DNA from: Clostridia bacterium
GTDB lineage: Bacteria > Bacillota > Clostridia > Oscillospirales > Acutalibacteraceae
Assembly (NCBI GenBank): GCA_017442225.1
Contig: JAFSAR010000010.1
Location: 30,306 to 94,305, forward strand
Reading direction: 5' to 3'
DNA length: 64,000 bases
Part shown: positions 1-64,000 of the stretch, one piece after another
How the letters are laid out: every line of letters starts with the position of its first letter
Numbering within the stretch: the stretch's first letter is position 1
Notes under the pieces: generated by a model
The model's input: only the letters and a program-made list of their open reading frames with translations
What the model was told of the DNA's origin: nothing
Databases searched by the model: none
Made by a program: the position numbers and the translations under genes

Positions 1-311
1 AACGTTGCATAATCGCTTTTATGTATCGAGGACTTGTCCAAAAGGCCTGTATTTTCGAGATTTTGCTTTATAGCCTTTAAAGATGCGTCGTTGCAGTCAA
101 CAAAAACGCAGTTTTTCGCGCCGCGGCTTAAAGCCTCGATACCAAGCTGACCACTGCCCGCAAATAAATCGAGCACACATCTGCCCTCAATATCAAACTG
201 TATTGAACTGAAAAGCGCTTCTTTAACCTTTTCGCCGGTAGGGCGGACAATATCATTACCAGAAACGGTAACCAACCGTTTGCCCCGGGCGATACCTGTA
301 ATTACACGCAT
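1..311 (-). CDS. rsmD: 16S rRNA (guanine966-N2)-methyltransferase RsmD, N-terminal part (gene runs off the left edge)
   Basis: Reverse-strand translation from ATG at 309-311 reads MRVITGIARGKRL..VRPTGEKVKEALFSSIQ..VLDLFAGSGQLGIEALSRGA, the RsmD N-terminus and SAM-binding motif. It is not in the ORF track because it is truncated by the window edge. Confidence 0.8.
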   Translation of the reverse strand, partial: MRVITGIARGKRLVTVSGNDIVRPTGEKVKEALFSSIQFDIEGRCVLDLFAGSGQLGIEALSRGAKNCVFVDCNDASLKAIKQNLENTGLLDKSSIHKSDYAT

Positions 312-534
312 TAAAGAACCCTCACAGTCAGATACATATAAAATATGTACATAAAATACCAAGCATATTATCGCACTAAATGGGGTGTTTTGTCAACACC
401 TAATTTTATTTTTTTATATAATAAATATCTGTTGAGATAAAAAATATATATGATATAATTTTAGAAAGGCAATTAACCGGATTTAAAAAATATATACTAT
501 ATTATCGAAACGTTTCAAAAGGTGCGGTGAAATA

Positions 535-2115
535 ATGAATAGGGAAGTAGCGGCAGACTTGTTGCAGAATAATTTAAAAGAAATTTTTGCTTTTTCTGTA
601 TCACGCTTGTACGACAAGCAGGATGCTGAAGATTTAACAAATGATATAATTATAGAGGTTTTGTCATCTGTTGACAGGCTCCAGAACGATGAGGCTTTTT
701 ATGGCTATATGTGGAAAATTGCAGAAAATACTTTTAAGCGATTTATACGCAATAAATCTATGCAGAAAATAGAGTTTAATGAAAAGTTTTTAGGCGCTTA
801 TTGGGAAACTCCCGAAGATAAGTACATAGAAAACGAAGAGCTTTTATATTTGCGTCGCGAGCTTTCACTGTTATCAAAGCAATACCGTGAGGTAACAGTT
901 AGGTATTATATTCATAATAAAACCGTTACCGAAATTTCAAAAGAGATGAAAATAAGCGAAGAGATGGTAAAATACTACCTTTTCAAAACGAGAAAAATTT
1001 TGAAAGAAGGCGTTAATATGGATAGAAAATACGGAGAAAAAAGTTATAATCCGAGTAATTTTGGAATTGATTTTTGGGGCGGTGGTGGCGACAACAGTTA
1101 TGTGTGGCAGACTTTTGAACGCAAATTACCGGGAAACATTGTTCTTGCGGCTTATGATAAGCCTTTGAGCCTTAAAGAGCTGTCTTTAGAGCTCGGTGTA
1201 TCGGCACCGTATCTTGAAGATGAACTCGAAATATTATTGCGAAATAAATTTATAAAACAGATTGGCAATAAATATCAAACCGATTTTCTGATATTCAGAA
1301 CACCATATGAATTAGAATTCGGGCAAAAGGTACCGACTGCCGAAATCTGTAATGAAACTTCCAATCGTATTTGCGATATAGTCGAAAAAATATTGCCCAA
1401 ATTCAAACAAAAAGATTTTGGGATAGAGCTTGATGATAATCGCTTACGTTGGTTTATTGTAAATTTTGCGCTTGTAAATGCGTTAGGTGATTTTGAAGAA
1501 GAAAATAAAAACAGATTTGGTAAATATCCAATTCTTAAGGGAACAACACATGGCTTTGTTTTCGGACACGACAATGATTATAAATACGGTTATTTTGAGG
1601 GAATTTACGGTTATTGCAATAACAAAGAAAATACGGCGCATTTTACAGCAGTGAATTACAATGCAATAACTAAATGTCAGTGTTGGCGAGGTGGAAATCA
1701 AAACCGAGTTAATATTATGTGCGATGCTATACTTGGCAAAGAGGTAAAAAAAGACGATACTACAATTGCTCAACTTGTAAGTGAGGGTATGATAAGTGTT
1801 GAAGACGGAAAACTTAAAGCGAATTTTCCAATCTTTACAAGCAGGGATAATTATTTAATGTGTCAAGCCTTAAAGCCAATAATTGATGATATTGTGTTGT
1901 GTATGGATAAAATTTGCTCAATGGCGGCAGAAATCTTTAAGAGATATACGCCGCAATATTTTCACGATAGATGTGAGCGTTTGTGTTATATAAGGCATCA
2001 GGCGGATGCTATTGGAATTATAATTGAAAAACTTGTAAGCGGCGGCTATCTTATGGTTCCTGACGAGAGAACAAATCTCACTGTATTTGGCGTAAAGCAT
2101 TTATCAGATAAATAA
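535..2115 (+). CDS. Sigma-70/ECF-type RNA polymerase sigma factor with a ~360 aa C-terminal extension
   Basis: The N-terminal ~165 aa show a region 2-like stretch (DAEDLTNDIIIEVL) and a region 4 HTH (REVTVRYYIHNKTVTEISKEMKISEEMVKYYLFKTRKIL). The remaining ~360 aa have no obvious TM segment and contain a second HTH-like stretch (LSLKELSLELGVSAPYLEDELEIL). Confidence 0.75.
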   Translation: MNREVAADLLQNNLKEIFAFSVSRLYDKQDAEDLTNDIIIEVLSSVDRLQNDEAFYGYMWKIAENTFKRFIRNKSMQKIEFNEKFLGAYWETPEDKYIENEELLYLRRELSLLSKQYREVTVRYYIHNKTVTEISKEMKISEEMVKYYLFKTRKILKEGVNMDRKYGEKSYNPSNFGIDFWGGGGDNSYVWQTFERKLPGNIVLAAYDKPLSLKELSLELGVSAPYLEDELEILLRNKFIKQIGNKYQTDFLIFRTPYELEFGQKVPTAEICNETSNRICDIVEKILPKFKQKDFGIELDDNRLRWFIVNFALVNALGDFEEENKNRFGKYPILKGTTHGFVFGHDNDYKYGYFEGIYGYCNNKENTAHFTAVNYNAITKCQCWRGGNQNRVNIMCDAILGKEVKKDDTTIAQLVSEGMISVEDGKLKANFPIFTSRDNYLMCQALKPIIDDIVLCMDKICSMAAEIFKRYTPQYFHDRCERLCYIRHQADAIGIIIEKLVSGGYLMVPDERTNLTVFGVKHLSDK

Positions 2116-2138
2116 TAGTAATATACCATATCCTGGTG

Positions 2139-2167
2139 TTGAAACTGAAATCAGGGTATGGTATAAT
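2139..2167 (+). promoter_or_regulatory. Sigma-A-type promoter for the lipoprotein gene (TTGAAA-17-TATAAT with a TGn extension), overlapping an imperfect hairpin at 2123-2164
   Basis: TTGAAA at 2139-2144, a 17-nt spacer and TATAAT at 2162-2167 preceded by TGG. The hairpin arms ATACCATATCCTG and CAGGGTATGGTAT may also terminate the sigma gene. Confidence 0.45.
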
Positions 2168-2234
2168 TTTAGCATAAATAATGCAACCTTTTCTCTTTGT
2201 TGAAAGTATTAGTAATGAAAGGGGAGATTAATTC

Positions 2235-2639
2235 ATGAAAAAAATAATATGTTTACTTTTATCAATTGCTGTAATAGTTTCGCTTTGCGGTTGCGGTAGT
2301 GAAAATACCGAGAGTATAAACTTTAGTCAAGAGGTAACCATTGTTAAAATGCCCTCGCCGCCAAAGTGCAAAACAACCGATGATGTTTCTGTAGTAAACG
2401 AGGTTATTGCCGTTTTGGGCAAAATTGAAAAGTCGCCCATCGAGGACGAAAATATAAACGGTGGTTGGAGCATTATGATAAAACTTAACATTGACGGTCA
2501 GAGCTTTAACTACACAATAGGCGGTGTTTTTACCGACTCTGACGGTAAACAGTATTATGTGACTAACGGTGATGAAATTGAGAAAAAAATTACCGAAATA
2601 TATAATAAAATCGACGCTCCCGAGGTCGATTACCCATAA
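2235..2639 (+). CDS. Putative lipoprotein, function unknown
   Basis: Signal peptide with a lipobox (MKKIICLLLSIAVIVSLCGC). GGGGAG RBS upstream. Confidence 0.7.
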   Translation: MKKIICLLLSIAVIVSLCGCGSENTESINFSQEVTIVKMPSPPKCKTTDDVSVVNEVIAVLGKIEKSPIEDENINGGWSIMIKLNIDGQSFNYTIGGVFTDSDGKQYYVTNGDEIEKKITEIYNKIDAPEVDYP

Positions 2640-2663
2640 ATTTATAAAATATTAAAAAAATGC

Positions 2664-2692
2664 TTGATTTTTAGGAAGACTTGTGGTAATAT
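2664..2692 (+). promoter_or_regulatory. Sigma-A-type promoter for rplS (TTGATT-17-TAATAT, extended -10)
   Basis: TTGATT at 2664-2669, a 17-nt spacer, TGG then TAATAT at 2687-2692. Confidence 0.5.
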
Positions 2693-2699
2693 ATTTGAG

Positions 2700-2817
2700 C
2701 ATTTGATTTCACCTTGCCTTAAAAGGTGGGTTTGATGCCGAAAAATCGACATTGAAGCGGATGGTCCTCTGACAGAAAATTGTTTACGAACGTCTGAAAA
2801 AATTTAAGGAGGAAAAT
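2700..2817 (+). promoter_or_regulatory. Structured 5' leader of rplS (possible L19 autoregulatory leader)
   Basis: About 125 nt lie between the predicted promoter and the rplS start. There is a hairpin CACCTT-gccttaa-AAGGTG near 2706-2725 and further pairing (CAGA..GTT..AAC..TCTG) near 2770-2795. Ribosomal-protein L19 leaders are known upstream of rplS in Firmicutes. I could not align this one to the covariance model. Confidence 0.3.
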
Positions 2818-3165
2818 TTGATGGATGCTGTTAAAGAATTAGTTGCTTCTCAGCTCAAAGCGGACGCTCCCGAGATTTTAATCGGTAGCACTGTTAAGGT
2901 TCATGTAAGAATCAAAGAAGGCGAGAAGGAAAGAATCCAGATCTTTGAAGGTACTGTTATCGCTAAAAATAACAGCGGTATTTCAGAAACCTTTACAGTT
3001 CGCCGCGTATCATACGGTGTTGGCGTTGAGCGTGTATTCCCCGTTCATTCACCAATCGTAGCTAAGGTTGAGCTTGTAAGAAAAGGTAAGATTCGTCGTG
3101 CAAAACTTTACTATCTGCGTGACAGAGTTGGTAAGGCAGCAAAAGTTAAGGAACTTATCGGTTAA
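2818..3165 (+). CDS. rplS: 50S ribosomal protein L19
   Basis: 115 aa with the typical L19 sequence ([49 protein letters not shown]). GGAGG RBS. Confidence 0.97.
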
Positions 3166-3182
3166 TCTGACTTTAATGAGTG

Positions 3183-3208
3183 GGGGACGGGGCGTAGGCC
3201 TTGTCCCC
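3183..3208 (+). terminator. Weak hairpin after rplS (possible partial terminator or attenuator)
   Basis: GGGGAC..GTCCCC stem followed by TTTGCTGTATTTT. It overlaps the earliest possible start of the next ORF. Confidence 0.35.
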
Positions 3209-3866
3209 TTTGCTGTATTTTATATTTGAAACGGTGGTGTTTACGGTGAGCGATATAAATAATGAGAATGGTATCCTAGCGAAAGAAGAAGGGGACGAAA
3301 ATAAATCGTCTTTAAAATCCTTTATTTTCGACTGGCTTGAGGTTCTGGTGCACGCAATTATTGCGGTTGTAATCTGTTTTAGCTTTCTGTTCCGCATTGC
3401 TACCATTGACGGTCCTTCTATGGAGAACACTCTTCACAACGGCGAGCGCGTTATTATTTCAAATCTGTTTTATACCCCAAAGGTTGGGGATATTGTCGTT
3501 ATCTCACGCAATAAAGAAAACAGTGTTTATACTATGAACGAAAGTAATACGCCAATCATAAAACGCATTATAGCTACCGAAGGACAGACGGTTGATATTG
3601 ACTTTGAAGAGGGTATAGTTTACGTGGACGGTATTGCTCTTGACGAACCGTATACAAAAACACCTACAAACAAAAAATGGGATATTGACTTTCCCGTAAC
3701 TGTAGATGAGGGTTGTATTTTTGTGTTGGGCGATAACCGCAACGATTCACTTGACAGCCGTGATGCTCGTATAGGTGAATACGGTATGATTGATACACGC
3801 TATATTTTAGGACACGCGGTCTACAGGGTGTTCCCGTTTGATAAGATAGGTAAAATTGATGAGTAA
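3201..3866 (+). CDS. lepB: Signal peptidase I (S26 family)
   Basis: GPSMENTL catalytic Ser box, IKRIIA Lys box and GDNRNDSLDSR box. The start is uncertain: the ORF opens at 3201 (TTG) inside the upstream hairpin, and in-frame GTG at 3246 is an alternative. Confidence 0.9.
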   Translation: MSPLLYFIFETVVFTVSDINNENGILAKEEGDENKSSLKSFIFDWLEVLVHAIIAVVICFSFLFRIATIDGPSMENTLHNGERVIISNLFYTPKVGDIVVISRNKENSVYTMNESNTPIIKRIIATEGQTVDIDFEEGIVYVDGIALDEPYTKTPTNKKWDIDFPVTVDEGCIFVLGDNRNDSLDSRDARIGEYGMIDTRYILGHAVYRVFPFDKIGKIDE

Positions 3867-4719
3867 TAATACACAAACTATCCAGTGGTTTCCAGGGCAT
3901 ATGGCAAAAACTCGTCGCAAAATTGCTGAGCAATTAAAGCTTATTGATGCAGTTGCCGAGATTGTTGACGCGCGAATACCTGTAAGTAGCCGTAACCCCG
4001 ATTTAAAAGAAATTATTGGTGACAAGCCGCATCTGATATTGCTTAATAAATGCGATATGGCGGACGAAACAGCCACTAAAGATTGGATAAAATTTTATAA
4101 ATCACAAGGCATTTACGCGATACCCATTGACTGTAAAAACGGCAAGGGTATATCTGCATTTAAGGATACGGTTAAAACAGTGCTTGCCGATCGCCTTGTC
4201 TCATACCGAGAAAAAGGAATGGTTGGCAAACCGCTTCGTGTAATGGTTGTTGGTATTCCCAACGTGGGTAAATCGTCGTTTATCAACCGTATTGCAGGCG
4301 GCGGTCGCGCCAAGGTAGAAAACCGTCCAGGTGTTACGCGAGGTAATCAGTGGTTTTCGGTAGATAAAGAACTTGAACTGCTTGATACACCCGGTGTTTT
4401 GTGGCCTAAATTTGACGATAACACGGTGGGTGAGCATCTGGCATTTACGGGCGCCGTTACCGATCGCATTATAGATACCGAGTTGCTCGCTATGAGATTG
4501 CTTGAAATACTTATACCAAGCTATCCTAAGTTGCTCGAAGCAAGATATAAAATATCAGAATTTCCCGAAGACTCTTACGATGCGCTTTGCCTTTTGGGTA
4601 AAAAGCGCGGTATGATGATAAGAGGCGGCGAGACAGATACCGAGAGAGCCGCAAATATGCTGCTTGAAGAATACCGAAACTGCAAAATCGGTAATATCAC
4701 ACTTGAAAGGGTTGAATAA
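3856..4719 (+). CDS. rbgA: Ribosome biogenesis GTPase A (YlqF/RbgA)
   Basis: [13 protein letters not shown] hallmark, circularly permuted GTPase motifs (LLNKCD.., [17 protein letters not shown]). The likely start is ATG at 3859. Synteny rplS-lepB-rbgA-rnhB. Confidence 0.93.
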
Positions 4720-4720
4720 A

Positions 4721-5323
4721 GTGCCTGACTTTTCTTATGAAAACGAGGCTTATGAAAACGGATATAAATTTGTTTGCGGCGTTGATGAGGCAGGTCGCGG
4801 ACCGCTTGCGGGTCCTGTTTGCGCGGCGGCGGTTATTTTGCCTGAAAACTGTGAAATTGAAGGTCTTAACGACTCTAAAAAGTTAAGCGAAAAAAAGCGC
4901 GAAATGCTTTTTGATATTATAAAGGAAAAGGCCGTAGCATATAGCATAGCATACGGCACTTTAGAGGAAATTGAGCATTATAATATTCTTGAAGCGACGT
5001 ATATTGCTATGAATCGCGCAATTGACGGACTTTCACAAAAAGCGGATTTTGCGCTTATTGACGGCAACCGTGTACCAAAGGGGATAAAAATTCCGAGTGC
5101 TACGGTGATAAAAGGCGATTCTAAATCATGCTCGATAGCCGCGGCATCAATACTTGCCAAAGTAACCCGTGACAGATTGATGTTAGAATACGACAAAAAA
5201 TACCCCGAATATCTTTTCGCACAGCATAAGGGATACGGTACAAAAGCGCATTACGAGGCAATCGCTCGGCACGGTGTGTGTGAAATTCACCGTCTGTCTT
5301 TTTTGAAAAATGTACTCGGGTAA
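4721..5323 (+). CDS. rnhB: Ribonuclease HII
   Basis: [16 protein letters not shown] and DSKKLS motifs. I prefer GTG at 4721 (RBS GAAAGG upstream) over the ORF-track start at 4664, which lies inside rbgA. Confidence 0.93.
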
Positions 5324-5690
5324 CGAACGCTCGGCTGCTGTAGGCAAAGCAGGAGAGGACTTTGTTGCGCAGTATCTTAAATCAAAGGGTTACATAATAA
5401 TAAAACGTAACTGGCGTGACAGCCGTTATGGTGAGATTGATATTGTTGCCGAGTGTCGCGAGTGTATCGCTTTTGTGGAGGTTAAAACCCGACAAAAAGA
5501 TTCGCTTGTCAGTGGCCTTGAGGCAGTAGATTTCGGCAAACAGGAACGAACGAGAAATGCCTCGCAGACGTTTATGCGCAGACTACGTACAAATTTACCG
5601 CCAAGGCTTGACGTTGCTGAGGTAACCGTAATAGGTGAAAAGGACGGAAAATTTCAATTTAGTCTTAATTATATTGAAAACGCATTTTAG
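5310..5690 (+). CDS. yraN: YraN family (UPF0102) endonuclease-like protein
   Basis: [38 protein letters not shown] pattern. Overlaps the rnhB end. Confidence 0.85.
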
Positions 5691-5698
5691 GTGATTTT

Positions 5699-6559
5699 GT
5701 GAAGTTTTTTGATTTGCATTGTGATACGGCGTATAAATGTTATCACGATAATCTGCTTTTTACCGACAGTTCTCTTGCAGTTACACCAAAAAAAGCAGAA
5801 TGCTTTGATAAGTGGCATCAGTGCTTTGCTATCTTTATAAAAGACGGTATAAAAAATCCGTTTGAATATTACAAAAATACTCTTGACAACTTTAAACGAA
5901 AGTTAAAAAATAAGCCGTATAATCTCACACCTATATTTACGGTTGAGGGTGGACTTTTAATTGAAAATGATTTAACCCGCATCCAAGAAATGCATAATGA
6001 TAATATTCGCGCGTTGACACTTACCTGGAACGGTGAAAACCAAATAGCTGGCGGTGCCGATACTGATGCATCGCTTAAGGATTTTGGATGTGAGGTAATA
6101 ACAGAACTCAACCGTTTTGGTATTGCAACCGATCTATCCCATCTTAATAAAAAATCGTTTTACGGCGCGATTGAAATTGCCGAAAAACCAATTGTTACAC
6201 ATGCGTGCTGTGAGTATGTATATAAACATAGACGTAATATTGACGATAATCAATTAAAAGAATTGGTACAAAGGGGCGGTATTTTCGGTCTTTGCTTGTA
6301 TCCCGTATTTTTGGGTGAGGACGACGTTTTTGAAAACGTGTATAAAAATATTTTTCATATTCTTGATATGGGATATGAAGATTCTTTGAGCATAGGCTCG
6401 GATTTTGACGGCGCAGATATGAGCAAAAAGCTTTATGATATATCATCGGTGCCTAAGCTTTATGAATATTTAAAATTACGAAAAATTAACGAGAATATTT
6501 TAAATAAAATATTCTTTGATAATGCATATAACTTTTTTTACAAGGGGAAAACAAAATGA
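5699..6559 (+). CDS. Membrane dipeptidase family (peptidase M19) protein
   Basis: N-terminal FDLHCDT, LTWNGENQ, DLSHLN and GSDFDG motifs. GTG start with AGGTGA RBS. Confidence 0.8.
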   Translation: MKFFDLHCDTAYKCYHDNLLFTDSSLAVTPKKAECFDKWHQCFAIFIKDGIKNPFEYYKNTLDNFKRKLKNKPYNLTPIFTVEGGLLIENDLTRIQEMHNDNIRALTLTWNGENQIAGGADTDASLKDFGCEVITELNRFGIATDLSHLNKKSFYGAIEIAEKPIVTHACCEYVYKHRRNIDDNQLKELVQRGGIFGLCLYPVFLGEDDVFENVYKNIFHILDMGYEDSLSIGSDFDGADMSKKLYDISSVPKLYEYLKLRKINENILNKIFFDNAYNFFYKGKTK

Positions 6560-8043
6560 ACTACGTAAGCACAAGAAATAATTCCATAAAAGTTTCTTCG
6601 GCATTTGCGATAGCGCACGGCATATCCGCTGAGGGTGGACTTTACGTGCCCGAAAGCATACCGAAGCTGAGTTGTGAGGATTTTTCGAAAATTTCTGAGC
6701 TTGATTATAAAGGCAAGGCAGAGTATATTCTAAAAAAATATCTTAGCGATTTTTCTGATGAGGAGATTGCTTATTGCGTAAACGGCGCATACACAGGTTC
6801 TTTTGATGACGAAAAGCCTGCCGCTATTGCTCAACTTGGTAATAATATAAATATACTTGAGCTTTGGCACGGACCTACCTGCGCATTTAAAGATTTGGCT
6901 TTACAACTGCTTCCTTATCTTCTTACCACCTCTACAAAGAAAATTTCCGACGGCAAAAAAACCGTTATATTGGTTGCAACCTCGGGTGATACAGGCAAGG
7001 CAGCACTTGAAGGCTTTAAGGACGTAGAAAATACAGAGATAATTGTATTTTATCCGAGCGAGGGTGTAAGTCCTATGCAAAAGCTGCAGATGGACTCGCA
7101 AAAGGGTAACAACGTTCACGTTTGCGCAATAAAGGGTAACTTTGACGATGCGCAGACGGGTGTTAAAAAGATTTTTACCGACAATGAAATAAAGGCAACA
7201 CTTGCCGAAAACGGTATGGAGTTTTCCTCGGCAAACTCTATTAACTGGGGCAGACTTGTTCCGCAGATTATTTACTATATTTCGGCTTACTGTGATATGC
7301 TCTCTAAAGGCGATGATATATCAGACGGCTTTAACGTTGTAGTGCCTACGGGCAACTTTGGTAATATATTAGCGGCTTACTATGCAAAAGAAATGGGCGT
7401 GCCCGTAAACCGACTTATCTGCGCGTCTAACGCAAATCGCGTGCTTACCGACTTTATCAATACGGGTGTTTATGATCGTAATCGCGACTTTTACACAACA
7501 ATGTCACCGTCAATGGATATACTTATCTCAAGCAATCTTGAGCGTATGCTGTATATTCTTTCGGGCGGCGATGATAAGTATATTACCGAGCTGCAGAATG
7601 TCCTTTCTAAAAACGGTAAATTCACTGTAAACGACACCGTTCTTTCAAAATTACAGAAGCTTTTCTACGGCGCTTGCTGTGATGACGAGGGTACTCTTGC
7701 GACAATTAAAAAGACTTTCGATGAATACGGTTATCTTTGCGATACGCATACAGCCGTTGCGGTAAACGCTTACGAGCAGTATCTTGAGGCTACGGGTGAC
7801 AGTCGTCCTGTGCTTATAGCATCCACCGCGTCACCGTATAAATTTGCAAAGAGCGTTATTTCGGCGCTTCGTGATAACGTAAACGGCAGTGAATTTGAAA
7901 TTGTTGATGCGTTATCAAGTCTTACCAACACTAACGTTCCAACGCCTATTGCCGAGCTAAAAACAGCTACTGCTCGCTTTAAGGATATTTATGAAAAACA
8001 GGATATGTACAAAGCTGTTTGCAAATGTCTTAAAATTGATTAA
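6556..8043 (+). CDS. thrC: Threonine synthase (long form)
   Basis: 495 aa with the HGPTCAFKDLALQ PLP-lysine motif and SGDTGKAA. There is an ATGA overlap with the upstream gene. Confidence 0.93.
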   Translation: MNYVSTRNNSIKVSSAFAIAHGISAEGGLYVPESIPKLSCEDFSKISELDYKGKAEYILKKYLSDFSDEEIAYCVNGAYTGSFDDEKPAAIAQLGNNINILELWHGPTCAFKDLALQLLPYLLTTSTKKISDGKKTVILVATSGDTGKAALEGFKDVENTEIIVFYPSEGVSPMQKLQMDSQKGNNVHVCAIKGNFDDAQTGVKKIFTDNEIKATLAENGMEFSSANSINWGRLVPQIIYYISAYCDMLSKGDDISDGFNVVVPTGNFGNILAAYYAKEMGVPVNRLICASNANRVLTDFINTGVYDRNRDFYTTMSPSMDILISSNLERMLYILSGGDDKYITELQNVLSKNGKFTVNDTVLSKLQKLFYGACCDDEGTLATIKKTFDEYGYLCDTHTAVAVNAYEQYLEATGDSRPVLIASTASPYKFAKSVISALRDNVNGSEFEIVDALSSLTNTNVPTPIAELKTATARFKDIYEKQDMYKAVCKCLKID

Positions 8044-8049
8044 AAACAA

Positions 8050-8075
8050 ATATCCGACTCGTACGAGTCGGATAT
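8050..8075. terminator. Bidirectional rho-independent terminator between convergent thrC and the DUF1540 gene
   Basis: Perfect palindrome ATATCCGACTCG-TA-CGAGTCGGATAT flanked by A/T runs. Confidence 0.7.
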
Positions 8076-8087
8076 TGTTGCAAAAAC

Positions 8088-8264
8088 TTACTGTCTTGCC
8101 TTAAAGGTATCACAGCAGGTTTCGCTGCAGGTGCAAGCGGTGCGATTACCAACCTGAATACTACCCGCCGAGCAGGAATCGTTTTCAGTGTGGTGCACGC
8201 AATTTTTTACTGAGCAGCTGATACAGCTTTCGGTTTTACAGCTTGACATTTTATCCATAATCAT
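8088..8264 (-). CDS. Small Cys-rich DUF1540-like protein
   Basis: MIMDKMSSCKTESCISCSVKNCVHH..SCSAGSIQVG...CTCSETCCDTF. GGAAAGGAAG RBS just upstream of the ATG at 8264; the longer ORF-track start at 8339 lacks one. Confidence 0.6.
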   Translation of the reverse strand: MIMDKMSSCKTESCISCSVKNCVHHTENDSCSAGSIQVGNRTACTCSETCCDTFKARQ

Positions 8265-8341
8265 TCTTCCTTTCCGGCTTTTAGCCAAAATTATTATTTG
8301 TAATTTTTTTAACAATATACGAGGCAGGTGAAACACCAAAA

Positions 8342-9049
8342 ATGAATTTATTTACAATTTCAGACTTGCATTTGCCACTTGGAGCCGACAAACCGATGGA
8401 TATTTTCGGCGGTTGGGACAACTATGTCGAAAGACTAGAAAAAAATTGGAAAAAATTAGTAAACGACGATGATACCGTTGTCATTGGCGGTGATATTTCT
8501 TGGGGCATTTCACTCGAGCAGTCAAAACCCGATTTTGAATTTATAAACCGTCTTCCAGGTCGAAAAATAATTTTAAAGGGTAATCACGATTTTTGGTGGG
8601 GTACTGCTAATAAGATAAACGAATTTTTGCGTGATAACAATTTTGATACTATCAAAATTTTACACAACAATTGCTATACAGACGGCAATATTGCTATATG
8701 CGGCACTCGCGGTTGGATTTATGACGGCACGGGTGAGCGCGACCAAAAGGTTATTTCTCGCGAGGCGGGCAGACTTGAAGCCTCTATAAAATTGGCGACA
8801 GAGTCAGGTGCAACACCTATAGTTTTTCTTCATTATCCGCCTGTATACGCCGAATTTGTTTGCGAAGAGATAATCGACGTATTGCAAAAACATAAAATAA
8901 AGCAGCTCTTTTACGGTCATATACACGGAAAAGGAATTTATAATACCGTCAGCGAATTCGGCGGTATAAAACTAAAGCTTGTAGCCTGTGACAGTGTTGA
9001 TTTTACACCTGTCTATATTTGTGACTGCGGTGAATTTAAAAAATTATAA
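8342..9049 (+). CDS. Metallophosphoesterase (calcineurin-like phosphoesterase family)
   Basis: Motifs SDLHL, GGDISW, GNHDFWW, HYPP and GHIHG. Confidence 0.8.
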   Translation: MNLFTISDLHLPLGADKPMDIFGGWDNYVERLEKNWKKLVNDDDTVVIGGDISWGISLEQSKPDFEFINRLPGRKIILKGNHDFWWGTANKINEFLRDNNFDTIKILHNNCYTDGNIAICGTRGWIYDGTGERDQKVISREAGRLEASIKLATESGATPIVFLHYPPVYAEFVCEEIIDVLQKHKIKQLFYGHIHGKGIYNTVSEFGGIKLKLVACDSVDFTPVYICDCGEFKKL

Positions 9050-9090
9050 AAAAATTAAAACTTACAACACAAAATGTCAGTAAAAAAGCC

Positions 9091-9118
9091 TTGCAATTTT
9101 TGCAAATTATGGTATAAT
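9091..9118 (+). promoter_or_regulatory. Sigma-A-type promoter for tig (TTGCAA-16-TATAAT, extended -10)
   Basis: TTGCAA at 9091-9096 and TGG-TATAAT at 9110-9118. Confidence 0.5.
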
Positions 9119-9170
9119 CATCTTAATTTAATATGGAGTCCTATGGACTTTGTGCGGAGGTAAAATTAAA

Positions 9171-10511
9171 ATGACTTTAAAAGAAACAAAACAGCTTGAA
9201 ACAAATCGTTATCAACTTGAAATTGCTATCGACGGCGAGCAGTTCCGCGAGGCAATCAAGCAGGCTTATCGTAAAGAAGGCAAAAAAATCAATGTTCCAG
9301 GTTTCAGAAAGGGTAAAGCGCCACTTCACATTATCGAAACCTACTACGGCAGCGAAGTGTTTTTTGAGGATGCTTTAAACCTTCTTTACGCTGATGCGGT
9401 TGAGGCTGCAATTAATGAATCAGGTCTTAAGGTTATTGATGATAAAATGGACTTTGACCTTGTTTCAATTTCCAAAGAAGACGGCGTAGATTTCAAGGTA
9501 AGCGTTACTACATACCCTGAAATTGAACTTACTGAGTACAAGGGTCTTAAGGCAGAGCGTCCACTCGTTAAGGTTGAGGCTGCTGAGGTTAATGCCGAGA
9601 TTAAATCAATGCAAGAGCGTAACGCCCGTATGGTATCTGTTGAAGATAGAGCCGCTAAAAAAGGCGATACGGTTGTTATCGACTTTGAAGGCTTCCAAGA
9701 CGGCGTTGCATTTGACGGCGGCAAGGCAGAGGGTCACTCACTTGAGCTCGGTTCAGGTCAGTTTATCCCTGGCTTTGAGGATCAGATTATCGGCAAAAAC
9801 ATTGGCGATGAGTTTGATGTTAATGTTACATTTCCCGAAGAGTACGGCGCAGAAAACCTTGCAGGCAAGCCCGCTGTATTTAAGGTAAAGCTTCACGAAA
9901 TCAAGCTTCGCGAGCTTCCCGTAGCAGATGATGAATTTGCTAAGGACGTAAGCGAGTTTGACACACTTAAAGAGCTTAAGGCAGACATTAAGAAAAAGGC
10001 GCTTGAACGCAAGAAAAAGGCTGCTGAAGAGGCTGTTGAAAATATTCTCGTTCAGCAGATAGTTGACGGTATTAAGGGCGAAATCCCCGAGGCTATGTTC
10101 ACAAACCGTCTTAATCAGTCTGTAGAAGAGTTTGGTTACCGTTTGCAGTCACAGGGTATGAGCCTTGATTTATATCTGCAGTACACAGGAAGCACCATCG
10201 AGCAGTTCCGCGACACCTTCCGTCCGCAAGCAGAGATGCAGGTTAAATACCGCTTAGCACTCGAAAAGATTGTCGAGCTTGAGGGCATCAAAGCAGACGA
10301 AGAAGCAATCAATGCAGAGTATGCTAAGATTGCAGAGGGTTACGGCGTTGACGTAGAACAGGTTAAGGCTGTTATCCCTGCAAGCGAGGTTGAAAAGGAC
10401 GTAGCAGTTGGCAAGGCAATTGACTTTATAAAGGCTAACGCTGTAATCACCGACGCTGTGGATGAAAAGAAAGAGGCAAAAAAAGCCGCTGCTAAGAAAA
10501 CAGAGGAATAA
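9171..10511 (+). CDS. tig: Trigger factor
   Basis: GFRKGKAP ribosome-binding signature and an FKBP-type PPIase region (GDTVVIDFEGF.DG..F.GG). ATG at 9171 follows a GGAGG RBS. tig-clpP-clpX synteny. Confidence 0.95.
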   Translation: MTLKETKQLETNRYQLEIAIDGEQFREAIKQAYRKEGKKINVPGFRKGKAPLHIIETYYGSEVFFEDALNLLYADAVEAAINESGLKVIDDKMDFDLVSISKEDGVDFKVSVTTYPEIELTEYKGLKAERPLVKVEAAEVNAEIKSMQERNARMVSVEDRAAKKGDTVVIDFEGFQDGVAFDGGKAEGHSLELGSGQFIPGFEDQIIGKNIGDEFDVNVTFPEEYGAENLAGKPAVFKVKLHEIKLRELPVADDEFAKDVSEFDTLKELKADIKKKALERKKKAAEEAVENILVQQIVDGIKGEIPEAMFTNRLNQSVEEFGYRLQSQGMSLDLYLQYTGSTIEQFRDTFRPQAEMQVKYRLALEKIVELEGIKADEEAINAEYAKIAEGYGVDVEQVKAVIPASEVEKDVAVGKAIDFIKANAVITDAVDEKKEAKKAAAKKTEE

Positions 10512-10567
10512 TTTGTTTATAATCTGAGTTTTTTGTTCATACTATAGAGCATTGGAGGTATTTTGCT

Positions 10568-11155
10568 ATGGATATGACTTTAATTCCTTACGTACTTGAA
10601 CAAACGAGTCGTGGCGAGCGTTCTTATGATATATTTTCACGCTTGCTCAACGATAGAATAATTATGCTTAACGGTCAGGTTGACGATGCATCAGCCAGTG
10701 TGATCATTGCGCAGCTTTTATATCTTGAAGGTCAGGACCCCGATAAAGACATCAGTTTTTATATCAATAGCCCCGGTGGCTCTGTATCGGCAGGTCTTGC
10801 TATTTACGACACAATGCAGTACATTAAGTGTGATGTCAGCACCATTTGTATGGGTATGGCAGCATCTATGGGCGCATTTTTGTTGTCCTCGGGTGCTAAG
10901 GGTAAGCGTTATGCGCTTCCTAACAGCGAGATTATGATTCATCAGCCTTTAGGCGGCGCGCAGGGTCAGGCAAGTGATATTATTATTCACGCTAACCACA
11001 TAAAGCGCACACGCAGTAACTTGAATAAAATCTTGTCAGAAAACACAGGCAAGCCGATTGAGATTATCGAGCAGGATACCGAGCGCGATAATTTTATGAC
11101 CGCGGCAGAGGCTGCCGAGTACGGTCTTATTGATAAGGTTATTACTAAGAGATAA
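10568..11155 (+). CDS. clpP: ATP-dependent Clp protease proteolytic subunit
   Basis: Typical ClpP sequence ([42 protein letters not shown]). Confidence 0.97.
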
Positions 11156-11167
11156 GAGGTACGCTGA

Positions 11168-12406
11168 ATGTCTAAAGACATTGATATGGAGATACGCTGT
11201 TCCTTTTGCGGTAAAACACAGGATGAGGTTATGCGTCTTGTCGAAGGACCGGGCGTATATATCTGCGACAGTTGTATAAACTTTTGCAGTTCGCTTCTCT
11301 TTGATGATGAAAACGCATACAAAGAAAAAAAGAAGGATAAAAAACAACTTGAAAAGGTTTTACCAAAGCCCCAAGAAATCAAAGCATTGCTTGATGAATA
11401 TGTAATTGGGCAGGACGAGGCAAAGAAGACCCTTTCGGTTGCGGTTTATAATCACTATAAACGTGTTTACAAAAATCAGAATTTGGACGTAGAACTTGCA
11501 AAAAGCAATGTGCTTATGTTGGGACCTACGGGTGTGGGTAAAACCTTGCTTGCGCAGACGCTTGCAAAAATACTTGACGTGCCGATTGCCATAACCGACG
11601 CTACCACGCTTACCGAAGCGGGTTACGTGGGCGAGGACGTAGAGAATATTCTTTTGCGTCTTATTCAAGCAGCTGATTACGATATCGAAAAGGCAGAACA
11701 CGGCATAATTTATGTTGACGAAATTGATAAGATTTCACGCAAAAGCGAGAACGCGTCAATTACACGCGACGTAAGCGGTGAAGGTGTACAGCAAGCGCTT
11801 TTAAAAATTCTTGAGGGTACTGTTTCTAACGTGCCACCTCAGGGCGGCAGAAAGCATCCTCAGCAAGAATTTATACAGATTGACACCACAAATATACTGT
11901 TTATATGCGCGGGCGCATTTGACGGTATTGATAAGGTAATTGAGCGACGTATGGGCGGCAGCAGTTTAGGCTTTGGCGCCGACGTAAAATCACCCAAAAG
12001 CCTTGAAGCGCAACAGCTTTCAAAATTTGCTACCCATCAGGATTTGGTAAAGTTTGGTCTTATACCCGAGTTGGTTGGTCGATTGCCCATAATAACAAGT
12101 CTTGACGCTATGGATAAGGACACGCTTATCCGTATTATGACTGAGCCCAAAAACTCAATAGTTAAGCAGTATCAAGCATTATTTGCACTTGATAATATTA
12201 AGCTTGATTTTGAAAAAGAAGCGCTCGAAAAGATTGCCGAGCGTACTATCAGAAACAAAACAGGTGCGCGCGGTCTGCGTTCTGTAATAGAAAGCACTCT
12301 GCAGGACCTTATGTTTGAAATGCCGTCTAAAGACGATGTTGCCGAGATTATTATAACGGCAGATACCGTTGATGGCGGAAAACCAAAACTGATTAACAAA
12401 CAATAA
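11168..12406 (+). CDS. clpX: ATP-dependent Clp protease ATP-binding subunit ClpX
   Basis: N-terminal zinc finger (CSFCGK..CDSC), Walker [25 protein letters not shown] and the GARGLRS sensor motif. Confidence 0.97.
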
Positions 12407-12412
12407 AGATAG

Positions 12413-12442
12413 AGAGCGATTGAGAAATAATTCAATCGCTCT
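12413..12442 (+). terminator. Rho-independent terminator of clpX
   Basis: AGAGCGATTGA..TCAATCGCTCT hairpin followed by TTAGTTTTT. Confidence 0.7.
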
Positions 12443-12506
12443 TTAGTTTTTAAATATTCGATTATTCATTGCGAAAATCTGCTTGAATGATAAATAGTGA
12501 AATTAA

Positions 12507-12533
12507 CCGCCGCAAGAACAAACTTGCGGCGGG
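12507..12533 (-). terminator. Rho-independent terminator of the PqqD-like/ABC operon
   Basis: CCCGCCGCAAG-tttgtt-CTTGCGGCGG on the minus strand, directly after the ABC gene stop. Confidence 0.7.
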
Positions 12534-12545
12534 ATAATTATATAA

Positions 12546-14183
12546 TTATTTTGTTTCAAATGTACCACCAGACAAATGTAATACTTTATCACACACATCA
12601 AGCGAGGTATTGCGGTGGGTGATAAACAGAATTGTTTTGTCTGTGAGGGTTTTAAGATTACTGAGCAATTGTGTTTCGGTCTGTTCATCTAATGCTGACG
12701 TTGCTTCGTCAAGCAAGATAATCGGCGCGTCAAACAGCAGTGCGCGCGCTATGGCAATTCGCTGTATCTGTCCTTCTGACAGACCTTGTCCGCGCTCGGA
12801 AATCATGGTATCAAATCCGTCTGGTAGAGTTTTGATAAAATCATAAACAGATGCCGCCTTAGCGGCTTTTATGATATCGTCCTCGTTTACCGTGTCATCA
12901 CACAGAGTAATATTGTCGCGTATGGTGCCCGATATTAACATATTGCCTTGCGGTACGTAAGAAAACATATGCCTTGTGGTTTCGTTAATCGGTGTTGCGC
13001 CGTCAAAACTTAAACCACCTGCGGTAGCAGGGAAAAGGCCGAGCAATAATTTGAACAACGTACTTTTACCGCTGCCAGAACGACCTGTAATTGCCGTTAT
13101 GGTATCGCGCTTTATGGAAAAATTATTATCTCTCAAAACAATCTCATTTGTGTAAGCAAAGGTGAGATTATTGGCGGTAATAGTATTAAAATCAAATATC
13201 TTTTGCTCATTATTTTGCGGCTCATCCTCTAACTGTTCAAGCTCGATAAGACGTTCAGCCGAAGCAAGGGTCGAATAATATTTAGGAATAACACCCGAAA
13301 TGTTCTGCAATGGCGCGCGTAATACCGAGATAAGCTGCAAAAAGTAAACGAGTGTGCCAATGGTCATAGCGCCTGCCGCGATCTGCGCGGCGCCCCAAAC
13401 CAATATGCCGTAATATCCAAAACTGAAAAACAAGTAAAGTGACGCTGAAATTATTACCGAAAAAACACTTTTCTTAATACGTAGTTTGCGATTGGCATCT
13501 AAAAAATCTTTAAGCTTTAACAAAAAGGGCTTTTCGCCGCCAAAGGTTTTGACAACTACGATATTTGCAAAGCTTTCTTGCATAAAAGAGCGCGTAGCGC
13601 CTTCGGTTTGCTGAACCTGTTTGTGCAAATTTTTGTATTTTTTACTAAGCATTCTTCCGCAAAGCGGGAAGAGAAAACCAATTGCCAGCACGGCAAATGC
13701 AAAGTAATAATTCTGGATACAAAGCGCCGCAAAGCCCGCGATAATTTTGGTCAGCATTGAAACGACAGACGGGATAAGGCGGACACTGCCGTTTACTACC
13801 ACGTCAACGTCTGACGAAAATCGGTTAAGCAAATCACCCGAGTGATATTCGGCAATGCGCACGTATTTCTTTTTCATAATACGTGTAAACATATAGTTTT
13901 TAAGGCTTATGTCCATTTTTGTCGCCACATGGGTAGACATTACCGAGACGGCAGCTTCGATAACAGTATGTAATATTATCAATCCAAAAAGCAAAATACT
14001 GCCAATCATAAAGGTATGAGTGTAGTTTTCGTCCGCGGTGTCAATAATATTTTGGGATATCTTTGCCAGAAATATATAAGCAAGGGATGTCACAATATTT
14101 AAGACAGATATAAATATTATTTGTGGTATAAATGGTTTTACGTGCTTATATATCCATTTATTTGTTGTTTTACCTTGTTTCAT
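12546..14183 (-). CDS. ABC exporter, fused permease and ATP-binding protein (ABCB-type half transporter)
   Basis: N-terminal multi-TM domain. Walker A GRSGSGKST, signature LSEGQIQRIAIARA, Walker B ILLDEATSALD. Confidence 0.9.
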   Translation of the reverse strand: MKQGKTTNKWIYKHVKPFIPQIIFISVLNIVTSLAYIFLAKISQNIIDTADENYTHTFMIGSILLFGLIILHTVIEAAVSVMSTHVATKMDISLKNYMFTRIMKKKYVRIAEYHSGDLLNRFSSDVDVVVNGSVRLIPSVVSMLTKIIAGFAALCIQNYYFAFAVLAIGFLFPLCGRMLSKKYKNLHKQVQQTEGATRSFMQESFANIVVVKTFGGEKPFLLKLKDFLDANRKLRIKKSVFSVIISASLYLFFSFGYYGILVWGAAQIAAGAMTIGTLVYFLQLISVLRAPLQNISGVIPKYYSTLASAERLIELEQLEDEPQNNEQKIFDFNTITANNLTFAYTNEIVLRDNNFSIKRDTITAITGRSGSGKSTLFKLLLGLFPATAGGLSFDGATPINETTRHMFSYVPQGNMLISGTIRDNITLCDDTVNEDDIIKAAKAASVYDFIKTLPDGFDTMISERGQGLSEGQIQRIAIARALLFDAPIILLDEATSALDEQTETQLLSNLKTLTDKTILFITHRNTSLDVCDKVLHLSGGTFETK

Positions 14184-14449
14184 TCTTCTAAAATTCCGTT
14201 TTCTTTTAAAGTTTTTATAAATACGTCGATATTGTTAAGCGCAAGCACGGTAGATATGTCAAAATTATCAAGCAGAGCGTTAAGCATTTTTTCTTTGGAG
14301 GTGTTTTCATTCTGAATCATATTCCAAAGAAATGCAGATGTTTCGGTGAGAACAATTGCGCTGTTAAAATCACGGTTAATGTTTTTATCACAAGCAACAA
14401 CAGTCTGACCGTTTTCTTTTTTTAAATTAAATCCTTGTTTGATTTTCAT
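14180..14449 (-). CDS. PqqD-family (RiPP recognition element-like) small protein
   Basis: 89 aa. The pattern LTETSAFLWNMI....S.EKMLNALLDNFDIS...ALNNIDVFIKTLKENGILEE matches the PqqD/RRE layout as I remember it. AAGGTGA RBS. ATGA overlap with the ABC exporter. Confidence 0.6.
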   Translation of the reverse strand: MKIKQGFNLKKENGQTVVACDKNINRDFNSAIVLTETSAFLWNMIQNENTSKEKMLNALLDNFDISTVLALNNIDVFIKTLKENGILEE

Positions 14450-14525
14450 TATTTCACCTTAATTCATATATTGTTTAAAAACCTACACTTGCATTTTTGT
14501 TAATTATATACTAAAATAATTTATA

Positions 14526-15053
14526 ATGCAAGTATGGTCTTTGGAGGGCTTATTTATGGACGTATTTTTTGAACAGTTAGTTACTATTAAAAAAACCGCT
14601 AAAACCTATTTAGCGTACGTTTTGATTGCTCTTGCCGCAATTATAATTATGGCAGCGGCTCTTTGGCTTTTTGGCAATCTTGCCGTCATTGTAGTGTTTT
14701 TGGTTCTTTATGGCGCTTATAAACTATATTCAATGTTGAGCCTTGAATATGAATATATTATCACCAATTCTACAATGGATATTGATAAAATTGTTGCAAA
14801 AAGTTCACGTAAGCGTATTTTAAGCTTTGAACTGACCGCGGTTGAACGAATTGAAAAATACCGCAAAGAGTTGCCCGAGGACATTATAAAAAATGCGTTA
14901 TTTGCTTGCAACGGTAATGAAGATAATGCGATTGTTTTGGTTATTCATCCCGAGGGCAAGGGAAAGCAAAGCGTGGTTGTCGCGCCCGATGAAAGAATGC
15001 TTGATACAATGAAAAAGTTTTTGCCCAAGTATGTTGCTGAAAATTTAAAATAA
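14526..15053 (+). CDS. Hypothetical membrane protein (two predicted TM helices)
   Basis: Hydrophobic stretch YLAYVLIALAAIIIMAAALWLFGNLAVIVVFLVLYGA. The likely start is ATG at 14556 (MDVFFEQ). A TTGCAT-17-TAAAAT promoter lies upstream. Confidence 0.5.
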   Translation: MQVWSLEGLFMDVFFEQLVTIKKTAKTYLAYVLIALAAIIIMAAALWLFGNLAVIVVFLVLYGAYKLYSMLSLEYEYIITNSTMDIDKIVAKSSRKRILSFELTAVERIEKYRKELPEDIIKNALFACNGNEDNAIVLVIHPEGKGKQSVVVAPDERMLDTMKKFLPKYVAENLK

Positions 15054-15062
15054 GGTGATTTT

Positions 15063-16523
15063 ATGAAGGTTTTAAATGCATCTCAAATTAAAACCGCCGA
15101 GGATAATGCCGTCTTGCGCGGCATTTTTTCTTATGCGAAATTGATGAAAATTGCGGGAGATACCGCCGCACGAGAAATTTTAAACCGATATAACGTTATT
15201 GGGAAAAAGATCTGTGTTATGTGCGGTATGGGTAATAACGGCGGCGACGGTCTTGTTATTGCCGCAAATTTGAAAAACTGCGGCGCAGACGTTGCGTTGC
15301 TTTTGCCGATGGGATTTCCTGTGACTGATACCGCTGTGGAATTTAAAAGCGGGGTAGAGGGCGTAAAGATTATAGAAGATTTTTACGGTGAATACGATAT
15401 CGTTATCGACGCGCTTTTCGGTATTGGACTCAACCGCCTTTTATCCGAAAAAATTTCCAACCTTTTTGATAAAATCAACGCATACGATTGCGTTAAAATT
15501 GCAATCGACGTTCCAAGCGGTGTGTTTTGCGACGGCGGAGTGGTTTCTAACGCTTTTCGCGCTGATTTAACACTCACATTTACGGCATACAAGCCTTGTC
15601 AGCTTTTACCCGAAACAAGCGATTATTGCGGTGAAACGGTGGTGCTTGACATTGGTTTGCCGATAGACGATTACGCCTATCTTACAATAGATAAACCCGA
15701 AATGGTAAAAAGACCTAAAAATTCTCATAAAGGCACCTTCGGTACGGCATTGCTTTTTTGCGGAAGCTACGGTATGGCAGGCGCAGAGATTCTGGCTGCG
15801 CGCGCGGCTCTTCGCAGTGGTGTCGGAATAGTTAAAGCAATTGTGTGTGATAAAAATTACACGGCGTTTACAAGCAGCGTGCCTGAAGCCGTAACTATAC
15901 CCGTAGGTACAACGCAAGGTGGTGCGCCTGAGGTTTACGACCGCAAAATTTTATCTGCTCTCTCAAACAGTAGCGCGTTGCTTATTGGCTGCGGTCTCGG
16001 TCGCAGTGACGAGGCTCGGAAATTGGTTATCAGAACACTTGAAAAAACACAAATACCCACAGTTATTGACGCTGACGGCATAAATGCATTGCAGGGTGGC
16101 ATAAATATAATCAGAAAGATAGATGCCCCCATAATACTCACACCGCATCCGACTGAGATGGCTCGGCTGTGCGATACCACAACCGACGTTATAGAGGTAA
16201 ACCGCGTAAAGTTTGCCAAAAAGTTTGCCGTGGAAAACAATTGCATTTTAGTACTTAAGGGCACAAAAACAATTGTTGCAACACCAAACGGAAGAATCTT
16301 CTTTAACACAACGGGAAACGACGGTCTTGCTACAGGCGGAAGCGGTGACGTACTGTCGGGTATGATCGTATCGCGACTCGCGCAGGGCTATGACCCGCTG
16401 ACTGCTTCGCTTAACTCTGTGTGGCTGCACGGCGCAGTTGCCGATAAACTTGCCGAAAGTATACCAACGCGCGCGATACTGCCAAGCGATATTATTGAGG
16501 GGCTTAAAACAATTTCAGATTAG
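15063..16523 (+). CDS. nnr: Bifunctional NAD(P)H-hydrate repair enzyme (epimerase plus ADP-dependent dehydratase)
   Basis: YjeF N-terminal motif GMGNNGGDGLV and C-terminal carbohydrate-kinase motifs HKGTFG and GGSGDVLSG. Confidence 0.92.
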   Translation: MKVLNASQIKTAEDNAVLRGIFSYAKLMKIAGDTAAREILNRYNVIGKKICVMCGMGNNGGDGLVIAANLKNCGADVALLLPMGFPVTDTAVEFKSGVEGVKIIEDFYGEYDIVIDALFGIGLNRLLSEKISNLFDKINAYDCVKIAIDVPSGVFCDGGVVSNAFRADLTLTFTAYKPCQLLPETSDYCGETVVLDIGLPIDDYAYLTIDKPEMVKRPKNSHKGTFGTALLFCGSYGMAGAEILAARAALRSGVGIVKAIVCDKNYTAFTSSVPEAVTIPVGTTQGGAPEVYDRKILSALSNSSALLIGCGLGRSDEARKLVIRTLEKTQIPTVIDADGINALQGGINIIRKIDAPIILTPHPTEMARLCDTTTDVIEVNRVKFAKKFAVENNCILVLKGTKTIVATPNGRIFFNTTGNDGLATGGSGDVLSGMIVSRLAQGYDPLTASLNSVWLHGAVADKLAESIPTRAILPSDIIEGLKTISD

Positions 16524-16531
16524 GTGATTTT

Positions 16532-17023
16532 GTGTTTAAGAAATTATTGGCTTTTCCTCTTGTATTTGTGTTGCTATGCGGTTGCTCCGAGCAAAAGGCG
16601 GTAATGCCCGCGCTTGATAACATCTCATTTATCGCCGAAATTGATTACGGCGATACTGAATTTGCGGCAAATGCGTCGATTGCTGAAGACACGTTAAATT
16701 TGGTTATAACTAAGCCTCAGGAAATCAAGGACTTAACCCTAAATATCACAAAAAACGGCGCAACGGCTGAATTTAAGGGCGTGACGTACACGCCGAATAT
16801 AAACTCGATACCCGGTGGCGCTATAGCGCAGGTTTTGTACGATATACTAAGCGATATTGCGGATAATAAAACGGCAAATTGCGATGAAGAAAACTGTGAA
16901 ATTGAAGGCAGTATAAACGGATACCAATATGAATTTACTTTCTCACCGTCAGGACTGCCGATTTCATTACAAATAGATGACCTTGATTTAGAAATTGAGT
17001 TTAAAAACGTAACCGTTAATTAA
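16532..17023 (+). CDS. Putative lipoprotein, function unknown
   Basis: Signal peptide with lipobox (FPLVFVLLCGCS). GTG start with AGGTGA RBS. Confidence 0.6.
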   Translation: MFKKLLAFPLVFVLLCGCSEQKAVMPALDNISFIAEIDYGDTEFAANASIAEDTLNLVITKPQEIKDLTLNITKNGATAEFKGVTYTPNINSIPGGAIAQVLYDILSDIADNKTANCDEENCEIEGSINGYQYEFTFSPSGLPISLQIDDLDLEIEFKNVTVN

Positions 17024-17030
17024 AAATATA

Positions 17031-17117
17031 GTCATTGCGATCCGATTTTTTCGGCGTGGTAATCCGTCTCTTTTTTGAAAATTACGGATTGCCGCGGGCT
17101 GACGCCCTCGCAATGAC
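17031..17117. other. 87-nt multi-helix inverted-repeat element between convergent genes (elaborate bidirectional terminator or small structured RNA)
   Basis: A 10-bp closing stem GTCATTGCGA/TCGCAATGAC encloses three inner hairpins: CCGA/TCGG, GGTAATCCGT/ACGGATTGCC and GGGC/GCCC. Confidence 0.35.
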
Positions 17118-17124
17118 ATTTGTT

Positions 17125-17706
17125 TTATATATTGACAATTTTTGCGTTTAATAATTCAGCATCTTCTTTTACGTGGGTTATTAATAACACAGGTTTATTC
17201 TGCTCAAGAAAATCACGTTTGATAATATTTGCCGCGATTTTTTTGTTATCATGGTCAAGTCCGTTAAAAGGTTCGTCCAAAACAAGCGCATCGCCACCGT
17301 AGGCAATAGCGCGCACAAGTGCTACGCGTCGTTTCATACCGCCGCTAAGTTGCGATACACGCTTTTTTCTTACGGAATACAAATCGAATTCTTTAAGTAA
17401 GCCGTTAGCATATTCATATTTATCCTTTGGTATTGCAAGCCGAACGTTTTTTAAAACATCAAGATTATCAAGCAATCTGTCCTCTTGAAATACGACAGAT
17501 ATTTTTTTCGGCGCAATAACATTGCCGCTATTGGCAGTTTCAAGTCCTGAAATCAGTCTTGATACGGTAGTTTTACCAGAGCCTGATACACCGTAAAGCT
17601 GTATACATTCACCATCGTTTACCGTCAGATTAAAATCCTTTAAAACCTGAAGTTCGCCGTAAGAAAAGGAAACTTTTTCAAGTTTAATCATTTTTACTGC
17701 CTCCAT
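17125..17706 (-). CDS. ABC transporter ATP-binding protein (NitT/TauT-type importer)
   Basis: Walker A GVSGSGKTT, signature LSGGMKRRVALVRA, Walker B LVLDEPFNGLD. Confidence 0.9.
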   Translation of the reverse strand: MEAVKMIKLEKVSFSYGELQVLKDFNLTVNDGECIQLYGVSGSGKTTVSRLISGLETANSGNVIAPKKISVVFQEDRLLDNLDVLKNVRLAIPKDKYEYANGLLKEFDLYSVRKKRVSQLSGGMKRRVALVRAIAYGGDALVLDEPFNGLDHDNKKIAANIIKRDFLEQNKPVLLITHVKEDAELLNAKIVNI

Positions 17707-18490
17707 TTCTTAAAAGATATTTATTTGTAAGAAATTTAAGCAGGAATTCAATTATTATGCTCAAAACAACTACTGTCAGTGTTACGGCGTAAACCTCGTC
17801 AAAGTTTACACTGCCTTTACCTTGCCAAAGCATTGTACCAAGCGAGGATTTCGGTAGACAGATAACCTCTGCCGCGACACCTGATTTCCACGCAAGACCC
17901 AAAGCATTTACACATGCAGTAATCAAACTTGGTACAATCAAGGGTAGTTTAATTGTAAAAATTGTTTTATTATAGGAAATTTGAAAAACTTGCGCCATTT
18001 CTAAAAGTTGTTTGTCGGTGTTTTCAAGTCCATCGTGTACGGTTTGCCAAATCAGTGGCATTACCATAAGACAGACTATAAATATCGGCAGGGTAGCGCT
18101 GCTAAAGAATAGATACATCAATATTATAATAGCTACAACAGGTACCGCGCGGATAATTTTTAAGATAGGCGAGAGCAGTGAATACAATGTTTTTGAAACG
18201 TGGGTGAGTATTCCGAGAATAAAACCGCTGACCGTACCGCATAAAAAACCAATAAAAATTCGAGCTAAGGTCAAAAGCTCTGCCTTGATAAACGCAGAGG
18301 TAAAAGCTATTTCGCACCATTTTTTAAAAACAGTAACAGGGCTTGGCAGTATAAGCAACAGCAGTTCGTTATTGCGACTGACAACACGGGAAGCGGCCTC
18401 CCAAATAAGTATCCAGAAGGTCGCTATTAGTATCGCTTTTAATATCTTTTTGAAAGTGTTTGTTTTAGTCTGCTTTGTAGTAGAGATCAT
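17684..18490 (-). CDS. ABC transporter permease (NitT/TauT-type)
   Basis: Multi-TM protein with a binding-protein-dependent transport signature region. I prefer the ATG at 18490 (MISTTKQ). Overlaps the ATPase gene start. Confidence 0.85.
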   Translation of the reverse strand: MISTTKQTKTNTFKKILKAILIATFWILIWEAASRVVSRNNELLLLILPSPVTVFKKWCEIAFTSAFIKAELLTLARIFIGFLCGTVSGFILGILTHVSKTLYSLLSPILKIIRAVPVVAIIILMYLFFSSATLPIFIVCLMVMPLIWQTVHDGLENTDKQLLEMAQVFQISYNKTIFTIKLPLIVPSLITACVNALGLAWKSGVAAEVICLPKSSLGTMLWQGKGSVNFDEVYAVTLTVVVLSIIIEFLLKFLTNKYLLRNGGSKND

Positions 18491-19472
18491 CGGCGGGTAA
18501 TTTACCTCCAATAGATGTTGGATCTGCATCAAAAAGTACATTAAAGTAACCGTCTACATTTGTTTTCATATCACTGCCTGTAACGTAGCAAAGATTGCAG
18601 ATGGGGATGGATTTTTTAGCGATGGCAGCTTTAGGCGCAATGCCGTAGGTCTCACAGTATGCCGCAACCTCGTCGATATTTTCGGTAGCGAATTTAATTG
18701 ATGCTTCATATTCCTCAAGGAACTTTTCAACTGCCTTGGGATTAGCCTTAACAAAGCTATCAAGCGCGATAACACAACCCATCATAAGTGTGGTGTCTGA
18801 TACCTTTGACCATTCGTCGTTGATGCTCAGTACTCGGTTAAGCTCTTGATTCTGAACCATTACTGCAGTTGCCAATGGTTCGGGTGCCATTGCGATTTGG
18901 GCCTCGCCGCTTATAAGCTTTGCCTTTAAATCGTCGCTGGATACAAAGTTAATAGTAATGTCGGTTGCAGGATTAATATCATTTTTATTGAGAATATAAT
19001 TTAGGATATATTCAGGGTTTTGACCTTTACCAGTCGAGTAGATAGTCTTGCCCTTTAGGTCGGCAATAGATTTAATAGTATCGCCCTTTTCAAGAATAGA
19101 GAGAACACCGTTTGTGTTAACGGCAAGCATACGAACCTTGCCTTCTGACTTGTTGTAAAGAGTAGCCGCAACGTTTGTGGGAACAGAGGCAATATTAATT
19201 TCACCCTTTAGGAATTTACCCGTTATATCGGTAGCGGCGGATGCTACAGTAAATGTGTAATTGTTTGCGGTAAGCTTAGCATCGCTGTCAGCGTTAAGCT
19301 TTGCCATACCAATACCCGTAGGACCTGTCATATATGCCACCGACATATCAACAGGTGCGTATGCTTCTTCACTTGAAACATCGGGAGCAGAAGAGATTGT
19401 ATCGGTATTGCCGCAAGCAGCAAGCGAGAGCAGGAGAGCGAATGAGATTAAGAGGGCTAGTAGTTTTTTCAT
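18465..19472 (-). CDS. ABC transporter substrate-binding lipoprotein (NMT1/THI5-like, NitT/TauT family)
   Basis: Lipoprotein signal MKKLLALLISFALLLSLAACGN from the ATG at 19472, preceded by an AAGGTGA RBS. Periplasmic-binding-like body. Confidence 0.85.
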   Translation of the reverse strand: MKKLLALLISFALLLSLAACGNTDTISSAPDVSSEEAYAPVDMSVAYMTGPTGIGMAKLNADSDAKLTANNYTFTVASAATDITGKFLKGEINIASVPTNVAATLYNKSEGKVRMLAVNTNGVLSILEKGDTIKSIADLKGKTIYSTGKGQNPEYILNYILNKNDINPATDITINFVSSDDLKAKLISGEAQIAMAPEPLATAVMVQNQELNRVLSINDEWSKVSDTTLMMGCVIALDSFVKANPKAVEKFLEEYEASIKFATENIDEVAAYCETYGIAPKAAIAKKSIPICNLCYVTGSDMKTNVDGYFNVLFDADPTSIGGKLPADDLYYKAD

Positions 19473-19482
19473 TTGTATCACC

Positions 19483-20076
19483 TTATTTATTAATTTTAAA
19501 GCTGTGACCGTCACGGTTAATTAGTCCTTTTGACTGTAAAGATTCGATATCACGGTAGATACTTGTACGTCCTACGTTTAGCCGTCTGGCAAGCTCTGCC
19601 ATACCAAACCCCAGTGTTACGACGCCGTTACCGTCAGACTGGGATAGCAAGAATTCATAAAGTCGTTCTTCGGTAGATTTTGCAGTAAATGCATCAAGCT
19701 TGCGATTTAAAAAACGTATTCTGTCACTAAGATATTCGATATAGTTAAGTGATATTTGCGGATATTGTTTTATAAGAGAAGCAAAGGTCTGCTCGTTTAT
19801 ATACAAAACGCAGCAATCTTCTTTTGCAATAATACTGCTCATACCTTCTTTCCAGTTACCGAATACACTTGCCGCGCCAAAAAGCTCGCCGCCTGACATT
19901 GTACGTATAGTAATACTGTCGCCAATGTCATTAAGGCGTTTTACAGTAGCCGTACCGCTTATGATAATGCCAATCATACCGTTACGGTAAAGCTGATCGC
20001 CTTTTGATATTTTTTGCGCATCGCCAAGCAATAAAGCGATAGAGTTGATATCTTTCTCGCATAGTCCTTCAAACAA
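19483..20076 (-). CDS. Crp/Fnr family transcriptional regulator
   Basis: cNMP-binding-like beta-roll (GELFGAASVFG) plus a C-terminal HTH (MAELARRLNVGRTSIYRDIESLQSKGLI). TTG start, position uncertain. Confidence 0.85.
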   Translation of the reverse strand: MFEGLCEKDINSIALLLGDAQKISKGDQLYRNGMIGIIISGTATVKRLNDIGDSITIRTMSGGELFGAASVFGNWKEGMSSIIAKEDCCVLYINEQTFASLIKQYPQISLNYIEYLSDRIRFLNRKLDAFTAKSTEERLYEFLLSQSDGNGVVTLGFGMAELARRLNVGRTSIYRDIESLQSKGLINRDGHSFKINK

Positions 20077-20113
20077 AAAACAGTTAATTGGTCACACCTC
20101 CAATTTACGAATT

Positions 20114-20131
20114 GTGTTCCAAATAGAACAC
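20114..20131. promoter_or_regulatory. Inverted repeat GTGTTC-N6-GAACAC just downstream of the predicted Crp/Fnr-gene -10 (candidate operator)
   Basis: Perfect 6-6-6 palindrome. On the minus strand it follows a TTGCTT-16-TATAAT promoter (20141-20168). Confidence 0.3.
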
Positions 20132-20162
20132 TTTAATTATATTATACACAAAACAATTAAAA

Positions 20163-20188
20163 AAGCAAGATGAAATTTCATCTTGCTT
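20163..20188 (-). terminator. Rho-independent terminator after the fumarate hydratase beta-type gene
   Basis: Perfect palindrome AAGCAAGATGAAA/TTTCATCTTGCTT followed on the minus strand by TTTTTT. Confidence 0.75.
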
Positions 20189-20198
20189 TAAAAAATTT

Positions 20199-20729
20199 TT
20201 ATCTTTCAAAAATATTTCCGCCCTTGCAGTCAATACCGACAATAAGCGGGAAATCTTGAAATTCGAGTTCTTTTACCGATTCACAGCCCAAATCTTCAAA
20301 GGCAATAACTCGGCTTGATTTTATATGATCGACCGCCAACGCGCCCGCGCCACCAATGGCGCAAAGATAAACTGCTTTGTTTTTTATAATCGAGTCAATT
20401 ACTTTCTGATTTCGTTCGCCCTTACCAATTGTGGCGGTAAGGCCCATTTCGTGAAGACGTGGTGTATATGTGTCCATACGTGATGATGTTGTCGGTCCAC
20501 AGCTTCCTAATGATAGACCCTGTGGTGTGGGGGTGGGCCCTGCAAAGTATATAACCGAGTTGTTAATCGGGTAGGGTAGTTGTTTGCCTTGGTCTAATAA
20601 TTCAAATATACGCTTATGCGCGGCATCTCGGCTGGTGTAAACGATACCGCTTAAATACACTCTATCGCCAACACGAAGCTTTTCACAGTAGGCTTTAAGC
20701 TCGTTGGTATTTATGTAATATTCGTTCAT
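20199..20729 (-). CDS. Fe-S type hydro-lyase beta subunit (class I fumarate hydratase / L(+)-tartrate dehydratase C-terminal domain family)
   Basis: SRDAAHKR, GSCGPTTSSRMD and IGKGER motifs. 176 aa. Confidence 0.85.
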   Translation of the reverse strand: MNEYYINTNELKAYCEKLRVGDRVYLSGIVYTSRDAAHKRIFELLDQGKQLPYPINNSVIYFAGPTPTPQGLSLGSCGPTTSSRMDTYTPRLHEMGLTATIGKGERNQKVIDSIIKNKAVYLCAIGGAGALAVDHIKSSRVIAFEDLGCESVKELEFQDFPLIVGIDCKGGNIFER

Positions 20730-21283
20730 TTGTTTATATCAGCAAAAAGATTTTCAAACTGCTCTGTAAGCTCGCGGTTGTCGGTGTTTTTGGCACTTAT
20801 CTGTTCGCGCGCGGTGGTAAGCGATGTAACGAGGGTATCAACCTTGTTTACAAAATCATTTGAAGTCTGCATAATTTCTGCTTTAAGCGCGGCAAGTTGT
20901 TCGTGCGCATTGTCGATAGAGCTAAGATTTTTTTCTACCTCGCGGTTTGCAATATCGCGGTTTTCAGCAGAGTTTTGCATAACGGATTTTGCATTTGCCT
21001 GCGCCACAAGATAAAGCTTGCCAATGTTTTGTGAGAGGCGCTCAATCTCGTCATATTTGTCGGTATATTCCTTAAGTTGCGCTTCAACAGCCGCTTTTGC
21101 ATTTTTTACATCTTCAAGTTGGGTGTTTACATTTGCGAGAGTTTGATCAAGCGAATCAATTTTTTGATTTAGTTCGTTTTCTTTCTCAGAGAATTTTTTA
21201 TGCGATTCTTCGATATAACCAATAACATCATCACAGTTAAAACCAAACAGACTTTTTCTGAAACCAACAGACATTTTATTCAT
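20726..21283 (-). CDS. DivIVA-domain coiled-coil protein
   Basis: The N-terminal FRKSLFGFNCDDVIGYIEE resembles the DivIVA N-terminal motif. The rest is heptad-rich coiled coil. ATGA overlap with the downstream gene. Confidence 0.6.
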   Translation of the reverse strand: MNKMSVGFRKSLFGFNCDDVIGYIEESHKKFSEKENELNQKIDSLDQTLANVNTQLEDVKNAKAAVEAQLKEYTDKYDEIERLSQNIGKLYLVAQANAKSVMQNSAENRDIANREVEKNLSSIDNAHEQLAALKAEIMQTSNDFVNKVDTLVTSLTTAREQISAKNTDNRELTEQFENLFADINK

Positions 21284-21377
21284 CCCTTTATTTTAAATTT
21301 CCATACACAGAATATTATAGCAGATATTATCTCATTTTACAAGAAAAATATCTGCTATATGTATCTTTATGTGTTTT

Positions 21378-22625
21378 TTAGTCGAATTCAGGGTCGATAT
21401 CTAGCGTTGAAAAATAATCTTGCATGGTTTGTGCGCGGCGTATAAGTTGCACATTACCGTCGGGTTTTAACATAAGTTCGGCGCAACGCAATTTACCGTT
21501 GTAGTTATATCCCATTGAATGACCGTGCGCACCTGCATCGTGAATTGTCAAATAATCGCCAATATCTATCTGCGGCAATTCGCGTTCTACAGCAAATTTA
21601 TCATTATTTTCACAAAGTGAGCCTACAACATCAAATTTGCCGACTGCTTTTTCGTTTTCTTTACCCATAACGGTTATATGGTGATACGCGCCGTACATTG
21701 CAGGACGCATAAGATCACAACAGCTTGCATCTACACCGATATACTCTTTGTAAATATGTTTATAGTGAAGAGCCTTAGTCACAAGATAGCCATAAGGACC
21801 CGTTATGTAGCGGCCCATCTCGGTAAAGAGGGCTATTTCAAGTCCTGATGGGGTTATATATTCTTCATAAACTTGACGAACACCCTCACCGATAGCAAAA
21901 ATATCGACAGGCTCTTCGGTAGGTTTATAGGGTATACCGATACCGCCCGAAAGGTCAATAAATTCAACGTTTATATCAAGCTTTTCCTTAATTTCCAAGG
22001 CAAATTTAAATAGTTTTTTAGCAAGGCGAGGGTAATATTCCTCAACCAGTGAGCAGCTTGCGAGCATTGAATGAATACCAAAGTGCTTAATGCCCTTTTG
22101 TTTCAAAATTGAAAACGCTTCAAGTATCTGCTCGTGTGTCATACCGAATTTGGTGTCGTGTAAGTGACCCATAATATCATTGGTAATATTAAACTTACCG
22201 GGATTATATCGACAGCAAATTGTATCAGGTAGCGGGGCGATCTTTTCTAAAAATTCGATATGTGTAATGTCGTCAAGATTTATAATCGCGCCACAAGATA
22301 GAGCTGCTTTGTATTCTTCAACAGTAGTTTCGTTTGATGTGAAAATAATGTTTTTGCCGCTAATACCGCTTTTTTGTGAGAGCACAAGCTCGGGCACGGA
22401 GGCACAGTCGGTGCCGCAACCAAGCTCGTTTAAAAGGCGTAAAATTGCGGGGGTTGGAGTTGCTTTTACTGCAAAATATTCTTTAAATCCTTTGTTCCAA
22501 GAAAACGCTTTGTACAAATCGGTAACACAACGGCGAATACCCGCTTCATCATACACATAAAAAGGAGTAGGGTAGTTTTGTGACCAATTTTGGATATTTT
22601 CTTTAGTAAATGGAACTGATTTCAT
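21378..22625 (-). CDS. PLP-dependent decarboxylase, Orn/DAP/Arg decarboxylase family 2 (probable diaminopimelate decarboxylase)
   Basis: TPFYVYDE, the FAVKA PLP-lysine region, a GGGIGIPY-like glycine loop and the C-terminal CENNDKF..HDAGAHGHSMGYNYN. ATG at 22625 preferred (MKSVPF). Confidence 0.8.
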   Translation of the reverse strand: MKSVPFTKENIQNWSQNYPTPFYVYDEAGIRRCVTDLYKAFSWNKGFKEYFAVKATPTPAILRLLNELGCGTDCASVPELVLSQKSGISGKNIIFTSNETTVEEYKAALSCGAIINLDDITHIEFLEKIAPLPDTICCRYNPGKFNITNDIMGHLHDTKFGMTHEQILEAFSILKQKGIKHFGIHSMLASCSLVEEYYPRLAKKLFKFALEIKEKLDINVEFIDLSGGIGIPYKPTEEPVDIFAIGEGVRQVYEEYITPSGLEIALFTEMGRYITGPYGYLVTKALHYKHIYKEYIGVDASCCDLMRPAMYGAYHHITVMGKENEKAVGKFDVVGSLCENNDKFAVERELPQIDIGDYLTIHDAGAHGHSMGYNYNGKLRCAELMLKPDGNVQLIRRAQTMQDYFSTLDIDPEFD

Positions 22626-22727
22626 AAATATAACCACTTTTCTATAACAATAAGTATTACGATTTTACACAAAAAAGTGTAATGTGTCAAGTATTATGAA
22701 TTATTTTTAAATTTTTAAATATTTATA

Positions 22728-22756
22728 TTGATTTTTGAAAATAATACCAGTATAAT
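22728..22756 (+). promoter_or_regulatory. Sigma-A-type promoter for the PEP carboxykinase gene (TTGATT-17-TATAAT)
   Basis: TTGATT at 22728-22733 and TATAAT at 22751-22756. Confidence 0.5.
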
Positions 22757-22798
22757 ATAAACGGCAAAAATTTGTATTATTTTGTAAGGAGAATAACA

Positions 22799-24583
22799 AT
22801 GACCACTAATAAAACAGTATTAAAATGGCTTGATGAGATGAAAGAGCTTCTCACGCCTGACCAAGTTGTTTGGGTTGACGGTAGCCAAGAGCAGATTGAG
22901 GCTTTCCGCGCAGAAGCTTGTGAAATCGGTGAATTGCATAAACTTAATCAGGAAAAGCTTCCCGGTTGCTATTTGCATCGCACCAATCCTAATGACGTTG
23001 CTCGCGTAGAGGACAGAACCTTTATCTGCACAACCACTAAGGAAGAAGCAGGTCCTACAAACAACTGGTGTGACCCTGCCGAAATGTATAAAAAGCTATA
23101 TGATATTGCTCGTGGTAGCTACAAGGGTAAGACAATGTATGTTATCCCTTATTCAATGGGACCAATCGGTTCACCAATTGCTAAGATTGGTATTGAGGTA
23201 ACTGACTCTATCTACGTTGTTCTTAATATGGTAATTATGACCCGCGTTAGCCCCAAGGTTCTTGAGGTTTTAGGCGACAGTAATGACTGGGTACGCGGTT
23301 TGCACTCACGTTGTGACGTTGATCCTGAAAAGAGATATATCTGCCACTTCCCACAGGATAACACAATTATCTCTGTAAACTCTGGTTACGGCGGTAATGT
23401 TCTTCTTGGTAAAAAATGCTTTGCGCTTCGTATTGCTTCTTACCAAGGCTGGAAAGAGGGCTGGATGGCTGAGCATATGCTTATCCTCGGTCTTGAAAAC
23501 CCACAGGGCGAAGTTCGCTATATCGCTGCTGCATTCCCGTCTGCTTGCGGTAAGACCAACCTTGCAATGCTTATTCCACCCGAATATTTACGCGAAAAGG
23601 GCTACAAGATTTGGACAGTTGGTGACGACATCGCTTGGATGAAGATAGGTCCCGACGGAAGACTTTACGCTATCAACCCTGAAAACGGTTTCTTTGGCGT
23701 TGCTCCCGGTACCAACGTTCACTCTAACTTCAACGCACTCGAGTCTACTAAGAAGAACACCATCTTCACAAATGTTGCTCTTAACCTTGACGATAATACT
23801 GTTTGGTGGGAAGGTCTTGATAAGAATCCACCCGAAAACGCTCTTGAGTGGAAGGGTAATGCTTGGAATCCTTCGATGTTTGTAAAGGCAGACAAGTCAA
23901 CATACGCTGCTCATCCAAACTCACGTTTCACAGCTCCTGCTGAAAACTGCCCCTGTATCTCTGATGAGTTCAACAAGGGCGCAGGTGTTCCGATTTCGGC
24001 AATCGTATTTGGCGGTCGTCGTGCTAAGTGCGCTCCACTTGTATATCAATCAAAGGATTGGGTTAACGGTGTATTCGTAGGTTCTGCAATGGCTTCTGAA
24101 ACAACAGCAGCTGCCGCAGGCGCAGTAGGCGTTGTGCGTCGCGACCCAATGGCGATGCTTCCGTTCTGTGGTTACCACATGGGCGATTACTTTGCACACT
24201 GGCTTGAAATGGGCGAAAAGCTTGGTGACAAGGCTCCTAAGATTTTCAATGTTAACTGGTTCCGTACCGATGACGAAGGCAACTTTGTATGGCCAGGTTT
24301 TGGCGACAATATGCGCGTTCTCAACTGGATTATAGACCGTTGCGAAGGCAAGGCAACTGCAACCGAGACTGCTATCGGTTATATTCCACAGCCCGAAGAT
24401 ATCGACCTTACCGATCTTGATATGGATATTGAAACTCTTAAATCAATCCTTAAGGTTGATAAAGATGTTTGGACTAAGGAAGCCGAAGAGATTGAAGAGC
24501 ACTACAAGAAGTTTGGCGACAAGTTACCAACAGCACTTCGCGAACAGCTTGACAACCTCAAGGCAAACCTTGCTAAAATGTAA
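22799..24583 (+). CDS. pckG: Phosphoenolpyruvate carboxykinase (GTP)
   Basis: About 595 aa from the ATG at 22799 (AAGGAG RBS). GTP-PEPCK motifs FPSACGKTN, WMAEHMLI, GDDIAWM and NWFR. Confidence 0.93.
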   Translation: MTTNKTVLKWLDEMKELLTPDQVVWVDGSQEQIEAFRAEACEIGELHKLNQEKLPGCYLHRTNPNDVARVEDRTFICTTTKEEAGPTNNWCDPAEMYKKLYDIARGSYKGKTMYVIPYSMGPIGSPIAKIGIEVTDSIYVVLNMVIMTRVSPKVLEVLGDSNDWVRGLHSRCDVDPEKRYICHFPQDNTIISVNSGYGGNVLLGKKCFALRIASYQGWKEGWMAEHMLILGLENPQGEVRYIAAAFPSACGKTNLAMLIPPEYLREKGYKIWTVGDDIAWMKIGPDGRLYAINPENGFFGVAPGTNVHSNFNALESTKKNTIFTNVALNLDDNTVWWEGLDKNPPENALEWKGNAWNPSMFVKADKSTYAAHPNSRFTAPAENCPCISDEFNKGAGVPISAIVFGGRRAKCAPLVYQSKDWVNGVFVGSAMASETTAAAAGAVGVVRRDPMAMLPFCGYHMGDYFAHWLEMGEKLGDKAPKIFNVNWFRTDDEGNFVWPGFGDNMRVLNWIIDRCEGKATATETAIGYIPQPEDIDLTDLDMDIETLKSILKVDKDVWTKEAEEIEEHYKKFGDKLPTALREQLDNLKANLAKM

Positions 24584-24625
24584 TTTAATGCACAATGCTC
24601 AATGCATAATGCACAATTAAAAGAT

Positions 24626-24657
24626 AAGCACTCATCATAGAGATATGGTGAGTGCTT
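24626..24657. terminator. Hairpin between convergent pckG and the oxidoreductase gene
   Basis: AAGCACTCA..TGAGTGCTT stem with weak T-runs on both sides. Confidence 0.55.
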
Positions 24658-24681
24658 AGTTTATGTTTGCTTTTGAATAAA

Positions 24682-25986
24682 CTAATTGTGCATTGGTTTG
24701 TCGTCTGTCGCAGGTCCGTCGATAAGCTTGCCGTCTTTGGTGAACCGTGAGCCGTGGCAGGGGCAGTCCCATGTGTGTTCATATTTGTTATATTTAAGCG
24801 CACAGCCAAGATGGGGACAACGTGGAGTAGTTGGTGTAATGATGTTTAAAAACGATTCTAAGCCGTTTATGGCGAGCTGTGGGTGTAATATGCTACGCGA
24901 GGGTGAAAATACACTTGCATAACTATTTGACTTTTCTTGCACCAAATCACAAAGTATTTCTGCAGCTACCATAGCAGTAGTAAAGCCCCATTTGTTATAG
25001 CCTGTGGCGACAAAGAGATTTGGTGTGTTTTTTGAATAATTGCCTATATAGGCAATATCGTCGAGTGTCATACAGTCTTGTGTTGCCCATTTATACATAA
25101 TTTCAGCATTTGGGTAATGCCTTTTAGCAAATGCTTCAAGTTCTGCCCATGCACCGCCCGATCTACCTGTGCGGTGGCTACCGCCACCTATAAGTAGCAA
25201 ATCACCGTAATTTCTAAATGATAAGCCTTTTAAATCATGGTCAACATACATACCGCGGGTATCTTGCGCGTTTTTAAGCGCGATTACATAAGAGCGATGC
25301 TGATACATTTTTAGGAAATATGAGCCGTGCTTATTAAGAATAGGAAAATGCGTTGCAATAATTGCCTTTTTGAATTTGATTTTGCCACCGTTCGTTTCAG
25401 CATAATTAGGTGTCATATTTATAAGTTTTGTATTTTCTTTGATGTTAAGATTTTTTGACAGCTTATATAAAAAATCAAGAGGATGAATCTGCCCTTGATT
25501 TGTAAGTTTGAGAGCACCTAAAACACTGAACGGTAGGAGTGTTTTATTAACAAATTCCGCTTTTACATTTATTTTTTTATACGCGTTTAATTCACTTATT
25601 ATTTTTGTGACATCATTTGTTGAATAAATGTAAGCATCCTTTGTTTCAAAATTACAATTTAATTCATCGCATAAATTTTTGTAGTGTTGTATGGCGTTAC
25701 TATTGGCTTTATAATATAACTTTGCTGTATCAACGCCATATTTTTTAATGGTTTTATTATATATAAGACCGTGTTGTGCGGTTATTTTTGCGGTGGTGTT
25801 TTTTGTGATACCGCTGCAAATTTCTTTTGCTTCAATTAGTGTATAATCTACACCCGCTTTTTGTAACATATAGGCGCATAAAATGCCTGTTAAGCCGCCG
25901 CCGACAATCAATATGTCGGTATTTATATCGCCGTTTAAATTATTGAATTTTGGTTTTTTCGCTGTTTCAATCCACAATGATTGCAT
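24682..25986 (-). CDS. FAD-dependent oxidoreductase with a C-terminal Rieske [2Fe-2S] domain
   Basis: N-terminal dinucleotide fold ILIVGGGLTGILCA and C-terminal CPHLGC..(17)..CPCHGSRF. Confidence 0.85.
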   Translation of the reverse strand: MQSLWIETAKKPKFNNLNGDINTDILIVGGGLTGILCAYMLQKAGVDYTLIEAKEICSGITKNTTAKITAQHGLIYNKTIKKYGVDTAKLYYKANSNAIQHYKNLCDELNCNFETKDAYIYSTNDVTKIISELNAYKKINVKAEFVNKTLLPFSVLGALKLTNQGQIHPLDFLYKLSKNLNIKENTKLINMTPNYAETNGGKIKFKKAIIATHFPILNKHGSYFLKMYQHRSYVIALKNAQDTRGMYVDHDLKGLSFRNYGDLLLIGGGSHRTGRSGGAWAELEAFAKRHYPNAEIMYKWATQDCMTLDDIAYIGNYSKNTPNLFVATGYNKWGFTTAMVAAEILCDLVQEKSNSYASVFSPSRSILHPQLAINGLESFLNIITPTTPRCPHLGCALKYNKYEHTWDCPCHGSRFTKDGKLIDGPATDDKPMHN

Positions 25987-26063
25987 ACTATCACATCCTT
26001 GTGATTAGTATGTGCAAAAAAACCGCCAAACAAAAATGCTTGACGGTTTTACGTTTTAAATTT

Positions 26064-26495
26064 TTATAGCTTTGCTACATCAGCATCGGTAATAAGATGG
26101 AAACCTGCAGCTTCAAGCGCTGTTTCAGCAGATGAATTATCAGCAACACGAAGAACTACATAAGCGTGTTTTTCGGTACGTGACATAAATGCGTAAAGAT
26201 ATTCCATATTAATACCTTTTTCGTCAAGCACATTAAGCGCTTTTGAAAGCTTACCGGGTTCGTCGCCGATCTTTACACCGACAACATCGGTTGTCTTAAT
26301 TAGATAGCCTTCGTCTGCAAGAGTTTTAAGTGCTGTGTCATTATCGTTTACAATAAGACGAAGAATACCAAAATCTTGCGTATCGGCGATTGAAAGCGCC
26401 CGAATATTTACATTGTGCTTTGCAAGTGTATCGGTAATGTCAACCAAAGTACCTTGCTTGTTTTCTACAAAAACGGTTAATTGCTTAAGTGACAT
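26064..26495 (-). CDS. ACT domain-containing protein (tandem ACT)
   Basis: 143 aa with an ACT-like repeat pattern. Last gene of the ior/paaK operon, an arrangement common in anaerobes. Confidence 0.8.
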   Translation of the reverse strand: MSLKQLTVFVENKQGTLVDITDTLAKHNVNIRALSIADTQDFGILRLIVNDNDTALKTLADEGYLIKTTDVVGVKIGDEPGKLSKALNVLDEKGINMEYLYAFMSRTEKHAYVVLRVADNSSAETALEAAGFHLITDADVAKL

Positions 26496-26509
26496 AATCT
26501 CATCTCCTA

Positions 26510-27823
26510 TTAATCGTGTAGTTTGCGTTTATCAATAACGCGTACTGCTTTACCTTCACTTCTGGTAATGCTCTTTGGTGCTACAAGGTGAACGGCAGGG
26601 TTAATACCAAGCATTGTCTTCATAGCGTTTGCAAGTGATTTCTCAAGTGCTGTAATGCCGCCAACGGTATCGGTAAACTGGTCAGGATTCATTTCTACAT
26701 TAACCTCAAAGGTATCGGTATTGTTAACGCGATCAAGCACAATTTGATAGTTTGGCTGATAACCCTCATTAAGCAAAACAGTTTCAATTTGACTTGGGAA
26801 TACGTTAACACCACGAATAATCATCATATCGTCGCTTCTACCCATTGGCTTGCACATTTTTATAAATGTACGTCCGCATGAACACTCTTTACGTGTAAGC
26901 ACACAAATATCACGCGTGCGATAACGGAGTAGGGGGAATGCCTCTTTGTCGAGAGAGGTAAATACAAGCTCACCCTTGCTGCCTTCGGGTAAAACCTCAC
27001 CGGTATCGGGGTCGATTATTTCGGCTAAGAAATGGTCTTCGTTAATGTGCATACCGGTTTGTTCTTCACATTCAAAAGATACTCCGGGACCACTTGTTTC
27101 GGTAAGACCGTAAATATCGTAAGCCTTAATACCTAAAGTGTTTTGAATGTTTTGACGCATTTCTTCGGTCCATGGCTCCGCGCCAAAGATACCTGCTTTT
27201 AGCGGAATGGTATCCGGTGTATATCCCTTTTCAGTAAGAGATTCGCCAAGGTATGCCGCATAAGACGGTGTGCAACAAAGAATTGTTGCATTAAGGTCGG
27301 TCATAAATTGAATTTGGCGCTCGGTATTACCCGATGACATAGGAAGAGTCAAACAACCAACCTTATGTGAACCACCGTTGAGGCCCGGACCACCTGTAAA
27401 GAGTCCGTATCCGTAAGCTACTTGACAAACATCTTCGTTTGTTCCGCCTGCTGCTACAATGGCGCGTGCGCAACAATCTTCCCACAAATCAATGTCGTGC
27501 TGGGTATAAAAAGCAACAACGCGTCTGCCCGTGGTTCCTGATGTTGATTGAATTCGAACACATTCATTAAGCGGCTTTGCAAGCAGTCCGTAAGGATACG
27601 CATCACGTAAATCTGCCTTTGTTAAGAAGGGTAGCAGATGTAAATCCTCAATTCCGTGGATATCTTCGGGTTTTACACCCTTTTTATCCATCAAATCGCG
27701 GTAGTAAGGCACATTTTCATAAACGTGTTTTACCTGCTTTACCAATTTTTCTGATTGAAGCTTTTTGATGTCCTCGACGGGCATAGTTTCAATATCTTTT
27801 TGGTAGTAACGTTTTTCTTCCAT
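26510..27823 (-). CDS. paaK: Phenylacetate--CoA ligase family protein
   Basis: SSGTTG AMP-binding motif, YGLTE and the length and organisation typical of PaaK. ATG at 27823 preferred (MEEKRYY). Confidence 0.9.
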   Translation of the reverse strand: MEEKRYYQKDIETMPVEDIKKLQSEKLVKQVKHVYENVPYYRDLMDKKGVKPEDIHGIEDLHLLPFLTKADLRDAYPYGLLAKPLNECVRIQSTSGTTGRRVVAFYTQHDIDLWEDCCARAIVAAGGTNEDVCQVAYGYGLFTGGPGLNGGSHKVGCLTLPMSSGNTERQIQFMTDLNATILCCTPSYAAYLGESLTEKGYTPDTIPLKAGIFGAEPWTEEMRQNIQNTLGIKAYDIYGLTETSGPGVSFECEEQTGMHINEDHFLAEIIDPDTGEVLPEGSKGELVFTSLDKEAFPLLRYRTRDICVLTRKECSCGRTFIKMCKPMGRSDDMMIIRGVNVFPSQIETVLLNEGYQPNYQIVLDRVNNTDTFEVNVEMNPDQFTDTVGGITALEKSLANAMKTMLGINPAVHLVAPKSITRSEGKAVRVIDKRKLHD

Positions 27824-27843
27824 TTGAAACAACACCTTTCAGT

Positions 27844-28416
27844 TTAAGAATTAAATCCAAGGTCAAATGCCTTTTTATTCATTTCGACAAATTTTGGTGC
27901 AACGGTATTTTCAATAGCGGTAATCCATTTATCATAAGAAATACCAAACTGCTTTGCAACCTTACCCATAAGTACAATATTAACGGCTTTTGATGACCCA
28001 GCCTGTTCTGCAAGGCTTAAGGCGTCAAGTGCTTCTACCTTTAAACCTTTTGCCGTAAGTTCGTCAAGAACTTCGGTTGGATATTCTGCCGCGCCAATAA
28101 TTACAGGCATAGGATCAATCTGCTGTGTATTTACAACGATTAGACCGTCTTTGTTTAAATATTTAGCGTAGCGAGCAGCCTCTAATTTTTCAAAAGAGAT
28201 TATATAGTCGGCTTCACCCTCGGTGATAATAGGTGAGTAAACATTGTCACCAAAACGAACGTAGGTTACAACACTGCCACCGCGTTGACTCATACCGTGA
28301 ACCTCGCTTACCTTTACGTCATAACCTTCGTCAATAAGTAATCGTCCAAGTAATTTAGAGGCAAGCAAACTGCCTTGTCCGCCAACACCGACAATCATAA
28401 CATTTGTAGTTTTCAT
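27844..28416 (-). CDS. iorB: Indolepyruvate ferredoxin oxidoreductase, beta subunit
   Basis: VGVGGQGSLLASK motif, 190 aa, directly downstream of iorA. Confidence 0.9.
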   Translation of the reverse strand: MKTTNVMIVGVGGQGSLLASKLLGRLLIDEGYDVKVSEVHGMSQRGGSVVTYVRFGDNVYSPIITEGEADYIISFEKLEAARYAKYLNKDGLIVVNTQQIDPMPVIIGAAEYPTEVLDELTAKGLKVEALDALSLAEQAGSSKAVNIVLMGKVAKQFGISYDKWITAIENTVAPKFVEMNKKAFDLGFNS

Positions 28417-28431
28417 AATCTGCTTTCCTCC

Positions 28432-30159
28432 TTAGTTTATTGCATCAAATGCGCAAAGCTGTTTACACACACCACAACCAACGCATAAAGTATTATCAAT
28501 GACTGCCTTTTTGTCTTTCATACTTATAGCAGGACAGCCAAGTCCCATACAGCGCTTACAGGACTTACATTTATCAACGTCTACATTAAGTGACGGTAAT
28601 GCTTTGACCGATTTTAAGAGTACGCAAGGACGACGAGAAATAATAACCGATGGTTCTTCTGCTGCAAGCTCTTCTTTTATTGCAGTGTCACACTCTTTAA
28701 GGTTATACGGGTCAACCACACGAACACGATTTATACCGAGTGCCTTACAAAGAGCTTCAAGATTAACCTTAGCCGCAACCTCGCCCTTAATGTTATAGCC
28801 TGTTGTTGGGTTTTGTTGGTGTCCTGTCATACCAGTTATTGAGTTATCAAGTATGATTACAGTTGAGTTTGTTGCGTTATATGCCACATTAACAAGGCCT
28901 GTCATACCCGAGTGCATAAAGGTTGAGTCGCCAATAACAGCAACACTTTTGCCTTCGGTAGATTCGCCACGTGCTGCGTTAAAGCCATGAAGACCTGAAA
29001 TTGAAGCGCCCATACAGAGCGTAGTGTCAAGAGCATTAAGCGGTGGAACCGCACCAAGTGTGTAGCAGCCTATATCACCATGAACGGTAATTTTGTTTTT
29101 AGCAAGTGTATAGAACATACCGCGGTGTGGGCAACCTGCACACATCATAGGCGGTCTGTTGGGAACAGGGGAATCAGCGCTAACGCTTTGTTTAGCTTTA
29201 ACACCAAATGCATCGGCAATAGTCTTTTGAGAAAATTCACCAAGGATAGAGAACATCTCTTTGCCAATTACCTCAATACCGAGTGACTTAACGTGATTTT
29301 CAATGATTGGATCAAGTTCTTCAATAACATAAAGCTTTTTAACCTTGCTTGCAAAATCTTTAATTGTGTTAACGGGGAGAGGATGTGGCATACCGATTTT
29401 TAAAATGCTGACGCTATCTCCAAACACCTCTTTAACATATTGGTAAGAACAACCGGAAGTGATGATGCCGATTTCATTATCCGAAGCGTATTCAACCGTA
29501 TTATAAATGCAGTTCTCGGCAAACTCTTGTAATTTAAGAGTGCGTTCTTCAACAAACGGATGACGCTTTATTGCATTGCCGGGCATCATTATGTATTTTG
29601 CAGGATTTTTTTCATAATCTTTAAGAACTGCGGGGATAACCTCTGCAGTTTCAACAACCGATTGGCTATGCGCAATGCGAGTGCACATACGAAGAATAAC
29701 CGGTGTATCAAACTGTTCCGAAAGCTCAAATGCAGTTCTTGCAAAGGTGTAAGCCTCTTGTGAATCAGCGGGTTCAAGCATAGGTACTTTTGATGCTATT
29801 GCATAATGGCGAGAATCTTGTTCGTTTTGTGAAGAGTGCATTGCAGGGTCATCAGCAACACAAATAACCATACCGCCATTAACACCCGTATATGAAAGTG
29901 TAAAAAGCGGGTCGGCCGCAACATTGAGACCAACGTGCTTCATTGCGCAAGCGCTTCGTGCACCTGCAAGAGAGGCGCCAAATGCAACCTCACAGGCAAC
30001 CTTTTCGTTAGGCGCCCATTCGCTGTGTAAATCGTCATATTTAGATAAGAATTCAGTGATTTCGGTAGAAGGTGTGCCAGGATAGCTTGAAACCACTCCA
30101 AGTCCGCCATCGTGAAGACCGGTAGCAACCGCCTGATTACCAATAAGTAACTTTTTCAT
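28432..30159 (-). CDS. iorA: Indolepyruvate ferredoxin oxidoreductase, alpha subunit
   Basis: TPP-binding region (GDSTFMHSG) and a C-terminal 2x[4Fe-4S] ferredoxin motif (CKSCKRC..CP, CVGCGVC..C). Confidence 0.92.
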   Translation of the reverse strand: MKKLLIGNQAVATGLHDGGLGVVSSYPGTPSTEITEFLSKYDDLHSEWAPNEKVACEVAFGASLAGARSACAMKHVGLNVAADPLFTLSYTGVNGGMVICVADDPAMHSSQNEQDSRHYAIASKVPMLEPADSQEAYTFARTAFELSEQFDTPVILRMCTRIAHSQSVVETAEVIPAVLKDYEKNPAKYIMMPGNAIKRHPFVEERTLKLQEFAENCIYNTVEYASDNEIGIITSGCSYQYVKEVFGDSVSILKIGMPHPLPVNTIKDFASKVKKLYVIEELDPIIENHVKSLGIEVIGKEMFSILGEFSQKTIADAFGVKAKQSVSADSPVPNRPPMMCAGCPHRGMFYTLAKNKITVHGDIGCYTLGAVPPLNALDTTLCMGASISGLHGFNAARGESTEGKSVAVIGDSTFMHSGMTGLVNVAYNATNSTVIILDNSITGMTGHQQNPTTGYNIKGEVAAKVNLEALCKALGINRVRVVDPYNLKECDTAIKEELAAEEPSVIISRRPCVLLKSVKALPSLNVDVDKCKSCKRCMGLGCPAISMKDKKAVIDNTLCVGCGVCKQLCAFDAIN

Positions 30160-30187
30160 ATTTTAAAAACCTTTCGATTAATAATTG

Positions 30188-31825
30188 TTAAGATTTGTTT
30201 TGTGAATCAACAAGTGCTTCCGCGCCGTACATTTTACGAAGCTTGGGCTTTTCTATTTTACCTGTTGGATTACGCGGTACATCAGCAAAAATTATTTTAC
30301 GGGGACGCTTATAACGAGGTAATTGCAAACAAAATTCATTAATTTCTTCCTCGGTACAGGTCATACCATCTTTTACTTGAATAATTGCTGTTGCAATTTC
30401 ACCTAAACGGCTGTCGGGTAGACCGATTACAGCGACATCCATAATTTTTTGGTGTGATGATAAAAAGTTTTCAATCTGAACAGGGTAGAGGTTCTCGCCA
30501 CCCGAGATAATAACATCTTTTTTACGGTCAACAAGATATATAAAGCCGTCCTCGTCAGTCATTGCCATATCACCCGTATACAGCCAACCGTCTTTTAATG
30601 TATCGGCTGTAGCTTTTTCATCACGATAATAACAGGTCATAACACCAGGTCCTTTAAGACAAAGCTCACCAACATCACCCTGATTTACGGTATTACCCTC
30701 GGTATCGACGATTTTTACCTGCCAGCCGTAGCCTGCAACGCCGATAGCGCCAACCTTGTGTATGTTTTCTACACCCAGATGTACAGCACCGGGTCCTATT
30801 GACTCTGAAAGCCCGTAGTTTGTATCATATTGGTGATTTGGAAAATACTGAAGCCATCGCTTTATTAGACTTTGAGGAACAGGCTGAGCACCTATGTGCA
30901 TAAGACGCCAATTTGTGAAATCAAATTCATCAAGACGGATTTCACCTTTATCAAGTGCGTTTAAAATATCCTGTGCCCACGGAACCAAAAGCCATACAAT
31001 AGAGCATTTTTCCTGTGAAGCAGCACTTAAAATATTACGCGCCTGTGTGCCTTTAAGTATTACCGCCTTTGAGCCTGTTATAAGACTGCCAAACCAATGC
31101 ATTTTTGCACCTGTATGATAAAGCGGTGGAATACATAAAAAACAGTCGTCTTTTGTTTGACCGTGGTGCGCCTGCTCAACACGGCAGGAATGAATAAGGC
31201 TTTGATGTTTATGTAAAATTGCCTTTGGAAAGCCCGTGGTACCTGATGAAAAATAGATTGCCGCATAGTCATCCTCGCTAAGTGTGCATTCGGGGAAGGA
31301 GGACGAACATTCAGATATTAAATCGTTATAGTCATCAGCAAAAGCAGGGCAGGCAGAGCCAAAATATATAAGCGTACATTTTTTTGATATTTTATCAGCA
31401 ACCGCCTCGACACGACCAATAAATTCTGTTCCAAAGATAAGAACATCAGCTTGGGCAAGCTGCAGACAATAGTCAATCTCGTCAGAAGAATATCTGAAAT
31501 TAAGGGGTACTGCCAAAGCACCTGTTTTAAGTATACCAAAATAGATTGGCAACCAATCTATACAATTCATTAAAAGTATTGCAACCTTTTTTCCTTTACC
31601 AATACCGTTTGATGTCAGCATATTAGCAAGGCGATTTGCTTTTTCATTAAATACTGACCACGATATTTCTCGGCGGTAATATTCAACGCGTGGCGTAGGC
31701 TCAACCAGCTCAAACTCGTGCCATGTACGACGACGTGTTTCGGGTTGGTCTGGGTTAATTTCTACAAGCGCGGTGTCAAATGCATATTTACGCGCATTTT
31801 CCTCAAGCAAGTGTATAATTGTCAT
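30188..31825 (-). CDS. AMP-forming acyl-CoA synthetase (class I adenylate-forming family)
   Basis: AMP-binding motifs YFSSGTTGFPKA, YGLSE, TGD and GKI. Confidence 0.88.
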   Translation of the reverse strand: MTIIHLLEENARKYAFDTALVEINPDQPETRRRTWHEFELVEPTPRVEYYRREISWSVFNEKANRLANMLTSNGIGKGKKVAILLMNCIDWLPIYFGILKTGALAVPLNFRYSSDEIDYCLQLAQADVLIFGTEFIGRVEAVADKISKKCTLIYFGSACPAFADDYNDLISECSSSFPECTLSEDDYAAIYFSSGTTGFPKAILHKHQSLIHSCRVEQAHHGQTKDDCFLCIPPLYHTGAKMHWFGSLITGSKAVILKGTQARNILSAASQEKCSIVWLLVPWAQDILNALDKGEIRLDEFDFTNWRLMHIGAQPVPQSLIKRWLQYFPNHQYDTNYGLSESIGPGAVHLGVENIHKVGAIGVAGYGWQVKIVDTEGNTVNQGDVGELCLKGPGVMTCYYRDEKATADTLKDGWLYTGDMAMTDEDGFIYLVDRKKDVIISGGENLYPVQIENFLSSHQKIMDVAVIGLPDSRLGEIATAIIQVKDGMTCTEEEINEFCLQLPRYKRPRKIIFADVPRNPTGKIEKPKLRKMYGAEALVDSQNKS

Positions 31826-31863
31826 AAAATACAGTCCTTAAAATTTTTAAAATACTTGTTGAT

Positions 31864-31892
31864 ATTTTACCACTTTAAAGTGCCAATGTCAA
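31864..31892 (-). promoter_or_regulatory. Promoter of the acyl-CoA synthetase/ior operon (TTGACA-17-TAAAAT) with the palindrome CACTTTAAAGTG in the spacer
   Basis: The minus strand reads TTGACA ttgg CACTTTAAAGTG g TAAAAT. The palindrome is at 31871-31882. Confidence 0.45.
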
Positions 31893-31933
31893 CCGTATAC
31901 AACGAGAAAAACAGCGAAAAATGAAAATTATTA

Positions 31934-31962
31934 TTGACAAACACGCTTTAAAGTGTTAAAGT
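31934..31962 (+). promoter_or_regulatory. Promoter of the Na+/solute symporter gene (TTGACA-17-TAAAGT, TGn) with CGCTTTAAAGTG in the spacer
   Basis: The plus strand reads TTGACA aaca CGCTTTAAAGTG t TAAAGT. The geometry is identical to the divergent promoter. Confidence 0.45.
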
Positions 31963-31995
31963 TTTAAAGTAATAAAGTTTTTTGAAGGAAAGTGA

Positions 31996-33558
31996 GTGTT
32001 TTTTATGACAACAACAGCACTGATTACAATACCAATTCTAATACTGTTTTTTGCAGTTATGATTTCTGTAGGTCTTTACTGCAGAAAGCATTCAGCAAGT
32101 GTTGACGGTTTTATTTTAGGTGGCAGAGCGGTGGGACCGTGGCTTACGGCATTTGCATTTGGCACATCGTATTTTTCTGCGGTGATATTTGTTGGATACG
32201 CAGGTCAGTTTGGCTGGAACTTTGGACTTGCATCGACGTGGATAGGTCTTGGTAACGCATTTATCGGATCATTGCTTGCATGGATTGTACTCGGTAAACG
32301 TACTCGAATTATGACACAGGCGTTAGGCTCAAAAACAATGCCTGATTTCTTTGAAAAGCGTTTTGACTCGGGCAAACTTAAAATATTTGCTTCGATTATA
32401 ATATTTGTGTTTTTGATACCATATACTGCATCGTTGTATAACGGTCTGTCATCATTATTTAATAATGTCTTCTCTATACCGTATTGGGCGGTAGTGCTCA
32501 TAATGGCAGTGCTTACGGGCATTTATGTTATATTCGGCGGTTATATGGCTACTGCGATTAATGACTTTATACAGGGAATTATAATGCTTGTAGGTATTGT
32601 TGCAGTAATTCTTGCTGTGCTTAATGATAACGGTGGACTGTTACAAGCGGTAAAATCATTGGGCGAATCGGCAGGTAAAGAGTTTGTTTCTACCTTTGGT
32701 CCTAATCCTGTATTTTTGTTTTTTGTTGTTATTCTTACCTCACTTGGCACTTGGGGACTACCGCAAATGGTTGGTAAATTTTATTCAATAAAAGACCAGA
32801 GCGCTGTTAAAAAGGGTACAATTATATCAACAATCTTTGCAATAATTGTTGCAGGCGGATGCTATTTTCTTGGAGGATTTGGTAAGCTTTATCAAAATGA
32901 AATGATAAACGGCGGATATATAACCGATAATGGTGTTATGTACGATAAAGTGGTGCCGACAATGCTTTCTAATTTAGCGCCAATGATCGTTGCAATTGTT
33001 ATTGTTTTAGTTTTATCGGCTTCAATGTCAACTTTGTCTTCGCTTGTGCTTACATCATCATCTACACTAACACTTGATGTTATTAAACCTGCAATAGCAA
33101 AAAAGAAAGATTTCAGCGACAAAAAAAGTGTATTTATAATGCGCTTATTTATTGTGTTCTTTATTGCTGTATCGGCAGTGATAGCTATACTTAAAGACAC
33201 ATTGTGGAAGGATTCGGTATTTATTGCGCAAATGATGGGTGTATCGTGGGGTGCGCTTGCAGGTGCATTTTTAGCGCCGTTTTTATACGGACTTTTTTGG
33301 AAAAGGGGAACACGCGCCGCAGTTGCCGTATGCTTTATATTTGGTACAGGGCTTGAAATCGTTCAACTATGCATCAGTGTAGGCTTATTGAAGTTTACAG
33401 ATAAAATATTAAGCTTTGTGTTTACAAATTCACTCTATTCGGGTGTGTTTGCTATGGTAGGCGGACTGATTTTATTCCCTATAGTAAGTTTACTGACACA
33501 AAAAACAAAACCGCAAAACTGTGATGAAAAATTTAATTGTCTTAAAGAAAAGGTATAA
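31996..33558 (+). CDS. Sodium:solute symporter family (SSF) transporter
   Basis: About 13 predicted TM helices with SSF-like N-terminal organisation (GGRAVGPWLTAFAFGTSYFSA). The start may be the ATG at 32005 (MTTTALI). Confidence 0.88.
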   Translation: MFFMTTTALITIPILILFFAVMISVGLYCRKHSASVDGFILGGRAVGPWLTAFAFGTSYFSAVIFVGYAGQFGWNFGLASTWIGLGNAFIGSLLAWIVLGKRTRIMTQALGSKTMPDFFEKRFDSGKLKIFASIIIFVFLIPYTASLYNGLSSLFNNVFSIPYWAVVLIMAVLTGIYVIFGGYMATAINDFIQGIIMLVGIVAVILAVLNDNGGLLQAVKSLGESAGKEFVSTFGPNPVFLFFVVILTSLGTWGLPQMVGKFYSIKDQSAVKKGTIISTIFAIIVAGGCYFLGGFGKLYQNEMINGGYITDNGVMYDKVVPTMLSNLAPMIVAIVIVLVLSASMSTLSSLVLTSSSTLTLDVIKPAIAKKKDFSDKKSVFIMRLFIVFFIAVSAVIAILKDTLWKDSVFIAQMMGVSWGALAGAFLAPFLYGLFWKRGTRAAVAVCFIFGTGLEIVQLCISVGLLKFTDKILSFVFTNSLYSGVFAMVGGLILFPIVSLLTQKTKPQNCDEKFNCLKEKV

Positions 33559-33635
33559 AACACAAAAGGTAATTTATTACGATTGAAAGAATATCATTAT
33601 GAAGCAGTATCACTCACTGTAAGGTGAATGTAACT

Positions 33636-33673
33636 AAAAAAAGACAAGTTTCGGAAGAAACTTGTCTTTTTTT
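33636..33673. terminator. Bidirectional rho-independent terminator
   Basis: A-run, AAGACAAGTTTC-ggaa-GAAACTTGTCTT, then T-run. Confidence 0.75.
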
Positions 33674-33792
33674 CTGAAAGGATTGTATAAATTTACTGCT
33701 TGCCATACGGTAAACCGCCCTGTTCGAATCCCTTATGCACATACGAAAATTAAAAAAGGAACCAACCCTTACGGACCGATTCCTTTTTTAAT

Positions 33793-33884
33793 TGGCGCAG
33801 ATGGAGGGATTCGAACCCTCGAACTACTTTTAATAGTTACACGATTTCCAATCGTGCGCGCTCGACCAGCTACGCGACATCTGC
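33793..33884 (-). tRNA. tRNA-Ser (anticodon GGA), CCA encoded
   Basis: The reverse complement folds as a type II tRNA. Acceptor GCAGATG/CATCTGC, anticodon stem CACGA/TCGTG with loop TTGGAAA (GGA), long variable arm, T-arm GAGGG-TTCGAAT-CCCTC, discriminator G and CCA. Confidence 0.9.
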
Positions 33885-33988
33885 ATATGACTTTGTAATT
33901 ATATATTATAGTATTCAAAAAATCAAGTATCAATTTATTTTTATTAATTCAAGATAGAAACAACATTTATATACATTAAACTTTGCTT

Positions 33989-34017
33989 GTCATAAATAAA
34001 ATATTATCCTCATATTA
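33989..34017 (+). promoter_or_regulatory. Candidate sigma-E-type promoter upstream of spoIVA
   Basis: TCATAAA-14 nt-CATATTAT resembles the Bacillus sigma-E consensus (TCATATT..CATACA-T). spoIVA is sigma-E dependent in B. subtilis. Confidence 0.35.
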
Positions 34018-34062
34018 TTAATCAGTAAAAAATTTAAATGTAAAAGTTTCGGAGGAATATTT

Positions 34063-35538
34063 ATGGCAAATAAAAGTATATATGAGGATATTGCTTTAAG
34101 AACGGGCGGAGACATTTATTTGGGTATTGTAGGACCTGTCAGAACGGGTAAATCAACCTTTATAAAGCAGTTTATGGATAAGCTCGTTATGCCGAATATA
34201 TCTGAGGAATACGAAAAGGAACGCGCAAAGGACGAATTGCCGCAAGCCTCGTCGGGCAGAACAATTATGACCACCGAACCTAAATTCATACCCGAAAAGG
34301 CAGTTAATATAAATATTGACAATACCGCCAATATGAACGTGCGCCTTATCGACTGCGTGGGATATATTGTGCCAAGCGCTTTGGGTTATATTGAAAACGA
34401 CCAGCCACGAATGGTGAATACACCTTGGTATGCAGAGCCCATACCCTTTAATATGGCAGCAGAAATTGGTACACAAAAGGTTATTAACGAGCATTCGACA
34501 ATAGGTCTTGTTATCACTACCGACGGCAGCATCAGCGACATACCGCGAGAAGAATATATGGAAGCAGAGGATAGGGTAATAGATGAACTGATGCAGATAA
34601 ACAAACCGTTTATTGTGCTGCTTAACTGCTTAGACCCAACAAGTGAGAGCGCAGTTGATACGGCAGAACAAATTTCAAAAAAGCATCACATACCCGTAAT
34701 ACCGATAAACTGTCTTGATTTGACGCAAAGCGATATAAAGCAGATACTGTCGCGAATTCTATATGAATTCCCCGTAAAAGAGATAAACGTTAATTTTCCA
34801 AAATGGATAAACAGTTTGCCTATAAATCATTGGTTGCGCGCCGACCTTATCACATCATTAAAATCGGCTGAAGGTATACGGCACATAAGAGATTTGAATT
34901 TGTTTGGCGATTGTCTTGAAAAAAGCGAAAACACAACCGACTGCAAGGTTAATAACATTGATTTGGGTTACGGTCGGGCGGATATTACAGTTAACGTGAA
35001 CCCCGATTTATTTTATAAAGTGCTTGCGGAAAATACGGGTCTTGTAATAAATGATGAAATGGAGCTTATGAATTCAATTACCGAGCTTTCAGCGATAAAG
35101 AAAGAATATATGCGTGTTAAAGATGCGCTCGATGAGGTAGAGGCGACGGGCTACGGTATTGTAATGCCGTCTATCGAAGAACTATCGCTCGAAGAGCCTG
35201 AAATCGTAAAGCAAGGCGGAAGGTACGGCGTGCGACTTCGCGCATCGGCGCCATCAATTCATCTGATGAAAGCTAATATAACAACCGAGGTAAGTCCGAT
35301 TGTAGGCAGCGAAAAGCAGTCGGAAGACCTGATTATGTATCTGCTTAATGAATTCGAGGAAGACCCTGTTAAAATATGGGATTCCAACATTTTCGGCAAA
35401 TCCTTGCACGAGCTTGTAAATGAGGGCTTGCATACAAAGCTTGCGCGTATGCCCGTTGATGCGCGTATGAGAGTACAGGAAACTATTGAGCGTGTTATAA
35501 ACGACGGCTGCAACGGACTTGTGTGCATTATCCTTTAA
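34063..35538 (+). CDS. spoIVA: Stage IV sporulation protein A (spore coat morphogenetic ATPase)
   Basis: 491 aa. The N-terminus IYEDIALRTGGDIYLGIVGPVRTGKSTFIK (Walker A) and overall length are typical of SpoIVA. Confidence 0.95.
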   Translation: MANKSIYEDIALRTGGDIYLGIVGPVRTGKSTFIKQFMDKLVMPNISEEYEKERAKDELPQASSGRTIMTTEPKFIPEKAVNINIDNTANMNVRLIDCVGYIVPSALGYIENDQPRMVNTPWYAEPIPFNMAAEIGTQKVINEHSTIGLVITTDGSISDIPREEYMEAEDRVIDELMQINKPFIVLLNCLDPTSESAVDTAEQISKKHHIPVIPINCLDLTQSDIKQILSRILYEFPVKEINVNFPKWINSLPINHWLRADLITSLKSAEGIRHIRDLNLFGDCLEKSENTTDCKVNNIDLGYGRADITVNVNPDLFYKVLAENTGLVINDEMELMNSITELSAIKKEYMRVKDALDEVEATGYGIVMPSIEELSLEEPEIVKQGGRYGVRLRASAPSIHLMKANITTEVSPIVGSEKQSEDLIMYLLNEFEEDPVKIWDSNIFGKSLHELVNEGLHTKLARMPVDARMRVQETIERVINDGCNGLVCIIL

Positions 35539-35609
35539 AAATATTTTTCTTGCAAAAGCAGACAATATGTGCTATCATTAAAAAAATGTTTGTTTTTGTG
35601 AGGGGTATT

Positions 35610-36095
35610 ATGAAATCAAATTTGCCTGCAAAACTTTTAATAGCGGTTTGCTTGTGCTTAGTTACGGCACTTACATTTGTTGCTTGTAAAGATAAAGAGA
35701 TATACGCCGAATCATCTGATTTTGAATCATATCCTGATTATTGGAATGATTTTAATGACGATAACGGTGATATCTATGTGTCAAAAGAAGATCAAACCAA
35801 TACAACGACAACACCATCTGACGATGACGCTTCAACTACATCTGACGGTGATGAGCTTACTTCTTCAGAAAAAGAATTTGTCTCAAACTTTAAGGAAAAT
35901 ATCGGCGGTGAAGATGATAATAATACCTCAAGCACTGTAGATACCGATAATGACGGCACACCTGATGACACTGACACCGATGATGACAACGACGGTGTTA
36001 CAGACGATAAGGACGACGATGATGACGGTGACGGTATTCTTGACAAGAATGAGGCTGATTACGGCCATCAGGGACCATTTGTACCTAACAATTAA
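35610..36095 (+). CDS. Acidic lipoprotein with thrombospondin type 3-like Ca-binding repeats
   Basis: Lipobox LTFVAC from the ATG at 35610 (GAGGGG RBS). C-terminal DTDNDGTPDDTDTDDDNDGVTDDKDDDDDGDGILD repeats (DxDxDG). Confidence 0.65.
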   Translation: MKSNLPAKLLIAVCLCLVTALTFVACKDKEIYAESSDFESYPDYWNDFNDDNGDIYVSKEDQTNTTTTPSDDDASTTSDGDELTSSEKEFVSNFKENIGGEDDNNTSSTVDTDNDGTPDDTDTDDDNDGVTDDKDDDDDGDGILDKNEADYGHQGPFVPNN

Positions 36096-36128
36096 ACAGT
36101 AAAAATTTAGAAGTCATAACCAAATTGG

Positions 36129-37112
36129 TTATGACTTCTTTTTTACATTTGAAAGTGGGTTAGAATCAATAGCATTTTTAATTTGTGTGTTAGAAATATG
36201 TGTGTAAATCTGTGTAGTACCAAGATTTGAGTGACCCAATATATCCTTTAGCACGCGGATATCAACGTCGCCATGTTGATACATAAGTGTTGCGGCAGTA
36301 TGACGCAATTTGTGGGTTGAATAACCTTGACCGCCAAGTCCTGCTTTTTCAAGATAGCTCTTTACTATATGCTGAACGGTTTTATTGCTAAGCCGTCTTT
36401 TGTTTCGGCTGATAAACAGCGCGTTTCGGTCGTTAAAATTAATTGCGTCATTAGGGCGTACCGCAAGATACGACTTTATTGCCGCATCACAGGCTTCGTT
36501 TATATAGACAATGCGTTCTTTGTTGCCCTTACCAAGCAGTCTCAATGTGCCGTCAGAGCGTATATCGCTGAGATTGAGTCCGCATAGTTCTGACAAACGC
36601 ATACCGCAGTTTAAAAACAGGGTAAGTATGCAATAATCGCGTTCTTTGTTTGGACCGTCAACAACCGACAGCAATTCAAGTGAGTCCTCAAGGCTCAAAT
36701 GCTTGGGCAGCGCATTTTTTACCTTTGGAGCCTCAAGCATTTCGGCAGGATTGGTCTCAAGCAGGTGTATCTGCGACGTAAGATATTTAAAAAAAATACG
36801 TAAGGTAGAGGTTTTTCGAGCTCTGGTTGCCGCGTTGTTACCGCGTTCATCCTTGCAAAACACTATAAACGCATAAAGGTCGGATATCGTTACCGTGCTT
36901 ATAAGCTCTGCATCAACACTAGATATATCGATTTCTTCAAAATTAGTGTTTTTATCAACCATGCCGCGCATAAGCAACAAATATCTGAAAAAGGTCTGTA
37001 AATCAAGATAGTATTCGTCGACCGAGCGGGACGACTTGCCCTTAATAGTTTCGTTATAGGTCAAAAAGTCGCGGATTATAGGAGGGCATGACATTAAAAC
37101 TTCGTGTTTCAT
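36129..37112 (-). CDS. Tyrosine recombinase (XerC/XerD-like site-specific recombinase)
   Basis: The C-terminal catalytic region HKLRHTAAT..GH..LGTTQIYTH with conserved R..HxxR..Y residues. SAM-like N-terminal domain. Confidence 0.88.
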   Translation of the reverse strand: MKHEVLMSCPPIIRDFLTYNETIKGKSSRSVDEYYLDLQTFFRYLLLMRGMVDKNTNFEEIDISSVDAELISTVTISDLYAFIVFCKDERGNNAATRARKTSTLRIFFKYLTSQIHLLETNPAEMLEAPKVKNALPKHLSLEDSLELLSVVDGPNKERDYCILTLFLNCGMRLSELCGLNLSDIRSDGTLRLLGKGNKERIVYINEACDAAIKSYLAVRPNDAINFNDRNALFISRNKRRLSNKTVQHIVKSYLEKAGLGGQGYSTHKLRHTAATLMYQHGDVDIRVLKDILGHSNLGTTQIYTHISNTQIKNAIDSNPLSNVKKKS

Positions 37113-37251
37113 ATTGTAACTCCTCCTTTAAAATAGTATAATATATTTTAACAGTTTATCTGCAAAAATGCAACATTAAAGATTTCTTAATAATTTAAAG
37201 ACTTTTTTCTTAAAAAAATTATTGGTAAAATATGCTCGGAGGGTGAGGAAA

Positions 37252-37944
37252 ATGTATAATATTCTGGTTTGCGATGATGAAAGAGATATCGTTTCTGCTT
37301 TGAGGATATATTTGGAATCTGATGGTTATAAAGTATTTACGGCATCTAACGGCAAAGAGGCAATTGACATTGTAAACGGCAATGAAATTCATCTGATACT
37401 TATGGATATTATGATGCCTGTAATGGACGGTATAACCGCTATGGTAAAGTTGAGGGAAAGCAGTAACGTTCCCGTTATATTGCTTACCGCAAAGAGTGAG
37501 GATACCGACAAAATACTCGGTCTTAACGTTGGAGCAGATGATTATATAACAAAACCGTTTAATCCTGTTGAAATGCTTGCGCGCGTGCGTTCGCAGATAC
37601 GCCGTTATACCAAGCTTGGCGGCAGTATGGCACAGTCAGATGACGATATATTAACCGTAGGCGGCATATCGCTTAATGACGCGTCAAAGATTGTAACGGT
37701 TGACGGTGACGCCGTAAATCTGACGCCTACTGAATACGAGATACTTAAATTGCTTATGCAAAATAAGGGTAGGGTAATGTCGCAAAAAGAGATTTATGAA
37801 AGCGTGCGAAAAGAACTTGCTTTCGGCGCCGAAAATACCATAGCCGTACATATTCGTCATCTGCGTGAAAAGATAGAAATTAACCCGTCGGAGCCACGCT
37901 ACATTAAAGTTGTATGGGCACACGGATATAAATTTGAGGGATAA
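37252..37944 (+). CDS. OmpR-family response regulator
   Basis: Receiver domain (ILVCDDE..DLILMDIMMP..LTAK) and a winged-helix output (LTPTEYEILKLL). ATG at 37252 follows GGAGGGTGAGG. Confidence 0.92.
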   Translation: MYNILVCDDERDIVSALRIYLESDGYKVFTASNGKEAIDIVNGNEIHLILMDIMMPVMDGITAMVKLRESSNVPVILLTAKSEDTDKILGLNVGADDYITKPFNPVEMLARVRSQIRRYTKLGGSMAQSDDDILTVGGISLNDASKIVTVDGDAVNLTPTEYEILKLLMQNKGRVMSQKEIYESVRKELAFGAENTIAVHIRHLREKIEINPSEPRYIKVVWAHGYKFEG

Positions 37945-37948
37945 GTTT

Positions 37949-39892
37949 ATGAAAAAATTCATTGGCAACACAGCTATTAAAATTTTGGCTGTTACATTAT
38001 CTTTTATAGTGTTTTTTACAATGCTTGTATCGGTCGCGGGCAGTGTTATTATGTTGTTTTCTGATTTTTACACCCGTGACTTTGCAACATTAGAAGAAAA
38101 TATAATGGAAGATTTGGCGCGTGACGAATTTCATAAATTAGTTTCGATATACGATCAAAGCGCAAACTATGTTGAATCATATTATGAAGATAAAAACATT
38201 TTATACAATATTAAAAATACACATACCGGCGAAACCACTTCTAATTTTAACGGTCAGGATTATATTGCCACATATTCAACAAGCGAATTTGTTACACGTT
38301 TCATTAACAGCTTAGACGGTAGTTTTTATGATAATGATGCTGTAAATTATGATTATGATAATGAAAATTATTATCATTATGCAACAAATATATTAGTATA
38401 TGAAACTTCGCAAAAAATTGAATTTACAATATATATCCCTCGCGATATGCAGTTTACCGACCGTTTCTTTTTGGTGGATAAGTTAATAAACATTGGATAT
38501 AACAACCGCTATACTTTTGTATTTTTAGCAGTGTTATCTCTTGCTATATGCATTGTAATTTACAGCTATCTGTTTATATCGGTTGGTCACCGTAGTGATA
38601 CGAAAGATGTTAAGGTTGCGGGTATTAACAATATTCCTGCGGATATTTTAAGTGTCATTGTGTTCTTTATTTATTTTTACGGTATATGGTTATTAACTGA
38701 ACTTTACGGTCTTGTAAGCACTATAGCTTTTGGTTCGCTGATACTCGTAGCGCTTTATTTTATTGCACTTTGGTACCTGCTTAGTATTGCTGTGCAAGTC
38801 AAAGCCAAAAAGATTATAACACACACATTTTTGCATTGGGTATTTAAAAAGATTGCAAAAATCGGCAAAGTTATCAAGCATATTTATAAAAACTTTGCCA
38901 CCGTATATAAGGTTGCAATGGTAATTGGCGTATTTCTGGCATTTGAACTTATCTTTATGGGGCTTAACGCTTACGAAAACGATAATTTGATTATCGGTTG
39001 GATCATTATAAGTATGATTGCCGCAATTATACTGCTGCTAGCGGCTATCGCTTTTCAACGCGTGAAGCAAGGTGGCGAAAAGATTGTAAATGGCGACCTT
39101 GACAACAAGATTGATACAACGTATATGTTTGGCGATATCAAGGATTTTGCCGAAAGTCTTAATAATATAAATCAAGGCTTGCAGACCGCAATTGATGACA
39201 AAATGAAAAGCGAGCGCTTTAAAACCGAGCTTATTACCAACGTTTCGCACGATATCAAAACACCGCTCACTTCAATTGTAAACTATGTTGACCTTATTAA
39301 AAAAGAGGACTGTGACAACGTAAAAATAAATGAATATATCGAGGTTTTGGACCGTCAATCAATCCGTCTTAAAAAACTTATTGAGGATTTAGTGGAGGCA
39401 TCAAAGGCATCAACAGGTAATTTGTCGGTAGAACTTACAAAATGCAATCTATCGGTGCTTATAAATCAGGCAGTAGGCGAATTCAGCGAAAAGCTTGAGA
39501 CAAAAAAATTACAGATTGTGCAGTCGCTTCCCGCAGAAGAGGCTTATATAATGGCGGACGGCAGACGTCTTTGGCGTGTGTTTGACAATCTGCTTAACAA
39601 CATTTGTAAATATGCGCTAAGCGGCACGCGAGTATATATTGACCTTGTTTGTGAAAACAGCAAAGCTGTTATAACATTCAGAAATATTTCCGAATTGCCA
39701 ATCAACGCCGCAGCGGAGGAATTAACCGAGCGTTTTGTGCGCGGTGACCGCTCGCGTAACAGCAACACCGAGGGCAGCGGCTTGGGACTTTCTATTGCAA
39801 AGAGCCTTACCGAGCTTCAGAACGGTAATTTTGAGATAAGCACAGACGGCGACCTTTTTAAAGCAAAAATTACATTTGACATTATAAGTTAA
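37949..39892 (+). CDS. Sensor histidine kinase (multi-TM, HAMP, HisKA, HATPase)
   Basis: H-box SHDIKTPLTSI, N-box NLLNNICKYA and G-boxes GSGLGLSI. ATG at 37949 preferred. Confidence 0.9.
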   Translation: MKKFIGNTAIKILAVTLSFIVFFTMLVSVAGSVIMLFSDFYTRDFATLEENIMEDLARDEFHKLVSIYDQSANYVESYYEDKNILYNIKNTHTGETTSNFNGQDYIATYSTSEFVTRFINSLDGSFYDNDAVNYDYDNENYYHYATNILVYETSQKIEFTIYIPRDMQFTDRFFLVDKLINIGYNNRYTFVFLAVLSLAICIVIYSYLFISVGHRSDTKDVKVAGINNIPADILSVIVFFIYFYGIWLLTELYGLVSTIAFGSLILVALYFIALWYLLSIAVQVKAKKIITHTFLHWVFKKIAKIGKVIKHIYKNFATVYKVAMVIGVFLAFELIFMGLNAYENDNLIIGWIIISMIAAIILLLAAIAFQRVKQGGEKIVNGDLDNKIDTTYMFGDIKDFAESLNNINQGLQTAIDDKMKSERFKTELITNVSHDIKTPLTSIVNYVDLIKKEDCDNVKINEYIEVLDRQSIRLKKLIEDLVEASKASTGNLSVELTKCNLSVLINQAVGEFSEKLETKKLQIVQSLPAEEAYIMADGRRLWRVFDNLLNNICKYALSGTRVYIDLVCENSKAVITFRNISELPINAAAEELTERFVRGDRSRNSNTEGSGLGLSIAKSLTELQNGNFEISTDGDLFKAKITFDIIS

Positions 39893-39904
39893 GGATATAA
39901 AACA

Positions 39905-40582
39905 ATGCAACAGTTTGAACTTTCCAATCTTGAAAAACTAATGCTAAAGCGTAAAATAATGCGCAAAAAAAGAATACGCGAAATGGTTATTATTTTAATT
40001 GTGGTTGTTCTCGCGCTATGCGGTGTGTTGGGATTTACGCTTTATAAAAACGGCGGTAAATTACCAGCAAAGCAGCTGAACGTAAAAACTTTGATAACAC
40101 CCGACTATGTTGACGAACAGCTTATAAACGTAGGATTTGCAAGAACAGGTGTCAAGCTTGTTGAAATTAATAATATCGTTATTCATTATGTCGGTAATCC
40201 CGATACCTCAGCGCAAAACAACCGCGATTATTTTAACAAGGCGGATACTACCGTGTGTTCGCATTTTGTGATCGGTCTTGACGGCGAGGTTATCCAGTGT
40301 ATACCTTTGGACGAAAAATCAAATGCCAGCAACAACCGCAATCTTGATACAATTTCAATTGAGGTGTGCCACCCCGACGAGAGCGGTAAATTTAATGACG
40401 CTACGTACAGTTCGCTCGTAAAGCTTACTGCGTGGCTGTGCGATAATTCGGGACTAAAAGCCAAAGATGTTATAAGACACTACGATATAACGGGCAAGGA
40501 ATGCCCAAAATATTTTGTGGATAACGAGTCCGAATGGAAAAACTTTTTAGAAGACGTAAAAGAAGAACTTAAAAATTATTAG
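39905..40582 (+). CDS. N-acetylmuramoyl-L-alanine amidase (Amidase_2/PGRP fold), membrane-anchored
   Basis: N-terminal TM helix. IVIHYVGNP, SHFVIGLDG, SIEVCH and RHYDITGKECP motifs. Confidence 0.85.
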   Translation: MQQFELSNLEKLMLKRKIMRKKRIREMVIILIVVVLALCGVLGFTLYKNGGKLPAKQLNVKTLITPDYVDEQLINVGFARTGVKLVEINNIVIHYVGNPDTSAQNNRDYFNKADTTVCSHFVIGLDGEVIQCIPLDEKSNASNNRNLDTISIEVCHPDESGKFNDATYSSLVKLTAWLCDNSGLKAKDVIRHYDITGKECPKYFVDNESEWKNFLEDVKEELKNY

Positions 40583-40588
40583 CCGCAA

Positions 40589-40617
40589 AAGCGCCCGCTA
40601 TTGAACAGCGGGCGCTT
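40589..40617. terminator. Bidirectional rho-independent terminator
   Basis: AAGCGCCCGCT-attgaac-AGCGGGCGCTT. Confidence 0.75.
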
Positions 40618-40623
40618 ATAAGT

Positions 40624-42063
40624 TTATTCTTTTTTCTGTGAGAACAGCCATTCCCATGTTTCTGCATCAAGATATGCTTGACGCCAAACATCGTGCTCGG
40701 CACCTTCATAAAGTGAAAGCACTACCTTTTGTCCACCTGCATCTTTAATAGCATTGTACATTAATTTAGATCTTTCTACTGAAACAGTAGAGTCTGCAGT
40801 ACCGTGAATAATACGAATTGGCATATCCACAAGCCGAGTCGCATCGCTCGGTGTCCACCATCCGCACATTGGCATTGCAGCGGCGAAAACATCCTTGTAT
40901 TTTACTGCAACCTGCCAAGTAGCATATCCACCCATTGAGCCGCCTGTTACATAATAACGGCTACTATCGCAGGAATATTCAGATGTCACTTTTTCAAAAA
41001 TACGCATTGCGGCATCGAGTGATCCGTTTGAGTTTTGACCAAAATCCCACCAATCATTTTTTGAAATTTGCGGAGCGATTATAATAGCCTTGTTCAGCCA
41101 TTCATAATTGAATATAAAAGATGATGCAAGGGTTGAAACCTGTAGTTTGTTAAAATCAACGTCGTCAGAAGTATTGAAACGGTATCCTGCGCCGTGCAAA
41201 AATAAAATTACGGGATATTTTTGATTCGGGTCATAATTATATGGCTCAATAACGCGATAAGGTATATGAATATTTGAAACATCATCATAATGATCATCAA
41301 AATTGTGCATTGTCTGGTCCCAGAACAACGGAACGAAAACATCATCTTCCTGTGATGTTGTTGAGCTTGTTTCTACACTTGTGCTGTTGTCGGGAACAGA
41401 GCTTTGTGATTGAATGCTTTCGGTGTTGCTTGACGTCGGTGCATTTGAAGTAGTGGTTTCTTGACTTGAGCTTTCTACCTGTACTTCCAAACCGGTGTTA
41501 TCATCAGTGGGTGAGTTGTTTATAATTGTTTCGTTAGTTTTTGCAGCTACAAGTTTAATGCTGTAAATGCGACCAAGCAAACTGGGATATGACTCTAAAA
41601 CCATTCCGTCACAACTTATTTTTAGCAATGTATTTTCTTTAATGTCATTAGTTGTAATATCTTTACCGTATTTTTCGATATCGTTAAAATCAATTACAAC
41701 ATTATTTATTGCGTTTTTATCATTTGTTAGTTCTTTAATCCAAATACGGTTGTTTTCAATCTTTTCAACCGAAACGACTATAGAAATTGCACCGTAACCC
41801 TGCTTACGCAGATCGTTTTCTTTTTCTTCCCAGATTAACTGTGTGTTTGTAAAGTTGTTTGGCAAAAGAAAAAATTCGGTTTTGTTATACGGTTTCTGGC
41901 TGCCGTTAAACGTATCCCAGACAACAACCTTGTATGTAAGTGAATTAAGCGTCAGGGCGGAACCTTCGCTCAAGGTTTCGGTTTTAGGTATTGGTGTAAA
42001 CAAAATTAAAAATAAAGCTGCTATTGGTAATACAATTAACAAAATCTTTTTTCTTTTCGTCAT
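40624..42063 (-). CDS. Membrane-anchored protein with a Ser/Thr-rich linker and a C-terminal alpha/beta hydrolase (esterase/peptidase-like) domain
   Basis: N-terminal TM helix, low-complexity S/T linker, then YPVILFLHGAG, nucleophile elbow GGSMGG and HGTADSTV. Confidence 0.7.
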   Translation of the reverse strand: MTKRKKILLIVLPIAALFLILFTPIPKTETLSEGSALTLNSLTYKVVVWDTFNGSQKPYNKTEFFLLPNNFTNTQLIWEEKENDLRKQGYGAISIVVSVEKIENNRIWIKELTNDKNAINNVVIDFNDIEKYGKDITTNDIKENTLLKISCDGMVLESYPSLLGRIYSIKLVAAKTNETIINNSPTDDNTGLEVQVESSSQETTTSNAPTSSNTESIQSQSSVPDNSTSVETSSTTSQEDDVFVPLFWDQTMHNFDDHYDDVSNIHIPYRVIEPYNYDPNQKYPVILFLHGAGYRFNTSDDVDFNKLQVSTLASSFIFNYEWLNKAIIIAPQISKNDWWDFGQNSNGSLDAAMRIFEKVTSEYSCDSSRYYVTGGSMGGYATWQVAVKYKDVFAAAMPMCGWWTPSDATRLVDMPIRIIHGTADSTVSVERSKLMYNAIKDAGGQKVVLSLYEGAEHDVWRQAYLDAETWEWLFSQKKE

Positions 42064-42125
42064 AAAAACACCATCCTTGTATTTTAATTATACGATAAAT
42101 ATTGATTTAATTCAATAATATTTTT

Positions 42126-42140
42126 ACGCTTTAAAGTGTT
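42126..42140. promoter_or_regulatory. Third copy of the ACGCTTTAAAGTGTT motif, abutting the putP -35
   Basis: A 15/15 identical match to 31943-31957. It overlaps the TTGATT -35 at 42139-42144. Confidence 0.35.
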
Positions 42141-42167
42141 GATTTTTAAAACATGTTATGGTATAAT
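42139..42167 (+). promoter_or_regulatory. Sigma-A-type promoter for putP (TTGATT-17-TATAAT, extended -10)
   Basis: TTGATT at 42139-42144 and TGG-TATAAT at 42159-42167. Confidence 0.5.
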
Positions 42168-42199
42168 CAATAATTATATGTTAAACAGGGGGTTTACAA

Positions 42200-43798
42200 A
42201 TGGATAATCGGACATTGCAAATTTTAATTGCTATGGTTATTTATATGGCAGTTGTAATTGTAATCGGCGTTTTGTTTGCAAAGCGCGCAAACAAAAGCTC
42301 TGAAAACTACTTTTTAGGCGGTCGTTCCTTGGGACCTTGGGTTACCGCTATGAGCGCCGAGGCGTCGGATATGAGTGGATGGCTGCTTATGGGATTACCC
42401 GGCGTTGCGTATTGGTGCGGACTTGCTGATGCGGCTTGGACTGCAATAGGTCTTGCTATAGGTACGTATCTTAATTGGCTTATTGTTTCAAAACGACTTC
42501 GCCGTTACAGTATACGGGCGAACAATTCAATCACTTTGCCCGAATTTTTCTCAAACCGCTTCCGTGAGAAGAATAAGGTTATACTCACACTGGCGGCGTT
42601 GTTTATACTTATATTCTTTACGGTTTATGCCGCAAGCTGCTTTGTGACCTGCGGTAAGTTATTTTCTACACTCTTTGGTACACCGTATATTGCAATGCTG
42701 ATTGTAGGCGCAATATTTGTACTGCTTTATACAATACTTGGCGGCTTCCTTGCGGAAAGCGCATCCGACTTTATGCAGGCTATCGTTATGATAGTAGCGC
42801 TTGCGGTAATCGTTATTATCGGCGTTGCAAATGCCGGTGGACTTGGCGCAGTTGTTGATAACGCGCGCGAAATCCCAGGATTTTTAGAGTTCTTTGGTAT
42901 CGCGTCTCCGTCACTTAATGAAGCAGGTGAGCAGATAGTTACAAACGGAAAACCTGTTTTTGATGCGGCAGGCGAGTACAGTATTTTAAGCGTATGCTCC
43001 TGTCTTGCTTGGGGACTCGGTTACTTTGGTATGCCGCAGGTACTGTTGCGCTTTATGGCTATTCGCCGTGAGGACGAGCTTAAGCGTTCAAGAAGAATCG
43101 CTATGATCTGGGTTGTAATTTCTCTTGCGGTTGCGGTATTTATAGGTATAATTGGCAGAGTTATTTCAATCAATAATCCCACCGCATTAAACGATATTCT
43201 TCTTACCAAATCAACTTCGGAAAATATTTTTATTGTTCTTTCGAAAAGCTTCTTACCACCGATATTGGCAGGATTTGTAATGGCGGGTATTCTGGCTGCT
43301 ACCATCAGCTCGTCTGACTCATATCTGCTTATTGCTGCTTCGTCGGTTTCTAAAAATATCTTCCAAGGTATTATAAAAAAGGATGCAAACGACAAGCAGG
43401 TTATGTGGGTTACGAGAATAACATTGTTAGTTATTGCGATAATCGCTATTATTATGGCGCTCGATGAAAAAAGTATTATTTTTGAAATAGTATCATTTGC
43501 TTGGTCGGGCTTTGGCGCAACCTTTGGTCCGCTTATGTTGTTCTCGCTTTTCTGGAAGCGCATTAACCGCGCGGGCGCTATTGCTGGTATGGTAAGCGGC
43601 GCTGCAAGCGTGTTTATCTGGAAACTTGTAATTGCTAAACTTGGCGGTGTGTTTGCGATTTACGAATTGCTTCCGGCATTTATTATTTCATCACTGTTTA
43701 TTGTTGCGGTATCTTTGATTACCGCACCGCCATCAAAGGAACTGCAAGAGGATTTTGATGCCGTAAAAAACGGAATGATAACCGAGCAGCAAAATTGA
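42200..43798 (+). CDS. putP: Sodium/proline symporter (SSF family)
   Basis: 532 aa. YFLGGRSLGPWVTAMSAEASDMSGWLLMGLPG is typical of PutP. Confidence 0.85.
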   Translation: MDNRTLQILIAMVIYMAVVIVIGVLFAKRANKSSENYFLGGRSLGPWVTAMSAEASDMSGWLLMGLPGVAYWCGLADAAWTAIGLAIGTYLNWLIVSKRLRRYSIRANNSITLPEFFSNRFREKNKVILTLAALFILIFFTVYAASCFVTCGKLFSTLFGTPYIAMLIVGAIFVLLYTILGGFLAESASDFMQAIVMIVALAVIVIIGVANAGGLGAVVDNAREIPGFLEFFGIASPSLNEAGEQIVTNGKPVFDAAGEYSILSVCSCLAWGLGYFGMPQVLLRFMAIRREDELKRSRRIAMIWVVISLAVAVFIGIIGRVISINNPTALNDILLTKSTSENIFIVLSKSFLPPILAGFVMAGILAATISSSDSYLLIAASSVSKNIFQGIIKKDANDKQVMWVTRITLLVIAIIAIIMALDEKSIIFEIVSFAWSGFGATFGPLMLFSLFWKRINRAGAIAGMVSGAASVFIWKLVIAKLGGVFAIYELLPAFIISSLFIVAVSLITAPPSKELQEDFDAVKNGMITEQQN

Positions 43799-43842
43799 TA
43801 TAAACATTTTTTAATTGATTTCGACCAATTTAATCTTAAACT

Positions 43843-43877
43843 AAAACAGCGTTCTATTATGAGCGCTGTTTTTTTGC
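43843..43877 (+). terminator. Rho-independent terminator of putP
   Basis: AACAGCG..CGCTGTT hairpin followed by TTTTTTT. Confidence 0.7.
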
Positions 43878-43897
43878 AAGTATTTGCTATAAAACCA

Positions 43898-43926
43898 TTG
43901 CAATTTTGATTTTAAAGGTGTATAAT
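43898..43926 (+). promoter_or_regulatory. Candidate promoter of the glycan operon (TTGCAA-17-TATAAT)
   Basis: TTGCAA at 43898-43903 and TATAAT at 43921-43926, 47 nt upstream of the first gene. Confidence 0.45.
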
Positions 43927-43973
43927 ATACACTGTATGATTGGGCATATTGTGTCTGTGCGAAAGGATTTTTT

Positions 43974-44588
43974 ATGTATCGTAATTTTTTTAAAAGATTG
44001 ATTGATATTTTTCTTTCCTTATTGGTTTTAACGATTTTATCTCCAATTTTATTAGTAAGTGCGTTAGCAATTAAGGTTGATTCAAAAGGTCCCGTGATTT
44101 TTAAACAAAAGCGTTTGGGACTTGGTGGAAAAGAGTTTTACATATACAAATTCCGTTCAATGTGTGTTGGCGCTGAAAAGAGTGGAGTTTATTCCGATAA
44201 TAACGATAAGCGTGTTACAAGGGTTGGCAATATTTTGCGTAAAACCAGTATTGATGAATTACCACAAGCCATTAACATACTTAAAGGTGATATGAGCTTT
44301 GTTGGTCCTCGTCCACCACTTACATATCATCCGTGGCCTATTGATGAGTATACAGCTGAGCAGCGTAGAATGTTTAATGTTCGACCAGGTATTACAGGTT
44401 GGGCGCAAGTAAATGGTCGAAAGGCTGTTGAATGGAACAGACGTATTGAGCTTAATAATTGGTATGTTGACAATATTTCGTTTTTGTTAGATATAAAAAT
44501 TTGTTTTATGACAATTTTTAAGGTTTTTACTAACGCAGATAATGAAAATGTTGGTGAAACAGTTGTAAAAGAAACTGTTAATAAGTAG
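43974..44588 (+). CDS. Small monotopic phosphoglycosyl transferase (PglC/WbaP-C-terminal type initiating sugar transferase)
   Basis: 204 aa. KRLIDIFLSLL re-entrant helix, KFRSM, DELPQ and FVGPRP motifs. Confidence 0.9.
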   Translation: MYRNFFKRLIDIFLSLLVLTILSPILLVSALAIKVDSKGPVIFKQKRLGLGGKEFYIYKFRSMCVGAEKSGVYSDNNDKRVTRVGNILRKTSIDELPQAINILKGDMSFVGPRPPLTYHPWPIDEYTAEQRRMFNVRPGITGWAQVNGRKAVEWNRRIELNNWYVDNISFLLDIKICFMTIFKVFTNADNENVGETVVKETVNK

Positions 44589-44596
44589 GTTTGCAT

Positions 44597-45427
44597 ATGG
44601 CACTAAAGTTAATGTATATAACAAATCGCACTGATATTGCAAAAATTGCCGAAGCGGCAGGTGTTGATCGCATTTTTGTTGATTTAGAATACATAGGTAA
44701 AAATATACGTCAAGGCGGTATGGATACAGTCCAAAATCGTCATACGCCAAGTGATGCTGCAGAAATTAAAAAAGTATTAAATAATGCACAGTTGTTGGTG
44801 AGAGTAAATCCTATACATAACTCAACTCAAGAATATTGTTCTACCGAAGAAGAAATTGATGCAGTAATAAATGCAGGTGCTGATATAATAATGCTCCCAT
44901 ATTTCAAAACGGCTGATGACGTAAAAAGATTTATCACAGCTGTAGATGGCAGAGCTAAAACAATGCTATTATTTGAAAGCGCCAAGTCGATTGAAAATAT
45001 CGATAGCATTTTGAAATTAGAGGGAATTGATGAAGTCTATATAGGACTTAATGATTTAAGTTTAGATTACGGTCGTAAATTTTTATTTTCGATTCTTGCG
45101 GATGGAACTGTCGAAAAAATAGCTAAAAAGTTTAAAGAAAAGAAATTACCTTTTGGGTTTGGTGGCATGGCAACACTCGACGGTGGCGCACTACCCGGTA
45201 AAAAAGTTTTACCCGAACACTATGCCTTGGGTTCTACTTGCGTTATTCTTTCACGTGCGTTTTGCAACACTAATGTTATTCAAGACTTGGATGAAATTAA
45301 AATTACTTTTGAAAATGGCGTAAAAAAAATACGTGAATATGAAGAATTTTGTTCAAAGCAAAACGAAGAATTTTTCTATAAAAATCATAGCGAACTTCAA
45401 AATATTGTAGATGAAATTTGTAAGTAA
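44597..45427 (+). CDS. HpcH/HpaI aldolase / citrate lyase beta-like TIM-barrel protein
   Basis: VDLEY, IMLPYFKT and ESAKSIENIDSIL..GIDEVYIGLNDLSLD resemble the HpcH/CitE/PEP-utilising barrel motifs. ATG at 44597. Confidence 0.65.
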   Translation: MALKLMYITNRTDIAKIAEAAGVDRIFVDLEYIGKNIRQGGMDTVQNRHTPSDAAEIKKVLNNAQLLVRVNPIHNSTQEYCSTEEEIDAVINAGADIIMLPYFKTADDVKRFITAVDGRAKTMLLFESAKSIENIDSILKLEGIDEVYIGLNDLSLDYGRKFLFSILADGTVEKIAKKFKEKKLPFGFGGMATLDGGALPGKKVLPEHYALGSTCVILSRAFCNTNVIQDLDEIKITFENGVKKIREYEEFCSKQNEEFFYKNHSELQNIVDEICK

Positions 45428-45438
45428 GAGGAATTTCT

Positions 45439-46344
45439 ATGAATCTATTAGTCACAGGTGCGTATAATTGCACACAAGAACAACTTAATAGAATTACTGA
45501 AATCGGCAATAATATAGTTTTTCACAAAATGGAAAAAGATGACTTACCTTGTTCTTATGATTGGGTAGAGGGTGTCATTTGTAACGGTTTGTTCCTGCAT
45601 CATCCCATTGAAAAATTTACTAATTTGAGGTTTATACAACTTACGAGTGCTGGCTATGATCGAGTTGATATGAATTATGTAAACGAGCATGATATTCAAA
45701 TATTTAATGCACGTGGTGTTTATAGTATACCAATGGCAGAATTCGCGGTGTGCGGTGTGCTTGATCTTTATAAACAAAGCAGATTTTTTTACGATAATCA
45801 AAAGCAACATCGTTGGGACAAGCACCGTGGACTTTTTGAACTTTTTGGTAAAACAGTGTGTATTGTAGGCAGTGGAAATGTTGGTACTGAGTGCGCAAAA
45901 CGCTTTAAAGCATTTGATACAACAGTTTACGCAGTAGATATTTGTAAGCCGCAAAGCGAAATATACGATAAATATTTTTCGCTTGAAAAAATAACCGATG
46001 CAATAAGTCAATCTGATGTTATAGTTTTAACACTTCCGCTTACTGAACAAACAAAATATATGTTTGATAAAAAAATGTTTTTATATTTTAAGTCAAATGC
46101 AATTTTAGTAAATATTGCTCGTGGAGCAATTGTAAATCAAGATGATTTAATTAATGCTTTGAATAATAAGCAACTTTATGGCGCGGTTTTAGATGTTTTT
46201 GAAACCGAACCACTCCAAGCCGACAGTCCGCTTTGGGATATGCCAAATGTAATTATTACTCCACACAATAGTTTTGTTGGGGAGGGTAATATGCAAAGAT
46301 TAACAAATATAATTTTATATAATCTGGAGATGTATAACAGATGA
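45439..46344 (+). CDS. D-isomer-specific 2-hydroxyacid dehydrogenase, NAD-binding
   Basis: GSGNVGTECAKR Rossmann motif and catalytic R (NIARG), E (FETEP) and H (TPH). Confidence 0.88.
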   Translation: MNLLVTGAYNCTQEQLNRITEIGNNIVFHKMEKDDLPCSYDWVEGVICNGLFLHHPIEKFTNLRFIQLTSAGYDRVDMNYVNEHDIQIFNARGVYSIPMAEFAVCGVLDLYKQSRFFYDNQKQHRWDKHRGLFELFGKTVCIVGSGNVGTECAKRFKAFDTTVYAVDICKPQSEIYDKYFSLEKITDAISQSDVIVLTLPLTEQTKYMFDKKMFLYFKSNAILVNIARGAIVNQDDLINALNNKQLYGAVLDVFETEPLQADSPLWDMPNVIITPHNSFVGEGNMQRLTNIILYNLEMYNR

Positions 46345-47942
46345 GTTTACGAATGTTTAAAGATGAAATTAAGGCGACTCTTGATGTTTCACCTAAATAC
46401 CGCGATCTGCTTTTTAGAAGAGGATATATTTTTACCGATAAGCCTTTAGCGGATACGGCTAATTATCCGTTTTATGGATTGTGGAATCAAAAAAACATAG
46501 GCAGTTACTATTTGTATGTCCAGCAAAGTCAAACGGTTTGCAGTGCAACACAAAATGGTATTAGTGCTGTAATAATTGGACATGCATATAATCCGTTTGA
46601 TATGAAGTATGATGAAAATGAGATTTGTCTTGATTTAATTTCTGCATATTCTCAAAACATAGAAACATATTTTGATAAAGTTTCTGAACTTACTGGACTC
46701 CATATTATAATTTTAATTGATGGTCAAAATGTTATTGCTTGCCAAGACGCTTGCTCACTTACAGGTTGTTATTTTGGTAAAGTAAATGATACTATGTATA
46801 TTACCGAGCATCCGCAACTTGTAGCAGACATATGTGATCTTAAAATAAACAAAAAGGTTGAAAAACTTGTCCAATCAAAGTGTTACAATATTGGTAATAG
46901 AAATTTACCAGGCAATATAACACCATATGACGAATTAAAGCGTTTGGGTGCTAATACTTATTTGAATTATGATGGTAAGTTTGATATTAAACGTTTTTAT
47001 CCAACATTGCCACATCCGGAATTTGTTACAGAAGAAGAAAAAACTGAAAATATTAAAAAAATTGGCGACCTTATAAATCGAGGTATTGAGTGTTGCTCTA
47101 AAAAGTGGAACAGATGTACCATTTCTCTATCTGGTGGTACTGACAGCAAAACAACCCTTGCGTGCGCAAACGGTTTATATGATAAGTTTTCATATTTTAG
47201 TTTTCATTCTAAACCACAGGAGTTGGTTGATGCTAAAGGTGCGGCAAAAATTTGTGAAAATTTAGGTCTTGAACACACTCTTTATAATATTCCTCAAGAA
47301 AATAGTGAAATAAAAGATTTTGATTTTATAAAAAAGATATTACAACATAATACTAATTATTTTGTAAATCTTGCTGACAACGAAATAAGAAAATACATAT
47401 ATCTTAATCGCCTCGATGCTTATGATATTGAACTTAAATCTTGGGCGTCTGAAGTGGCACGAGTTTTCTTTGAAAGAAAATATAAAATCAAAATGCCAAA
47501 ACGGCTAAATGAAAGGCATTTAAGTATTTTTCAAACAAGGTTTTTTGGTCATCCGATTTTGCTTCGTTGGACTGATAAAGAATATTATAAGTTTTTACGT
47601 GAAATAGGTTTGGAAAAGCCTATACATAATTTTGAACATACAGATTTAATATATTGGGAAGTACGTATGGCTTCGTGGGGTGTATCTGTTGTTTCTTCAC
47701 AGCAACTATATCACCGAACAACCATGCCTATAAATAATCGTAAAATTTTAGAATTGTTTTTATCTTTCCCACATGAAGAAAGAAAGTCTGATTCAGTACA
47801 TAAACGAATTATGGAATATAAAAATAAGGCTATCGTTGAAGCTGATGTTGAAATTGCAAATTTATACTTTCATAGTTATCGAATATTAATGGAGAAAGCC
47901 TATTACTATTTAAGAACTTTATTTTATCATCCCAAAAAATAA
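46341..47942 (+). CDS. Divergent asparagine-synthetase-fold protein: PP-loop adenylating domain with an N-terminal domain lacking the Cys nucleophile
   Basis: PP-loop ISLSGGTDSK near residue 265. The N-terminal LTGLHIIILIDGQNVIACQDACSLTGCYF resembles the AsnB L.G.FAF.L.D....L.RD..G..PLY block. The protein starts MSLRMF with no Cys2. Confidence 0.55.
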   Translation: MSLRMFKDEIKATLDVSPKYRDLLFRRGYIFTDKPLADTANYPFYGLWNQKNIGSYYLYVQQSQTVCSATQNGISAVIIGHAYNPFDMKYDENEICLDLISAYSQNIETYFDKVSELTGLHIIILIDGQNVIACQDACSLTGCYFGKVNDTMYITEHPQLVADICDLKINKKVEKLVQSKCYNIGNRNLPGNITPYDELKRLGANTYLNYDGKFDIKRFYPTLPHPEFVTEEEKTENIKKIGDLINRGIECCSKKWNRCTISLSGGTDSKTTLACANGLYDKFSYFSFHSKPQELVDAKGAAKICENLGLEHTLYNIPQENSEIKDFDFIKKILQHNTNYFVNLADNEIRKYIYLNRLDAYDIELKSWASEVARVFFERKYKIKMPKRLNERHLSIFQTRFFGHPILLRWTDKEYYKFLREIGLEKPIHNFEHTDLIYWEVRMASWGVSVVSSQQLYHRTTMPINNRKILELFLSFPHEERKSDSVHKRIMEYKNKAIVEADVEIANLYFHSYRILMEKAYYYLRTLFYHPKK

Positions 47943-47959
47943 ATTATTGAGGTGTTATT

Positions 47960-49066
47960 TTGAAATTCGTTTTAATTTCTCCCAAAAACCGAACTGTTTA
48001 TAATTTCCGTGGTGATCTTATAAAAGAGATTATTAGTAGAGGATATGAGGTAATTGTAACCGGTCCTGACAGTATTGATGTGGATAAAATAACTGCTTTG
48101 GGTGCAAGATTTGTTGAAATACCCATGAACAAAAATGGTACAAGTATTTTAGGAGACATCAAATATTGCAAAAATTTATATAAATTGTTTAAAAATGAAA
48201 AACCAGATATTACATTGGGCTATACCGTAAAACCTGTTGTGTATGGTGCAATTGCGGCAAAATTTGCAGGTGTAAAAAATATAAACAGTATGGTTACTGG
48301 TGGTGGTTATACCTTTACTGCCAAAACATTTAAGGCAAAGATTTTAGGCCTTATTGTTAGATGTTTATACAAAATTGGTTTTTCAAAAGCCAATAACGTA
48401 ATTTTTCAAAATTCAGATGATCTTAATGAGTTTTGCGACAGGAAGTTGGTTAAGCGCGACAAGTGCAATGTAGTAAATGGTTCGGGTGTTAATACTTCGC
48501 ACTTTTTACCGACTGATTATCCACAAACAACTACGTTTTTTATGCTTTCAAGATTGCTTAAAAGTAAGGGTGTTGTCGAGTATCTTGAAGCGGCAAAAAT
48601 TGTAAAAACAAGATATCCAGAAGTGCGCTTTTGTCTGCTTGGTAAATATGAAACAAATATGCAGGACGCTTTGTCAAAAGAATATGTTGAGACGTTTATT
48701 GCAGATGGTGTTATAGAACGATTCGAAGAAACAAACGATGTAAGGCCATATTATGCTGATTGTAGCGTGTATGTTTTGCCATCTTATCGAGAGGGTACAC
48801 CGCGCACGGTGCTTGAAGCAATGGCGATGGGCAGACCAATCATTACTACCGATACAAACGGCTGTAGAGATACTGTTATTGATGGAAAAAATGGTTTTTT
48901 AGTGACGATTGGTAATAGTAGTCAGCTTGCAGATGCAATGATTAAATTTGTTGAAAATGCTGAATTGATTAAAACAATGGGTGAAGAAAGTGTTATTTAC
49001 TGCCACCAGAAATTTAATGTTAATAAAGTTAATTGTGATATGATTAATATTTTGGGGGTGTCGTAA
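47960..49066 (+). CDS. Glycosyltransferase family 4 (GT-B)
   Basis: EGTPRTVLEAMAMGRPIITTD..G E(x7)E-type motif. TTG start with GAGGTG RBS. Confidence 0.85.
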   Translation: MKFVLISPKNRTVYNFRGDLIKEIISRGYEVIVTGPDSIDVDKITALGARFVEIPMNKNGTSILGDIKYCKNLYKLFKNEKPDITLGYTVKPVVYGAIAAKFAGVKNINSMVTGGGYTFTAKTFKAKILGLIVRCLYKIGFSKANNVIFQNSDDLNEFCDRKLVKRDKCNVVNGSGVNTSHFLPTDYPQTTTFFMLSRLLKSKGVVEYLEAAKIVKTRYPEVRFCLLGKYETNMQDALSKEYVETFIADGVIERFEETNDVRPYYADCSVYVLPSYREGTPRTVLEAMAMGRPIITTDTNGCRDTVIDGKNGFLVTIGNSSQLADAMIKFVENAELIKTMGEESVIYCHQKFNVNKVNCDMINILGVS

Positions 49067-49067
49067 T

Positions 49068-50144
49068 TTGCAAAAACCACTACAACGAAATAATAACATT
49101 GAAATTTTAAGAATAATAGCAATGTTTATGATTATTGCCGGTCACGCTATAACGCATACAGATATTTATGACAATGTTGGTGAAATTAATTTTTATTTTG
49201 TAAAATTTTTTGATATTGTTTTTAATGTTGCTACAAACGTTTATGTAGTTATTTCAGGCTATTTGTTATGTGAAAAAACTTTTAAGATCAAAAAGGTTTT
49301 TAATTTGTGGTTTCAGATTTTATTTTATTCTGTAATCATTTATCTTGTTTTAGTTGCAACTAAACAAATAGAATTTAGTTTAACAAGCATCGTTAAAGTT
49401 TTGATGCCTGTTTCCGGAAATCAGTATTGGTTTGCTCGGGTATATTTAGGATTATATATTTTATCTCCATTTTTAAATCTTCTTATAAAAAGTTTAAATC
49501 AAAAACAATTTCAATGCCTTTTGGTTGTTTTGACAATACTTTTTTCTTTGTGGGGAAGTTTTATACCATTTGCAACGACGCTTAATGCCGAGGGCGGAAA
49601 CAGTATAATTTGGTTTTGTGTTTTATATATGTTTGCTGCATATATAAGAATTTATGGAGTACCACTAAAGTCAAACAAGGCTTTAATTGGTTTGACAATG
49701 TCGTTTTTTGTATTTGCTTTTTTATCAAGCGTTGTGCTCGAAAAGCTATCATTAATGATTGGACTTGGCGGTAAGGGTGCCAGTCAGTTTACAACCTTTA
49801 ATTCATTTACTATGTTGTTTGGTGCTGTTGGCCTTTTATGCATAGCTGTGAAGCTACCACACATAAATAAATTCAGCAAAGTAATACAATGGTTTTCATT
49901 AAGTACATTTAGTGTATATTTAATTCACGATAACAAATATTTAAGACATATTTTATGGGAATTTTTGAGAATCGATGATCTTGCGGATGAATTTTATATA
50001 GTTCCATATATTTTGTTAACTTCTGTAGCAATATTTGTTGTATGCGCATGTTTGGATAAAGTTATTTATATACCATTAAATAAATTTGTTTCAAAAATTA
50101 GTTTCAAAAAATTACAATCAAAAATAGATTCTTATATAATATAA
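49068..50144 (+). CDS. Acyltransferase family 3 membrane protein (probable O-acetyltransferase)
   Basis: NNNIEILRIIAMFMIIAGH N-terminus and about 10 TM helices. Confidence 0.8.
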   Translation: MQKPLQRNNNIEILRIIAMFMIIAGHAITHTDIYDNVGEINFYFVKFFDIVFNVATNVYVVISGYLLCEKTFKIKKVFNLWFQILFYSVIIYLVLVATKQIEFSLTSIVKVLMPVSGNQYWFARVYLGLYILSPFLNLLIKSLNQKQFQCLLVVLTILFSLWGSFIPFATTLNAEGGNSIIWFCVLYMFAAYIRIYGVPLKSNKALIGLTMSFFVFAFLSSVVLEKLSLMIGLGGKGASQFTTFNSFTMLFGAVGLLCIAVKLPHINKFSKVIQWFSLSTFSVYLIHDNKYLRHILWEFLRIDDLADEFYIVPYILLTSVAIFVVCACLDKVIYIPLNKFVSKISFKKLQSKIDSYII

Positions 50145-50165
50145 AGAAAAAAGGAGTAATTTATT

Positions 50166-51485
50166 ATGTCACTTTATGAGAAAATTGTTAATGGGGAAGA
50201 AAAAATTTCGCTTGTAGGTCTTGGTTACGTTGGTATGCCTATAGCCGTATCTTTTGCAAAAAAGGTTAAGGTTGTCGGCTTTGACCTTAACGCCAAAAAG
50301 ATTGAGCTTTACAAGTCGGGCATTGACCCTACAAACGAAGTAGGCGATGAAGTTATTAAAAACACTACCGTTGAGTTTACTGCTGATGAATCAAAGCTTC
50401 GTGAAGCAAAATTCCATATTGTTGCTGTACCTACCCCTGTAAATGACGACCATACGCCCGATTTAACACCTGTTGAGGGCGCTTCAACAATAGTTGGTCG
50501 CAACATTACCAAAGGCTCAATTGTAGTTTATGAGTCTACTGTTTACCCCGGTGTTACCGAGGATATTTGTATTCCGATTTTGGAACGCGAATCGGGTCTT
50601 AAATGCGGTGTGGACTTTAAGGTTGGTTATAGCCCTGAGCGTATTAACCCGGGCGACAAGGTTCACCGCCTTGAAACAATTGTTAAAATTGTAAGCGGTA
50701 TGGACGAAGAATCACTCGAGGAAATTGCTAACGTTTACGAGCTTGTTGTTGAGGCAGGCGTTCATCGCGCCGAAAGCATCAAGGTTGCTGAGGCTGCAAA
50801 GGTAATCGAAAATAGCCAACGTGATATTAACATTGCCTTTATGAACGAGCTTTCTATTATCTTTAATAAAATGGGTATTGATACACAGTCGGTACTTAAG
50901 GCTGCAGGCACAAAATGGAATTTCTTAAAGTTTTATCCGGGTCTTGTTGGCGGTCACTGTATAGGTGTTGACCCATATTACCTTACATACAAGGCAGAAC
51001 AGCTTGGTTATCACAGCCAAATTATTCTCTCAGGTCGTCGTATAAATGATGATATGGGCAAGTACGTTGCTGAAAGTGTTGTTAAAAATCTTATAAAAGC
51101 TGATTTGCCAATTAAGAATGCAAAGGTTGCGATTTTGGGCTTTACTTTCAAAGAAAATTGCCCCGATACCCGCAACACAAAGATTATTGATATTTATAAC
51201 GAGCTTAAAGAGTATGGTATAACTGCAACTGTTGCTGACCCCGCGGCAGATGCCGATGAAGCCGAGCACCTTTACGGTATGAAATTTGTAGATATTTCTA
51301 CCATTAAAGATTGTGATGTGGTTATACTTGCCGTTGCTCATGAACAGTTTAAGTCGCTTACACAAGCTGATTTTGACAAAATGTTCAAATCAGTTGAGAA
51401 TAACAAAAAGGTTCTTGCAGACATTAAAGGTTTGCTTAACCGTAAAGAATATGAAACTGCTGGCTATAATTATTGGAGATTATAA
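50166..51485 (+). CDS. UDP-N-acetylhexosamine 6-dehydrogenase (TviB/WbpO-like nucleotide sugar dehydrogenase)
   Basis: Collinear with my recollection of Salmonella TviB: GLGYVGMP, VPTPV..PDLTP, VVYESTVYPG, GYSPERINPGDK, ESIKVAEAAKVIEN.QRD and GLVGGHCIGVDPYYL. Confidence 0.88.
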   Translation: MSLYEKIVNGEEKISLVGLGYVGMPIAVSFAKKVKVVGFDLNAKKIELYKSGIDPTNEVGDEVIKNTTVEFTADESKLREAKFHIVAVPTPVNDDHTPDLTPVEGASTIVGRNITKGSIVVYESTVYPGVTEDICIPILERESGLKCGVDFKVGYSPERINPGDKVHRLETIVKIVSGMDEESLEEIANVYELVVEAGVHRAESIKVAEAAKVIENSQRDINIAFMNELSIIFNKMGIDTQSVLKAAGTKWNFLKFYPGLVGGHCIGVDPYYLTYKAEQLGYHSQIILSGRRINDDMGKYVAESVVKNLIKADLPIKNAKVAILGFTFKENCPDTRNTKIIDIYNELKEYGITATVADPAADADEAEHLYGMKFVDISTIKDCDVVILAVAHEQFKSLTQADFDKMFKSVENNKKVLADIKGLLNRKEYETAGYNYWRL

Positions 51486-51502
51486 TTTTTTAGAGGAATT
51501 TT

Positions 51503-53029
51503 ATGTCAAAGAGTAGAAATTTATTAAAATCAATAACACATTCACTTGGGAATGGTGCATACAAGAAAAAATTAAGAAAAAAACCAGAACTGTTCTTTAC
51601 GTTAAGACAGATTTGTGAGAATGTCGGCTTAAATTTAGAAAATCTTGATGATGTTGTTAGAATAAATTTGGACAAAACAGTTTCATATGTATGTCGTTAT
51701 GGTGACCGCTTTACAAAAGATTGTATTTGTGTTCAATTATATGATGATAGCGATAACATAATGAAAAAAGCTATAAGTGAAGGCGCCCTGGTTTGTGTGA
51801 CCGACCACAAAATAGAGGGCTTGCCATGTATAATTGTTGATAATCCATATGCCACTTATGCTGATATGTGTAGTATTATACGCGATACAGCACAGATAAA
51901 ATCAACTGTTATTGTTGGAAGTATCGGTAAAACAACAACAAAAAAAATGGTTGCATCGGTTTATAAACAAGCATTTAACACCCATTGTGATTCTGGAAAT
52001 GATAACATACTTGACAGTATAGGATCTATTTGTCAGCATATTCCTGCAAAATCAGAACAATTAGTTGCTGAGATTAGTGAGGATACGCCTGGACTTATTG
52101 AACAAATGTCAAAAATCGTTAAACCAGAAATTGCTATTATAACGACTATTGATAAATCTCATATTGAATTTTACGGAAGTGAAGAAAACATTTTTAATGA
52201 ATTTCGTTCTGTAACAAAACATATGCGCGAAGATGGTATATGCATTATGAGTATGGATGAAGAAAATGCTAGGAGCCTTATAGAAAATAGAAAGGTTGTA
52301 TTCGTTTCTGTTAATGACGAAAATGCTGATTTTTTTGCTGCTAATATTAATGTTGATACCGAAGGATTAAATTTTGATATTATTGAAAAGGCAACTCAAA
52401 AAACATATGCTATTAAGCTTTATAATTCTTATGCAATACATAATGTTACAGCGGCATTAATAGCTTTTGCAGCCGGTGTTGTAAATGGTATTGACTATAA
52501 TAAAATCGTTAACGGTCTTGCATCTTACAGAGCTACCGGAATTCGCCAAAATATATATAATGCTGGTAGTAAAATCGTTTACGCTGATTGTTATAATGCA
52601 GTAGCAAAGTCGGTTCGTTCTGCAGTAAATGCAGCATGTGATATTCCTATTAAAGGTAAAAGGATAGCAGTTTTAGGCGATATTGCCGAAGCAGGAGATT
52701 ATACAGAATCAACGCATATGGAAATAGCAGAAATTGTTAATAATTCTGATTTTGATATTCTATTAACCTTTGGTGAAGAGTTAAAAAAGGCTATTTCAAA
52801 TACCACGATGAGAAACGATCTCACCATTATGATGTTTGAAACACAAAAAGATATGAATAAAGCATTAAAAAAGATGTTAAAAAAAGGCGATCTTGTTTTG
52901 TTTAAAGCAAGTCACAGGGCAAATCTTGAAGCTTCTATTGCAAGTGTATTTACGCTTTCATATTTATATCAATCAATAAAATATTATACTCCGCGAATTT
53001 TATGGCATTTTAAAGTTATATTAAATTAA
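51503..53029 (+). CDS. Mur ligase family protein, MurF-like (divergent N-terminal domain)
   Basis: P-loop VGSIGKTTTKKM, AEISEDTPGLIEQMSKIVKPEIAIITTIDKSHIEFYGS (MurF GEI..L..PD..VITNI..AHLE.FGS block), DCYNA, VLGDIAEAGDY...H and the C-terminal GDLVLFKASHR. The MurF N-terminal DSR and DGH motifs are not recognisable. Confidence 0.75.
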   Translation: MSKSRNLLKSITHSLGNGAYKKKLRKKPELFFTLRQICENVGLNLENLDDVVRINLDKTVSYVCRYGDRFTKDCICVQLYDDSDNIMKKAISEGALVCVTDHKIEGLPCIIVDNPYATYADMCSIIRDTAQIKSTVIVGSIGKTTTKKMVASVYKQAFNTHCDSGNDNILDSIGSICQHIPAKSEQLVAEISEDTPGLIEQMSKIVKPEIAIITTIDKSHIEFYGSEENIFNEFRSVTKHMREDGICIMSMDEENARSLIENRKVVFVSVNDENADFFAANINVDTEGLNFDIIEKATQKTYAIKLYNSYAIHNVTAALIAFAAGVVNGIDYNKIVNGLASYRATGIRQNIYNAGSKIVYADCYNAVAKSVRSAVNAACDIPIKGKRIAVLGDIAEAGDYTESTHMEIAEIVNNSDFDILLTFGEELKKAISNTTMRNDLTIMMFETQKDMNKALKKMLKKGDLVLFKASHRANLEASIASVFTLSYLYQSIKYYTPRILWHFKVILN

Positions 53030-53043
53030 GAGAGGTTATAATT

Positions 53044-54018
53044 ATGGGTTATAAACATCTAAAGTTTCCTGAAAATACTTTGTTTTTGGTAACAGGTGCT
53101 GCCGGTTTTATTGGTAGCAACCTATGCGAAGCAATACTTGATTTAGGTTATAAGGTTCGTGCCTTAGATGACTTTTCAACAGGTAAGCAAGCAAATGTCG
53201 ATTTGTTTCTTGATAATCCAAACTATGAGTTTATCAAAGGTGATATCAAAGATTTAGATACTTGTATGAAAGCATGCGAAGATGTAGATTTTGTGCTTAA
53301 TCAAGCAGCTTGGGGCAGTGTACCTCGTAGCCTTGAAATGCCTATTTTCTACTGTCGCAACAATATTGAAGGCACCCTTAATATGTTAGAGGCTGCTCGT
53401 CAATGTGGTGTTAAAAAGTTTGTTTATGCTTCAAGTTCTTCCGTTTATGGTGATGAGCCTAATCTTCCTAAAACCGAGGGAAGAGAGGGTAACCTTTTGT
53501 CACCATATGCTCTTACAAAACGCTGTGATGAAGAGTGGGCAAAGCTTTATACAATGCATTATGGACTTGATACCTACGGTATGCGTTATTTTAACGTGTT
53601 TGGTCGTCGTCAGGATCCTGATGGTGCATACGCGGCTGTTATTCCTAAATTCTTAAAGATGCTACTTCACGGCGAAAAACCAACTATAAATGGTGATGGC
53701 AAACAAAGTCGTGACTTTACATACATTGATAACGTTATCGAGGCTAACTTAAAAGCTTGTCTTGCGCCACACGAGGCGGCAGGCGAGGCATATAACATAG
53801 CCTATGGTGGTCGTGAGTATCTTATTGATATTTACTACGGTCTTACCAAGGCTTTGGGTGTTGATATCGAGCCAAACTTTGGCCCTGATCGTAAGGGTGA
53901 TATTAAACACTCTAACGCAGACATTAGCAAAGCAAAACGTCTCCTCGGCTACGACCCTGATTACAGCTTTACTGACGGTATAAAACTTGCTATAGAGTGG
54001 TATAAGGAGAACTTATAA
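53044..54018 (+). CDS. UDP-N-acetylhexosamine(uronic acid) 4-epimerase (TviC/WbpP-like SDR)
   Basis: VTGAAGFIGSN, AAWGSVPRS, SSSSVYGD, SPYALTK, RYFNVFGRRQDP.GAYAAVIP and GDGKQSRDF are collinear with TviC/WbpP as I recall them. Confidence 0.88.
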   Translation: MGYKHLKFPENTLFLVTGAAGFIGSNLCEAILDLGYKVRALDDFSTGKQANVDLFLDNPNYEFIKGDIKDLDTCMKACEDVDFVLNQAAWGSVPRSLEMPIFYCRNNIEGTLNMLEAARQCGVKKFVYASSSSVYGDEPNLPKTEGREGNLLSPYALTKRCDEEWAKLYTMHYGLDTYGMRYFNVFGRRQDPDGAYAAVIPKFLKMLLHGEKPTINGDGKQSRDFTYIDNVIEANLKACLAPHEAAGEAYNIAYGGREYLIDIYYGLTKALGVDIEPNFGPDRKGDIKHSNADISKAKRLLGYDPDYSFTDGIKLAIEWYKENL

Positions 54019-55838
54019 TGAGTGGTATTTGCGGATTTATTGACATCAGCAAAAAATTTAATAAAGAAGATATGCTGAATGCGATTACCGCAATGAATTC
54101 GGCATTATATGCTTCTAATGACGGTTATATATATCAGGATGATGATTGTATAATTGGTAAAAGTGATAATTACGCTGACAACGATTCATTCATTGTCTTT
54201 TTTTACGGCGAACTCTATAATAAGCAATCTTTATGTAAAATTTACGATTTTACTGCAAATAATGAGGCACAACTTGTCTTGGCAGGTTATGAAAAATTCG
54301 GTGACGATTTTTTTAAGCAGTTAAGCGGCAAGTTTGTATTTGTAATTTACGACAAAAAAACAAAAAAACTTACTGTTATTCGCGACAAGGTCGGCTCAAA
54401 GCAAATGTATTATTATAAAAATGAAGATTGCTTTGTTTTTTGTACTGAACTTGCCGGATTGCTTGCAACAAATATTGTACCAAAAAAAATCGACAAAGTA
54501 TCTCTATCACAGTTTTTGCAACTTACCTATATACCGGCTCCTCAGTGTATTATAGAAAATGTAAAAAAGGTTAAGCCGGCTGTTGTTTTCTGCTTGGATT
54601 CATACGCCAATATTTTTGAAAATGATTATTGGACACTTACACATTCTATTGATGAAAAGTACACTGATTTTGAAGTATGTAAAGCCGAACTTAATGATTT
54701 GCTTTATGCATCGGTAAAAGAAAAAATGGCATTGTATCCTGATTCAGGTGCATTTTTAAGTGGTGGTTTTGATTCGTCGATTGTTGTTAGTGTAATGTCG
54801 GATATTTCTGACACACCTATAAGAACCTTTACAATCGGTTATGATGAAAAGCAATTTGATGAAAGCGAGCTTGCAGGGTTGGTTGCCAAAAAAAACAATA
54901 CCAATCACACAGTTCTTAATTTAGATTGGGATGCTGTTGTTGACAATATAGATACCGTTTTAAATGGTGTTGACGAGCCATATGGCGATTCTTCACTTAT
55001 TGCTACGTATGCCGTATGTAAGCTTGCTAAAGAGCATACAGACGTTGCTTTTATGGGTGATGCGGGTGATGAGCTTTTTGCCGGATACAACAAATATTTA
55101 ATTTCTTATTATGGTGGTAAGTATAAAAAAATACCCAAATTTTTACGCAAGGGTATAATCGAACCTATTTCAAAACTTCTTCCACGCAAAAGTAGTCTAT
55201 ACCGTAAGGTTAACAAGGTTATTTCTTCTGCAGATATGCCAATATTTGAACAAAGAAAACGACTTATGAGTCTTGGATTTAAAGCAGAAGAATTAAAAAA
55301 GCTTATGCTTGACGGTTATGTTGACTCGATGAATTTTATTAAGGAAAACTATGAGTTTTTAGAGAATTCTGATGAGCAAACCCGCGCGCAGTATGTTGAT
55401 TTTAAGACAGTTTTAGAGGGTGATATGCTACCAAAGGTAGAGCTTGCAAGTCGTCTATCAGGTCTTAAGACGTGTGCTCCAATTTTAGATGATAAAATTA
55501 TTGATTTTGCATATAGCATACCAACTGATTTTAAAATTAACAAAACCAACAGGAAGATTATTTTAAAAGAAACGTTCAGACATCTTTTGCCCGAAGAATT
55601 GTTTACAGCACCCAAGCATGGTTTTGCAGTGCCGATAGGCAATTGGCTTGAAACAAATTTAAAAGATAAGCTTTTGAAATTTGCGAGTAAAGATTTTCTC
55701 GAAAAACAAGGCCTGTTCAACTATGACTATATAAATATGATAATCGATGAACATTTTAATCATAAAAAGAACAGATATAGTGAGTTGTGGGCGTTTTTTG
55801 TTTTTCAGAATTGGTATAAAAAATATATTGAACAATAA
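54018..55838 (+). CDS. Asparagine synthetase B-family amidoligase with atypical N-terminus and a degenerate glutaminase domain
   Basis: PP-loop AFLSGGFDSS, GDAGDELFAGY and L.GKFVFVIYD..L.VIRDKVG..MYY blocks. The N-terminus is MSGICGF rather than MCG. The start ATG shares one nt with the upstream stop (TAATG). Confidence 0.85.
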   Translation: MSGICGFIDISKKFNKEDMLNAITAMNSALYASNDGYIYQDDDCIIGKSDNYADNDSFIVFFYGELYNKQSLCKIYDFTANNEAQLVLAGYEKFGDDFFKQLSGKFVFVIYDKKTKKLTVIRDKVGSKQMYYYKNEDCFVFCTELAGLLATNIVPKKIDKVSLSQFLQLTYIPAPQCIIENVKKVKPAVVFCLDSYANIFENDYWTLTHSIDEKYTDFEVCKAELNDLLYASVKEKMALYPDSGAFLSGGFDSSIVVSVMSDISDTPIRTFTIGYDEKQFDESELAGLVAKKNNTNHTVLNLDWDAVVDNIDTVLNGVDEPYGDSSLIATYAVCKLAKEHTDVAFMGDAGDELFAGYNKYLISYYGGKYKKIPKFLRKGIIEPISKLLPRKSSLYRKVNKVISSADMPIFEQRKRLMSLGFKAEELKKLMLDGYVDSMNFIKENYEFLENSDEQTRAQYVDFKTVLEGDMLPKVELASRLSGLKTCAPILDDKIIDFAYSIPTDFKINKTNRKIILKETFRHLLPEELFTAPKHGFAVPIGNWLETNLKDKLLKFASKDFLEKQGLFNYDYINMIIDEHFNHKKNRYSELWAFFVFQNWYKKYIEQ

Positions 55839-55840
55839 GG

Positions 55841-56662
55841 ATGGATATGATGAAACAAGGACATATTTCAGTCATTATGGCAACCTATAATTGTGCCGAT
55901 ACTTTACGTCAAAGTGTTGATTCGGTTTTGGCACAAACGTACACGGATTATAAATTTATAATTTGTGATGATTGCTCTACTGATGATACATACTCAATAT
56001 TAAAACAGTATGAGGCTGATTATCCCGATAAGTTTTTGATAATTAAAAATGAAAAAAATTCAAAGTTGCCATTTTCGCTTAATCATTGCTTAAAATATGC
56101 TGATGGTGAATATTGTGCGCGTATGGACGGTGACGATTATATCGCGCCTGACCGTTTTGAAAAGCAGGTAGAGTTTTTAAAAAATAATCCCGACATACAG
56201 CTTGTTGGTTGTGCGTTGCAGACATTTGATGACAAAAAGGGTATGGGTAGGATAATATATTGTCGTGAATACCCCGAAAAACTCCATCTTTTAGATGCTC
56301 CTTGTTTTCCGCATGCAGCAATTATGACCTATACAAGTGTGTATAATGCTCTTGGCGGATACACTGTATCGAAGCGAACTGTGCGTTCACAGGATTATGA
56401 TCTTTGGTTTAGGTTTTTTGCCAAAGGCTTTAAAGGTGCAAATTTGCAAGAACCTCTTTACTTTATGCGTGAAGATGAATTTTCCTTCCTTAGAAGGAAA
56501 CCTCGACTCTACTTATGGCTTATGGTAACTAAATGGAAAGGTTATCGTTTGCTAAAATTTCCGCTTAAATATTATTGGCACATTTTATTACCGCTTGTTG
56601 CTCTTTTTAGAAATGAAACAAGAAAACTGAAGGCAAAAACGTCTCTAAAAAGTAAAAAATAA
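55841..56662 (+). CDS. Glycosyltransferase family 2
   Basis: ISVIMATYNCADTLRQSVDSVLAQTY..FIICDDCSTDDT and DGDD (DxD). The start could be the ATG at 55847 or 55850. Confidence 0.88.
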   Translation: MDMMKQGHISVIMATYNCADTLRQSVDSVLAQTYTDYKFIICDDCSTDDTYSILKQYEADYPDKFLIIKNEKNSKLPFSLNHCLKYADGEYCARMDGDDYIAPDRFEKQVEFLKNNPDIQLVGCALQTFDDKKGMGRIIYCREYPEKLHLLDAPCFPHAAIMTYTSVYNALGGYTVSKRTVRSQDYDLWFRFFAKGFKGANLQEPLYFMREDEFSFLRRKPRLYLWLMVTKWKGYRLLKFPLKYYWHILLPLVALFRNETRKLKAKTSLKSKK

Positions 56663-56691
56663 AATTTAAAGTTTTTTGGTGATTTGATTTT

Positions 56692-57783
56692 ATGATTTCT
56701 TATATTATTGTTTTTTTTATTGTTGGTGTGTTTGCCTGGCTTGCAGAAAAAAGTCACAAAGAAGTTACCGATCTTACAGGCGATGTTCTACATAAAAAAA
56801 CAACAAGTACAATTATATTTTTAATTATTGCCGGCGGACTGCTTACTGCTATGGCAGGTCTGCGTTATCACGTTGGTACAGACTATAAAAACTATATTTA
56901 TTTATATGAAACTTTTTATTCAAAACAAAGTTTAAAAGAGCTTTTGGTTATTGATAATGAACCAATGTTACCGATTATTGGCCATTTTTCACATAAGTTT
57001 TTTGATTCATATTATGCTATGTTCTTTTTTGCTTCCGTCATCTCGGTCGGTATAGTTATTTATAGCACTTACACAGAAACTACAGATTTTCTTTATACAA
57101 CAATGCTTTACATTTTTGCCGGCGGTTTTGTTGGTTCGTTCAATGGCATTAGGCAATTTATGGCGGTTGCAATTGTGTTTTTAGGTAGGCGTTTTATTGT
57201 AGAACGTAAGTTTTGGAAATATCTTTTGGTTTGCTTTATTGCTTTTTTGGCGCATAAATCTGCACTGTTTTGTATTTTGTTCTATTTTGTTTATACTAAA
57301 AAATTCTCTACAAAGCGACTCTTAATAATACTTATAATTACAATATTCTTCTCTATTAATTATGAAACTATATTTGATTTTATTGGATGGATGAATGATG
57401 CTGAATTTGTTGCAGATGCATACGCATCAACAAGTGTTAATGTGTTCAGAACATTAGTTGGTTGTTGTCCTGCTATAATGGGTCTTTATTTTGCATATAA
57501 CAAAAAGGATTTAGATGACCAACAAGTATTTTATATTTATATATTAGTTATTAATGCTGCAACGCGTATAGTAACATCTGATAGTGCATATCTCGCACGT
57601 CTTGCGTGTTATCCTACGGTTTTTGTACCGCTGGGTCTTGGCTATCTAACTGACCTTTGCAGTCAAAAGTATTATAAGGTATTTAGAGCGGGAATTTTGA
57701 TTTTGTATATGGCTTTTTGGTTATATGAAGTATTAAATACAAAAACATTACGCGAATTTGAATGGATTTTTGGAAATATGTAA
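56692..57783 (+). CDS. EpsG-family membrane protein (Wzy-like polymerase candidate)
   Basis: About 10 TM helices and the GLRYHVGTDYKNY motif typical of the EpsG family. Confidence 0.75.
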   Translation: MISYIIVFFIVGVFAWLAEKSHKEVTDLTGDVLHKKTTSTIIFLIIAGGLLTAMAGLRYHVGTDYKNYIYLYETFYSKQSLKELLVIDNEPMLPIIGHFSHKFFDSYYAMFFFASVISVGIVIYSTYTETTDFLYTTMLYIFAGGFVGSFNGIRQFMAVAIVFLGRRFIVERKFWKYLLVCFIAFLAHKSALFCILFYFVYTKKFSTKRLLIILIITIFFSINYETIFDFIGWMNDAEFVADAYASTSVNVFRTLVGCCPAIMGLYFAYNKKDLDDQQVFYIYILVINAATRIVTSDSAYLARLACYPTVFVPLGLGYLTDLCSQKYYKVFRAGILILYMAFWLYEVLNTKTLREFEWIFGNM

Positions 57784-57806
57784 TTTGTATTTGGGGTGAA
57801 ATGATT

Positions 57807-58733
57807 ATGAATAATTTAAAAATTTTGGTTGTTATGGGTGGTACCTCTTCAGAACGCGAAGTTTCACTTCGTAGCGGACAAGCGGTATATGATGCACTAG
57901 TGCGAGTAGGCTATAATGTTGAAAAATTTATTCTTAATGAAAATAATGTTTGTGGAATCATAGATATTAAGCCTGATTTATGCGTATTAGCATTGCATGG
58001 TAAGGGCGGTGAAGATGGTACGATTCAGGGTATGCTTGAGCTCGCCGGTATTAAATACACAGGTTCTGGAATAGCAAGTAGCGCTAATTGTATGAATAAA
58101 ATTCTTACTAAAAAATTATTGCAAATTAATGGAATACCTACACCACAATACGCTGTTATTAATAAAGGTGAAAATGTTATTGACTTTGTTGATTATATAC
58201 TTACAAAATTTGATTTTCCCCTTGTGGTTAAAGCACCGTGTCAAGGCTCTAGTGTAGGTGTTGAAATAGCTCACAATAAAGAACTACTTATAAAATCAAT
58301 TGAAAATAACATTGATTATGATGGTGAAATTCTTATAGAAGAGTTTATAAATGGTACTGAACTTACTGTTCCTGTTATGCGTGAAAATAACAATGTTATT
58401 TCGCTACCAATAGTTGAAATTGTTTCTGAAAATTCTTTTTATGATTTCGAATCAAAATATACAACCGGAATGAGTCGTCACATCATACCGGCAAGAATTT
58501 CTAATGATGCAAGTGATAAAATAAATAAATATGCTATAGATGCATATAAAGCCTTATCTTGCAAGGGTGTTGCACGTATTGATTTTTTTATTGACAAAGA
58601 CGATAATCCTTATGTAATAGAAATTAATACTCTTCCAGGAATGACAGCAACAAGCCTTGTTCCAGATTCGGCAAAAGCAGCCGGAATATCTTTTGATGAA
58701 CTTGTTAATATGATCGTTATGCAAGCATTATAG
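57807..58733 (+). CDS. ddl: D-alanine--D-alanine ligase (DdlB-type ATP-grasp)
   Basis: KILVVMGGTSSEREVSLRSG, LHGKGGEDGTIQG, the FYDFESKYT omega-loop region with Tyr retained and EINTLPGMT. ATG at 57807 preferred. Confidence 0.9.
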   Translation: MNNLKILVVMGGTSSEREVSLRSGQAVYDALVRVGYNVEKFILNENNVCGIIDIKPDLCVLALHGKGGEDGTIQGMLELAGIKYTGSGIASSANCMNKILTKKLLQINGIPTPQYAVINKGENVIDFVDYILTKFDFPLVVKAPCQGSSVGVEIAHNKELLIKSIENNIDYDGEILIEEFINGTELTVPVMRENNNVISLPIVEIVSENSFYDFESKYTTGMSRHIIPARISNDASDKINKYAIDAYKALSCKGVARIDFFIDKDDNPYVIEINTLPGMTATSLVPDSAKAAGISFDELVNMIVMQAL

Positions 58734-58764
58734 ATTATTTCATTGTTGACATAAGGAGATTTAT

Positions 58765-59715
58765 ATGAGTATAAAAAATTTTTTACGAAATGTATTATAT
58801 AAAAATGGTATTGGTAAATCAATATGGTATACTTTGCATACAATTAATATTAATGTTCTTCGCGTGTTACCGAATGAAACTTATTTTAAACGTGCTTACA
58901 AAAAAACGCATGGCGTAGATCCTAATTTTAAAGATCCACAAACATTTGACGAAAAGCAATTGTGGCTTAAGATGAACTATCGCAACCCGCTTTGTACAAA
59001 ATGCTCAGATAAATATCTTGTCAGAGAATACATAAAAGAGTGCGGATTAGAGCATATTCTTAATCCAATATACGGTGTGTATGATTCTGTAGATGACATA
59101 AAGTGGGAAGAACTTCCAGATAGATTTTATATTAAAGCAAATCATATGAGTGCTTGTAACGTGCGTTGTAATAATCTTGCAACATTTGAAAAAAAAACGG
59201 CTGTAAAAAAACTTGCTCGTGGTATGAAGCATGATTACTCACTTGACTCAAGAGAATGGAATTATCACGATATCGACCGTAAAATTATTGCAGAAGCAAT
59301 AATTGAAAATCAGGATGGATCTGGACTTATAGATTATCGATTTTTGTGTAGTTATGGAAATTGCGACTATCTGTTTGTTGACATTGATACTGCTGATGAA
59401 AACGGAACCCACAGAACGGATGCAAGAAGAAACGTTTACGATAAAGATTTTAATTTGATGGATGTTAAGGTTTCTAGACCTAATTTTGAACCGTCTTTTA
59501 TTTCAAAACCTAGTAACTTTGATGAAATGCTTAAATATGCTCAAATTTTAAGTAAGCCATTTCCATTTTGCAGAGTTGATTTTTATAATGTCGATGGCAA
59601 AATCATTTTTGGTGAAATAACATTTTTCCATGCAGGCGGACTCAGTAAGGTAACGCCAAAAGAATGGGAAATTAAACTTGGCGATATCATTAATCTTAAA
59701 GAGCTTTTAAAATAA
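58765..59715 (+). CDS. TupA-like ATP-grasp fold amidoligase family protein
   Basis: About 316 aa. DPQTFDEKQLWLKM, DKYLVREYI, FYIKANHMS, DYRF and CRVDFY..DGKIIFGEITF match the TupA-like ATP-grasp family layout as I remember it. Confidence 0.7.
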   Translation: MSIKNFLRNVLYKNGIGKSIWYTLHTININVLRVLPNETYFKRAYKKTHGVDPNFKDPQTFDEKQLWLKMNYRNPLCTKCSDKYLVREYIKECGLEHILNPIYGVYDSVDDIKWEELPDRFYIKANHMSACNVRCNNLATFEKKTAVKKLARGMKHDYSLDSREWNYHDIDRKIIAEAIIENQDGSGLIDYRFLCSYGNCDYLFVDIDTADENGTHRTDARRNVYDKDFNLMDVKVSRPNFEPSFISKPSNFDEMLKYAQILSKPFPFCRVDFYNVDGKIIFGEITFFHAGGLSKVTPKEWEIKLGDIINLKELLK

Positions 59716-59729
59716 AATCGGAGTTAATT

Positions 59730-60839
59730 ATGGTTAGAATTTTACATGTGGTTGGCACTATGGATTTGGGTGGTGCCGAGACCTTTATTATGAACTTGTA
59801 TAGAAAAATTGATCGCGAGAAGGTTCAATTTGATTTTTTATGTCATAATCGTATTGAAGCCAAATATACAGATGAGATTTTGTCTATGGGTGGCAAAATG
59901 TATATGGTAGAGGGTATATCTCACGTAGGTTTTTTAAAATATGAAAAGAGTTTATACAACTTTTTTAAATCGCACCCCGAATACCAGGTTGTTCACTCGC
60001 ATCAAAACGATTTAAACGGTCTTATTTTAAAGCAGGCGGCACGTGCAGGCGTAAAGGTGCGTGTTTCACATTCTCATACTGAATATCATTACAAAAGTTT
60101 TCAAAGAAAGGCTTTGTTTGCCTTTTTTAAGTATAATGTTAATCGCTATACTACCGATGCATTTGCGTGTTCAAAGCCTTCGGGTAATATGCTATATACC
60201 GGTAAACTGAAAAAAAACTTTGACGTGATCTATAACGGTATTGATACGAATAGATTTGCTTATAGTGCTGAAAAAGGTCAAACGATAAAAGATGAGTTTA
60301 ACCTCAGCAATGGGCCGATAATTGGACATGTTGGTAGATTTGCACCCGTTAAAAATCATACGTTTATAATTGATATTTTTAATGAGTTTTTAAAGCTTTA
60401 TCCTAATGCAAAACTTGTGTTAGTGGGTACAGGAGACACACTTGTTCAAACAAAAGATAAGGTAAAGACTCTGGGTATTGAGAAAAGTATTTTGTTTTTA
60501 GGCTTAAGGACAGATGTTGACAGTATTTTAAGTGCTATAAATATATTTTTATTTCCTTCTATCCACGAGGGATTGCCGTTGTCTGTTGTCGAGGCACAGT
60601 GTTCGGGGCTAAAGGTTATTACTTCTGATACAATATCAGAGGATACAGTTATTACCGATTTAATAACACGTATGCCTTTAAGCTGTTCTGCAAAGCAATG
60701 GGCAGAAAAGCTAGACGAACTTTACGTTAATTCAAAATCTGTAGATAGAAGTATATATGCAAATGTAGTTAACAATGCAGGTTTTGGCTCAAAGCAAATT
60801 GCAAAAACTTTGGTTGATAGATATTTAAAAAAGTTATAA
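59730..60839 (+). CDS. Glycosyltransferase family 4 (EpsF-like, GT-B)
   Basis: RILHVVGTMDLGGAETFIMNLYR N-terminus and EGLPLSVVEAQCSGLKVITSD. Confidence 0.88.
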   Translation: MVRILHVVGTMDLGGAETFIMNLYRKIDREKVQFDFLCHNRIEAKYTDEILSMGGKMYMVEGISHVGFLKYEKSLYNFFKSHPEYQVVHSHQNDLNGLILKQAARAGVKVRVSHSHTEYHYKSFQRKALFAFFKYNVNRYTTDAFACSKPSGNMLYTGKLKKNFDVIYNGIDTNRFAYSAEKGQTIKDEFNLSNGPIIGHVGRFAPVKNHTFIIDIFNEFLKLYPNAKLVLVGTGDTLVQTKDKVKTLGIEKSILFLGLRTDVDSILSAINIFLFPSIHEGLPLSVVEAQCSGLKVITSDTISEDTVITDLITRMPLSCSAKQWAEKLDELYVNSKSVDRSIYANVVNNAGFGSKQIAKTLVDRYLKKL

Positions 60840-60854
60840 GGAGCGAAATTAATA

Positions 60855-61721
60855 ATGCGACTTGGGCAAATAGTTTGGCAACTTGCTATTAGAAAGTTGC
60901 CTCAAGGCGCCATTTTGACAGATAAAAAGACACCATTTATAGCAGTACCAAATCCAATTGGAATGTGGGCTGCAGATCCATTTATTTTAGAAAAAGATAA
61001 TAAGGTCTATATTTTTGCTGAGTTGTTTTCTTTGTCACAATGGCGCGGAAAGTTAGGCTATTGTGTTTATGAAAACAATAAATTCTCAAAATGGAATATA
61101 ATTTTTGATGATGAACACCACTATTCGTATCCTAATGTGTTCGAAAAAAACGGTGAAATTTTTATGATGCCCGAAACAGGTTCTATAAACGAGATTGCTA
61201 TTTACAAAGCCGTTGATTTTCCGTCAAAATGGGAAAAACAGTCAGTGATTTTAAGCGGTGAAAAAATGGTTGATTCAGTTTTTATATCTGATGATACTAT
61301 TTTAAGTTATAAAATGTTTGGCAATTTTAAAAATCATCTTGTTTTACTTAAAAAAGAAAATAATGATTGGTATCAGGTTGCAAACATTGTTGATAGTCAG
61401 GAGATTAAGCGTCCGGCAGGTAAGATTTTTTCATGCGGAGCAGGCTTTGTCAGACCTGCGCAAGATGGTCGTAGTTTATATGGCGGAGCAATTAAGTTTT
61501 TTGATTGCGGTGACATAGCAAATGATATTAATAGCGAAAAAGAAATTCTTGATTTGCAACCTTGTGAAATTGTTGTTAAAAATTTAAATAAAGAATTTGT
61601 TGGTACACATACATACAATTCCATTTCTAACTTTGAAATTGTTGATGTCCAATATTACAAGTTTTCGTTTATTGGCTTGTTCAAAAGAATTTTTATAAAA
61701 TTATCAAAACGCAGGAGATAA
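60855..61721 (+). CDS. Hypothetical protein, possibly a beta-propeller (GH43/GINT1 N-terminal-like) fold
   Basis: WAADPFIL..K.YIFAE and YPNVFEKNGEIFMMPE resemble glycoside hydrolase-like propeller blades. The assignment is weak. Confidence 0.4.
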   Translation: MRLGQIVWQLAIRKLPQGAILTDKKTPFIAVPNPIGMWAADPFILEKDNKVYIFAELFSLSQWRGKLGYCVYENNKFSKWNIIFDDEHHYSYPNVFEKNGEIFMMPETGSINEIAIYKAVDFPSKWEKQSVILSGEKMVDSVFISDDTILSYKMFGNFKNHLVLLKKENNDWYQVANIVDSQEIKRPAGKIFSCGAGFVRPAQDGRSLYGGAIKFFDCGDIANDINSEKEILDLQPCEIVVKNLNKEFVGTHTYNSISNFEIVDVQYYKFSFIGLFKRIFIKLSKRRR

Positions 61722-61724
61722 TTT

Positions 61725-62810
61725 ATGAATATATGCTTTTTTACCGGAAATATGGGCAACGGTGGTGGTACTGAAAAAATGACTCAGCTACTATCGTCTG
61801 AATTTTGTGAAAACCAAAATGACAACATTTTTGTTCTTACAAAATCGAACATAAAAATAGAACCGTATTTTACACTCGACGAAGATGTAAAATACAGTAT
61901 TTTAGATAACGGTAAATATGTTAAGATTTTTTCTTTGATTAAAGATGTTTTTTTGCTTGCAAAATATATTAAAAATAATAATATTGATGTTTTAATCAAC
62001 GTTGATGTTTCTTTAGGCGTTTTTTCTTTACCGCTAAAAATTCTTTGTCCCAAACTTAAGCAAATTTATTGGGAGCACTTTAGTGTTTTATATAACATAA
62101 ACAATAAACGAACAAACAAGCTTAGAAAAAAAGCGTTAAAATATGGTGATGCATACGTTGTATTAACACCACAAGATGCAAATGAGCTTAAACACACGTA
62201 TAAAAAAATTAATGCTAAATTATTAGACATACCTAACATTTCTACATATCAAATATCTGATACAAAATATAATTTGGCATCCAAAACAATTTTGTCTGTT
62301 GGAAATTTAATTAAAGTAAAAGGTTTTGATTTGGCAATAGAAGCTGCTTCAAAAATTTTTGAAAAACATCCTGATTGGTGTTGGCATATCTATGGTGATG
62401 GTAGTGATGGCGATGAATTTAAACAGATGGTAAAAAATTTATCACTTGACGATAATATTAAATTCATGGGCAGAACAAACAATTTAACAAAGGCTTATTC
62501 TGAATCAGCAATTTTTGTCTTGCCATCACGAAGTGAAGGTTTTGGACTTGTGCTTATAGAAGCACAGTCGTATCACATACCAACAGTTGCTTTTGATGTA
62601 CCTTTTGGTCCAAGAAACGTTATAACCAATGGTGTTAACGGATTTCTTGTTGAACCTTTTGATACCGATAGTTTAGCAGAAAATGTTTGTAAACTGATAG
62701 AAGATGATAATTTTAGAACAACCTTTTCTGATAATGCTTCAAAGGATCTATATAAATATCAAGCTGATGTTGTTTCAAAGCAGTGGCAAAATTTATTACA
62801 ACAAATATAA
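61725..62810 (+). CDS. Glycosyltransferase family 4 (GT-B)
   Basis: PSRSEGFGLVLIEAQSYHIPTVAFD..GP E(x7)E motif. Confidence 0.88.
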   Translation: MNICFFTGNMGNGGGTEKMTQLLSSEFCENQNDNIFVLTKSNIKIEPYFTLDEDVKYSILDNGKYVKIFSLIKDVFLLAKYIKNNNIDVLINVDVSLGVFSLPLKILCPKLKQIYWEHFSVLYNINNKRTNKLRKKALKYGDAYVVLTPQDANELKHTYKKINAKLLDIPNISTYQISDTKYNLASKTILSVGNLIKVKGFDLAIEAASKIFEKHPDWCWHIYGDGSDGDEFKQMVKNLSLDDNIKFMGRTNNLTKAYSESAIFVLPSRSEGFGLVLIEAQSYHIPTVAFDVPFGPRNVITNGVNGFLVEPFDTDSLAENVCKLIEDDNFRTTFSDNASKDLYKYQADVVSKQWQNLLQQI

Positions 62811-62851
62811 ACAATTTATTCACAATTGCAATTTTAGAAGGTTAATTTAGT

Positions 62852-63868
62852 ATGAATGCACCCTTGGTATCGATAATAATACCGATGTATAACTCACAAG
62901 ATAAAATTAATAAATGTATTAATAGTGTTGTTAAACAAACGTATAAAAAAATAGAAATATTATTGGTTAATGATGGTTCGACCGATAATTCTTTATCAAT
63001 ATGCAATGATATTGCGAAAGCTGATAATCGTATAAAAATTATTGATATTGAAAATCAAGGCGTAAGTGTTGCAAGAAACATAGGAATTCAACAGGCCAAA
63101 GGTGACTATATAATGTTTGTTGACAGCGATGATTATGTTGAAAATACTATTGTCGAAAAGCTGTTAAATAATTTAATTGAAAATGATGCTGATATCAGTC
63201 AATGTGGTTGCAATGTTGCAAATAATAACGGTAAAATTTTAAAAACTTATAATGTTCCTTATTATAATATATTAAATAGGGAAGAAATAATTAAAAAAAT
63301 AGTACTACCATTATTTGGGAAAATTAAGGTTGATTCTGTCGCTATACAAGGCTTTTGTGTCTGTAAATTATTTAAAAAAGATATAATCAATAATATTAGA
63401 TTTAATGTTGAGCAAAGAATATATCAAGATCGTTGCTTTAATATTGATGCATATTTAAATGCACAAAAAACAAGCTTTATTGACGAGCAGTTGTATTATT
63501 ATGTTGTAAATTCCACATCATCTACTCAACGTAAACGTGACGATATTTGGAAACAGTGTACAATTTTGATTGATGCCTTAAACAGTAGAATCGGCTTGCT
63601 TTCAGGTGATTTTAACAGTGAGTTAAAATCACGTATTCATAAAACTGCTTCCACAAGGTTAGTATATGTTACAAGGCATATTTTTAAATATCAATCGGAA
63701 AAAGGCATATTAAATGCGGTTCGGTTTGTTAAACAAATGCGACAAAATTTCATGTTCGATAAAGGAGTATTAAATCCTGATTTGGGATTTGTTTTTAGTG
63801 TATTATCAAAATTATTACATTATAGGCTTTATTTTTTAGCTGTTTTAGTTTCAAAAATTGCAGGTTGA
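62852..63868 (+). CDS. Glycosyltransferase family 2
   Basis: VSIIIPMYNSQDKINKCINSVVKQTY..ILLVNDGSTDNS and DSDD. Confidence 0.88.
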   Translation: MNAPLVSIIIPMYNSQDKINKCINSVVKQTYKKIEILLVNDGSTDNSLSICNDIAKADNRIKIIDIENQGVSVARNIGIQQAKGDYIMFVDSDDYVENTIVEKLLNNLIENDADISQCGCNVANNNGKILKTYNVPYYNILNREEIIKKIVLPLFGKIKVDSVAIQGFCVCKLFKKDIINNIRFNVEQRIYQDRCFNIDAYLNAQKTSFIDEQLYYYVVNSTSSTQRKRDDIWKQCTILIDALNSRIGLLSGDFNSELKSRIHKTASTRLVYVTRHIFKYQSEKGILNAVRFVKQMRQNFMFDKGVLNPDLGFVFSVLSKLLHYRLYFLAVLVSKIAG

Positions 63869-63888
63869 TTAATTAAAGGAGCGTTTTT

Positions 63889-64000
63889 ATGAATCAAACG
63901 ATTCGTCTTGAAGGTGAGTTGTTAAAAAGTGTGCAGCAGACTGAACTTTCTATATTAAAAGATGTTGCTGATTTTTGCGAAGAAAAGGGTATTAATTATT
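63889..64000 (+). CDS. LicD-family phosphotransferase, N-terminal fragment (runs off the right edge)
   Basis: LKSVQQTELSILKDVADFCEEKGINY matches the LicD N-terminal block (LQ..EL.IL..F...C.K..I.Y). AAAGGAG RBS. Confidence 0.6.
   Translation, partial: MNQTIRLEGELLKSVQQTELSILKDVADFCEEKGINY

Follow-up and report, generated by a model that had tools for sequence, protein, structure and literature searches.

An extra D-Ala-D-Ala ligase gene within a glycan operon of a gut Clostridia genome and its recurrent linkage to MurF-like and TupA-like ligase genes

D-Ala-D-Ala is regarded as a hallmark of peptidoglycan precursors: transpeptidases use it as their donor end, and glycopeptide antibiotics target it. 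The gene for its ligase, ddl, is normally found with murF, with which it forms a classic gene pair, or among the dcw genes. What, then, is a full-length ddl doing in the middle of a surface-glycan operon? Such a gene is present in a 64,000-nucleotide stretch of DNA from a Clostridia bacterium (hereafter the window), and the sequence runs that contain this DNA are exclusively DNA gut metagenomes. The initial annotation, made from the letters of the window, offered two answers: either the essential ddl of the cell has become embedded in a variable glycan operon, or the gene is a paralogue that supplies a D-amino-acid dipeptide for decoration through a MurF-like enzyme encoded nearby. Deciding between these requires that the identity of the enzyme, the number and ancestry of ddl genes in the genome, and the company that the gene keeps in other genomes be considered in turn.

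The gene and its ribosome-binding site, the latter read in the sequence 7 nt before the start codon, are as follows.

57807..58733, + strand: Ddl308, a DdlB-type D-Ala-D-Ala ligase scoring above the family-model cut-offs, with all catalytic residues kept
57793..57799, + strand: Shine-Dalgarno sequence GGGGTGA, preceding the ATG at 57807

Positions 57807-58733 form a stop-free reading frame of 308 amino acids. An alternative, earlier ATG exists at 57762; the start at 57807 is favoured because homologues measure 304-312 aa and because of the ribosome-binding site. Both Pfam domains of the family are recovered, the C-terminal one (Dala_Dala_lig_C, PF07478) at 196.5 bits against a cut-off of 24 and the N-terminal one (Dala_Dala_lig_N, PF01820) at 74.2 bits against 34.6, and the full-length models agree with them (NCBIfam NF002378, the D-Ala-D-Ala ligase subfamily, 359.5 bits with a cut-off of 243; TIGR01205, 322.5 bits with a cut-off of 245.65). 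The closest solved structures are all D-Ala-D-Ala ligases (E about 1e-57 to 1e-64), including 3r23 (E 1e-63) and E. coli DdlB (2dln/1iov, E 9e-57). Identity to solved Ddl enzymes lies at 40-45%. When aligned with the E. coli structures, Ddl308 carries E15, H63, S150, K215, Y216, R255, D257, E270, N272, S281 and L282 without change, and these catalytic and substrate residues of DdlB are conserved throughout the clade to which Ddl308 belongs. The omega-loop tyrosine, Y216, is the mark that separates D-Ala-D-Ala from D-Ala-D-Lac ligases, and the K-Y of the FYDFESKYT motif in Ddl308 aligns with K215-Y216. The description of the protein as a full-length, canonical DdlB-type ligase that retains this tyrosine is thus borne out, and the specificity for D-Ala-D-Ala rather than D-Ala-D-Lac that had been expected from it agrees with every residue checked. 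Judging from sequence, D-Ala-D-Ala is the most likely product.

The essential-gene reading turns on whether the cell possesses another ddl, and a count of homologues in the assembly (1.56 Mb in 25 contigs, 97% complete) returns two full-length genes. The second lies on contig C21 (C21:20727-21464; a 351-aa gene inside a 352-aa open frame), is about 33-36% identical to Ddl308, and stands directly upstream of a true murF that scores 418 bits with TIGR01143 (cut-off 288.6). Phylogenetic trees against the housekeeping enzymes of relatives place the C21 gene with the one ddl that same-genus genomes possess, to which it is 94% identical, and Ddl308 in a distant, well-supported clade of 28 members; joining the two genes in one clade is rejected (delta lnL 124.7, p-AU 2e-50), and an origin of Ddl308 by local duplication is rejected with it. 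One ddl match was found in each of the same-genus genomes (24/24), none of them more than 37% identical to Ddl308, and 400 genomes of the same order, drawn from 30 families, held no Ddl above 53% identity. Relatives at 65-91% identity come from gut-sample MAGs labelled Acutalibacteraceae, Clostridia or Eubacteriales. Base composition also sets the two copies apart: Ddl308 has a G+C content of 33.0% (GC3 18%), the C21 gene one of 44.9% (GC3 40%), and the genome as a whole 41.4%. The locus from 43974 to 64000 is likewise at 33.0%, and the gene had rightly been called AT-rich like its surroundings.

Because copy count, trees, distribution and base composition all point in the same direction, we regard it as nearly certain that Ddl308 is an extra, foreign and canonical Ddl inside a glycan operon, acquired together with the AT-rich glycan locus. 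None of the features of a housekeeping ddl attaches to it, as it is neither the sole copy, nor the orthologue of the gene in relatives, nor a neighbour of murF or the dcw genes. The proposal that it is the sole essential ddl, embedded in the operon, retains virtually no likelihood in the face of a second full-length gene beside a true murF and orthologous to the ddl of relatives; copy count and phylogeny together rule it out. The paralogue reading, for its part, was to be abandoned if Ddl308 turned out to be the only ddl and orthologous, in sequence and in position, to that of close relatives, and a second ddl is present. Ddl308 is, in short, an ordinary Ddl enzyme with a genomic role that is not ordinary.

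Why a cell already equipped with a housekeeping ddl should keep a dedicated second copy might be explained by a change of product, such that Ddl308 makes D-Ala-D-X or some other D-aminoacyl dipeptide for the glycan pathway alone. The retention of the extra gene is itself in favour of this idea, as is the known variation among Ddl enzymes in what they tolerate at the second substrate site. We nevertheless consider it improbable, given that the residues that set the D-Ala/D-Ala specificity of DdlB are all kept in Ddl308 and that every Van-type model for D-Ala-D-Lac or D-Ala-D-Ser ligases falls far under its cut-off (the best, VanG, at 238 bits against 495). A column-by-column comparison of Ddl clades linked to the module described below with stand-alone ones found no active-site column that separates them; the only shared difference is position 41 (Phe versus Leu), which is none of the catalytic or specificity positions checked. 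Since this is the sole shared difference, a new specificity is without support in the sequence. The alanine racemase gene that accompanies ddl in three related loci likewise points to D-Ala as the substrate.

The surroundings of Ddl308 are those of a Wzy-type polysaccharide operon, of which the parts that matter here are listed below with the matches that identify them.

43974..64000, + strand: glycan operon, the part inside the window (Pfam matches; gaps between genes of -4 to 41 nt)
50166..51485, + strand: UDP-sugar 6-dehydrogenase family, forming a uronic-acid nucleotide sugar (Pfam UDPG_MGDP_dh N, central and C domains)
51503..53029, + strand: MurLig508, a MurF-like Mur ligase of 508 aa (TIGR01143, 225.5 bits)
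53044..54018, + strand: NAD-dependent sugar epimerase (Pfam Epimerase, 207 bits), directly downstream of MurLig508
54018..55838, + strand: AsnB-type amidotransferase (TIGR03108-like, 362.8 bits)
56692..57783, + strand: EpsG-family (Wzy-like) polymerase (Pfam PF14897, 154.1 bits), 23 nt upstream of Ddl308
58765..59715, + strand: TupA-like ATP-grasp amidoligase (Pfam PF14305, 148.9 bits), 31 nt downstream of Ddl308

The operon begins with a Bac_transf priming transferase gene at 43974 and comprises 22 co-oriented genes. The priming transferase is followed by genes for an HpcH-like enzyme, a 2-hydroxyacid dehydrogenase, an AsnB-fold enzyme, a GT1 glycosyltransferase and an acyltransferase; then come the UDP-sugar dehydrogenase, MurLig508, the epimerase, the AsnB amidotransferase, a GT2 glycosyltransferase and EpsG; and then Ddl308, the TupA-like ATP-grasp protein, a GT1, a GINT1_N-like protein, another GT1 and a GT2. 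Past the end of the window the operon continues with LicD, a 521-aa protein and a VanZ+NTP_transf_5 protein, after which spo0A is reached. The initial annotation had placed Ddl308 between EpsG and the TupA-like gene at a distance of 23 nt from the former, and both points hold. No terminator-like site was found in the intergenic gaps of the operon, the four hits all lying inside genes, and promoter-like hits in the operon were at chance level; the two scans are consistent with a single transcription unit and prove nothing more. In four genomes of the same genus, the DNA 5' of spo0A contained no gene of the operon and no flank gene; the genus is diverse and does not conserve synteny, so that the borders of the insertion could not be defined. 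The genome encodes LCP-type ligases at other sites, and we therefore draw no inference on unusual anchoring of the polymer.

Two of the neighbours are candidate consumers of a dipeptide. The TupA-like gene is the only one of its kind in the genome. MurLig508, lying directly between the dehydrogenase that forms the uronic acid and the epimerase, is closest to MurF among the Mur ligases as far as its sequence can tell: it scores 225.5 bits with the murF model, under the cut-off of 288.6, followed by murC at 95 bits and murD/murE at 53-58 bits, and the solved structures that it matches best are MurF without exception. Its identity to the true MurF of the same genome is 26%, over an aligned part that starts at residue 82, such that the first 80 or so residues fall outside the MurF match and constitute a non-canonical N-terminal region. 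Because of the sub-cut-off score, this uncovered N-terminus and the glycan genes on either side, the acceptor of MurLig508 is probably a sugar carboxylate and not UDP-MurNAc-tripeptide. The family to which the protein belongs numbers 587 members at E <= 1e-40, most of them 505-520 aa in length. The context of its relatives bears on the neighbouring genes as well. Epimerase copies of 92-95% identity flank the Mur ligase in three other cases (L017, L020 and G491), and L020, L041 and L042 have a second TupA-like gene where the window has the AsnB amidotransferase, a swap that would fit a site at which a uronic acid is amidated in more than one way.

If the association between Ddl308 and MurLig508 were accidental, it would hardly be expected to recur, and it does so frequently. 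A short Ddl shares a locus with a member of the MurLig508 family in 14 loci, the window included. One operon holds both the MurF-like ligase and Ddl in four of these (the window, L017, L020 and L041). In L018 and L021 the MurF-like gene lies immediately upstream of ddl, and in L024 a MurF-like reading frame upstream of Ddl is cut by the contig end. The block EpsG-Ddl-TupA-GT1-GINT1_N-GT1 is repeated in L017, L041, L042 and L043, and its order is kept in L020, where no GINT1_N gene was detected; the TupA-like gene directly follows Ddl in these five and in L051. Glycan loci with more distant ligases show other arrangements: MurLig-Ddl-TupA in L051, TupA-Ddl-MurLig in L053 and L054, and MurLig-Ddl in L055, L069 and G491/L142; the order in L056 is Ddl-Alr-MurLig. 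The Mur ligases of this wider set (L051, L053-L056, L069 and G491/L142) are 40-55% identical to MurLig508, and over all linked loci the range is 40-88% with varying gene order. The Ddl proteins of L051, L053, L054, L055, L056 and L069 form a clade separate from that of Ddl308 in a tree computed without the G491 Ddl, which is itself about 49% identical to Ddl308; because six of the seven wider-family Ddl proteins fall in that separate clade, the linkage spans two Ddl lineages. An alanine racemase gene is found within the module in three loci (L054, L056 and L069), where the trio of Alr, Ddl and MurF-like ligase mirrors the route to peptidoglycan. Short Ddl genes are, then, recurrently linked to the MurF-like family, to TupA-like genes and sometimes to an alanine racemase.

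The module Ddl is an additional copy in other genomes as well. It accompanies a long-type ddl in G041, G042, G045 and G491, and at least five genomes hold a short, module-type Ddl beside a separate long-type gene. A true murF above the family cut-off is present besides the module in G042, G045 and G491; in G041 the murF-like neighbour of the housekeeping ddl scores 225 bits, under the cut-off. The second ddl of G491 is cut by a contig start, and an apparent case of a sole ddl in this genome was rejected when the C-terminus of that other Ddl was recognised at the contig start.

The linkage is not without exceptions. No ddl occurs in the fetched span around the MurLig508-family members of L050, L052, L057 and L058, and therefore the ligase in such loci would either draw on the housekeeping pool or use another substrate. 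Conversely, the fetched spans of L042 and L135 hold Ddl and TupA-like genes and no MurF-like gene, so that the TupA-like enzyme could be the consumer of the dipeptide there. Two MAGs, G043 and G044, yielded no ddl other than one from the Ddl308 clade, with the same caution over contig edges as in G491; this gene is stand-alone in both, preceded by an aldo-keto reductase gene in the former and by two ABC-transporter genes in the latter. P0040, from the neighbouring Ddl clade, is stand-alone too. Because the G043 and G044 copies are both sole and stand-alone, the clade of Ddl308 also contains probable housekeeping copies.

These stand-alone relatives raise the possibility that Ddl308 is a passenger, that is, a redundant peptidoglycan ddl that was the sole ddl of the donor, lay in or near the glycan locus, came along when the operon was transferred and at present does no more than add to the general pool of D-Ala-D-Ala, as DdlA and DdlB do in enterobacteria. 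That members of the Ddl308 clade and of the neighbouring one sit beside unrelated genes, as the only ddl found in G043 and G044, is what this would predict, and the active site of Ddl308 cannot be told from that of a housekeeping enzyme. A passenger would not be expected, however, to remain tightly linked to MurF-like, TupA-like and alr genes across Mur ligases of 40-88% identity, varied gene orders and two Ddl clades, nor to be kept beside a long-type ddl in so many genomes; the gene in the window is furthermore intact and has a good ribosome-binding site. We judge this explanation unlikely.

A second alternative casts Ddl308 as a resistance determinant, an extra ddl that raises D-cycloserine tolerance or that, paired with the MurF-like ligase, opens another path to peptidoglycan precursors. 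In its favour, the pair of MurF-like ligase and Ddl is stand-alone and outside any glycan locus in L018 and L021, and mobile ddl cassettes (ddl6/ddl7) that confer D-cycloserine resistance have been described (bioRxiv 10.1101/2020.05.09.085589). A Pfam scan of the operon in the window yielded no vanH, vanX, vanRS or integron features, however, and Ddl308 is placed midway in an operon of 22 glycan genes. The putative partner, below the murF cut-off and with some 80 non-canonical residues at its N-terminus, stands between sugar-nucleotide genes. A role in resistance is thus highly improbable.

The reading that we prefer, and hold to be more probable than not on the strength of gene neighbourhood and sequence, is that Ddl308 provides a dedicated supply of D-Ala-D-Ala for amide ligation onto the glycan, at a sugar carboxylate such as that of a uronic acid, by the MurF-like enzyme, the TupA-like enzyme or both. 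Ddl308, acquired horizontally, would belong to the glycan operon and not to peptidoglycan housekeeping. The operon lacks an alr of its own, the one copy in the genome being on contig C1; D-Ala from this single racemase would be converted by Ddl308 to D-Ala-D-Ala for the operon's own use. MurLig508 would then activate the sugar carboxylate by ATP-dependent phosphorylation, and attack by the amine of the dipeptide would create the amide link, by analogy with the chemistry of MurF on UDP-MurNAc-tripeptide. The TupA-like amidoligase may carry out such a ligation at a different carboxylate or attach a residue that precedes the dipeptide, and the end product would be a Wzy-polymerised surface polysaccharide bearing stubs that end in D-Ala-D-Ala. 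We infer the product, the consumer (MurLig508) and the acceptor (a uronic acid) from the genes present. The suggestion that a paralogue feeds a D-amino-acid dipeptide to the MurF-like enzyme accordingly finds strong neighbourhood support, with linkage in 14 loci, three of them including alr. An Alr-Ddl-MurF-like module for glycan decoration is our proposal and not an established family, and the window contains its Ddl and Mur ligase without alr. The literature searched contained nothing relevant on capsule, O-antigen or EPS clusters that include a Ddl or MurF-like gene, nor on polysaccharides with D-Ala-D-Ala amide-linked to uronic acids or on D-Ala-D-Ala decoys.

The proposed stubs invite a bolder conjecture, which we consider rather improbable: D-Ala-D-Ala carried on uronic acids might be a substrate for D,D-transpeptidases, allowing the polymer to be cross-linked to peptidoglycan or to itself as a second, murein-like layer, or might serve as a surface decoy for agents that bind D-Ala-D-Ala. 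On such a reading, the Mur-ligase genes found in tandem in L059, L061 and L069 would build longer peptide stems in steps.

Even in its modest form, the proposal has consequences. The recurrent combination of a dedicated Ddl with MurF-like and TupA-like enzymes, and at times alr, within operons for polysaccharides in gut Clostridia implies that some surface glycans form a peptide-decorated class, for the structure or enzymology of which the literature searched provided no account. If the proposal is true, sugar acids would join the substrates of the Mur ligase family, extra ddl copies that are automatically annotated as cell-wall genes would be accounted for, and questions would follow on the anchoring, cross-linking, immune recognition and glycopeptide binding of commensal capsules. 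For annotation, a gene labelled ddl in these genomes cannot safely be assumed to be the essential copy.

Set against known systems, Ddl308 resembles the DdlB-type ligases, such as E. coli DdlB (2dln/1iov) and the Ddl of Bacillus anthracis (3r23), in length class, in its two Pfam domains and in its catalytic and substrate residues, and departs from the housekeeping genes of that type in being extra, foreign and lodged in a Wzy-type glycan operon away from murF and the dcw genes. In enterobacteria, DdlA and DdlB form a duplicate pair. This pair and the ddl6/ddl7 cassettes likewise provide more than one canonical ddl per genome, with one copy mobile, but they serve peptidoglycan and are unlinked to glycan, MurF-like or TupA-like genes, unlike Ddl308. 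The Alr-Ddl-MurF route of peptidoglycan synthesis brings together the same three enzyme types as L054, L056 and L069, whereas its MurF differs from MurLig508, which scores under the murF cut-off and is found amid uronic-acid, glycosyltransferase and polymerase genes. A biochemical precedent for the ligation step is the C-terminal TupA-like domain of Campylobacter jejuni Cj1438, which has been shown experimentally to be an amidoligase that acts on the C6 carboxylate of glucuronate (PMC11800379). That domain has the TupA-like ATP-grasp fold, like the product of the gene adjoining Ddl308. The amines of the C. jejuni system, however, are serinol and ethanolamine derivatives, supplied with no Ddl or Mur ligase, whereas in the operon described here an amino acid or a dipeptide would provide the amine.

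The locus in the window is uneven in composition. Between window positions 50166 and 54018, the genes for the UDP-sugar 6-dehydrogenase family protein and the NAD-dependent sugar epimerase have a G+C content of approximately 40%, as opposed to 31.7% for the MurF-like gene that lies between them. Moreover, copies of the dehydrogenase from different loci share 92-96% identity, as do those of the epimerase, whereas the other genes of the same loci are far more diverged. These contrasts in composition and identity suggest that the locus was built as a mosaic. The position just 3' of the epimerase is occupied by one of two gene types:

window 54018-55838, AsnB-type amidotransferase (same position in L017 and L043)
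L020:7132-8007, second TupA-like ATP-grasp
L041:7136-8059, second TupA-like ATP-grasp
L042:6820-7716, second TupA-like ATP-grasp

The two gene types seem to offer different routes to the amidation of a uronic acid from a single place in the operon. The L042 operon is also a variant with no MurF-like gene between dehydrogenase and epimerase, and the gap upstream of its ddl (L042:9683-10001; 317 nt) is unusually long for this operon. Beyond the window end, the operon closes with the following gene, as it also does in L017 and L041:

G000:C9:96528-98312 (L136:2529-4313), 594-aa fusion of VanZ-like and NTP_transf_5 domains

The "genus" represented by the 24 comparison genomes (G001-G024) is heterogeneous. 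Their single ddl falls into two size classes: G003 and G008, like the genome carrying the window, have an open frame of 352-360 aa, and the remainder have one of approximately 396-413 aa. The similarity of this ddl to the query also varies widely (E 1e-50 vs. 1e-24 to 1e-30). Spo0A identities of 62-81% agree with this heterogeneity.

Among the fetched relatives of the Ddl/MurF-like ligase (MurLig) module, three loci carry a dedicated alanine racemase (Alr) within it, and a Ddl-Alr pair also occurs on the short contig of L025:

L054:8124-14006, TupA-Ddl-MurLig-x-Alr
L056:563-4195, Ddl-Alr-MurLig
L069:2909-9399, Mur2-MurLig-Ddl-x-Alr

MurF-like ligase genes can also stand in tandem, the two being approximately 35-37% identical to each other:

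L069:2909-6036
L059:6443-9376
L061:2-2578

This tandem arrangement suggests that a longer peptide is built up on the glycan step by step. In L069 there is another ATP-grasp gene as well, together with a gene of the octopine-dehydrogenase family, and approximately 5 kb from the module of this locus lies an outer-membrane protein gene:

L069:12082-13326, Porin_2/DcaP-like outer-membrane protein

This version of the module may therefore reside in a diderm bacterium. Finally, the glycan operon of L053 that bears the TupA-Ddl-MurLig trio includes two further genes:

L053:13927-16167, octopine-dehydrogenase-family gene and PGA_cap (CapA-like) gene

Their presence hints at additions of an opine type or resembling poly-glutamate.
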